DNA of 32,000 bases from an uncultured archaeon (lineage in GTDB: Archaea > Asgardarchaeota > Thorarchaeia > Thorarchaeales > Thorarchaeaceae), in contig CAYHAA010000008.1 of the NCBI GenBank assembly GCA_964354495.1, positions 90,177 through 122,176 of the forward strand, given 5' to 3'. Positions 1 through 32,000 of this stretch are shown here, piece after piece. The notes under the pieces were generated by a model. The model did not search any database and was not told the DNA's origin. It worked only from the letters and a program-made list of their open reading frames with translations. A program made the translations under genes and the position numbers. The stretch's first letter is position 1; each line of letters opens with the position of its first letter.

Positions 1-2
1 AT

Positions 3-173
3 ACGCTTGCTGAGGGCGCAGGAGCCGCACCATTGGCGGCAGCGTACAAGATTCGAGAACGCCTCAAAGGGAAGAAGATTGGACTTGTATGCTCAGGAGG
101 CAATCTATCGCTGGCAAAATTGCAGGAGGCACTCGATTTCACTATCAATAGACAGACACATCATTCGTCCTAG
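3..173 (+). CDS. 3' end of a PLP-dependent threonine/serine dehydratase (gene runs off the left edge; absent from the ORF track)
   Basis: The frame starting at nt 3 reads TLAEGAGAAPLAAAYKIRERLKGKKIGLVCSGGNLSL... to TAG at 171-173. The E-x-A-G-A-A and SGGN motifs are the C-terminal signature of the IlvA/TdcB fold-type II family. Confidence 0.85.
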   Translation, partial: TLAEGAGAAPLAAAYKIRERLKGKKIGLVCSGGNLSLAKLQEALDFTINRQTHHSS

Positions 174-270
174 GACGAGTGAGCAAGAAAGGAAAAACTC
201 TCTTGCTGCATTCCTTGTGCTCCCTCTATTTCTCTAGCCCGTTCGATTCATACTCCTTTAGGAAGAAGAA

Positions 271-1809
271 CTACCAATTATTGATCAGTGGGATTCTTGC
301 ATCTGTCGTCAATATCAGGCCTAGCTCTTTCAGAGCCTTCTCACATCCTTGTCCGACAAGATGAGTGCTGTGCATATCACACCCGTGAAGGTTTGGCAAC
401 ACAGTGATGCATTCTGCAGCATTTGGATTGAAGACTCCACTTACAGCAAGAGCATCAAGTACCTCCTTGACATCGAGACTGATATCAACTGTGCCCATCT
501 GTTTCTTGAGTTTCATGATACTCTCTATGATGATTGGTGATAGAACATCGATGTCATCTGGAATGCCCGCTAGGAATTTCACTGCGTTCAGGAGTGCAGC
601 GGACTCTGACATGAGAATCTTTGACCGTTTCCCGGTGAGAATGACAGGGGCGTCATCGGTGGGGTATATCTCGATGGCAGCTCCAGTATGCATCTCATTT
701 AGTGCGCTCTTTGATTTCTTCGAGCTCTCTTCTAGAGCCTTATTCGCTTGAATTGCCACGATACGATCTTCAGGTTTAGCTTGTACGCGCTGCATAATCT
801 TGTCCATACGCTCAAGCGTGTCATTGGCGACATTTCCCTCAACAAAGTCCCTGTGGTACTGGTAGTACCTTCGGACAATCTCATCAATACTCGCCTGTTG
901 CACCACACTGTCATCGATTATCCCCTCTTTGGCCATATTGACTCCCAAGTCTGTTGGGCTCCTGATTTCTGCCAAGGGGTCTCCAGCAGGAGTGATCTTC
1001 TCGATGATCTTCCTTATGATGGAGAAGTTCTCCACATCCCTATTATAGTTGGTCGCATCAACACCGCAGGCCTCCTTATGGAAGGGATCAATACAGTTGT
1101 AGTCACCGATATCCGCAGTGGCTGCTTCGTATGCGATATTCACGGGATGATTCAGAGGTAGGTTCCATATCGGAAAGGTTTCGAACTTTGCAAAATTGCT
1201 CATGATGCCAGCTTTTCTGTCATGATAGATCTGACCCATGGCGAAGCTCATCTTTCCGCTTCCAGGTCCTGGCGCCGTGACAATGACAATCTTCCTGTCA
1301 GTTTCCACATAGTGTAGCTTCCCATAGCCCTCTTCACTGACCACTTTGTTCGGGTCTGTGTGATAGTCAGGTATCTCAATGTTAGTGATTACTCTGACGC
1401 CTCTATTTGCAAGGCGCTGCCTGAACTTGTCAGATGTCTGCTCTCCGCCATACCTACTGATCACAACAGCAGATACATCCAATTCCAGTTGTTTCAGGTC
1501 GCCTATGTCCCTGAGAATCTGGTCCTCATACGTTAGACCGAAGTCACGCCGTATCTTTCGTCGTTCAATGTCCTTCGCACTGATGCAGTGGATGATCTCG
1601 ATGTTTTTGCCCAGCTTCTTGAGCATCCGAACCTTTGTATCGAGCTCATAACCAGGCAGCACTCTTGATGCATGATGGTCGAATCTGAGCTTTCCTCCGA
1701 ACTCAAGGTAGAGCTTGTCAAATCGGTTCACCCTGTCCATGATGCGCTGTATCTGAGCAGAGAGGTATCTTGAGGTATCAAAACCCTTCTTTCTAATCAT
1801 GAGTATCAC
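271..1809 (-). CDS. DUF1846 (UPF0371) family P-loop protein
   Basis: 512-aa ORF with LYLEFGGKL, P-loop-like TAPGPGSGKMS, AKFETFPIWNLPLNHPVNIAYEAATAD, NYNRDVE and SPTDLGVNM, all typical of DUF1846. Start is GTG 1809 or ATG 1800. Confidence 0.88.
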   Translation of the reverse strand: MILMIRKKGFDTSRYLSAQIQRIMDRVNRFDKLYLEFGGKLRFDHHASRVLPGYELDTKVRMLKKLGKNIEIIHCISAKDIERRKIRRDFGLTYEDQILRDIGDLKQLELDVSAVVISRYGGEQTSDKFRQRLANRGVRVITNIEIPDYHTDPNKVVSEEGYGKLHYVETDRKIVIVTAPGPGSGKMSFAMGQIYHDRKAGIMSNFAKFETFPIWNLPLNHPVNIAYEAATADIGDYNCIDPFHKEACGVDATNYNRDVENFSIIRKIIEKITPAGDPLAEIRSPTDLGVNMAKEGIIDDSVVQQASIDEIVRRYYQYHRDFVEGNVANDTLERMDKIMQRVQAKPEDRIVAIQANKALEESSKKSKSALNEMHTGAAIEIYPTDDAPVILTGKRSKILMSESAALLNAVKFLAGIPDDIDVLSPIIIESIMKLKKQMGTVDISLDVKEVLDALAVSGVFNPNAAECITVLPNLHGCDMHSTHLVGQGCEKALKELGLILTTDARIPLINNW

Positions 1810-1870
1810 TCAGAGCTGCTGTTGGCGTACTGAAAACCAAAGCAATGTCCGTGACTGCTGTCACTCCCTC

Positions 1871-1877
1871 TATAAAA
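1871..1877. promoter_or_regulatory. Candidate archaeal TATA box in the divergent DUF1846/flavodoxin spacer
   Basis: TATAAAA (TTTTATA on minus) about 60-70 nt from both divergent starts. Position and sequence only. Confidence 0.35.
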
Positions 1878-1945
1878 CCTTCGAACGGTGAAGGAAATAC
1901 ATTTGTAGAATGGAGTCATTCTAGAGTGCAATGGAATGAGTCATC

Positions 1946-2506
1946 ATGAAGACACTGATAGCATATGGGACACGATACGGAGCAACAGCCGGCACTGCTG
2001 AAGAGATCTCTAAAGTACTTCAGGAACAAGGACACGATGTCCGAGTAGTTGATGTGAAGAAGGACAAGATCAAGAGCATATCCGAATACGAACTAGTCAT
2101 CATAGGAAGTGGTATGAGGATCTTCAGGTGGGTCGGTGAAGCTGAGGAATTCATCAAGAAGTTTCAAGACGAACTAAGACAGAAGAAGACCGCGATATTT
2201 GTGTCGTCGGGCGCACAGGCGATTCACAAGCATGACAATGACACTGAATCGATGAATACCGCTTGGACGAAGTACCTTGACGAGAAGGCAGAGAAGTTCT
2301 CCCTTCGACCAATCATGATGGCAATCTTTGGCGGTGTCTGGGACTACAACAAGATGGGCTTTCCCTTCAAGAAGACCATGATGGCATTTCAGGAGAAGCT
2401 CAGAGAGGTTGGCATCGAAGAGACACATCCCGGTGTATATGACACGCGTGACTGGGAAGAGATCAGAAGCTGGGCAAGGGAGCTAGCGCAAAAAGCAAGC
2501 GGATGA
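1946..2506 (+). CDS. Flavodoxin-domain protein (HemG/Flavodoxin_5-like)
   Basis: N-terminal FMN-binding loop AYGTRYGATAGTAEEI, VIIGSG, and C-terminal DTRDWEEIRSWA typical of this family. Confidence 0.88.
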   Translation: MKTLIAYGTRYGATAGTAEEISKVLQEQGHDVRVVDVKKDKIKSISEYELVIIGSGMRIFRWVGEAEEFIKKFQDELRQKKTAIFVSSGAQAIHKHDNDTESMNTAWTKYLDEKAEKFSLRPIMMAIFGGVWDYNKMGFPFKKTMMAFQEKLREVGIEETHPGVYDTRDWEEIRSWARELAQKASG

Positions 2507-2601
2507 TCTTGGCTCATCCTGTGGCAGTTTCGTTGCGGGAGTCCGTAAGTCAGATATCTTTATCCTCTCCCTTGGGCAACGGTTTGGTGAGGTGCATTGA
2601 G

Positions 2602-3504
2602 TTGACAAGAGGACTAGTCTGCGTTGAGATCTATCTCCTCGCCGATGCAAATGTGCAGCTTGAAGAGGTCCTTGGAGAGGCTGGCTTCGCTGCGCTGGTC
2701 AGCGCGACGTACGACGATTCGAGTGAATTCCAGTTCCTCTTTGACACGGGTTATGGAACTCCCGCCTTAGAATATAATGCTTGTATCATGAAGAAATCTC
2801 ACAAACGAGACCTGTCCTCTATTGAGTTAATCATACTCAGTCATGGACATTGCGACCATGTGGCTGGAGTGCTGAAAGTCCTTTCACTGATCAAGAAACG
2901 AGTGCCTGTTCTATGTCATCCCGATGCGCTGCTGCACAAGATATTCACCTCTGATGATGGAAAGAAACACGAAGTCGGGATTCACGAGTACTATAGTGAC
3001 TCTGAACTCAGAAGCAGTGCTAGGGTCATTACAACCCAAAGACCCTATCACATTGCCGATGGTATCATGACTACAGGGGTTGTGCGGAGAACAAACGACT
3101 TTGAAGAAATCTCGGGCGAACTACGGAAGATTGTGACAGTAAGAAACGGAAAGGAAACACCTGACCTCATCGAGGACGACCTCTCGGTCATCTTTCACCT
3201 GAAGGATGGTTCAATTGTGATTCTTACAGGGTGTTGCCACTCTGGCATTGTGAACACAGTCAACCATGCGCTCTCGCTCACTGGTTCTTCATCTGTAGTC
3301 GGAATCGTGGGAGGCCTTCATCTTCATGATGCGTCAAGTGAGAGATTGAACAGCACTATTGAACATCTACGCAAATATCCCCTCTCCGTTCTTGGAGCCT
3401 GTCACTGTACAGGGCTGAGAGGCCGTGCTGCTCTCATGTACGCCTTCGAAGACTCCTTCAAGGAAGTGAGCGCAGGATCTCTGTTGAAGTTCCAGTCAAA
3501 ATAG
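2602..3504 (+). CDS. MBL-fold metallo-hydrolase (archaeal dihydropterin-ribofuranosyl-aminobenzene phosphate synthase-like family)
   Basis: Motifs LFDTG, SHGHCDHVAG (HxHxDH), EDDLS, TGCCHSG, GGLHL, HCTG. Start moved from 2503 to in-frame TTG 2602, which follows an SD-like GGTGAGGTG and precedes the first conserved strand (VEIYLLAD). Confidence 0.8.
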   Translation: MTRGLVCVEIYLLADANVQLEEVLGEAGFAALVSATYDDSSEFQFLFDTGYGTPALEYNACIMKKSHKRDLSSIELIILSHGHCDHVAGVLKVLSLIKKRVPVLCHPDALLHKIFTSDDGKKHEVGIHEYYSDSELRSSARVITTQRPYHIADGIMTTGVVRRTNDFEEISGELRKIVTVRNGKETPDLIEDDLSVIFHLKDGSIVILTGCCHSGIVNTVNHALSLTGSSSVVGIVGGLHLHDASSERLNSTIEHLRKYPLSVLGACHCTGLRGRAALMYAFEDSFKEVSAGSLLKFQSK

Positions 3505-3576
3505 ATTGCTGGAATCGCCGCAGCCTCTTTCCGATGTCAGGATGACCACAATGTTCTATCTCTCTATCGAAGACTC

Positions 3577-5160
3577 CTACGAATGCATACCAAGCCCAAG
3601 TAGCATCTTGCATGTCTTGACTTGATTCTCTATGACCTTCGCCCTATGCAGGTTGTCAAAGAATACCTTGATGTGAGAGGTATAATTGTCCGACCTCTTG
3701 CCGCCATACTCTCCGAATATGTGCCCAGTATTCTCTAGGTCAACAACTCCATAGAGCAGCGAGAGCGACACTATGAGGTCAACGAGGCCCCTATCTGTTG
3801 TTTCCACCACCTGAGGAATCTCATTTGGCGGCTCAAGAATGAAGCACCCTACATTCCCTGCGTTTCTACAGTGGTCTTCCATCTGCAGGTCGGAAGAGAG
3901 CAGGGTGACAGTTGCCTGTTTATCTCTCGCAAACTCGCTTAGCGATTTCACAATGACTCTGTCTGCCTCTTCGGAATCATGAGGAAGTGGTTCGCACTTG
4001 GCTCTGTCATGAGTCGGCTGCTGCACGAGGAGGTGAAACTGAGAGCTAGCCATCTTGGCAATCCTTGTCTCAAGCGTGTTCCGATTGTGAAACTCGTCGA
4101 AGAAACGCCTCTTGTCAGGACCACTCATGGCTTTCACCGAGCCAATCCAGTCCTGTCCGTATTTGTCTGACACATTCCGGTCTATCTCTTGCACGACCCC
4201 TTCAGATGTGACGAAGAGAAGTTCTCCTCTGCGAATCTGATTGGCCGCCATCAAAGACTCAAGACATGACACAAATCCACTGTAAAACAGGTTTGAGTCT
4301 AATGAGATGTACCATCGCCCCGAAGCGTGTCTGGGGTCGCTCTGTCTCTTGTATCCCTCGACGAAGAACTTGCGGAACTCATCGCCTGATCTGTAGTCAA
4401 TGAGCCCCGCGTAGCAGAGTGAGGCACGTAGTTGTGAGTAACTAGGGTGGTCCCAACCTGTTTCACCACATTCTCTCAGGTCCTCGGAGTACTTTGCTCT
4501 GTCAGTCAGCATGTGGGCTTGTTTCTTAGATAGGTCCAGCTCCATGAGATCCATCTCCATGAGCGGATTCCTGACTTTCAGTCTGACATGCTCATTGTAC
4601 CCATAGTTCAGGACGACTGTTAAGAATTCCTTTGACATCTCCAGTCCTTGCCATCTGGTATCAGTCACACGGATTATGTCTTTTCTGCACTCTATGTTCT
4701 GAGCCAGGTCTCTCAGGAGCTGAATCCTCTTGGGTATCATGAGATAGGGCTTCGCGGCGTCCTCTGTGGACTCGATGGTCAAATAGTAGATGTGCTTGAG
4801 AAACTTGCCTGAGAATCCTAATAGACTACCTGCGACCAGTGCCTTTCTGCCACCAGTGATGTTCAATGCGACTTCGGAGCCGCTATCTTTGAGACTCTGG
4901 ATGATACGCTCTATCTCGTCCCGTGTTGCGCGCATATCGAAGTTGGGAACCCTGACCTTCTCTATGTTCCGCTCGCCATACTCCTCTTGGATTGTCTTCA
5001 TGCCCTCAACAACAGGATTGATATCACTCTCATACTGAGCCTCGTACAGGAGGATGATTCTGTCAGGTCTGAAGTCTGTTTCAAGCATGACTGCATGGTA
5101 GGAATTCACGACCCCCCAGCCGCTTCTGCCCATGAGTGTTACGAAGACCTGTTCCGTCAA
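3577..5160 (-). CDS. CARF domain fused to a PIN-type nuclease domain
   Basis: N-terminal ~155 aa Rossmann-like with VTLMGRS...PDRIILL and the CARF motif NITGGRK. C-terminal half has the PIN acidic tetrad pattern: ISLDSN (D), VVQEI (E), EADRVI (D), LSSD (D). TTG start with GGAGGAG upstream. Confidence 0.75.
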   Translation of the reverse strand: MTEQVFVTLMGRSGWGVVNSYHAVMLETDFRPDRIILLYEAQYESDINPVVEGMKTIQEEYGERNIEKVRVPNFDMRATRDEIERIIQSLKDSGSEVALNITGGRKALVAGSLLGFSGKFLKHIYYLTIESTEDAAKPYLMIPKRIQLLRDLAQNIECRKDIIRVTDTRWQGLEMSKEFLTVVLNYGYNEHVRLKVRNPLMEMDLMELDLSKKQAHMLTDRAKYSEDLRECGETGWDHPSYSQLRASLCYAGLIDYRSGDEFRKFFVEGYKRQSDPRHASGRWYISLDSNLFYSGFVSCLESLMAANQIRRGELLFVTSEGVVQEIDRNVSDKYGQDWIGSVKAMSGPDKRRFFDEFHNRNTLETRIAKMASSQFHLLVQQPTHDRAKCEPLPHDSEEADRVIVKSLSEFARDKQATVTLLSSDLQMEDHCRNAGNVGCFILEPPNEIPQVVETTDRGLVDLIVSLSLLYGVVDLENTGHIFGEYGGKRSDNYTSHIKVFFDNLHRAKVIENQVKTCKMLLGLGMHS

Positions 5161-5229
5161 GTCTCAATCTCCTCCAAATTCTTGGTAGGATTCCCAAAGC
5201 GTGTACTTGCAGAGGCTGACAACATCAGT

Positions 5230-6732
5230 CTATATCTCCAGAACGTCATCTCTCTTCATGACCATGACTTTTCGATGCCACTCTTTGAACATCTCGGGAT
5301 GTTCTGTGTGCATCGGTATCACTATCTCTGGTTTCACTCTCTCAATCAGATCTTTCAACTCACGCCCTGAGAGATGCCCTGAGCAGTGCTTCATCGCAGG
5401 TTCTCCAAGACCAAAGTGTTTCAACCATCTCTTGACCCGCTCGAGTTCTATCGCGCCCTCTTCGTCATAGGGTTCTGAGGCCGACCAGATGAACTTGCTG
5501 CCCTGTTTTGGCTTGAGATCATGAAGGATGCCCAAATCGTAGAAGCTGCATGTCACAACATACTCCTTCTGCGCGCTCGCCACTTCCTGCGGCGTCACCA
5601 GGACAGAGTCTTGAAACACATACTCTCTCACAGGTTCCGGATAGCTGTAGGAGTAATCCCGCAATTGCGCCTCCTCGTCGTAATCTGAATTCGCCCAGAT
5701 TCCCCATGACTTTCGAGGGAGCAATACCTCGATGTTCTTCGAGTCAACTGCAGGAATGTCCTTCGTCTGCAGCATCTTCGAGAGAAAATAGGCCTGCTTG
5801 GGGCTGATCAGTAGTTTCCGTCCACTGGCACGAGCAGCGTTACTGATTGTAACCATCCGGCTGATATCTCGTTGGGCGTAGTTCACAAGGACCAACGCCT
5901 TGGAGTCCTCGATCGTATCTGCCATTTCTTTCTCAAGGTTCTTCTCGGTCATGCCAGGCGCATCTTCTGCACGAGTGCCCTCACAGAGGAGCACTCTCAA
6001 GTTGGAATCCTCAAGTGCAGACGCGAACTCCTTTGATGATGAAGCAAAGTACCCATGAAACCTGAGGTCTCCTGTGTATGCGACAGCACCGCAGTCTGTG
6101 TTCAGAATATAAGCGTCCGCCCCTGGCAGGCTATGGTCGACCTGATACGCTGTCGCCTCGATGTTGCCGACTTTGAAAGACCTCTTGCGCTGCGTCTTGA
6201 CAAAGGGACGTTCGATCTTTTCATCTTCAACATCTGTCTTGGTCGCTCTCTTCAGACCCCCGCCCCTCTGTCGGGACGTCATCTTGAAGGACGGGTACCA
6301 GGTGCAAAACTCCTGTTCATCGCCCGTTATTGTTTCCTGCAGGTACTTCATGATGATCCATGTTGTTTCAGAGCCGACCAGCGTAATATCTGGTCGCAGA
6401 TATGGAACCATGCCGACATGGTCCATATGCGCATGGCTGATCAGGACTGCCTCAACGCTCTTCTTCTTACTAGACGCTAGGGCGGGATTAGATGAGTTCA
6501 TGTGTTCGAGATGGTCCTCACGGTAGATTCCCTTGACTGCAGGGAGAAGCCCGAATGAGATGTATTCCTCGATGATGGCGAAACCTCTAGCCCCAAGAAA
6601 CTCGTCGTAGTATTTTCTCTGTTGGCCAAAGCTGAGGCCGAAATCGAGGAAGACTCGCGTTCCGCCGTCCTCTATTAGAATCTTGTTTCCGCCAACCTCA
6701 TCGACTCCGCCATGAAATACGAACTTGGTCAT
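5230..6732 (-). CDS. MBL/beta-CASP ribonuclease, RNase J-like archaeal family
   Basis: FHGGVDEVGGNK, FLDFG, SHAHMDH, VDHS, YTGDLRFHG, LCEGT, HCSGH, PMHTEH form a full MBL plus beta-CASP motif set. True start is most likely ATG 6732 (codon 42 of the tracked ORF). Confidence 0.85.
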   Translation of the reverse strand: MTKFVFHGGVDEVGGNKILIEDGGTRVFLDFGLSFGQQRKYYDEFLGARGFAIIEEYISFGLLPAVKGIYREDHLEHMNSSNPALASSKKKSVEAVLISHAHMDHVGMVPYLRPDITLVGSETTWIIMKYLQETITGDEQEFCTWYPSFKMTSRQRGGGLKRATKTDVEDEKIERPFVKTQRKRSFKVGNIEATAYQVDHSLPGADAYILNTDCGAVAYTGDLRFHGYFASSSKEFASALEDSNLRVLLCEGTRAEDAPGMTEKNLEKEMADTIEDSKALVLVNYAQRDISRMVTISNAARASGRKLLISPKQAYFLSKMLQTKDIPAVDSKNIEVLLPRKSWGIWANSDYDEEAQLRDYSYSYPEPVREYVFQDSVLVTPQEVASAQKEYVVTCSFYDLGILHDLKPKQGSKFIWSASEPYDEEGAIELERVKRWLKHFGLGEPAMKHCSGHLSGRELKDLIERVKPEIVIPMHTEHPEMFKEWHRKVMVMKRDDVLEI

Positions 6733-6784
6733 ACTGCAAAGACCACTCTCCAACCAAGAGTGACATACAAGACCGTGACCTCCC

Positions 6785-6791
6785 ATATAAG
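6785..6791 (-). promoter_or_regulatory. Candidate TATA box for the beta-CASP / CARF-PIN pair
   Basis: CTTATAT on the minus strand, 53 nt upstream of ATG 6732, in the 145-nt gap after surE. Confidence 0.35.
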
Positions 6792-6877
6792 AAGTTCTGG
6801 TCGAACAAGACCGCTCTGTAGGAGAGACCTCATATGTGTCCGAAGGACTGCACATGCCCTCACGTCTATCGTTCGAG

Positions 6878-7672
6878 TCAGAGCAGGTCCTTGAGGAAGA
6901 GTCGCGTACGTTCAGTGTGCTCGGTCATGACGCTCCGAATGACGATAGGGGAGACAGTGATGTTACCGTTTCGAGAAACCTCCCTGGCATCATGACTTTC
7001 ATCCGAGAACTTCTCCCCGCCACGAATCCAGTAGCATGGCTTTTCGTAGGGATCAAGCCTTTTCTCTAGCTTGTTCCGTACAACAGCATTACTGGGTTCC
7101 ACGACCACCAGCCGACTCTGTCCTGAGTATGCCGCGGGGAAGTTCACGTTCAGGCCGTCAACACCAGAGGGCAGCCCCTGTTTCAGAACATGGCCTATGA
7201 GCCGGGCGCTCGTGTGGCATACATGTTCAACTCCCTCACTCACACCGGCTTCAGTGAACCAGTGGACCGGGTCCGCTAGGTAGGAGAGAGCGACACCTGG
7301 GTATCCCTGCAGGGCTGCTTCGAAGATGGCGCCGACTGTGCCGCTCGTGAGCATCCTGTGGTATCCGACATTTGCACCCGAGTTTATCCCTGAGACGAAC
7401 ATGTCGATTCTCTTGACCAATGAGAGGGCGATAATCACCGAGTCTGCAGGAAACCCGTCGTGGACTATCATGCGATAGCTGCCTGTATTCACGTCGCTCA
7501 CTATCCTGAGAGGCCGACCAAGCGACAGAGCCTTGCTGGCACCACTTCGCTGCTGGTTGGGGACCACCACAGTGAGGTCCATTTTGGGAGTCAGCGTTTC
7601 AGCTAGCCTAAGCAGGCCGATACTGCTTGGGCCATCATCATTTGTTAGGCAGACTGTAGGCATTGGTTCCAC
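6878..7672 (-). CDS. surE: 5'/3'-nucleotidase SurE
   Basis: LTNDDG, VVPNQQRSGAS, GFPAD, VSGINSGANVG, SGTVGA, LNVNFP are the canonical SurE motifs. Start is GTG 7672 or ATG 7663. Confidence 0.93.
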   Translation of the reverse strand: MEPMPTVCLTNDDGPSSIGLLRLAETLTPKMDLTVVVPNQQRSGASKALSLGRPLRIVSDVNTGSYRMIVHDGFPADSVIIALSLVKRIDMFVSGINSGANVGYHRMLTSGTVGAIFEAALQGYPGVALSYLADPVHWFTEAGVSEGVEHVCHTSARLIGHVLKQGLPSGVDGLNVNFPAAYSGQSRLVVVEPSNAVVRNKLEKRLDPYEKPCYWIRGGEKFSDESHDAREVSRNGNITVSPIVIRSVMTEHTERTRLFLKDLL

Positions 7673-7720
7673 CAGCTTCCTGTTCTCTGACTTCGCCTTA
7701 TGTGCTCGTCGATGATTGAT

Positions 7721-7960
7721 TCAGCAACCATGAATGCGTTCCAGAAGATATCCACCGAACGCCCCATAGGCGATCCAGTGGACGAATTTCCATCCCTGAC
7801 TTGTCATAGTATTCAGTGCATAGAGTGCCTTCTCCCAGTCCGGGCCTCGCATTCCAGAAGTCACCCTGATGAACACATATTTCCCTGTTATCTCCATGAA
7901 GTCTACAGTTTCCTTCACAAAGTCTTCAACATCAATCACATCTCTCATACTGAACACCAT
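7721..7960 (-). CDS. Small hypothetical protein (79 aa)
   Basis: Same strand as and 48 nt upstream of surE, with protein-like composition. No family recognised. Confidence 0.55.
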   Translation of the reverse strand: MVFSMRDVIDVEDFVKETVDFMEITGKYVFIRVTSGMRGPDWEKALYALNTMTSQGWKFVHWIAYGAFGGYLLERIHGC

Positions 7961-8051
7961 CGATTCTGGATGTTGCTCTCAACAAGAGACCGGAATATAT
8001 GTTGTTTCCCGAATTCAGTTTGAGCCAAAGAGAGGAAAAGAAATTCGGATG

Positions 8052-8107
8052 CCTCCTCAATCCCACTTGAACTACATCTGCGTCTCTTGGGGATACGGGA
8101 AAGATTC
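8052..8107 (+). repeat. Dispersed repeat copy A (CCTCCTC-N8-TTGAACTACATCTG... core)
   Basis: 8067-8107 TTGAACTACATCTGCGTCTCTTGGGGATACGGGAAAGATTC matches 27673-27713 at 36/41 positions in direct orientation. Confidence 0.85.
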
Positions 8108-8119
8108 ATGGAATACTCT

Positions 8120-8416
8120 ATGAGCAATAGAGGAAATATCTCTAGTAGGGAAGATCTGGTAGAAAAGACAGAGGGCAAAGTCGAGCTACACATAAGAAAG
8201 AGGATGGGTTTCTCTGGATTTGCGCTTGGAGTAGCACTCTAGTTCTTTCTGATAGCCATCAGCCCTCTATTCCCTTACATCCCTCTCATGGAATATGTTC
8301 TCTGGTTCCTATTTCCACGCTATCCGTTTCCATGGAACTATATCATGATCTTCGTCACTTCTCTCATTTGGGGTTCAATACTCTATTTCATCCCCTACAA
8401 CAAGTCTAAGTTTTGA
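8120..8416 (+). pseudogene. Small membrane protein (98 codons) interrupted by one in-frame TAG at codon 41
   Basis: ATG 8120 gives MSNRG...KRMGFSGFALGVAL, then TAG 8240-8242, then FFLIAISPLFPYIPLMEYVLWFLFPRYPFPWNYIMIFVTSLIWGSILYFIPYNKSKF to TGA 8414-8416. The hydrophobic helix runs straight through the stop. Confidence 0.6.
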
Positions 8417-8597
8417 TTACGAGATCATTAGTACGCACTGGGCCACGTACTCAACTTGGAGGGATAGGCTGCAATTTAGTGGCCAATTTGGCAGTAAACA
8501 AACAGGTCTCTCCAAAAAAGAAACACGGCCATTAAGCCAGAACGCTTATGACTCTCTTTTCCTAGCTGTTTCGGCATTCAAGTGGATGCAACAAGTC

Positions 8598-8621
8598 AAG
8601 GTGATGGAATTCCATCACCTT
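8598..8621. promoter_or_regulatory. Perfect 24-bp palindrome upstream of the giant surface-protein gene
   Basis: AAGGTGATGGAA|TTCCATCACCTT is exactly self-complementary and ends 65 nt before ATG 8687. The palindrome is certain; a regulatory role is inferred. Confidence 0.55.
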
Positions 8622-8686
8622 TGGTAGTGCATTATCACATATCATTTGTTTCTTGCGCATTCATTGTATAGGTTAGTGAGGGAGAG

Positions 8687-11600
8687 ATGCAGAGTACGAA
8701 GCATGCCATAGTGGTACTTAGCGTGATCTTCATTTTCATGTTTGTAGTGTCTGACGTCTACACGGTTCAAGTCTGGTCCACTATGAAGGGGGCAGATCCC
8801 AACATACTTGAGAACGACACTGAGGCAGACATCGGCGCCCCAAGAGCAGCATTCTCACTTGCTAGCCTCGTGGAAGAGCTGATGTCAGTAACAACTGATA
8901 CCAGAGATGCCGACATTGACGGACTTGTCGATTCAATCGAGGCCATCATTGGCACCAGTCCAATCAATAATGATAGCGACTATGATAGGGTACGAGATGA
9001 TTTTGAGGTTTGGAATGGCACCGACCCATTGGAGCCTGACTCAAACTTCGATGGATTACCAGATTACTTTGAGCTGAAGGCAACAAATCCGGATGTCGAT
9101 GGCGATGGAGTCGACAATGCTTGGGATTTTGATAATGACAATGATGGCGTCAATGACGCAGCTGACATATCTCCCTTCTGTTATTCTGCTGTGCAGGACA
9201 GCTTCCATATGGAGATCGTGACTGGCGGCAATCCCACATATGTCACTCTCCAACTAAGACCACGCGACCCGGCACACCTCAAGTTGTTCTACCAATATTG
9301 GGATTGGCCTTACGACTCTCAGGGTTCTATGAAAGATATGGACTATTCAGAAGAGGACGTCAGAGCAATTCCACAACTCAATATTGCTACTGACAGCTCT
9401 CTAAGTCAGTCAGCCGTGAGCGACTATGGAATGCTTGTGACGCCAACTGGCTTCCGTATTCCCCTGAATCCCATATGGGATAATGGTGATCTGCTAGCAT
9501 TCGAGTGCAAGATATTCTTCCCGCAGTCTGCTCAGACGAGTTGGGCCATTGATATTGATATGTTTTGGAGAATTATGGGAAATACAGACATTGAGGCTGT
9601 AGCACTCGGTGCCAGCAATGGTATGTATGTAGTCCTTGGAGAAAACAATTCTGCAATCGCTGATGGTGATAATGCTCACGCTGGAACTCTACAATGGATT
9701 GACTTGGGCGATGGTAATGTCTCAATCAAGACCTTCAATGGAGCATACCTGTCACTGGCAGACAATACTACAATTGGTGTTTCGTCCATCCTTGACGATA
9801 ATGCTAGATTTGCAGTGACAGAAGTAGATGACGAAATCGCGCTCAAGGCAATCAATGGACTGTACATCACACTAAGCGAAGATAATCACCTTCTTGCTCA
9901 AGGCGATAACCTCTCTGAAGCAGAGAGATTTCATATTGTTGATTTAGGCTACCAATCAGAATGGACAACACTGGTCACATACCCTGAACCATTCATGCTC
10001 GCTGGATTCACAGTCGAAGAGAACTTTGGCTCCAATCTCGGACTATTCTATAGCTCGAACAGGGATTGTATTATCGCAGCTGACATGGTGATGACATACG
10101 AGTTCATGAGGAATGCCACGAACCTGCTAACGGACCAGTCAGGTATCCTTGCTAACAACGGCATTGACGTGGATAGCCTCTCTTCATCATTCACGCATAG
10201 AGATGAGGCATTCAAGAGCATGAGTAATGACATGCTGCCCGATGTGCTTAGGTCCCTGCCCGATGGCGAAATTCTCCCAGTCATCATTGCAAACATCGAC
10301 CGCTCACGAATTCTAGAGATGTCTGAGATTCTCTCTGGCGTGATGACGCTTGACGACTCGTTTTTCCTCAACGTCACCAGATTCCCTGTTCTGACTGTCA
10401 GGACTCTCAAAACGAATTTCTATAATACATCCAGCTTCGGAGCTCTAGCGCTCGATGATGTTATGTCTGAAGTGGTCAGCTGGGGCCTAAGTGATACAGC
10501 AACTTTCAATATCCTGACCATGATGATGAAGTGGTTTAATGGAGAGCAACTCGTTACAAGCATCGATGATATTCCATTGTCATTCGGAACGCCAGATGAT
10601 GAATGCTTCAACATGGCACAGAATATCATAATTGGTAGTCTAGAAGCATTAGGCGGTCTCTCTGAAATAGTATGGATCTGGAAAGCATTCAAAGAGATGA
10701 AGGTCCTAGAAAAAGGTGGCTTCGTGTTCAACTCAATAGTAAGGTCTCTTAAGACTGGGAGCACGAGCCTGATCGGAGCCTGGGCGAAGACGAGCACGAG
10801 CCTTGCGAAGATCAACAAGGGCTTCACAAAGGCTTTCAAATCGTTCCAAAAGGCCCTAATCGTAGCCGGGATTGTTCTCGACGTGGGCCTTTCAATCTAT
10901 GCGGCTATACTGATTGCTGATAGCATTGGAGGTCGCTTAGGATCTGAGATTGGAGCCATATATGGTGTAGCGGGCGCTGCGTTCGCAGTTGTTGGCGCAC
11001 TCCTTCTCTTTGCCATCGGGGAGATACCTTATGTGGGATGGCTAATTGCTTTGGGGCTTGTCCTTGCAGACTTGATTGGCGGCTACTCGGACAAGCTCAT
11101 AGAATGGCTCACCGGAGCTATATTCGGTGATCAGGAGGATGTGCACAAAGTTGAGCTTGCTGATCCTGGGATTGAGGTTGTGAGACCACCATCAGCGACA
11201 ACCATTGACCATGATGGGAACGGTCTTGATGTAGGAGATACAATCGAGATCATCGTGCGTTTCCGCGCAACAGTAGAGGACACAGTCAATAGTACAATTC
11301 CAGTGGACAGCTACATTAGACCATACATTCAGCTCTTCGTACCTCAGGGCGAGGTTTCATCTTCTGGATACCCTGCTGTAGATGACATGAAAGTGGAGAA
11401 GGGCGATTTCTGGAAATCAGAGACCTATGACACAGCTGCGTGGGCAACGCCCAGTCTGCCAATGGTGAATTTTCCAGTTCTGGTGTTGCTCAAGTATGAT
11501 TACAGACTTCGTTATGATTGGCGACACTTAGTCATGGGCATGGCATACTGCGATCATACAGACTGGGAGGAGGGCTCTGGTGTCGAACAACTGACTAGAT

Positions 11601-14600
11601 ATCACTTCGATATCATGCCACAGACAATTGATGACTTTGTGAGATGGGGCGGAATCAGGTTGCTTGACTCTGATGCAGATGAGTTGAAGGACTCTGAAGA
11701 GTCCTCAACAGATGTATGGAAGTACGATTCAGATGGGGACAGCCTTCGAGACAAGTACGAAATCGACTACGGCCTGGACCCGAATAATTTCGATAGTGAC
11801 GAGGATGGGCTCAGCGATAAATGGGAGCTTGTCTATGGCACTAATGCGACAATGCGTGATAGTGATGTTGACGGACTTCCAGACTATGCTGAAATTGCCG
11901 GCTGGAACATCGAGTTCAACTACACTCAGACCGAAGGTTCCGTGATTATTCCATTCACTACTCACATGTACTCGGATCCACGGAACAATGACAGTGATGC
12001 GGATGGGATCAATGACTTCATAGAATACCAGAGTGGTCTCAATCCCCAATCAAAAGACACTGATGGCGACTCTGTCTTTGATCAACCTGCTCCAGAGACC
12101 GAGACGCTGGTAGAGGAAATCTGGCAAAGGTCTGTAGGACCCACAAACGGCTTCGACGTTGACTACTGGGGCAACATACATTGCGGCTACGCATCGACCT
12201 CAGGCTCATCGATCTGGAAATTCAACCCAGGTGGGGAGGCCATCCTTAATTATGGCGCTGGGGAACTCACTCTACCAATGGCTCTAGCTACGGGAAATCA
12301 AGACACTGTCTATGTTCAGGACTGGAATATCCCCTCGATCATCCCCAAAATCTCTTTGCCCACTTATACTAACAGCATCTACCCGGCTATTGCCCTTACT
12401 CGAGATGGTAGTAGACTGGCAGTTGGCTCAAGGTATGATGATACGGTTTGGATCTATAATCGGGTCGGTTCAGAGTGGATCCTAGAGAGCACGCTTTTTT
12501 CAACAGCAGGTTCTGAGAACTTTGGGTGTTCTCTTGCATTCAGTGCGGATGGAAACACACTTGTTGTTGGAGCGCATTTGCGTGATGTTGCTTCGTTCAG
12601 TAATGGAGCCGCATATGTCTATACCAGATCTGGAACCGAATGGACTCTGAATTCTTTCCTCTCTGTATCAGACGCACACACATACCACTTCGGCTATGCA
12701 GTGGCAATTGCTGGCTCAGGAAGTATAGTTGTGGTCGGTCAGGAACGAAATATCTACATCTATGTCTATCAGAATGGGGGATATACCTTCTGTCGGAGAT
12801 ACACGGTTCCAACCACGAACAGAATTGTATCCTCTATAGCTGTCAGTGATAATGGCGCTAAGATCGCAGTGGGTGCAGAGTACCTCTATTCTGGTTCTTC
12901 TGAAGAGGCAAAGGTCTTTGTCTATGAGTACAACGGAGCAGTAGCTCAGTGGATACCTTATGAGCTGACGAGTGCAGATAGAGTCGCTGGAGACCAGTTT
13001 GGTCATGATGTTTCAATCGATAGCTCGGGCAGCATCATAGCTGCTGGCGCGCCGCACTATTCTGACCAGGGAAAAGGACCTGGATCAGTATACATCTTCA
13101 CAAAGGATGCCACATCCAATCCATGGTCACAGTCACAGATAGAAAGAACAAGACTAACAGATCCAACCGGTCGTACAGACTATTGTTTTGGGTTTTCAGT
13201 GAGGCTCAATCCAGTCGGTGATCATGTTCTAATTGGTTCACCAGGAAGAGGAAGAGGCGCAATGTTCGTCTTTGAAGAGTGTGACTCCACATGGGTGCCG
13301 CTCTCCTGGATAGATCCAATATTGGAGTCTGCGCACGGCAATTTTGGTTATTCTGTGGCAATCGATTCTACAGCGAGCCGATTGATGGGAGCTGCCATTC
13401 AGACTGATATAACTCAACCAATGCCTGTCTTTGAGTTCTCAACTGCCCCTGACCGGATAGTACGCTTTGATTCCGATGGGACAAATGCAGGAGTGTTCCT
13501 TCCCAGTCTAGCATGGGGATATTCTGCTTGGTATACGTCAGTATTTGGCATGACATCAGATTCGGATGGCTACTTGTACGTGTCATACGATGATACGGTC
13601 ATTGCGGGCATCCGAAAATACGCTCCCTCTGGTGAGTTGGTTAGCTTCATCGGTGGTGGCTGGCTTTCTCGTCCATACGGTATGGCCATTGATAATGATG
13701 GAAATATCTACGTGGCTGATAGGGGGAACAACGATGTTCTGAAGTTCTCCCCTGCTGGAGAACTGATGCCAACACCTTGGTCTGGATTCTCGGAACCTAG
13801 AGCCGTGGATGTGGACTCAGAAGGCAATATCTACGTCGCTGACACAGGAAACAATCGTGTGCTTGTGTTTGATGAAAATGGAATCCCTGTTACGTCATTC
13901 TCTTTCCCTTCGCCTATGGCGCTAAGACTGGACGACGATGGCAATCTGTATGTCGCAACTTGGGACAGACTTGCAAGGTACAGAGTCTATGAAGTATACG
14001 TTGAGATCGAACCACCAAGCGAATCCATTGACTGGGACGAGGACGGACTCATCAACGACGTAGAAACTGCAGGCTGGGACATAGTCTACGTGACCTCTGA
14101 TGGAACCTGGTTCGCTCATGTTGATAGCAGTCCGAATCAGGAAGATACTGATCTTGATGGGCTCTCCGACCTACAAGAATGGGAGCTGGGTAGTAATCCA
14201 CGATTGGGGGACACCGACAAGGATGGGTTGGATGACCACTTCGAATGGTCAAATGGCCTAAACATTACAGACTTCGATACCGATGGAGAAATGCTGGATG
14301 ATGGTACAGAGTTGACCTTTGGTAGCAGTCCTCTTCTACGAGATACAGACTTTGATGGCACAGATGACCACATCGAGTTCTTACACGGCACCAATCCACT
14401 GGCGATTGACACTGATCGTGATGATGCGAATGACACTGAGGAATTGAGGGTTGGGTCAGAGCCGCTCTCACCCGACTCAGACAGTGACTTTGTCTTTGAT
14501 GGTGCTGAACTTGACCAAGGCACAGATCCTGTCAATGGTGATAGTGATGCGGACTTCATCGAAGATGGTCTAGAAGGCATCATGGGCACTAACCCACTCT

Positions 14601-16186
14601 CTAATGATACAGATGGGGACAATGTGACGGATTTCGTGGAGATTGCTCTGGGTCTCAATCCTGTATCAAATGACACAGACGGAGATAATATCCCGGACAA
14701 TGTTGAGCTGATAGGGGGTACGAACCCTCGGAGCAATGACACAGACAATGATGGCATTCCAGATGGTCTTGACTCAGACTCACTATCCGATATCTCCGGT
14801 CGAATAATCCTCGTCTGTGATGACCTCAGTGACCCAGAAGTTGCGGCATTTGTTGACAACGTAATGGAATATCACAATGCAATCATTACGGATAGAGAAG
14901 GCCTTCTGGCCAACTATACAGATGACCCCTGGATTGTATTGATAGGAGCGCCCTCGCCCGATAATGAAACCGTGGGCAATCTCATTTTCACTCTGTTAGA
15001 AGACTCTCCGGATGTGTTGCAAGCCATGATAGAATCCGGTGGGAACCACATCGCTGTAAGATATGGAGTATGGAATGAGACTCAGACGGTCGTCATGCTC
15101 TCACAGGTGACGCCTCAAGATGTCTATCCTGTTCTTCAAGCATTAAAGGAGAAGAACGTCACCCTGAATGGGGACACTATCATTGTTGAGTTTCCATTAC
15201 TCACTAATACAGAGCATATTGTGAACATCTTTCTGCAACTTGATGACATTGACGTAGTGAAGACGACCGATTCAATGGCAATGGTGGCGTTCACAGAACC
15301 GGTACAACCGACATTCATTATGAGAGCCTATAATGAGTCTACGACTCCCTCTCAGCTAACAGATGCAACTGGGTTGGAAACTTACAGTGAACCTATGGGC
15401 AAGTATCTTGAGATCGACCTGAGTATTGAGGGGTCTGGTGATGCACCGGTTGACTCAGCGATAATAAGGATTTACTACAGGGAATCCGAGCTTGACCGAA
15501 CCGGCGATGAACTGGCAACTGATATTGAGGACCTCAATGAGACCACTCTTGCTCTCTACTTCTATGATGAGGCTGCTGGACTGTGGATCAGACTCCATGA
15601 GGGTCTTGATTGGGTCATAGCCACTGGTGTGAACACCACTGATGTGTATCTCTATGGCGAAGTCTATGCTGGATATGTCTGGGCGCATGTGCGACACCTC
15701 TCACTGTACAGCATCGCTGGCATGACGCACAATCGTCCCCCCGATGTCTCAGGCGCGTATCCGAGCATCGAGTTCCTCTGGCCGCCGAACGGAAGATTCG
15801 CCGGTATAACGATAGAGGGTGTCTTTGACCCAGATGGTGACAATGTGACCATCACGATACTGAACATAACAAGTGATGAGTCTGTTGGATGTCGCCCAGA
15901 TGCATATGGGGTGGGCACTGATACCGCTTGGCTTCGAGCTGAGAGAGATGGACGTGGCAATGGTAGGGTCTACGAGATCACTTTCTTGGCCTCTGATGGG
16001 CGAGGAGGTGAAACAGTGAGTTCAGTGTTCGTCTATGTACCGCACCACAGGCACAGATGTGGCTTTGTGATACCCATAGATGACGGACAGAACTACGACG
16101 CCACTCAAGGATGGCGTCCCATACACTGGCGATGGTGGCACTGCTTTGGCTTCCGGCATTGTCATGGCTGTCATAGACTCAGGTAG
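8687..16186 (+). CDS. Giant secreted mosaic protein (2499 aa): signal peptide, TSP3-like Ca-binding repeats, fascin-like beta-trefoil, hydrophobic helical segment, FG-GAP propeller, NHL repeats, archaeal surface-protein domain, WPPN Ig-like domain
   Basis: Hydrophobic N-terminus. About 22 DxDxDGxxD-type repeats in three blocks (~8900-9170, ~11660-12080, ~14030-14780). Three x-L-K/G-x-x-N-G-x-Y units (~9600-9950). F-G-x-S/A-V/L-A-I repeats (~12370-13420). P-x-G/A-x-A-x-D-x-D/E-GNIYVAD-x-GN repeats (~13450-13990). C-terminal LWPPN...LRAERDG...GRVY. SD GAGGGAGAG upstream. Confidence 0.88.
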   Translation: MQSTKHAIVVLSVIFIFMFVVSDVYTVQVWSTMKGADPNILENDTEADIGAPRAAFSLASLVEELMSVTTDTRDADIDGLVDSIEAIIGTSPINNDSDYDRVRDDFEVWNGTDPLEPDSNFDGLPDYFELKATNPDVDGDGVDNAWDFDNDNDGVNDAADISPFCYSAVQDSFHMEIVTGGNPTYVTLQLRPRDPAHLKLFYQYWDWPYDSQGSMKDMDYSEEDVRAIPQLNIATDSSLSQSAVSDYGMLVTPTGFRIPLNPIWDNGDLLAFECKIFFPQSAQTSWAIDIDMFWRIMGNTDIEAVALGASNGMYVVLGENNSAIADGDNAHAGTLQWIDLGDGNVSIKTFNGAYLSLADNTTIGVSSILDDNARFAVTEVDDEIALKAINGLYITLSEDNHLLAQGDNLSEAERFHIVDLGYQSEWTTLVTYPEPFMLAGFTVEENFGSNLGLFYSSNRDCIIAADMVMTYEFMRNATNLLTDQSGILANNGIDVDSLSSSFTHRDEAFKSMSNDMLPDVLRSLPDGEILPVIIANIDRSRILEMSEILSGVMTLDDSFFLNVTRFPVLTVRTLKTNFYNTSSFGALALDDVMSEVVSWGLSDTATFNILTMMMKWFNGEQLVTSIDDIPLSFGTPDDECFNMAQNIIIGSLEALGGLSEIVWIWKAFKEMKVLEKGGFVFNSIVRSLKTGSTSLIGAWAKTSTSLAKINKGFTKAFKSFQKALIVAGIVLDVGLSIYAAILIADSIGGRLGSEIGAIYGVAGAAFAVVGALLLFAIGEIPYVGWLIALGLVLADLIGGYSDKLIEWLTGAIFGDQEDVHKVELADPGIEVVRPPSATTIDHDGNGLDVGDTIEIIVRFRATVEDTVNSTIPVDSYIRPYIQLFVPQGEVSSSGYPAVDDMKVEKGDFWKSETYDTAAWATPSLPMVNFPVLVLLKYDYRLRYDWRHLVMGMAYCDHTDWEEGSGVEQLTRYHFDIMPQTIDDFVRWGGIRLLDSDADELKDSEESSTDVWKYDSDGDSLRDKYEIDYGLDPNNFDSDEDGLSDKWELVYGTNATMRDSDVDGLPDYAEIAGWNIEFNYTQTEGSVIIPFTTHMYSDPRNNDSDADGINDFIEYQSGLNPQSKDTDGDSVFDQPAPETETLVEEIWQRSVGPTNGFDVDYWGNIHCGYASTSGSSIWKFNPGGEAILNYGAGELTLPMALATGNQDTVYVQDWNIPSIIPKISLPTYTNSIYPAIALTRDGSRLAVGSRYDDTVWIYNRVGSEWILESTLFSTAGSENFGCSLAFSADGNTLVVGAHLRDVASFSNGAAYVYTRSGTEWTLNSFLSVSDAHTYHFGYAVAIAGSGSIVVVGQERNIYIYVYQNGGYTFCRRYTVPTTNRIVSSIAVSDNGAKIAVGAEYLYSGSSEEAKVFVYEYNGAVAQWIPYELTSADRVAGDQFGHDVSIDSSGSIIAAGAPHYSDQGKGPGSVYIFTKDATSNPWSQSQIERTRLTDPTGRTDYCFGFSVRLNPVGDHVLIGSPGRGRGAMFVFEECDSTWVPLSWIDPILESAHGNFGYSVAIDSTASRLMGAAIQTDITQPMPVFEFSTAPDRIVRFDSDGTNAGVFLPSLAWGYSAWYTSVFGMTSDSDGYLYVSYDDTVIAGIRKYAPSGELVSFIGGGWLSRPYGMAIDNDGNIYVADRGNNDVLKFSPAGELMPTPWSGFSEPRAVDVDSEGNIYVADTGNNRVLVFDENGIPVTSFSFPSPMALRLDDDGNLYVATWDRLARYRVYEVYVEIEPPSESIDWDEDGLINDVETAGWDIVYVTSDGTWFAHVDSSPNQEDTDLDGLSDLQEWELGSNPRLGDTDKDGLDDHFEWSNGLNITDFDTDGEMLDDGTELTFGSSPLLRDTDFDGTDDHIEFLHGTNPLAIDTDRDDANDTEELRVGSEPLSPDSDSDFVFDGAELDQGTDPVNGDSDADFIEDGLEGIMGTNPLSNDTDGDNVTDFVEIALGLNPVSNDTDGDNIPDNVELIGGTNPRSNDTDNDGIPDGLDSDSLSDISGRIILVCDDLSDPEVAAFVDNVMEYHNAIITDREGLLANYTDDPWIVLIGAPSPDNETVGNLIFTLLEDSPDVLQAMIESGGNHIAVRYGVWNETQTVVMLSQVTPQDVYPVLQALKEKNVTLNGDTIIVEFPLLTNTEHIVNIFLQLDDIDVVKTTDSMAMVAFTEPVQPTFIMRAYNESTTPSQLTDATGLETYSEPMGKYLEIDLSIEGSGDAPVDSAIIRIYYRESELDRTGDELATDIEDLNETTLALYFYDEAAGLWIRLHEGLDWVIATGVNTTDVYLYGEVYAGYVWAHVRHLSLYSIAGMTHNRPPDVSGAYPSIEFLWPPNGRFAGITIEGVFDPDGDNVTITILNITSDESVGCRPDAYGVGTDTAWLRAERDGRGNGRVYEITFLASDGRGGETVSSVFVYVPHHRHRCGFVIPIDDGQNYDATQGWRPIHWRWWHCFGFRHCHGCHRLR
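14030..14780 (+). repeat. Tandem coding repeat block: about 11 Ca-binding DTDxDG-type units with ~23-aa period
   Basis: DWDEDGLIND, DTDLDGLSD, DTDKDGLDD, DTDGEMLDD, DTDFDGTDD, DTDRDDAND, DSDSDFVFD, DSDADFIED, DTDGDNVTD, DTDGDNIPD, DTDNDGIPD, most followed by E-x-x-x-G-T/S-N/D-P. Confidence 0.85.
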
Positions 16187-16335
16187 AGGGTAGACCCGCT
16201 CTCTATCTGAATAGAAGGACTTTCGTCTCTCAAGATACAGACCCGGTTGACAACAAAGAAGATATGGTGGGACGCTGTATCTCTTCATCGCCATGCACAA
16301 CGTCTTGGATGTTATGGCATAGAGGATGTGAAAGA

Positions 16336-17202
16336 ATGGGTAAGCTGGAAGATAGAGTGAGTGTGATAACTGGTGGTGCTAGTGGCATTGGAGAAGCAAT
16401 AGTACGTCTATTCGCGAAAGAAGGTTCTCGGGTGGTCGTCGCTGACATCCAAGATGAGCCTGGTCAGAGACTCGCTAAGAGCCTTGGAAAGAAGGCCACC
16501 TTCATACACACTGATGTCAGCTTGGAAGACAACGTCAAGGGTATGATTGATTATGCTGTAGCCTCCTATGGTCGTCTGGACTGTGTTGTCAACAATGCAG
16601 GCATAGGTGGTGTTGAAGGGGAAATCGAGTCCATACCTGTCACAGGATTTGATAGGACAATGACTATTCTGCTTCGTGGAGTGTTCTTGGGGATGAAACA
16701 CGCAGCGCCGGTCATGAAACGACAAGGTAGGGGGAACATCATAAACATCGCCAGCATAGCTGGTCTGCGTGGCATATCCCAAAATCACCCATATAGTGCA
16801 GCTAAGGCGGCCGTTATCCAGCTGACTCGTACGGTGGCGATGGAGCTGGCGCAGCACCAGATACGCGTGAACTGTATCTGCCCGGGCATGATTGTGACCT
16901 CCATATTTGGTAACACCAAGGGAATGTCTGGTCCGGATATTGCCCGCACAAAGGAGAATCTGAATCGTCTCTTCGAAAAAATGCAACCCATTCAGCGGAC
17001 TGGTCTTCCAGAGGACGTAGCCAATGCTGCGCTCTGGCTAGCAGGCGACGACTCGAGCTTTGTCACTGGACATGCATTGGTTGTGGATGGAGGTACAAGT
17101 GCTGGGCAAATGTGGTCCTCCCAGATGAAGTACAAGGCAAAGATAGAGTCCGCTCTTGGACTGGAGCCTTCTGAGCAGATGCCAATCACAAAGAAAGAGT
17201 GA
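16336..17202 (+). CDS. Classical short-chain dehydrogenase/reductase (probably NAD-preferring)
   Basis: TGGASGIG, VADI (acidic residue at end of beta-2), NNAG, NIASIAG, YSAAK, VNCICPG, TGHALVVDGG. Start moved to ATG 16336 (MGKLEDRV). Confidence 0.92.
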   Translation: MGKLEDRVSVITGGASGIGEAIVRLFAKEGSRVVVADIQDEPGQRLAKSLGKKATFIHTDVSLEDNVKGMIDYAVASYGRLDCVVNNAGIGGVEGEIESIPVTGFDRTMTILLRGVFLGMKHAAPVMKRQGRGNIINIASIAGLRGISQNHPYSAAKAAVIQLTRTVAMELAQHQIRVNCICPGMIVTSIFGNTKGMSGPDIARTKENLNRLFEKMQPIQRTGLPEDVANAALWLAGDDSSFVTGHALVVDGGTSAGQMWSSQMKYKAKIESALGLEPSEQMPITKKE

Positions 17203-17204
17203 GG

Positions 17205-17225
17205 GAGAGAGGCAGTCCCTCTCTC
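17205..17225. terminator. Hairpin GAGAGAGG-cagtc-CCTCTCTC between the convergent SDR and MaoC genes
   Basis: 8-bp perfect stem with 5-nt loop, 2 nt after the SDR stop. A terminator role is inferred from position; the same stem recurs at 18252. Confidence 0.45.
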
Positions 17226-17275
17226 AATTGAAAACTCGTGAGAATGCACTAGCAGATCTCATCAGTCTTGCAGTA

Positions 17276-18148
17276 TCATTCAATGAACTCGGCAATTCCA
17301 TTGACCAATACTGGAATGCCTTTTTCATCCCTCGTCTCAAAGTGCACGACATGGATTCCATTCTCTTTGATTCCTGCATCGTAGACCTCTGTCACTAGAC
17401 TCTGGTTCAGAAGAACAGGCCTTGAGAAGCGGACCTCCATGCTCTTCAACCGCGTTGGATCACCACCTAGGAGTTCATCCACAAGCACCTGTGAGGCGAG
17501 AGCCATAGTGCATAATCCCTGGAGAATTGCACTGGGAAGTCCCGCACTTCTGGCAATCTCATCACTTATGTGAATTGGATTATGGTCTCCGGAAGCCTCA
17601 GCATACCTTGCTCCCTGGTCCTTCGTGACCACTGCCTTCTTCCTCGCAAGCACTTTTCCTCTCTCAACAACCTGAGCGCTCTCTCGGGCCTTCTCATCTG
17701 TTGTTGCCTTTTTTCCTCTGGCCAACAATCGATACTTTATCTCAACTACAATGCTCTTTCCTCGCTTGCAATGAATCTGCAGGTCTAGGATGTCGTTGAC
17801 TCCGCGTTGCTCCATGTTGATGATCTTTGCAGTGGTGCGGATTGAATCTCCTGGGTGTATAGCTGCTCTCCATGACATCTTATGTTCTGCATGAACCACC
17901 CTCAGGATGTCAAGGTCTATATCTTCTGCATCATTCACTAGTTGGCTAAGGATTCCTGGTAAGAACACGACAGGATAGAGAGGAGGTGGAACAAGTTTAG
18001 CGTGGGGACCTGTACTTAGATAACGTGGGTTCTTCTCATTAGTCGCTAGAGCATATTGCCGAATACTCTCGGGTTCCACGAGTTGAGATTCAGTACGGTA
18101 CTCCTTTCCCAGAAAATCTCTGTTCAGTGTCACAATCTCATCAGACAA
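17276..18148 (-). CDS. Double hot-dog MaoC-family (R)-specific enoyl-CoA hydratase/dehydratase
   Basis: N-terminal hot-dog (VVHAEHKMSW) and C-terminal catalytic motif YAEASGDHNPIH...AILQGLCT, then VRFSRPV. TTG start. Confidence 0.87.
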   Translation of the reverse strand: MSDEIVTLNRDFLGKEYRTESQLVEPESIRQYALATNEKNPRYLSTGPHAKLVPPPLYPVVFLPGILSQLVNDAEDIDLDILRVVHAEHKMSWRAAIHPGDSIRTTAKIINMEQRGVNDILDLQIHCKRGKSIVVEIKYRLLARGKKATTDEKARESAQVVERGKVLARKKAVVTKDQGARYAEASGDHNPIHISDEIARSAGLPSAILQGLCTMALASQVLVDELLGGDPTRLKSMEVRFSRPVLLNQSLVTEVYDAGIKENGIHVVHFETRDEKGIPVLVNGIAEFIE

Positions 18149-18251
18149 GGCCGCGTCTCCTGATTCGTACAGAATGCCAGTCGCAAAGTTGTGGCAATAC
18201 GTGTCGCCTGTTGTGTGATGTTTGTAATTAGTCTATTCATTTATCATGTGA

Positions 18252-18305
18252 GAGAGAGGATACGAACCTCTCTCGATTTGAAATTGAGACTACATCTGTT
18301 TCTCT
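18252..18305 (+). repeat. Hairpin plus partial dispersed-repeat copy B
   Basis: GAGAGAGG-atacgaa-CCTCTCTC (18252-18274), then 9 nt, then TTGAGACTACATCTGTTTCTCT (18284-18305), which matches the copy C core with one insertion and one substitution. Confidence 0.7.
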
Positions 18306-18517
18306 ATCAGTGGGATAGGGTAGTTTGGATTGAGGGAGGTAGCAGTATCTAGGAGAGCAAGGGCTTCAATTGTGTCTGGATTTTTCTTACCCGGGTCCTC
18401 CTGTTTTTGCATCAGTGCTATAGCCAATGTGATATGACCATTGACATGATTTGAATTCTTCTCAATTAGGAGTCTTAGTGCATCGATTGCTTCTCTATTT
18501 CTACCTTCAGCTAACAT
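18290..18517 (-). pseudogene. TPR-like protein fragment (75 aa), apparently truncated
   Basis: EAIDALRLLIEKNSNHVNGHITLAIAL...EALALLDTATSLNPNYPIP resembles two TPR units. It stops where another TPR helix would start, and the last four codons and stop (EKQM*) come from the dispersed repeat. Confidence 0.5.
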
Positions 18518-18643
18518 CCTTGCTGCTGCTTAATAGATTTGGTTTCGTGGATGTCTAAAGAGAGGCATCAGAAATCACAATGAGAAATACGTGAAACAAC
18601 TCTTAAGTCATCACCTACTTGTACAGATTCAGGTGAAAGGATC

Positions 18644-20002
18644 TTGACAACAATGTTTGGTACAAACGGAGTCCGTGGTATAATAAACGAGGGCTTTACC
18701 GTTGAAATGGTTCTCAATCTGGGTCGTGCCATAGGCACTGTGCTAGGTCCTGGTGTAGTTGGTATAGCGCGGGACTCGCGGATGGGAGGCGAAATGTTCA
18801 CTCGGGTATTGACTTCTGGGTTAACCTCAACAAGCTGTTCTGTTGTCAATCTTGGTCTTGTGCCGGCTCCGACTTTGCAGTATATGATTCCCAGACTAGG
18901 ATGTGTCGCTGGAGTCATGGTTACGGCTTCACACAACCCTCCTCAATTCAATGGAATGAAAGTGATAGGATCCAAGGGAATTGAGATATCTCGCGAGACC
19001 GAAAATCAGATTGAATCAGTCTACCAATCGAAGCAGTTCAAAATTGCTGATTGGAACAAAATCGGTCTTATCACACATTATGACTCTGCAATTGATGCGT
19101 ATATAGAGGGAATCAAAAAGCTCCTTGATGTTGATAAAATAAAGAATAAGAAACTGAAAGTGATTGTTGATTGTGCTAATAGTGTAGGGGGTTTAGTGAC
19201 ACCCAGACTCCTAAGAGAACTTGGATGTACCGTAGTTTCACTTAATGCTCAGTTGGATGGTTCATTTCCGGGAAGAAATCCTGAGCCAATCCCTGAGAAT
19301 ATCAAGGACCTTGCACTCGCGGTAAGAGTCACTGGGGCTGATTTAGGGATAGCACATGATGGTGACGCAGATAGAGCAACCTTCGTTGATGAAACGGGCA
19401 GGGTACTGTGGGGTGACCAATCCTTTGCATTGATTGCCTCGCGAGTATTGGCTAAGAAACATGGGTCAACTCTAGTCACGCCTGTTTCAAGCGGTCGTCT
19501 TATTGAAGATGTAGTCCGAAAAGCTGGCGCCAAGATTGATTGGACTGAAGTGGGAAGTGTTGTTGTTTCGCACAGACTCGAGGAGATTGGTGCAGAATTA
19601 GGTGGTGAGGAAAATGGCGGGGTTTTTTTCCCAGCTCATCAGCCTGTTCGTGATGGTGCGATGACTGCTACCCAAGTGGTGGAAATGATTGCTCTAGAAG
19701 GCAAGACTCTCTCACAGCTTGTCAGTGAACTTCCTGCATATTTCAATACAAAGGTGAAAGTACATGTACCTCAGGAAAAGAAGGAATTGCTTCTAGAGGC
19801 ACTCCTTGAACTAAGTAAGGACATGAATCGTATAACAATAGATGGTGTGAAGATAATCCACGATGATGGCTGGATTCTTATCAGACCGTCTGGCACTGAG
19901 CCTATCTATCGTTGTTTTGCCGAAGGAAACACGCAAGAGACTGCAGATCGCCTCAGTGACGAAGGTGTTAAGCTGATTGAGCGTGCAAAGAAACTGGTCT
20001 AA
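18644..20002 (+). CDS. Alpha-D-phosphohexomutase (phosphomannomutase/phosphoglucosamine mutase family)
   Basis: MFGTNGVRG, phosphoserine motif TASHNP, metal loop DGDADR, GGEENGG, RPSGTEP. Substrate (ManB vs GlmM) cannot be resolved from motifs. Confidence 0.92.
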   Translation: MTTMFGTNGVRGIINEGFTVEMVLNLGRAIGTVLGPGVVGIARDSRMGGEMFTRVLTSGLTSTSCSVVNLGLVPAPTLQYMIPRLGCVAGVMVTASHNPPQFNGMKVIGSKGIEISRETENQIESVYQSKQFKIADWNKIGLITHYDSAIDAYIEGIKKLLDVDKIKNKKLKVIVDCANSVGGLVTPRLLRELGCTVVSLNAQLDGSFPGRNPEPIPENIKDLALAVRVTGADLGIAHDGDADRATFVDETGRVLWGDQSFALIASRVLAKKHGSTLVTPVSSGRLIEDVVRKAGAKIDWTEVGSVVVSHRLEEIGAELGGEENGGVFFPAHQPVRDGAMTATQVVEMIALEGKTLSQLVSELPAYFNTKVKVHVPQEKKELLLEALLELSKDMNRITIDGVKIIHDDGWILIRPSGTEPIYRCFAEGNTQETADRLSDEGVKLIERAKKLV

Positions 20003-20167
20003 AACCTCCTTCCATTATCTAGTATCATCTCCAAATGAAATGATAGACTGATTTGATACTTGAATTATGACTATTGAAAATGCCAGTTCATAACGCTTAT
20101 CTCTTGCTGCAAGTTAGGTATTCAAATTGGATGGCATCTTTGTATCCACTGGTGATGTGATTAGTTT

Positions 20168-21331
20168 ATGTTGAGAATAGCTTATGTGAGCAGCTATACA
20201 CCCAGAGAGTGTGGAATAGCCACTTTCACTGAGGACTTGACAAAGAGCATAGACGCTCTCCACGTATTGGAACCTGCAGCTATTATTGGCATAAATGACT
20301 CAGGCTCATCCTATAACTATGGAAAAGAAGTAGTGACGCAAATTGATGCGACTGATGAAACGACCTATCACCAAGTAGCTGATCTAATCAACGGTTCAGA
20401 TTTCGATTTGGTAAATGTGCAGCATGAGTTTGGACTTTTCGGTGGAGATTGGGGGAATTATCTCTTGACCTTCCTCGAAAGACTGAGCAAGCCTAGCATT
20501 ACTACAATGCACACAACACTCTCACCCGATTCGAGGATATTCCAGTCGCCTGAAAGTATTGCAGCTCATAACAAGGTGGTGAAGGGGATAGGGCGATACA
20601 GCTCTGCCATTACAGTCATGACGAAGATGGCGGCAAACATCCTCAGAGAAAACTATGATGTCGATGCAGATAAAATCCGGATTATTCCACATGGAACCCC
20701 TCCTATACCATCTGTGCCAAGCGAGCTGGCAAAAGATGCCTTGGGCTTGAATGGGCGAATTGTCTTGTCCACCTTCGGGCTCTTAAGTCGAGATAAGGGA
20801 ATTCAAAATGCAATCAAAGCTCTGCCAGAACTCGTCAAAGAGTGGCCCGACATACTCTATCTGGTAATTGGAGCGACTCATCCACAAGTTAGACTGCATG
20901 AAGGCGAGAAATACAGAAACCGACTAGTCCGTTTGGTGAAGAGATTAAAGTTAGAGAACAATGTCAAGTTCCACAATCGCTTTGTGACCCAAGATGAACT
21001 AATTCAATACTTACGGGGTACGGATGTTTATATTTGCCCTTATATCAACGTGGATCAACTCTCAAGTGGGACAGTGACTTATGCACTAGGGGCCGGAAGA
21101 GCCATTGTTTCCACTCCCTTTTACTACGCTACAGAAGTTTTGGCTGAGGGTCGGGGATTACTTTGCAAATTTAAAAGTCCCAGTTCCATTACCGAAAGCA
21201 TCAGACAACTCCTAGAAAACCCTGGACAGAGAGCACGTATTGAGAAGCTGGCATATGAGTACGGTCAGGAAATGACATGGCCCAAAGTGGCTTCGAAATA
21301 TGCTTCTTTATTTAAAGAAGTGATTCAGTAG
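20168..21331 (+). CDS. GT4 glycosyltransferase (mannosyltransferase-like subfamily)
   Basis: SSYTPRECGIATFT, VQHEFGLFGG, TTMHT, IPHG, TFGLLSRDKGI, GATHP, SSGTVTYALGAG. Confidence 0.88.
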   Translation: MLRIAYVSSYTPRECGIATFTEDLTKSIDALHVLEPAAIIGINDSGSSYNYGKEVVTQIDATDETTYHQVADLINGSDFDLVNVQHEFGLFGGDWGNYLLTFLERLSKPSITTMHTTLSPDSRIFQSPESIAAHNKVVKGIGRYSSAITVMTKMAANILRENYDVDADKIRIIPHGTPPIPSVPSELAKDALGLNGRIVLSTFGLLSRDKGIQNAIKALPELVKEWPDILYLVIGATHPQVRLHEGEKYRNRLVRLVKRLKLENNVKFHNRFVTQDELIQYLRGTDVYICPYINVDQLSSGTVTYALGAGRAIVSTPFYYATEVLAEGRGLLCKFKSPSSITESIRQLLENPGQRARIEKLAYEYGQEMTWPKVASKYASLFKEVIQ

Positions 21332-21339
21332 AGAGGAGG

Positions 21340-22389
21340 GTGGACTCTATCAAACTTCCTTCTATCAGCGTTGGTTGGCTACAAGATTTGACCGATGACA
21401 CAGGTATATTCCAACACACAAAAGCCTCGATTGCTGACAGGAGAGAAGGATATACTACTGACGATAATGCTCGTGCTCTCATAGCTGCCCTCAAATATCA
21501 TAGATTAAGCGGAGATGAACAAGCTATGACCCTTGCACGGACCTATCTGAGCTTTCTTCTCCATATGCAGAAGGAAGATGGGCGGGTTCACAACTTCCTT
21601 GGATACAGTCGCAGCTTTCTCGATGAAGAGGGGTCGGAAGACTCACTCGGTCGGGTTCTTTGGGCCTGTGGATATTCTCAAGATGCGCTGATTTCTGATG
21701 ATTTAAGAATGATAGCGAATGAGATTTTCGACAAGAGCTTGATTTGGGCGTTGAGGTCTGGTTCGCCTAGAACACATGCCTATGCCATCCTGGGTCTTTA
21801 TCACTATGTTAAGGCATTCCCTCAAGACAAGAACCTTCCGTTGAATGTGATTCATCTGGCTGATCGCCTCTGTGAAGCTTACAGGCATGAATCTACAGAG
21901 TCGTGGCAATGGTTCGAGCCAAACCTTACGTATGCAAATGCTCGACTTCCTCATGCACTTTTCAGGGCATATCAGATAACCGGAAAGCAAGACTATCTCA
22001 TCATCGCTGAGAAGACTTTCGAGTTTCTTGTATCGACGGTTATTATTCATGATATGTTCCAACCAGTAGGCAATCGGTCCTGGCAGAGAAGAGGAGGAAA
22101 AAAGACGCTCTATGATCAACAGCCAATTGAAGCATCATGTATGGTGGAAGCGGCTTCCACAGCATTTCAGGTAACTGGAAAGAAGCAATACTCCAAAACT
22201 GCACGCATTGCATTTGATTGGTTCATGGGAAAGAACTCAAAGAACATAATGGTCTATAATCCCGCCACTGGCGGTTGTTTTGACGGGATTACACCTGAAG
22301 GGCTCAACATAAACCAGGGGGCGGAGTCAGGTCTCTCCTATCTCTTGGCCCGTCTTGAGATGGAGACTCTGCATAAGAATGAGCCATAG
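21340..22389 (+). CDS. Six-hairpin (alpha/alpha)6 glycosidase-like protein, usual C-terminal partner of this GT4 subfamily
   Basis: TDDTGIFQH, GYTTDDNARAL, SEDSLGR, LTYANARLPHAL, DQQPIEA, GCFDG...NQGAES. GTG start with GAGGAGG, 8 nt after the GT4 stop. Confidence 0.75.
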   Translation: MDSIKLPSISVGWLQDLTDDTGIFQHTKASIADRREGYTTDDNARALIAALKYHRLSGDEQAMTLARTYLSFLLHMQKEDGRVHNFLGYSRSFLDEEGSEDSLGRVLWACGYSQDALISDDLRMIANEIFDKSLIWALRSGSPRTHAYAILGLYHYVKAFPQDKNLPLNVIHLADRLCEAYRHESTESWQWFEPNLTYANARLPHALFRAYQITGKQDYLIIAEKTFEFLVSTVIIHDMFQPVGNRSWQRRGGKKTLYDQQPIEASCMVEAASTAFQVTGKKQYSKTARIAFDWFMGKNSKNIMVYNPATGGCFDGITPEGLNINQGAESGLSYLLARLEMETLHKNEP

Positions 22390-22415
22390 TGTTCAATCGG
22401 AAAAGCCGAACTCAA

Positions 22416-23300
22416 CTAGGGAAGAAGCTCTCCCAGGTCGTATTCGGCTCCACAGACTACGGAATCAGCACCACCATAATAGACAAGAAGCTTGTCATCC
22501 AACATGACGCTCCCACAGCTAAACACGACATTAGGCACCTTGCCAAACCTTTCATAGTCCTCACTTGGTTCCAATATTGGTTTTTCCGAACGATAGAGTA
22601 TGTTCTCCGGGTTCTCCTTGTCAATCAAGAGAGCGCCGAGACGATAGACGTAGTTATAATCCACCCCATGATATATGAAAAGCCAGCCCTCATTCACTTC
22701 GATGGGCGGTCCTGCTGATCCGACCTTGAGGCAGTCCCAACTATCGTTTCTGGGCTCCATCACTGCCTTGATATTGCACCATCGTTTCAGGTCGTCGGAA
22801 TATGCTATGCATAAATAGGGTTCAAGACGGTGATACATCACATAACGCCCGTCTATTTTCTTTGGGAATATCACTGCATTCTTGTTGAGGATGCCATCAA
22901 AAGGTAACCATCTCTCTCCCCAGTTCCAATCGTTTGATATCAAGTCTTCCAGAGATATCTTTGTTATAGAAACTTGATACGCGTTACTGGGATAACTCCT
23001 GTAGGCCGTGTAGGTCATCAGGCATTCTCCGTCCATTTGTGTGAGACGCGGGTCTTCACACCCTAGATTCTCACAGGAACTTGCCGGAGCAAAAGCTGGT
23101 TCGGGCTGTCGCGTGTCAATCGAATATCCATCCGAAGAACTCGCGTATCCCAAACGTGACACTCCATCGTCTCCCATGGCACGATAAAGGATATGGACTT
23201 TATCTCCTGCATAGAGGGCGGCTGCATTGAATACTTCTCGATTTTGCCAATAATGACCTTGTACTGGCTCGAGGATTGGATTATTACTAAACCGCTTCAT
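22416..23300 (-). CDS. GH130-family beta-mannoside phosphorylase/glycosidase
   Basis: VFNAAA, GCEDPRLT, NKNAVIFPKKIDGRYVMYHR, GPPI, YHGV, VPNVVFSCG, YYGGADS (five-bladed propeller family). Confidence 0.88.
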   Translation of the reverse strand: MKRFSNNPILEPVQGHYWQNREVFNAAALYAGDKVHILYRAMGDDGVSRLGYASSSDGYSIDTRQPEPAFAPASSCENLGCEDPRLTQMDGECLMTYTAYRSYPSNAYQVSITKISLEDLISNDWNWGERWLPFDGILNKNAVIFPKKIDGRYVMYHRLEPYLCIAYSDDLKRWCNIKAVMEPRNDSWDCLKVGSAGPPIEVNEGWLFIYHGVDYNYVYRLGALLIDKENPENILYRSEKPILEPSEDYERFGKVPNVVFSCGSVMLDDKLLVYYGGADSVVCGAEYDLGELLP

Positions 23301-23332
23301 TAGTTTCTCTCCTAGTGGTATGTCAAGGTTTT

Positions 23333-23722
23333 CTAGGTTTTGACTGACTGCATATCATGGACTTCATCCAAGATTATTCTTAAACTGAGGAGGCCGATAA
23401 GATGCCCCTGCTTATCAGTCACTGGCAAATGTCGTATATTATGAGATTTCATGATATTTTTTGCCTCTGCGAAGGAAGCTCCCTTTTCGACAGTCTTGAG
23501 ATTGGTCGTCATGACCTCCTTGAGCGGTGTACTCAATGGAATATCAGAAGCTACGACTCTAATAGCGTCTCGTTCTGTGAATATTCCCTTGCACTTCCTC
23601 TCCTTATCGATTATAACAATCGAACCAATATGCTTGACATAAAGGATGTGAATCGCCTCTTTGATAGAGATATCTCCCGAAGCCGTTACTACATCTTCAA
23701 TCATCATACCGTTAATCTTCAA
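23333..23722 (-). CDS. CBS-domain pair protein
   Basis: Two CBS units: IGSIVII...GIFTERD and IRHLPVTD...GLLS. TTG start. Confidence 0.88.
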   Translation of the reverse strand: MKINGMMIEDVVTASGDISIKEAIHILYVKHIGSIVIIDKERKCKGIFTERDAIRVVASDIPLSTPLKEVMTTNLKTVEKGASFAEAKNIMKSHNIRHLPVTDKQGHLIGLLSLRIILDEVHDMQSVKT

Positions 23723-23912
23723 TCAACCATTCCTCTCATCCGTTGCTTGCTAGATAGGGGTATTTAACATGATGGTAGGGTTAACCTACATTGTAAGGGT
23801 AATCCCTTTCAACATCTCTCTCTAGTTGAGACTCAGGTCCGAATATTAGACACACATTGTAGTCGGGTACAACAAGCTACATCTTTTATCTCTTGCATCA
23901 TTACTAGAATGT

Positions 23913-24566
23913 ATGGAAAAAGGGAAATATCTCACAGCTGCTATGATAGTTGCGCATCCTGATGATGAAACGATCTGGGCTGGAGGGACTGTGCTCATCC
24001 ACTCGGACTGGCATTGGACAATTGTATCGCTCTGTCGTGGAAGCGACACAGATCGGGTGCCAAAATTCATTCGCGCTGTCCAGCAACTTGGCGGAGTTAG
24101 TGAGATTGGTGATCTCGATGATGGAACTGAGCAATTGCCTCTATCAGAAGCTGATGTACAGCAAATGGTGCTCTCCTTATTGCCTGAAAAGCATTTTGAC
24201 CTTATCCTAACCCACAGTCCACATGGAGAATACACACGGCATCGACGCCACGAAGAAATCGGGACAGCAGTTGCTTTACTATGGGAGAGAGAACTGATTA
24301 AAGCAAAAGAGGTCTGGATGTTCGCTTATGAGGATGGTGGAAAGGGTGGTAAGGATGATCTCCCTAAAGCGATTAAGACGGCACATCTGATATCATACTT
24401 GCCTGAGGACATATGGCTAAGGAAATATACTATCGTTAATGACATATACGGCTTTGCTCCTGGGACATATGAAGCTGATATCATCATGAGAGAAGAAGCG
24501 TTCTGGTGTTTCCAATCCCCTGTTGAATTCCGAAAATGGTTAAAAACGAAGAGGAGCAAACGATGA
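23913..24566 (+). CDS. PIG-L/LmbE-family deacetylase-like protein
   Basis: VAHPDDE metal motif and LTHSPHGEYTRHRRH (variant of TH...HxDH). Confidence 0.8.
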   Translation: MEKGKYLTAAMIVAHPDDETIWAGGTVLIHSDWHWTIVSLCRGSDTDRVPKFIRAVQQLGGVSEIGDLDDGTEQLPLSEADVQQMVLSLLPEKHFDLILTHSPHGEYTRHRRHEEIGTAVALLWERELIKAKEVWMFAYEDGGKGGKDDLPKAIKTAHLISYLPEDIWLRKYTIVNDIYGFAPGTYEADIIMREEAFWCFQSPVEFRKWLKTKRSKR

Positions 24567-25705
24567 GGGTACTAGTACTATACGACTTTCCACCTCCCCC
24601 TGGAGGACTGGCAACCCAAGGTGACCTACTCTACAAGGGACTCAAAGAATTAGGGATTGACGCTCAAGCGGTTCATTATTCTTCTGCACAGGAAAAGGAA
24701 TGGTACTACCGCTGGTTCAAACCGGATATAGTTGTGGGAGTGGGCTACTGGGGAAATACGCCTGATCTGGTTCTCCATGCTCAGCGGTATGGGGCCCTGC
24801 CGGTGCCCTGGCTGGTGGCCGATGGCTATGTAGCGAATTATCAGGAGATCCTTAACGCACTGCCTCTCATTCTGGTCACATCGCAATGGGTTAAAGATGT
24901 CTACAAACGCGATGGTCTGCACGGTAAGAATATAGAGGTTTTACCTGTCGGAGTAGACACTGAATCCTTCGTGCCACGTGACAAGAGTGAACAGAAAGTG
25001 GCCTGTGTCCGTGACGCATTAGGCGTTAAGCCTGAAGACATTATGATTCTTACTGTAGGCGGAGATGCCGCATCCAAAGGCGCACAGGAAGTGATGCAAG
25101 CTCTGGCGATTATTGATGGCAAAGCGCCGAACTGGAAATACGTGTGCAAGGTCTGGCCACAGCCCAGGACCTTGCAGCAGAACCTCATGGATCTTCAGCT
25201 AGCGACCTCCCTCGGCATAGTGGACAAGGTGATTTACACAACTAACATCGTTTCGCGGAATTTCATGCCTTACCTTCTGAATGCATGTGACATTTACGCT
25301 GCTCCCTCAAGGTTAGAGGGATTCGGAATGCCGCAAGTTGAGGCAGGAGCCTGCTGCAAGCCGGTAGTTTCTATCAAAGCTATGGCCATGCTTGACACAC
25401 TAGTCCATGGTGAAACAGCTTTCTTGGCTGATATCGCCATGGAGGTCGTGATGAACGAAACAACTGTCGGGGAGGAGTCTGGCTGGGAGTCAGGGCATAG
25501 GATAGTCTTTCAGTATCCGCACACGGTCGATTATCGGGCCAGTGTTCATGATATAGCTGACTACCTGTTGACTCTCATGCAAGATGAGAAACTGCGACGG
25601 CGGATGGGGGAAGCGGGGAGGAGAAGAGTGGTAGAGAACTATGACTACCGAATTGTAGCAAAAAAGTTTGTTCAGCTCATTTCGGAAAAACTGGGGATTA
25701 AATGA
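24563..25705 (+). CDS. GT4 glycosyltransferase
   Basis: PPPPGG, GVDT, and the EX7E motif EGFGMPQVE. Start at ATG 24563 overlaps the deacetylase stop (ATGA). Confidence 0.88.
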   Translation: MRVLVLYDFPPPPGGLATQGDLLYKGLKELGIDAQAVHYSSAQEKEWYYRWFKPDIVVGVGYWGNTPDLVLHAQRYGALPVPWLVADGYVANYQEILNALPLILVTSQWVKDVYKRDGLHGKNIEVLPVGVDTESFVPRDKSEQKVACVRDALGVKPEDIMILTVGGDAASKGAQEVMQALAIIDGKAPNWKYVCKVWPQPRTLQQNLMDLQLATSLGIVDKVIYTTNIVSRNFMPYLLNACDIYAAPSRLEGFGMPQVEAGACCKPVVSIKAMAMLDTLVHGETAFLADIAMEVVMNETTVGEESGWESGHRIVFQYPHTVDYRASVHDIADYLLTLMQDEKLRRRMGEAGRRRVVENYDYRIVAKKFVQLISEKLGIK

Positions 25706-25706
25706 G

Positions 25707-26867
25707 ATGAAAGAAGAACAATGGGCTACCATTCGGGAAGCCAAGGAAGCCGCCTTGGAGGTCTTGCTGCACAATGCCCGAGGTCCGTACCACTCACTGC
25801 CTAGAGCCGCGGGATGGGGGTACCCAGAGCCTTACACCCGTGATCTCTTAATCTCCGGGCTAGGCATACTAACCTGCGGGAACCAAAGGTTGATGGCAAT
25901 TCTGCGACGTGTACTCCAGACGCTAGCTAGAAATCAAAGCCATTTGGGACAAATTCCGGTACTTGTTCATGACCCAAATGAACTTAATTCAAGCGATTCA
26001 ACACCACTTTTTCTTCTAGTCGTCGGTCTATATAGAAAGGTAACCGGGGACGCCAACTTCCTTGATGATGCGGTACAGAAAGCGATGACATGGATGGAAT
26101 ACCAAAGTCCGGCGAATGAAGTAATGGTGGCCCAATTGCCAACCAGTGATTGGCGAGATGAGCAATGGATATTGGGGTACGGGCTTTTTGTGAATACCAT
26201 AGTTTTCAGTTATCTTCTCCTGCACAATCAAACCAAGAGAGCCTCTAGGATTCAGGGCGAGATGAACAAGCCCCAAAAAGGGTTGGCACCCCGTCAAAAA
26301 CCATATTATGCTGCCTGGGTGTATAAAGTCCTCAGTGACGAGCATTTCGACCTCTTAGGCAACAGCTTGGCTATCCTCTCAGGTCTCGCCTCTCCGTCGA
26401 GAGCCAAAAGAATAGTTACATGGATTGAGCGTGAATGTCAGACAATGCGTGAACAAGGCCAGCTGGCGCTTGACCTCTCTCCCAATTATTTCCCCTACAT
26501 TCATCCAGAGGATCGAGATTGGCATCCCAGGTACGCTACGTTCAATCTTCCTGGTGAATATCATAACGGAGGAGTCTGGCCCTTCGTTTGCGGTTTCCAC
26601 GTAGCTGCAATTGTGGCAACAGGTAAGATTTCTTTGGCTGAGAAAAAACTGCTCGCACTAACCGAACTGGTTCGCCCGTCACGTGAAGTTAATGTTGACT
26701 TCGGCTTCAATGAATGGTTTCGCGCCCAAGATGGTACGCCAAGAGGGCAAGACTGGCAGAGTTGGTCAGCGGCGATGTATCTGTACGCCGCGGTTTCGGT
26801 CGAACAAAGACAAACCCCGTTTTTTGACGAAATTCGAAGTTTCTCACGAAAAGGGTTTTCTGAATGA
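25707..26867 (+). CDS. GH100-like / amylo-alpha-1,6-glucosidase-like six-hairpin glycoside hydrolase
   Basis: YPEPYTRD, SSDSTPLF, DWRDE, FDLLGNSLAIL, YHNGGVWPF, FNEW, QSWSAAMYL. ATG 25707 lies 1 nt after the GT4 stop. Confidence 0.72.
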   Translation: MKEEQWATIREAKEAALEVLLHNARGPYHSLPRAAGWGYPEPYTRDLLISGLGILTCGNQRLMAILRRVLQTLARNQSHLGQIPVLVHDPNELNSSDSTPLFLLVVGLYRKVTGDANFLDDAVQKAMTWMEYQSPANEVMVAQLPTSDWRDEQWILGYGLFVNTIVFSYLLLHNQTKRASRIQGEMNKPQKGLAPRQKPYYAAWVYKVLSDEHFDLLGNSLAILSGLASPSRAKRIVTWIERECQTMREQGQLALDLSPNYFPYIHPEDRDWHPRYATFNLPGEYHNGGVWPFVCGFHVAAIVATGKISLAEKKLLALTELVRPSREVNVDFGFNEWFRAQDGTPRGQDWQSWSAAMYLYAAVSVEQRQTPFFDEIRSFSRKGFSE

Positions 26868-27127
26868 AATGGCGCGTTAGATATGAAGATAAACATACGC
26901 AGGCGCTTGATGAAGGGAATCATTTCTATACTCGGAAAGTGCCGGTTTATAGACGGGCAGTGGACCATTTGACACTCCGTCCTCATCTGCAATGACAATC
27001 GCTATAATATGCCCGGACCATACTGGACAATGGTAAGTCATTTTGACCAAGATTAGGGTATGAGGCAGCTGCGCCGAGTAGTTTCCGCGCTATGATATAT
27101 ATAATAGCAGTTTATTCACTTGAAAGT

Positions 27128-27640
27128 ATGAAAGAGAAATCCAAGTTTTCAGTTACATTCAAAGACGAGTCAATTGTAGAGCTTGTGAAAAAGACTGACC
27201 AAAAAACATTAGCCATGTGGGCAGTCGATTGTGTCGAGCGTGTCATGCCATACTTTGAGGAAAAGTACCCAGAAGACCCCCGCCCCCGAAAAGCTATTGA
27301 AACGCTCCGAAAATGGATACATACCGGGACATTCAAGATGGCAGATGTACGCAAAGCTGCACTTGATGCTCATGCGGCGGCTCGCGAGGTAGGAGAAGAT
27401 ACTGCTGCTCGCTCTGCTGCCCGCGCCGCAGGTCAAGCGGTGGCAACTGCACATGTTCCTACTCATTCCATTGGTGCTGCAAATTATGTCTTGCAGGCTA
27501 TTCATAGAACCGCCAGCTCCTCTGATGCCGGTGCTGCCATAGCCAAAGAACGAGATTGGCAGTACAAGCACTTGCTTGAATTGGGGAATAGCCATGAGAG
27601 ATCAACGCGTGAAACACCGGAAGGAGATGAACAGAAATGA
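27128..27640 (+). CDS. Imm5-like putative immunity protein
   Basis: LAMWAVDCVERV...PEDPRPRKAIE...W...AHAAAR...AARAAGQAVATAHV..H pattern of the Imm5-like helical family. Start moved to ATG 27128. Confidence 0.7.
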   Translation: MKEKSKFSVTFKDESIVELVKKTDQKTLAMWAVDCVERVMPYFEEKYPEDPRPRKAIETLRKWIHTGTFKMADVRKAALDAHAAAREVGEDTAARSAARAAGQAVATAHVPTHSIGAANYVLQAIHRTASSSDAGAAIAKERDWQYKHLLELGNSHERSTRETPEGDEQK

Positions 27641-27655
27641 AGGAGTTCCTAAAAC

Positions 27656-27713
27656 CCTCTCTCGTATTCATTTTGAACTACATCTGCTTCTCTTGGCGAT
27701 ATGGAAAACATTC
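27656..27713 (+). repeat. Dispersed repeat copy C
   Basis: CCTCTCTCG-N8-TTGAACTACATCTGCTTCTCTTGGCGATATGGAAAACATTC; the 41-nt core is 36/41 identical to 8067-8107. Confidence 0.85.
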
Positions 27714-27748
27714 GGGACCGGAGCCCTCGCAATCCATGATGATTGAAT

Positions 27749-27985
27749 TCATATTGCTCTATACTTCTCTTTGCTTGTCTTATATGCAGTAATCACAATG
27801 ATTCTCTTTTCTCGCTCAATAAAGAATACTCTCAGGATTTTTCCGCCATCAGTAATTTGACCAATCGAGTGTCCTAGACTATCTGTCATCCTTTCCTTTG
27901 ATTTCGAGAGTACCTGAATGACTTCATCTCTTGTAATCGCACGTTGCTTCATTCTCTCCAATGCGTGCTTTGTGAAGATAATCAA
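27749..27985 (-). CDS. DUF4258-family putative toxin (RelE/BrnT-like fold)
   Basis: IIFTKHALERMKQRAIT...LRVFF...IIVITAY matches the family pattern. Confidence 0.78.
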   Translation of the reverse strand: MIIFTKHALERMKQRAITRDEVIQVLSKSKERMTDSLGHSIGQITDGGKILRVFFIEREKRIIVITAYKTSKEKYRAI

Positions 27986-28206
27986 GCTGTGGCAACCTCA
28001 GCAACTAATTCTTCGTCCCCAAGCTTGACCAAACGATTCAGGTCCAAGTTCCTCTTAGAAAAGGAGAGCACTTCAATCCCACTGACCTCTCCCTTCTTAT
28101 CGTAGTCGATGATGACTCCCTCAGAGATCTCAACACTCTCAGCCACCTTCTCTCCTCTGAGTCTGAAATAGACAGAGTCTGCTACTTTGTCATAATCAAC
28201 TCGCAT
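27982..28206 (-). CDS. DUF2283-family putative antitoxin
   Basis: VDYDKVADSVYFRL...SVEISEGVIIDYDKKGEVSGIEVL is the DUF2283 signature. Its stop overlaps the DUF4258 start by 4 nt. Confidence 0.85.
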   Translation of the reverse strand: MRVDYDKVADSVYFRLRGEKVAESVEISEGVIIDYDKKGEVSGIEVLSFSKRNLDLNRLVKLGDEELVAEVATA

Positions 28207-28344
28207 GTGGAGGACACCTCATCAATGCATTTTGCTGATGACTGATAGTAATCTCATAGGTAAATGTGCTTTCCGATTGCAATCAATCCATAATAGAATC
28301 CGAAGACGAAATTGGATTCTTCATCAGTTCTTTCTCAATCGTCT

Positions 28345-28653
28345 TCACTCTGAGACCAACCTCTCGTTTTCAACCTGACCTTGGCTCACTCTCTCAATCG
28401 CCTGAAGTATTTTGTCTACCTTCTTCTGAGAGAGAATCGCTCTGATGGCATCAAGTTCGTTCTGGCTGTTTATGAGGCCCCCTATCTTATTCATTGGATT
28501 TCCACTCTTGCCAATCGGATTGATCTCAACGGCCAAATAGGCTGGCTCATTCTTGTATTGAGGTATCTTTCTGATGAATATTCCAGGTTCACTGGTCCTC
28601 AGCCGTTCGAACTTCCTTCCGTGCTTGAGCATATCTCTCGGCGATGCTTCCAT
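28345..28653 (-). CDS. Small hypothetical protein, probably a conserved archaeal family
   Basis: ERLRTSEPGIFIRKIP...LAVEINPI...GNP resembles a small archaeal uncharacterised family recalled from memory, not verified. Confidence 0.6.
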   Translation of the reverse strand: MEASPRDMLKHGRKFERLRTSEPGIFIRKIPQYKNEPAYLAVEINPIGKSGNPMNKIGGLINSQNELDAIRAILSQKKVDKILQAIERVSQGQVENERLVSE

Positions 28654-28973
28654 TTAGACCAACCAGTCCTCCTCTGTTGCCTTTGACAATCTTATCCACG
28701 TTCCTGCATTCTGTCAGAACTTGCAGCCTGGTCAAGTAGTCGGAGATGACGACTGGGACATCAGAGAGAACTATTGTTCAAGGTGGCCTTGTACAAGATT
28801 GCACGACTGAACTTGCTGGTGTGCGTAGAGAGGTGATTCATTCAACAGGGCAGTCAATTTCAATAGAGTAATAAAGGTAAAATTCTGTCCGCCTGCATAA
28901 TTCTTTGATGGTTGTTTCTGTAGTATCCGGTAACAAATCACCTCATTGAACAGGGAGTAGATTAGTTTCAGAT

Positions 28974-31790
28974 ATGCCAGATAGTAGCAGCAAAAGCCTC
29001 CCTACATCGATAGAAACAGGCAGTGATTCTAGCAAAGAAGACGAATCTCCACGTAGTAGGTGGCATCTTCTATCCACTCTAGAAGTTCAAAAAGCCCTGA
29101 ATACTGATTTTGAAAACGGACTGAGCACACCTGAGGCGGAAAAGAGGCTTCAGCAGTATGGGCGCAACACTCTGACTTCTACTCCACGCCGTTCGGCCTT
29201 GTCCATTATTCTCGCTCAATTTAAGAGCCTCATCGTGGTCCTGCTGATTGCTGCGGCAGGCATAGCCTTTCTGCTAAGTGATACGATTGAAGGTTACGCT
29301 ATTCTGGTCGTCGTTCTCATCAATACCGTCATCGGCTTTCTGACCGAGCTTCGTGCTGAACAGGCGATCACTGCAATTCAACAGCAGACAGTCCCTACTG
29401 CACATATCCTCAGAGATGAAGATGAGCAAAAAATCCCGGCAGCAAATCTTGTTCCTGGAGACATTGTTGTCCTCTCAGCAGGTGAGCGCGTGCCAGCCGA
29501 TGGCCGCATTGTAGAAAGTGTGCAGTTGCAGACTCAGGAAGCATCGCTTACTGGTGAGTCACTACCTGTAAGCAAAATTGATGAATCGCTCAGTGTAGAA
29601 CACAGCATCGTTCCTCTGGGTGATCGAGTCAACATGGCATACATGGGCACTGTGATCACTAATGGACGTGGTTTGATGGTGGTTACCGAAACTGGTATGC
29701 ATACCGAAGTCGGTAAAATCGGTGTCCTCATCGACGAAGTTGCCACGCAAGATACCCCGCTTGAACGCAACCTCGAGCAGCTTGGACGTGCATTAATCGG
29801 TATTGTGGCGCTACTGTGTGCTGTTATCATCACTATGGGTGTACTGAGGGGTCAAGACTTGTTATACATGCTGGAGGTGGGCATTTCATTGGCGATAGCA
29901 GCTGTCCCCGAAGGTCTGCCCACTGTGGCGACGATGACACTGGCTCTGGGAGTACAACGAATGGCAAAGAAAAACGCTCTGGTCCGTCGCCTTCATGCTG
30001 TAGAAACCCTTGGATCTACAACGGTGATTTGCACCGACAAAACTGGTACCCTCACGAAGAATGAGATGACTGTTACTCGCATAGTACTGAATAACGATAT
30101 ACTGGATGTGACGAGAAGCGGATACGAATTACAGAATACATCTCGCGACGACAGTGGAGAAACAACTGAGCATAAGAACGAACACCTCATGCTGGCCTTA
30201 CAAATCGGGGCATTGTGTAACGATGCGGAGCTCGAATATTCAGAACGAGGTGTCACCGTATTGGGTGACCCCACCGAAGGGGCGTTAATAATCGCAGCTG
30301 AGAAGGCTGGGCTATTTCATGACAGTCTGGAAGAAGGCTATGAGCGCTTAGCCGAAGTGCCTTTTGAAAGTAAGACCAAGTATATGGTAACTGTCCACCG
30401 TACACCTGAGGGTAACCTTGTTGCCTACATGAAGGGGGCACCCGCAGCTGTAGCACAAATCTCAACGGATATCTTTGTGTCTCAAGGACACACGCGCCCG
30501 AATACTGAACAGGATCGTATGACCATTCTCCAACTGAACCGCAATATGGCTAAGGATGCTCTCCGAGTGTTGGGAGTTGGATATCGGGAACTGCCGGAGG
30601 ACTACACACTTGATGATCTGAAAGGTGGCTTCACCTACGTTGCCTTATTTGGCATGATTGATCCACTTCGTGAAGAAACGAAAGGGGCGATTAGCCAATG
30701 CTTCGAGGCTGGAATTCGGACAGTTATGATTACTGGAGATCAACTCCTTACGGCAGAAGCAATCGCTCATCAACTCGGCATTGACCAAGATGACCAGGGG
30801 CGGCATTATCGAACGATTCATGCCCGAGAGTTGGAAGAACTTGATGATGAAGGTTGGCAGCATATTGTCGCAGAGACAGCCGTCTTTGCACGCGTTTCGC
30901 CCGAACACAAATTACGCATTGTTGAGGCCTTACAGCGAAACAAGCAAATCGTAGCTATGACCGGTGATGGTGTGAACGATGCGCCTGCACTACGAAAGGC
31001 CGATATTGGCGTGGCAATGGGGATAAAAGGCACTGAAGTTGCCAAAGAGACAGCCGATATGATCATCCGTGATGACAACTACGCTACTATTGTGCGAGCG
31101 GTTGAGCTGGGGCGGACAATCTACTCCAATATCCAGCGCTTCATTCACTATCTGTTCTCGTGCAACTTCTCCGAGATTATGGTCGTGTTTGTAGCAATCA
31201 TGATTGGCTGGCCATTGCCACTGGTCCCGCTACAGATCTTCTGGTTGAACATCATTACTGACGTGTTTCCGGCATTGGCGCTGGCGTTGGAACCGTCCAA
31301 GGCAAACGTGATGAAGCAAAAACCACGTGATCCACAGGAGCGTCTTTTGAACAGGTCTCTAACCGGGCTAATCATCTGGCAGGGGGTGTTGTTGGCATGT
31401 GTCACGCTTGCTGCTTTTGCTGTTGGTATGTCCTGGTATGGCAGTGAAGGTACCGGGTTGCTTCACGCGGTGACGATTTCATTTATGACTCTGGCACTGG
31501 CGCAGACATTCCATGTTTTCAACGCGCGCTCCCAGATGGATTCAGCAATCGATTCGCGGCTGTTCACCAATAAATGGCTGTGGGGTGCGGTCGTGATCTG
31601 TGTTCTTCTGCAGTTTGCCGCCGTTTATATACCATTCTTGCAGATCGTGCTGAGTACAGTCCCGCTTAATCTATACGATTGGGGCATTGTGTTGATTCTC
31701 TCATTCGTGCCCATTGTAGTCGTTGAGTTCGTGAAGTCATCTCGCAAACTGATCTTGAATCGGCGGAAGCGCCAAGGAGGCAGCCACTAA
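28974..31790 (+). CDS. P-type ATPase, subtype P2A (Ca2+-transporting-like)
   Basis: TGES, VPEGLP, phosphorylation motif DKTGT, GDPTE, KGAP, MITGD, TGDGVNDAPAL, M5 SCNFSE, M6 NIITD. Confidence 0.93.
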   Translation: MPDSSSKSLPTSIETGSDSSKEDESPRSRWHLLSTLEVQKALNTDFENGLSTPEAEKRLQQYGRNTLTSTPRRSALSIILAQFKSLIVVLLIAAAGIAFLLSDTIEGYAILVVVLINTVIGFLTELRAEQAITAIQQQTVPTAHILRDEDEQKIPAANLVPGDIVVLSAGERVPADGRIVESVQLQTQEASLTGESLPVSKIDESLSVEHSIVPLGDRVNMAYMGTVITNGRGLMVVTETGMHTEVGKIGVLIDEVATQDTPLERNLEQLGRALIGIVALLCAVIITMGVLRGQDLLYMLEVGISLAIAAVPEGLPTVATMTLALGVQRMAKKNALVRRLHAVETLGSTTVICTDKTGTLTKNEMTVTRIVLNNDILDVTRSGYELQNTSRDDSGETTEHKNEHLMLALQIGALCNDAELEYSERGVTVLGDPTEGALIIAAEKAGLFHDSLEEGYERLAEVPFESKTKYMVTVHRTPEGNLVAYMKGAPAAVAQISTDIFVSQGHTRPNTEQDRMTILQLNRNMAKDALRVLGVGYRELPEDYTLDDLKGGFTYVALFGMIDPLREETKGAISQCFEAGIRTVMITGDQLLTAEAIAHQLGIDQDDQGRHYRTIHARELEELDDEGWQHIVAETAVFARVSPEHKLRIVEALQRNKQIVAMTGDGVNDAPALRKADIGVAMGIKGTEVAKETADMIIRDDNYATIVRAVELGRTIYSNIQRFIHYLFSCNFSEIMVVFVAIMIGWPLPLVPLQIFWLNIITDVFPALALALEPSKANVMKQKPRDPQERLLNRSLTGLIIWQGVLLACVTLAAFAVGMSWYGSEGTGLLHAVTISFMTLALAQTFHVFNARSQMDSAIDSRLFTNKWLWGAVVICVLLQFAAVYIPFLQIVLSTVPLNLYDWGIVLILSFVPIVVVEFVKSSRKLILNRRKRQGGSH

Positions 31791-32000
31791 CTGAGTCGCA
31801 ACTGTTTAACGTTCGAAATGACGAAGAATAGGAAGGCGTTGAGCGAAGGTCCATGCTCTGACCTACCTTCACTACAGACAACTGTTATTCCCTGCAGATT
31901 ACGCATCTTGGATTCATCAAGATTCATTCATCTCTCATATTTGTAAGGGTATGCAACAGCTGCTGAAAACTTGGACAGAGTTGGACATCCCTTAGATGAT

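Follow-up and report, generated by a model that had tools for sequence, protein, structure and literature searches.

The window analysed here is a stretch of 32,000 nucleotides from a Thorarchaeota genome of 3.3 Mb that is 97.7% complete. The locus described in this study consists of three minus-strand genes, which encode a SurE paralog, an RNase J-like beta-CASP protein and a CARF-linker-PIN fusion. The genes and features in the window are as follows:

3577-5160, minus strand: CARF-PIN fusion, 527 aa, with a TTG start codon
3577-4320, minus strand: PIN nuclease domain with a conserved C-terminal extension (residues 281-527), plus the stop codon
4321-4680, minus strand: middle/linker domain (residues 161-280), modelled; matched among solved structures by SiRe_0806 only
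4681-5160, minus strand: CARF domain (residues 1-160), with motifs MGRSGW (10-15) and NITGGRK (100-106)
5161-5229, minus strand: spacer of 69 nt, with GGAGG at 5171-5175, 10 nt before the TTG start of CARF-PIN
5230-6732, minus strand: RNase J-like beta-CASP metallo-hydrolase, 500 aa, with Lactamase_B_2 and RMMBL domains
6785-6790, minus strand: candidate TATA-like hexamer TTATAT, 53 nt upstream of the beta-CASP ATG, found by sequence inspection
6878-7672, minus strand: module-linked paralog of the 5'/3'-nucleotidase SurE (Pfam SurE), with a likely ATG start at 7663

The original prediction placed the beta-CASP and CARF-PIN genes head-to-tail on the minus strand, 69 nt apart, and the gap at 5161-5229 is exactly of this length. 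The reading frame of the beta-CASP gene is open as far as 6855 (541 aa at 5230-6855, minus strand), and we take the MTKF codon at 6732, where every homologue begins, as its first, which gives a protein of 500 aa. Judged from its letters and position, the TTATAT hexamer is a plausible candidate for a promoter TATA box. Rfam and tRNA scans found no RNA genes in the window. The cassette is flanked in the window by housekeeping-like genes rather than by a defence island, and the flanking genes in the window and at two further loci (L002 and L003) include those for ribosomal proteins, eIF2-gamma and sugar metabolism. When 11 genomes of the same genus were compared as possible empty sites, no common synteny was found around their counterparts of the adjacent MBL gene (333 aa), so the insertion boundaries of the cassette are not definable in this way.

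The fusion protein belongs to a catalogued family, CARF_m1-PIN. It matches the PADLOC profile CARF_m1--CARF (PDLC01971) with an E-value of 5.4e-40 and the PADLOC-DB profile CARF_m1--CARF_PIN (PDLC01973), which has the same CARF-linker-PIN architecture, with 7.2e-34 over its full length (residues 4-496). Pfam alone would leave the protein unassigned, because every match to the Pfam CARF models is below threshold. A classification of CARF domains is reportedly given by Makarova et al. 2020. The structural model of the fusion supports the predicted N-terminal CARF domain: residues 1-120 are modelled by AF2 with a pLDDT of about 90, and this predicted domain superimposes on Csm6, Can2 and Card1 with VIA Z-scores of 12.7-13.4, about 13, and rmsd values of 2.2-2.5 A. 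Both the model and the motifs reveal the Rossmann-like fold of a CARF domain, in which ligand loops follow beta-1 and beta-4. The NITGGRK motif was said to be intact, and it is, at residues 100-106; the GRSGW and ITGGRK motifs are invariant among homologues, and the invariant positions of the domain are G11, R12, W15, N19, T102 and K106. In the middle/linker domain (residues 161-280) the pLDDT ranges from 54 to 95. The PIN region of the model (residues 282-452) matches the PIN domain 3i8o with a VIA Z of 10.6, the PIN domain of an archaeal RuvB-like helicase with 8.4-8.7 and that of Rrp44 with about 8. All four acidic positions that had been described as intact, D288, E325, D400 and D424, show no substitution among 29 homologues, fused and split, whose identities range from 20 to 34%, and the same four are also kept in 25 full-length homologues. 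N290, K333, R366 and G487 of the PIN part are likewise invariant in fused and split members. In the cassette proteins as a whole, the catalytic and ligand-loop residues are invariant among family members at 20-90% identity.

The second protein contains Lactamase_B_2 and RMMBL domains, and its AF2 model (pLDDT 92.7) shows an MBL fold with an inserted beta-CASP domain. MBL motifs 1-4 and beta-CASP motifs A-C are all present, and the residues of HxHxDH (H100, H102, D104 and H105) as well as H200, D222, E251, H449/H453 and H475 are invariant in 27 homologues. The fold, the metal and beta-CASP motifs and the C-terminal RMMBL motif are shared with RNase J (J1/J2 and Mpy-RNase J, PDB 5haa) and with EF2904 (2az4). 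Foldseek matches the model to 2az4 with an E-value of 5e-29 and to bacterial and archaeal RNase J with 1e-24 to 1e-26 (TM 0.6-0.7, and 0.6-0.78 over RNase J and EF2904 together); the aCPSF1 and CPSF73 classes rank behind both. However, the protein shares only 14-19% identity with the solved RNase Js, and its scores against TIGR00649, the RNase J subfamily (5e-21, 74.7 bits, cut-off 400), and NF047419 (63.8 bits, cut-off 820) are far under the family cut-offs. For this reason we name it RNase J-like and not RNase J. It belongs to a separate subfamily of archaeal proteins, about 500 aa in length, one branch of which is operon-linked to CARF-PIN.

The third gene extends the locus beyond what was originally predicted. 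Its product matches Pfam SurE with an E-value of 1.9e-40 and TIGR00087 with 150.4 bits, above the curated equivalog cut-off of 135.1, and the metal-binding motifs NDDG, QRSG and SGINSGA (SGINxGA) are intact. The host genome carries a second, housekeeping SurE on another contig (C1), away from the cassette, and in the tree the module-linked SurEs are set apart in a clade of their own, supported at 100/100. The cassette SurE is a divergent, dedicated and module-specific nucleotidase paralog. In other phyla the phosphatase slot that SurE fills in the Thorarchaeota cassette is occupied by a HAD phosphatase, a non-homologous displacement which argues that the phosphomonoesterase step is needed. SurE and HAD-IA enzymes dephosphorylate nucleotides. 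The two-nuclease module of the original prediction thus stands as a pair, but its two-gene extent does not, since the locus is a cassette of three or four components that include a dedicated phosphatase, of the SurE type in the window and of the HAD type in other lineages.

The gene linkage is directly observed in several lineages. The beta-CASP gene lies directly upstream of CARF-PIN at all orthologous Thorarchaeota loci for which sequence is available, and the pairing, whose conservation the original prediction had made a point to check, is found in Methanomicrobia and Nitrososphaerota as well, where the arrangement is beta-CASP, CARF, PIN and HAD phosphatase. Both fused and split forms of CARF-PIN occur in the family. 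MBL-CARF-PIN-HAD operons with overlapping genes are present in one Methanobacteriota MAG and one Nitrososphaerota MAG, and CARF-PIN-HAD is present in Methanoculleus and Methanolinea; in Methanoculleus no beta-CASP gene was found within 10 kb of CARF-PIN. At four or five Thorarchaeota loci no SurE was found within 1.5 kb, and in family f23 the neighbours of CARF-PIN are RACo and an epimerase. The cassette is therefore not universal within its CARF-PIN clade. The beta-CASP and CARF-PIN genes share one patchy phyletic pattern, being present in 9-10 of the 86 genomes of the family, and the cassette occurs in 3 of the 28 genomes of the genus. Some loci have defence-like neighbours, namely two AIPR genes, a type IIG restriction-modification gene and a PD-(D/E)xK and SNF2 pair.

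This distribution bears on the possibility that the cassette is no defence system but a metabolite-regulated housekeeping operon for RNA turnover and nucleotide salvage. Its CARF domain would sense a normal cellular nucleotide or the end of an RNA, for instance fragments with a 2',3'-cyclic phosphate, as RtcR does, and its three enzymes would return damaged or excess RNA to use. RtcR is an example of a CARF domain that senses RNA ends outside CRISPR. The housekeeping genes that flank the cassette in the window and at L002 and L003 agree with such a role, as does the breadth of the beta-CASP family, which is widespread in archaea and in many of them a stand-alone gene, so that it could have a general role in RNA processing. 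Nevertheless, a presence in so few genomes of the family and the genus is the pattern of an accessory gene, the cassette duplicates a function that the housekeeping SurE already provides, and several loci adjoin Abi, restriction-modification or nuclease genes. We consider a housekeeping role rather unlikely.

Like Csm6/Csx1 and Can2/Card1, the fusion protein joins a CARF sensor to a nuclease effector. Its effector is a PIN domain, whereas those of Csm6/Csx1 and Can2/Card1 are HEPN or PD-(D/E)xK domains, and unlike these proteins the cassette has no genomic link to Cas10 and is predicted to have dedicated exonuclease and nucleotidase partners. Beyond the CARF core, the best whole-chain structural match is SiRe_0806 of Sulfolobus islandicus (Foldseek E 3e-13; VIA Z 16.8 for an alignment of 323 residues that spans positions 65-523 of the model), although the two share only 12-13% sequence identity and SiRe_0806 is about 110 residues shorter. 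SiRe_0806 has been solved in the apo form (PDB 9jxw) and with cA4 (9jxx), and since it was crystallised with cA4 this architecture is able to bind cA4. The organism that carries SiRe_0806 has type III systems, in contrast to the host of the cassette. Our literature searches found no paper on SiRe_0806 or 9jxx, nor any on a CARF-PIN/beta-CASP operon.

The only PDB sequences matched by the family profile are those of the Crn1 ring nucleases Sso2081 and Sis0455 (CARF_m13; E 4e-4), which align with the CARF domain model with VIA Z-scores of 10.6-11.1. In the profile alignment with Sso2081, S13 of CARF-PIN corresponds to S11 and the ITGGRK motif, including K106, is identical, so the Crn1 residues are present; Ser11 and Lys106 of Sso2081 are presumably its catalytic residues. 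Crn1 proteins, however, are stand-alone CARF proteins of about 180 aa with no effector domain, whereas the protein here is a PIN fusion of 527 aa. This likeness raises the possibility that the cassette serves mainly to clear a signal, a cyclic or linear oligoadenylate: the CARF domain would cleave cA4 or a similar ligand in the manner of a Crn1 ring nuclease, the beta-CASP protein and the nucleotidase would finish the linear products to adenosine as an off-switch or a protection from foreign signals, and the PIN domain would be a minor or regulated output. A nucleotidase would suit the final clean-up step, and MBL-fold enzymes such as phage Apyc1 hydrolyse cyclic nucleotides. Several observations count against it. 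There would be nothing to clear, as no known synthase was found in 15/16 genomes; strict conservation of the PIN catalytic residues would be unexpected in a mere appendage; the MBL protein, being RNase J-like with RMMBL, is an RNA enzyme and not Apyc1-like; and CARFs that do not cleave commonly bind their ligand through Ser and Lys as well. We therefore regard a signal-clearing role as improbable.

The original prediction reported no cas10, CD-NTase, cas1 or CRISPR array in the 32 kb and called for a search of the rest of the genome, and their absence holds in the window and across the 3.3-Mb genome, where we found no Cas10 (by three models), mCpol, GGDEF, SMODS, Cas1 or CRISPR array. Nor was a Csa3-like CARF-wHTH regulator found in the host genome, in which the matches were to the HTH part alone, plus CARF-PIN itself. 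Comparison of family members reveals that CARF_m1-PIN falls into two clades, told apart by their motifs. Clade A, to which the cassette belongs, has the motifs GRSxW and DITGGRK and is linked to beta-CASP and phosphatase genes, whereas clade B has the motifs TTVGxxxF and DMTPGRKFM and is located in type III-D CRISPR loci. The PDLC01973 profile lumps both clades. Cas10 is present in 5/7 clade-B genomes, and in genome G117 distant split relatives adjoin a 64-repeat array and a III-D operon. By contrast, a Cas10 match was found in 1/16 clade-A genomes, a count that comprises Cas10 palm matches in one of the nine cassette-bearing Thorarchaeota genomes (G331), in 0/3 other Asgard clade-A genomes and in 0/4 non-Asgard cassette genomes; the counted genomes are relatives, so that such counts are not independent, and the calls of absence are weakened by MAG incompleteness, except in near-complete genomes. 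Thus the sister clade has the type III association expected of a cOA-pathway effector, and the cassette in the window does not.

These results leave little room for a conventional type III ancillary effector that receives cA4 in trans from a Cas10 complex elsewhere in the genome or in its unassembled part. In its favour, CARF_m1--CARF_PIN is a catalogued family, no solved structure is closer than the cA4-bound SiRe_0806, clade-B relatives lie inside type III-D loci and one cassette-bearing genome, G331, has a Cas10 match; yet no Cas10, Cas1, mCpol or array was found in this 97.7%-complete genome, Cas10 is missing from 8/9 cassette-bearing Thorarchaeota and from 7/7 other clade-A genomes tested, and clade A has a distinct ligand-loop signature. 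Taken together, such a role appears highly improbable. Activation in trans by a CRISPR system, one of the two options of the original prediction, is accordingly unlikely, because 15/16 clade-A genomes have no Cas10 match, while its other option, the sensing of a different nucleotide, gains some support from the clade-specific changes in the CARF ligand loop.

The explanation that we tentatively favour is that the locus encodes a ligand-gated RNA-demolition cassette, which comes from the type III ancillary effector family CARF_m1-PIN and has a Cas10-independent trigger; it resembles an effector of CRISPR signalling that has been rewired to run without CRISPR. The cassette would derive from type III effectors, given the clade-B relatives at III-D loci, with Cas10 in five of seven genomes, and the cA4-bound SiRe_0806 as the closest structure. 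We infer its ligand, the order of its reactions and its biological role as follows. A small nucleotide or an RNA-end ligand, which would not come from a known cOA synthase of the genome, may bind the dimeric CARF domain and turn on the PIN endoribonuclease, which would cut cellular or invader RNA and leave 5'-phosphate ends, as PIN nucleases do. RNase J prefers 5'-monophosphate substrates, and the RNase J-like beta-CASP protein would chew the PIN fragments 5'-to-3' to mononucleotides. The dedicated nucleotidase, SurE here or a HAD phosphatase in other phyla, would then dephosphorylate the mononucleotides, and the outcome would be an irreversible demolition of RNA to nucleosides, for defence or stress-induced dormancy. 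It is possible, if somewhat doubtful, that clade A with its RNase J-like and nucleotidase partners forms an autonomous immune or stress system that extends over three or more archaeal phyla, the Asgard archaea among them, and that its remodelled CARF pocket, with the invariant Arg12 and Trp15, reads a ligand not made by Cas10, such as an RNA-damage product or a virus-derived nucleotide.

To our knowledge, nearly all that is understood of CARF effectors concerns their role as outputs of the cyclic oligoadenylates made by Cas10. Clade A would be a well-conserved group of CARF nucleases that has moved out of CRISPR loci, altered its ligand loop and gained its own predicted exonuclease and nucleotidase, a route by which a CRISPR accessory became a stand-alone system in archaea, among them the Asgard relatives of eukaryotes. 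If the autonomous reading is true, CARF signalling would have a branch that is independent of CRISPR and contains its own pathway from RNA to nucleosides, and the clade-A ligand, once identified, would reveal further molecules sensed by CARF domains. The wiring of an endonuclease, an exonuclease and a nucleotidase also offers a testable model of programmed RNA and nucleotide depletion, and as the cassette proteins are small and soluble-looking and have confident models, the question is directly open to biochemistry. A SatD cyclase-like gene was considered as the signal source and rejected as a dedicated partner, because it is present in only 4/9 cassette genomes and in 27/77 others. This gene lies about 7 kb from the cassette in the window and about 3 kb from it at L003, in genome G392.

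Re-reading of the open reading frames confirms the coordinates and the 69-nt spacing that the original prediction assigned to a beta-CASP gene and a CARF-PIN fusion gene, and its NITGGRK motif and four PIN acidic residues are likewise correct. The predicted pair stands, but a module of two genes is too small, because a module-linked SurE or HAD phosphatase also belongs to it. In the window the cassette is arranged as follows.

6878-7672, minus strand: SurE nucleotidase gene, in the same orientation as the beta-CASP and CARF-PIN genes
5230-6732, minus strand: MBL/beta-CASP protein, 500 aa, starting at the MTKF codon as in all homologues
Between the beta-CASP and CARF-PIN genes, minus strand: 69-nt spacer with a GGAGG box
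3577-5160, minus strand: CARF-PIN protein, 527 aa, TTG start

The beta-CASP frame is open to 6855, beyond the MTKF start at 6732, and the TTG start of CARF-PIN is supported by homologues that are uniformly ~527 aa with the same start position. Facing the CARF-PIN gene, in convergent orientation, is a second, unrelated MBL-fold gene of 333 aa (2503-3504, plus strand), with orthologues in 17 of 27 same-genus genomes (53-72% identity), never with the same neighbours. The window also encodes a protein of 2499 aa that contains FG-GAP, NHL and TSP3-type repeats (8687-16186, plus strand) and a 182-aa Imm5-like putative immunity protein (27092-27640, plus strand; PF21805 at 2.8e-44), for which no obvious toxin partner is found among the scanned ORFs.

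The Pfam matches of the CARF-PIN protein to CARF and PIN models all stay below threshold, and PADLOC profiles that stem from the CARF classification match it strongly (CARF_m1--CARF at 5e-40; CARF_m1--CARF_PIN over residues 4-496 at 7e-34). An AlphaFold2 model, for which 25 homologues were used, has a mean pLDDT of 87.8. Over residues 1-120 it matches the CARF domains of Csm6, Can2 and Card1 (Z 12.7-13.4, rmsd 2.2-2.5 A), which supports the predicted N-terminal CARF domain, and over residues 282-452 it fits PIN domains (3i8o, Z 10.6; the Rrp44 PIN domain, Z ~8). SiRe_0806 of S. islandicus, crystallised with cA4, fits all of the chain that lies beyond the CARF core (Z 16.8, 323 residues). In relatives with 20-34% identity, whether fused or split, G11, R12, W15, N19, T102 and K106 are invariant in the CARF part, as are D288, N290, E325, K333, R366, D400 and D424 in the PIN part, so that, judged from these key residues, both domains look functional. 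The sole match of the family profile among PDB sequences is the Crn1 ring nuclease Sso2081, in which Ser11 lies opposite S13 of CARF-PIN and both proteins share the ITGGRK stretch, Lys106 included. A cassette for signal clearing, in which a CARF ring nuclease, then the MBL protein and then the nucleotidase would act in turn, seems to us distinctly improbable.

The beta-CASP protein contains Lactamase_B_2 and RMMBL domains, and every MBL and beta-CASP motif is invariant among 27 homologues. Its match to the RNase J subfamily model (5e-21) falls far under that model's cut-off, and the structure nearest to its predicted fold (pLDDT 92.7) is EF2904 (2az4, E 5e-29), followed by bacterial and archaeal RNase J (E 1e-24 to 1e-26, TM 0.6-0.7), with aCPSF1/CPSF73 behind these. 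We class the protein as RNase J-like and not as RNase J itself. Its relatives form a broad family of ~500-aa archaeal proteins (Bathyarchaeota, Altiarchaeota, DPANN, Methanobacterium, Nitrososphaera), which stand alone in M. paludis and one Bathyarchaeota MAG. The host is a Thorarchaeota (Asgard) MAG whose genome has two SurE genes: that on contig C1 clusters with the single SurE of 25 other genus members, those where SurE was found, and that adjoining the module clusters, with 100/100 support, with SurE genes upstream of beta-CASP in other Thorarchaeota, where 7-8 of ~12 loci have one. The module SurE clears the curated SurE threshold and retains its metal-binding motifs. Beyond the Asgard archaea the system takes split forms: beta-CASP / CARF / PIN / HAD-IA phosphatase, in which stop and start codons overlap, is found in two MAGs, one of Methanobacteriota (Methanoregulaceae-like) and one of Nitrososphaerota, and Methanoculleus and Methanolinea have CARF-PIN/HAD or CARF/PIN/HAD. 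That one lineage has SurE and others a HAD phosphatase unrelated to it suggests non-homologous displacement, which argues that a phosphomonoesterase step belongs to the system. The analysis establishes what the domains are, that their active sites are intact, that the genes stay linked and that the cassette does not depend on Cas10. We tentatively favour ligand-gated RNA demolition, a pathway we infer as a whole and put at slightly under an even chance: ligand bound by CARF would switch on PIN, which would cut RNA to leave 5'-P ends; the RNase J-like enzyme would degrade these 5'-to-3' to NMPs, and SurE or HAD would remove their phosphate. Whatever probability lies beyond the four readings weighed here belongs to some explanation not considered.

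The lack of Cas10, CD-NTase, Cas1 and arrays that the original prediction noted for the window holds genome-wide: the 3.30 Mb, 97.7%-complete host genome gives zero matches to Cas10 (TIGR02577, TIGR02578, PF22335), mCpol, GGDEF, SMODS and Cas1, and no CRISPR-like array by k-mer scan. Within the family, 12 of 86 genomes have a Cas10 palm match, yet just 1 of the 9 cassette carriers does. A cyclase-like SatD gene lies ~3.3 kb ahead of the window start (G000:C8:86488-86910 of the host) and another at 2332-2952 of locus L003, 3-7 kb from the cassette in these two genomes; as a candidate synthase it was rejected, since genomes of the family have it irrespective of whether they carry the cassette. 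When grouped by their two CARF ligand loops, the loci all fall cleanly into two sets. Clade A, the branch found in the window, has [LM]GRSxW and DIT[GSP]GRK and holds every beta-CASP-, HAD- or SurE-linked locus; its sister, clade B, has TTVGxxxF and DMTPGRKFM. Cas10 was found in 1 of 16 clade A and 5 of 7 clade B genomes, counts that are indicative, not statistical, because the genomes are related and many are incomplete; among the clade A carriers outside the family it gave no match (0 of 3 other Asgard and 0 of 4 non-Asgard genomes). Distant CARF+PIN pairs (~25% identity) do occur in CRISPR loci. In the closed Asgard genome G117 (C1:2676000-2695900) a split CARF_m1 and PIN pair sits between an array and a type III-D operon (two Cas7-IIId, Csx19, Cas5-IIId, a 508-aa Cas10 and Csx1), and in G196 Cas10 lies 6 kb from the pair. 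The G117 array has at least 64 copies of a 37-nt repeat, CTTTCAATCC...GCAAG, with a second short repeat pair at 7147-7243 of that locus. Classical trans-activation by a Cas10 that escaped detection is, on these distributions, very improbable. The invariant Arg12 and Trp15 of clade A fall in the loop lining the CARF pocket of known structures, which would fit an altered ligand; the question of the ligand is directly testable. Catalogues already list CARF-PIN effectors and the CARF_m1 profiles, and a published account names PIN RNases among cOA-activated effectors (PMC12669027). In the searchable literature, a Cas10-independent clade equipped with an exonuclease and a nucleotidase of its own, whose neighbourhood Makarova et al. 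2020 may mention, appears uncharacterised, as do the clade A ligand-loop signature and the fused, SurE-bearing form in Thorarchaeota.

Among the 85 other genomes of the GTDB family, 10 carry CARF-PIN, two of them as fragments only, and 9 have a beta-CASP orthologue, the ninth match being interrupted by a contig end. The pairing is kept elsewhere: in the neighbourhood survey beta-CASP is immediately upstream in 8 of 8 family genomes with full-length CARF-PIN, and the split operons of the Methanobacteriota and Nitrososphaerota MAGs keep it too. Both genes are single-copy in the host genome; they are co-inherited accessory genes. Only 3 of 28 genomes of the genus are carriers, and a housekeeping RNA-turnover operon under metabolite regulation is in our view unlikely. 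The genes flanking the cassette in the window are ordinary metabolic genes. Some other loci have defence-type neighbours, as with the AIPR genes of L001 and the restriction-modification gene of G282 described below, and with a PD-(D/E)xK and SNF2 pair at locus L007. The closest long metagenomic relative (L001, 57% identity) has Mre11/Rad50-like genes upstream of the cassette and two tandem AIPR (abortive-infection) genes directly downstream (9911-13899). One Thorarchaeota MAG, G334, has two CARF-PIN copies (C3:914436-916005 and C7:124134-126530): one is interrupted near residue 300 (in-frame TGA or frame break) and lacks beta-CASP within 1.5 kb; the other, which has an upstream beta-CASP gene, runs into a contig end. 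A second copy in G392 is N-terminally truncated. In another Asgard family a RACo (corrinoid activator) gene follows the clade A CARF and PIN genes in G280 (C1:428000-442000) and G282 (C213); in G280 a beta-CASP homologue sits between RACo and an epimerase, and in G282 the CARF gene and a type IIG restriction-modification gene are in divergent orientation.

Follow-up and report, generated by a model that had tools for sequence, protein, structure and literature searches.

We describe a 2499-residue Thorarchaeota (Asgard) protein, which we call P0001, and the uncharacterised, mainly archaeal family to which it belongs. With slightly better than even confidence, we read P0001 as a resident, multi-pass giant of the cell surface and a likely calcium-dependent adhesin. 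It is probably anchored and calcium-stiffened rather than secreted, held by a hydrophobic block in the middle of the chain, with two very large ectodomains on either side.

The gene and its modules

The gene is real. It occupies a single intact frame in the window, i.e. the whole 32,000-nucleotide stretch of DNA that was analysed (Table 1), and its ATG start codon is immediately preceded by a purine-rich stretch. A first-pass annotation, made from the sequence, had allowed for the frame being a chimeric assembly. We can exclude this, because full-length relatives with 80%, 64% and 63% identity (97-100% coverage) come from independent ENA and JGI assemblies. A congeneric genome also holds a fragment that is 94% identical to P0001, and the GC content is even along the gene. 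A search of the P0001 genome found one copy. Nearly every module that the annotation listed could be confirmed, as could the richness in N-glycosylation sequons: P0001 has 29, against 17.7 +/- 3.6 in shuffled sequences, and 29 was reached in 1 of 1000 shuffles.

Table 1. Position of the P0001 reading frame and of its modules in the window
Feature	Residues	Window position	Strand	Basis or remark
Complete ORF (P0001)	2499 aa plus stop	8687..16186	+	Intact, one frame
Signal-like N-terminal segment	1-30	8687..8776	+	Hydrophobic 7-27, Kyte-Doolittle peak 2.54
TSP3-type calcium-repeat block 1, 5 units	74-160	8906..9166	+	
Family-specific beta-sandwich	166-300	9182..9586	+	AF2 model 1, pLDDT about 90
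Fascin/FRG1-type beta-trefoil	301-421	9587..9949	+	VIA, Foldseek, profile, Pfam
Long beta-hairpin and family-specific alpha/beta domain	422-640	9950..10606	+	AF2 models 1/2, pLDDT 85-95
Candidate TM1 and Lys-rich loop (loop net +8)	645-666 and 667-721	10607..10849	+	
Three strongly hydrophobic helices and amphipathic helix	722-746, 755-778, 781-801 and to 813	10850..11125	+	Seen in AF2 models
Membrane-proximal beta-sandwich, 24-25-residue strands	816-985	11132..11641	+	AF2 pLDDT 80-90
TSP3-type calcium-repeat block 2, 6 units	994-1135	11666..12091	+	
NHL-type partial blades before insert	1150-1212	12134..12322	+	Blade HMM
FG-GAP propeller, about 7 units, inside NHL region (predicted)	1213-1588	12323..13450	+	
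NHL blades past insert	1589-1775	13451..14011	+	Blade HMM: 1589, 1621, 1663, 1704, 1743
TSP3-type calcium-repeat block 3, 10-11 units	1782-2030	14030..14776	+	NCBIfam CglD/MtsD repeat-level matches
Family-specific C-terminal region	2050-2345	14834..15721	+	Covered by about 104/119 relatives
Terminal Ig-like module, WPPN and DDGQxYDAT motifs	2349-2473	15731..16105	+	
Trp/His/Arg/Cys-rich tail (5 R, 5 H, 4 W, 3 C)	2474-2499	16106..16183	+	

A closed family with a common core

We defined the family by the core of P0001, residues 430-1010. Searched against 1.84 billion representatives, this 581-residue query matched only 149 clusters, almost all of giant proteins. In 131 of the clusters (E<=1e-10) the full query aligned, at a similar position, in proteins of 1800-3700 residues. 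The family is closed, with about 150 clusters at 50% identity and almost all members in that same size range. Named members come from Thorarchaeota, Sifarchaeia, Helarchaeota, Bathyarchaeia, Thermoplasmatota and Methanolobus/Methanosarcinaceae, including a homologue in the cultured methanogen Methanolobus psychrophilus R15 (AFV25350.1). Full-text searches found no literature describing the family, which agrees with the annotator knowing of no characterised archaeal protein with this architecture.

The core is collinear throughout the family (alignments A1-A3), with an alpha/beta domain, a hydrophobic helix block and a long-stranded beta-sandwich. Across 430 relatives, residues 50-1150 and 1600-2350 are conserved and surround a variable insert at 1150-1600. 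The flanking TSP3 blocks and residues 2050-2345 are covered by about 104-116 of 119 relatives. The variable region of the relatives carries ricin, PKD, FG-GAP and NHL modules, all of which are binding modules; toxin domains are not among them.

This core lacks a Pfam model, and no PDB fold matched it convincingly. Foldseek and VIA searches with the first AF2 model returned trefoils only, and a second model that leaves out the trefoil gave generic matches (best Foldseek E 4.8e-3, best VIA Z 6.8). The beta-sandwich at 816-985 likewise matches generic Ig-like folds only, with a best Z of 6.8. The alpha/beta domain (residues 441-656) was barely tested in these fold lists, and we therefore claim no new fold. 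Pfam and NCBIfam likewise gave nothing when the unassigned parts of P0001 were searched one by one. In the ESM Atlas the core reached 0.82, a score at noise level, and the C-terminus gave no usable match.

Proposed membrane topology

The hydrophobic helical region seen in the first-pass annotation is present at residues 719-801, and hydrophobic helices are kept at the equivalent position family-wide. Three strongly hydrophobic helices are followed by an amphipathic helix that continues to residue 813, and in the subclade of P0001 this part contains a Gly-zipper-like GGxxGxxxGxxxG stretch. The candidate TM1 upstream is moderately hydrophobic (mean 0.79) and includes Glu residues. The Lys-rich loop that follows it is the sole basic stretch of P0001. 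This loop, which precedes the strongly hydrophobic helices, carries a net positive charge in 53 of 56 members (mean +6.3), and the overall net charge of the 56 is very acidic, from -129 to -314. The AF2 pLDDT is below 50 across the region of the loop and about 60 across the helices.

The relatives provide the orientation. A C-terminal TM helix is found in 78 of the 156 full-length members, with a charge of +2.6 in the 15 residues after it and -1.3 before it, so these helices are oriented N-out, C-in. This places the roughly 1200-1700 residues that link the central block to the C-terminal TM outside the cell, and the central block should therefore hold an even number of helices. Probably, then, both giant flanks are outside and the block has four helices. 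A four-helix topology with a two-point 'arch' attachment is what we infer as most likely for P0001 itself. The extracellular domain types and the enrichment in sequons are consistent with an outside location of the flanks. In combination, the conserved block, the basic loop and the N-out/C-in helices of the relatives argue for an integral mid-chain anchor. On this evidence the earlier description of a secreted protein lacking a membrane anchor is unsupported, and the 'secreted' reading of P0001 is probably wrong.

Could the same helices be meant for another membrane? A secreted or surface-displayed antagonist might keep them shielded by beta-strands and later insert them in the membrane of a target. 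Hydrophobic, Gly-rich helices in mid-chain of an acidic protein, flanked by beta-strands of 20-25 residues, fit this picture and resemble the delivery regions of large bacterial toxins and pore formers of the colicin/VasX type, with the lectin and propellers as receptor binders; the lack of a C-terminal TM in P0001 fits as well. Among the language-model look-alikes of the core is a cluster with VasX_N in 21% of its members, at the score of 0.82 that shuffles reach in about one third of cases, and the weak Foldseek list has beta-pore-forming toxins at E about 7e-3 with TM-scores below 0.31. However, none of these fold or feature matches rises above noise. The conserved basic loop beside the helices is what the positive-inside rule would lead one to expect of a resident membrane protein, and one half of the family carries a C-terminal TM or PGF-type anchor that ties it to the membrane of its producer. 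A comparison of five loci turned up neither an immunity-like gene nor any other conserved neighbour, and in place of a polymorphic toxin domain the C-terminus has a conserved Ig-like module. The 'secreted antagonistic protein' proposed in the first-pass annotation thus gains no positive support, since toxin or enzyme domains and conserved neighbours are lacking and the variable parts are binding modules, and we consider such an antagonist quite unlikely.

A bolder variant, which we find still more doubtful, would see the mid-chain block and the long-stranded beta-scaffold as a new kind of regulated membrane-insertion device that docks on another cell by means of the lectin and propeller modules and then puts its helices into the membrane of that cell, for killing, for fusion or for a syntrophic junction. 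Such a contact-dependent system, if true, would be without precedent in Asgard and methanogenic archaea, and its fold would be one that lacks a solved relative.

Alternative C-terminal ends

Among the 156 full-length members, 78 have only a C-terminal TM, 51 have only the terminal Ig-like module, none has both and 27 have neither, the last group including dockerin-like and SLH-like ends. Fisher's test for this alternation gives p 3e-21, a value that overstates it because related sequences are not independent. PGF-type tails are found in 8 relatives. As in PGF-CTERM archaeosortase substrates, the chain of some Methanosarcinales and Thorarchaeota members closes with a hydrophobic PGF/PEF-type tail and then basic residues. 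P0001 differs in ending with the WPPN...DDGQxYDAT module and a Trp/His/Arg/Cys tail; its C-terminus has neither a TM helix nor a PGF motif, as the first-pass annotation had said. The closest relatives keep the composition of this tail, not its sequence.

The WPPN Ig-like domain of the first-pass annotation is a real and strongly conserved module, although its assignment as Ig is weak (Pfam Big_9, E 0.35). It shares 59% identity with the C-terminus of a bacterial vWA protein, and it closes many unrelated proteins, which end about 5 residues past YDAT. The alternation pattern is the one observation behind the idea that the module may serve as an anchor. The module occurs once in the P0001 genome, which makes a dedicated sorting pathway unlikely in this organism, and a genome-wide sorting role is likewise unsupported there.

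The region that precedes it (2050-2345) had been described as an archaeal surface-protein-like domain. This could not be verified, as searches of Pfam, NCBIfam and PDB sequences gave no match for the region, and a PDB sequence search with the C-terminal 460 residues gave nothing lower than E 0.19.

Predicted ectodomains, repeats and propellers

The N-terminus is signal-like, in line with the signal peptide that was first proposed: a hydrophobic h-region (residues 7-27) is preceded by a Lys/His n-region, and its cleavage is putative. A hydrophobic N-terminal segment is found in 120 of 156 full-length relatives. Within the predicted ectodomain 1, the beta-sandwich at 166-300 has no Pfam match, and residues 422-640 have no Pfam match and no PDB fold match among the matches listed.

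Between these two lies a trefoil that bears out the fascin-like domain of the first-pass annotation. A VIA comparison of the AF2 model with fascin gives Z 21.7 (rmsd 1.4 A over 122 residues), Foldseek gives E 3e-10 and the family profile matches fascin with E 2e-17. The single sequence of P0001 is a weak match to Pfam Fascin (PF06268; E 1.3e-3, score 19.3, below the cut-off of 23.1), and relatives pass the Pfam thresholds for Fascin, FRG1 and DUF7910. Whereas fascin bundles actin in the cytosol and has four trefoils, P0001 has a single one, predicted to be extracellular and set in a beta-hairpin. By structure comparison of the AF2 model it has a lectin-type fold, and it is more like a lectin or CBM (cf. 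CBM92) than like fascin.

The three calcium-binding DxDxDG blocks noted earlier hold about 22 TSP3-type DxDxDGxxDxxE units with a period of 22 residues. The strict motif DxDxD[GD] occurs 13 times in P0001 versus 0.57 times in shuffles. P0001 falls below the cut-off of Pfam TSP3_bac (PF18884; E 6e-4, 20 bits vs 25), and family members reach E 9e-41. These repeats also match, at repeat level, the Myxococcus proteins CglD and MtsD (NCBIfam NF033765, E 1e-23; NF047639, E 5e-16). With 83 bits against a cut-off of 400 and 58 bits against one of 800, P0001 is therefore not a CglD/MtsD member. What it shares with these proteins and with giant bacterial adhesins is a very large, very acidic and modular extracellular build, with stalks stiffened by calcium repeats and displayed ligand-binding modules. 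All of these are either lipoproteins or fixed at a single end, whereas P0001 has a conserved mid-chain helix block, two predicted ectodomains and a core that has no Pfam model.

Both propeller types of the first-pass annotation were recovered between the second and third repeat blocks. Pfam FG-GAP_2 matches in three stretches with E 4e-17 (about seven units when counted by eye), and Pfam NHL (PF01436) matches with E 6e-16 (58 bits, cut-off 20). A blade HMM places half-blades at 1175-1184 and 1197-1212, upstream of the FG-GAP units, with weak individual E-values of 0.02-0.4. The alignment shows that relatives have additional NHL blades where P0001 has its insert, the informative rows of this inter-repeat region being P0010 and P0030 only. 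Going by the weak half-blade matches and this alignment, the FG-GAP propeller would sit inside the NHL propeller.

The FG-GAP insert is missing from most relatives and confined to a few, and it is the most divergent domain with respect to close kin (66/40/47% identity). The term 'integrin-like' holds for the type of propeller repeat and for nothing else; the propeller is a lineage-specific insert, not a feature of the family. FG-GAP-type repeats on a surface protein are shared with integrin alpha, about seven being counted by eye in P0001, and so are calcium sites elsewhere in the chain. However, there are no integrin alpha DxDxDG calcium loops at residues 1136-1781, no thigh or calf legs and no C-terminal TM with a cytoplasmic tail. 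Integrin-beta (PF00362) has no match in the P0001 genome, which is 97.7% complete; this is a weak negative, as control genomes gave none too.

The NHL blades match the PknD sensor propeller with E 1e-30 and would likewise be extracytoplasmic. This closeness to a sensor domain, the conserved membrane-spanning block and a DUF4332/HhH domain past the C-terminal TM of some Helarchaeota members might point to a transmembrane sensor or receptor, in which the propeller's ligand signal is relayed via the helix bundle to the Lys-rich loop or to a C-terminal cytoplasmic domain. Compared with PknD, however, P0001 has no kinase or other recognisable output domain, and its NHL region is interrupted by the FG-GAP propeller. 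Its cytoplasmic part would consist of about 55 poorly conserved, low-confidence residues, and no signalling gene is conserved beside it. We rate a sensor very unlikely.

Distribution and gene neighbourhood

Matches to the core query came from 7 of 201 genomes sampled in the phylum and from 4 of 14 in the genus, all of them within the family of the P0001 genome. At five loci (the window and four related ones) no neighbour is conserved, including any immunity-like gene. Locally, P0001 is accompanied by SurE, SDR, MaoC dehydratase, phosphomannomutase and glycosyltransferase genes.

The patchy distribution matters for another possible role, that of a structural envelope or canopy, i.e. an anchored, calcium-stiffened coat resembling an S-layer or glycocalyx scaffold on a cell that may be wall-less. 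The size, acidity, calcium repeats and sequon enrichment of P0001 are typical of archaeal envelope proteins, and relatives carry PGF-type ends of the kind seen in S-layer glycoproteins. Cultured Asgard archaea have, moreover, been reported to be wall-less, with a membrane 'decorated with proteins' (PMC13716822). Nevertheless, so scattered an occurrence is hard to reconcile with an essential coat. The protein is also single-copy with a swappable, fast-evolving apex, and no known S-layer family in Pfam or NCBIfam was matched. We regard a coat role as unlikely.

Proposed model and significance

Our preferred reading, the anchored adhesin, can be set out as follows. The signal-like N-terminus would export ectodomain 1, with five calcium repeats, a beta-sandwich, the fascin-type trefoil, which would be placed at the far tip of long beta-hairpins, and the alpha/beta domain. 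Residues 645-801 would then form an even number of membrane passes, most likely four, leaving the Lys-rich loop of ~55 residues in the cytoplasm. Ectodomain 2, about 1700 residues, would ascend on a calcium-repeat stalk to an apex formed by the NHL propeller with its inserted FG-GAP propeller, and return via a second, longer calcium-repeat stalk. It would end in the family-specific region, the terminal Ig-like module and a cationic aromatic tail, the last two perhaps standing in for the C-terminal TM or PGF-type anchor that half of the members have.

Such a protein would likely adhere to, or recognise, glycans, surfaces or partner cells in a calcium-dependent way, and the swappable, fast-evolving apex modules would set its specificity. 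The calcium-stiffened adhesin suggested in the first-pass annotation therefore holds up, together with its domain inventory. The safest reading is that of a new family of modular adhesin-like proteins, with no claim to a new mechanism.

To our knowledge, little is established about the cell covering of Asgard archaea and their attachment to partners. Cultured members are reported to be wall-less and decorated with surface proteins of unidentified nature, through which cells may contact one another or a substrate (PMC13716822). The family described here is a concrete surface candidate in Thorarchaeota and in several other archaea of anoxic sediments. Its proposed design is unusual: helices in mid-chain would anchor two huge ectodomains, the apex modules are swappable and the C-terminal anchor comes in alternative forms. 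As AFV25350.1 belongs to a cultured organism, topology and function are accessible to bench experiments. The terminal WPPN...DDGQxYDAT module, with ~60% identity between archaea and bacteria, may be a so far unrecognised domain for surface retention or docking.

The giant protein and its family

The giant gene is a single open reading frame of 2499 uninterrupted codons, with an ATG preceded by a purine-rich stretch and a uniform GC content along its length (0.45-0.50). An assembly chimera was considered and rejected, because proteins of the same length and domain order are known at 80%, 64% and 63% identity from independent ENA and JGI assemblies. The gene is present once in the host genome (3.3 Mb, 97.7% complete).

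A search with the whole protein found 430 relatives, from sources named as Thorarchaeota, Sifarchaeia, Helarchaeota, Bathyarchaeia, Thermoplasmatota, Methanolobus and Methanosarcinaceae, among others; the nearest named ones fit a host in Thorarchaeota. Mapping their coverage separates two conserved parts (aa 50-1150 and 1600-2350) from a variable stretch between them (aa 1150-1600) that is common to few relatives, and that in relatives holds ricin-type lectins, PKD domains or further propeller blades. A search of 1.84 billion representatives with the repeat-free core (aa 430-1010) gave only 149 matching clusters (131 with E<=1e-10), mostly of proteins of 1800-3700 residues with the core at a similar position; many of the shorter matches are fragment-like. 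The giant protein is thus a member of a closed, uncharacterised family. No Pfam model was found for the core (aa 422-671 and 816-1010), the N-terminal beta-sandwich or the C-terminal region, and a full-text literature search returned no description of the family.

The distribution of the family is patchy. Searched with the core, 201 sampled genomes of the phylum yielded seven carriers, all of them in the host genome's own family; within the host genus, 4 of 14 genomes carry it. A structural role, as the scaffold of an envelope or canopy, sits badly with such a distribution and is in our view unlikely. One related genome carries two tandem paralogues (locus L012, G155:C25; 7309-14055 and 14561-20002), head to tail and 69% identical, which suggests local duplication and diversification. 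Separately, relative P0270 (928 aa, on a 384-kb contig) has precomputed Pfam hits to MFS-transporter domains and TSP3 repeats. It covers 99% of the query made from the family's C-terminal region at 43% identity, and represents a fusion with a 12-helix transporter or, alternatively, two genes merged during gene calling.

Most of the modules named in the first-pass annotation are present. The protein starts with a signal-like hydrophobic segment, and its three calcium-repeat blocks consist of TSP3-type units (DxDxDGxxDxxE, period 22 residues); 13 copies of the strict motif DxDxD[GD] are present, where shuffles predict 0.57. The AF2 model of the proposed fascin-like trefoil superimposes on fascin with Z 21.7 and an rmsd of 1.4 Å over 122 residues, and a profile of the family also recovers fascin (E 2e-17). 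Both kinds of propeller repeat were recovered, FG-GAP by Pfam (E 4e-17) and NHL by Pfam (E 6e-16) and the PknD sensor domain (E 1e-30). There are 29 N-x-S/T sequons, compared with 17.7 +/- 3.6 in shuffles, and, as had been noted, neither a C-terminal TM helix nor a PGF motif. Two labels fared less well. The region called archaeal surface-protein-like has no Pfam, NCBIfam or PDB sequence match to confirm the label; the WPPN Ig-like domain is a strongly conserved module, for which Pfam gives a weak Big_9 match.

Coordinates of features of the giant protein and its surroundings
Feature	Protein (aa)	Window (nt)	Remarks
Giant gene		8687-16186 (+)
Signal-like hydrophobic segment	7-27
TSP3-type calcium-repeat blocks	74-160, 994-1135, 1782-2030		22 units in total
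Fascin-like trefoil	301-421
Candidate membrane helices	645-666, 722-746, 755-778, 781-801
NHL half-blades ahead of FG-GAP	1175-1184, 1197-1212		weak
NHL half-blade just past FG-GAP	1589-1599		weak
Further NHL blades, full or partial	at 1621, 1663, 1704, 1743
Region without Pfam, NCBIfam or PDB sequence match	2050-2345
Terminal Ig-like module	2349-2473	15731-16105	~120 residues; WPPN, VPHxxx (VPHDQ), DDGQxYDAT
Non-coding gap		8024-8686	~660 nt
Direct repeat copies		8067-8107, 27673-27713	41 nt
Glycan-related cluster		20168-26867	GT4 glycosyltransferases, GH130 phosphorylase, GH88/GH127-like protein, LmbE-type deacetylase ORF

Membrane topology

AF2 models were built from an alignment of 34 sequences and cover aa 150-1020 (mean pLDDT 79) and, leaving out the trefoil, aa 422-1010 (mean pLDDT 76). 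The chain runs from a beta-sandwich through the trefoil, which is held between very long strands, to a 20-residue beta-hairpin and an alpha/beta domain, followed by a low-confidence Lys-rich stretch and four helices (aa 716-813, pLDDT about 60). Two residues past the last helix begins a second beta-sandwich with strands of 24-25 residues. Fold searches with the first model returned trefoils only, and with the second nothing better than a Foldseek E of 4.8e-3 and a VIA Z of 6.8, the listed matches being generic Ig-like sandwiches and helical hairpins. We treat the modelled core as lacking a recognised relative, and do not claim a new fold because its alpha/beta domain is hardly covered by the lists of fold matches.

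The first-pass annotation had the protein secreted. Several features argue that it is membrane-integral instead. The hydrophobic block is found at an equivalent position throughout the family. The giant protein is extremely acidic, and its sole basic stretch, with a net charge of +8, spans 55 residues and precedes the strongly hydrophobic helices. Of 56 aligned members, 53 share a net positive charge in the corresponding loop (mean +6.3), whereas the whole proteins carry net charges of -129 to -314. By the positive-inside rule a cytoplasmic loop is expected to be net positive, and the conserved basic loop is predicted to be cytoplasmic. A C-terminal TM helix is present in 78 of 156 full-length members, where the 15 residues after it average +2.6 against -1.3 before it, the charge being higher after than before in 69 of the 78, a pattern consistent with an N-out, C-in orientation. 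PGF/PEF-like ends were seen in eight members. Three Helarchaeota members (P0040, P0044 and P0047) continue past the C-terminal TM helix into a DUF4332/helix-hairpin-helix domain of ~160 residues; in these giant surface proteins, such a nucleic-acid-binding type of fold would face the cytoplasm.

Given this orientation and the cytoplasmic-type end domain, the long stretch from the central block to the C-terminal TM probably lies outside the cell, in agreement with its TSP3, NHL, PKD and lectin content. If so, and with an exported N-terminus, the number of membrane crossings in the central block would be even. Four helices give the simplest topology, the first of them being only moderately hydrophobic in the giant protein and clearly hydrophobic in many relatives; alternatively, there may be two helices and an interfacial or re-entrant segment. 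Under either count the giant protein is probably an integral membrane protein with two ectodomains rather than a freely secreted one.

A possible choice of anchor at the C-terminus

The Ig-like module, for which neither Pfam nor NCBIfam has a dedicated model, is 59% identical between the giant protein and the end of a Candidatus Electrothrix vWA protein. It terminates many unrelated extracellular proteins of 500-900 residues, both archaeal and bacterial (P0295-P0368), with propellers, vWA or integrin-beta-like domains, PKD domains or prenyltransferase-like repeats upstream. In most complete matches the chain ends ~5 residues past YDAT. The module may represent a C-terminal domain for retention or docking that has so far gone unrecognised.

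The 156 full-length family members end in a TM helix only (78), the Ig-like module only (51) or neither (27, including some dockerin-like or SLH-like ends), and none has both; the exclusivity (Fisher p 3e-21) is overstated by this value because the relatives are not independent. From this pattern, which resembles a choice between anchors, the module may serve to keep the C-terminus at the cell surface. The module occurs once in the host genome, making a dedicated sorting pathway unlikely there. Past it, the giant protein and its nearest kin have a tail of ~26 residues, rich in Trp, His, Arg and Cys and conserved in composition but not in sequence; metal binding or contact with the membrane interface is conceivable for such a tail.

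These results also bear on the antagonistic protein that was an early suggestion. The similarities in favour of a membrane-inserting antagonist are at noise level, and against it stand the basic loop, the anchoring of relatives in their own membrane and the lack of an immunity-like neighbour gene, so that we hold it to be quite improbable.

The apex and the proposed function

With an HMM trained on NHL blades from the family, weak half-blades are found ahead of the FG-GAP propeller, a weak complementary half just past it, and full or partial blades further on. Relatives that lack FG-GAP (the P0010 and P0030 rows) realign on both sides of it. The FG-GAP propeller thus appears to interrupt the NHL region, and the two propellers may be nested. 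FG-GAP is the most divergent domain among close kin (66, 40 and 47% identity, compared with 80, 64 and 63% for the whole protein), and the calcium repeats and terminal Ig-like module are the most conserved. The earlier description as integrin-like holds for the FG-GAP repeat type; calcium loops in the blades, legs and a C-terminal TM are all missing, and the propeller is not a feature of the family. The host genome has no further FG-GAP occurrence and no integrin-beta match, although the control for the latter was uninformative.

On balance we lean towards calcium-dependent adhesion to, or recognition of, glycans, surfaces or partner cells. The mid-chain helices would anchor the protein, the first ectodomain would display a lectin-type trefoil on long beta-hairpins, and the second would form a long calcium-stiffened loop with exchangeable binding propellers at its apex. 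Whichever C-terminal end is present (TM, PGF-type or Ig-like module) would tether the far end of this second ectodomain to the surface again. A sensor is very doubtful, as an output domain is absent. The proposed adhesin would resemble giant calcium-dependent modular adhesins in its working mode, but not in architecture. Its repeats are similar to those of Myxococcus CglD and MtsD, but score far below the cut-offs of those families. The model is testable, since the cultured methanogen Methanolobus psychrophilus R15 has a family member (AFV25350.1, annotated 'ricin B lectin').

Genomic setting

A comparison of the window with four related loci revealed no conserved neighbouring gene, and the local neighbours are ordinary metabolic genes. 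The giant gene appears to be monocistronic. The gap 5' of it is non-coding, and GC falls from ~0.53 to 0.45 at the boundary. Downstream of the giant gene lies a glycan-related cluster that may be connected with the glycosylation of its product. The intergenic region upstream also holds one copy of a direct repeat, the second copy of which, 88% identical, lies 19.6 kb downstream.
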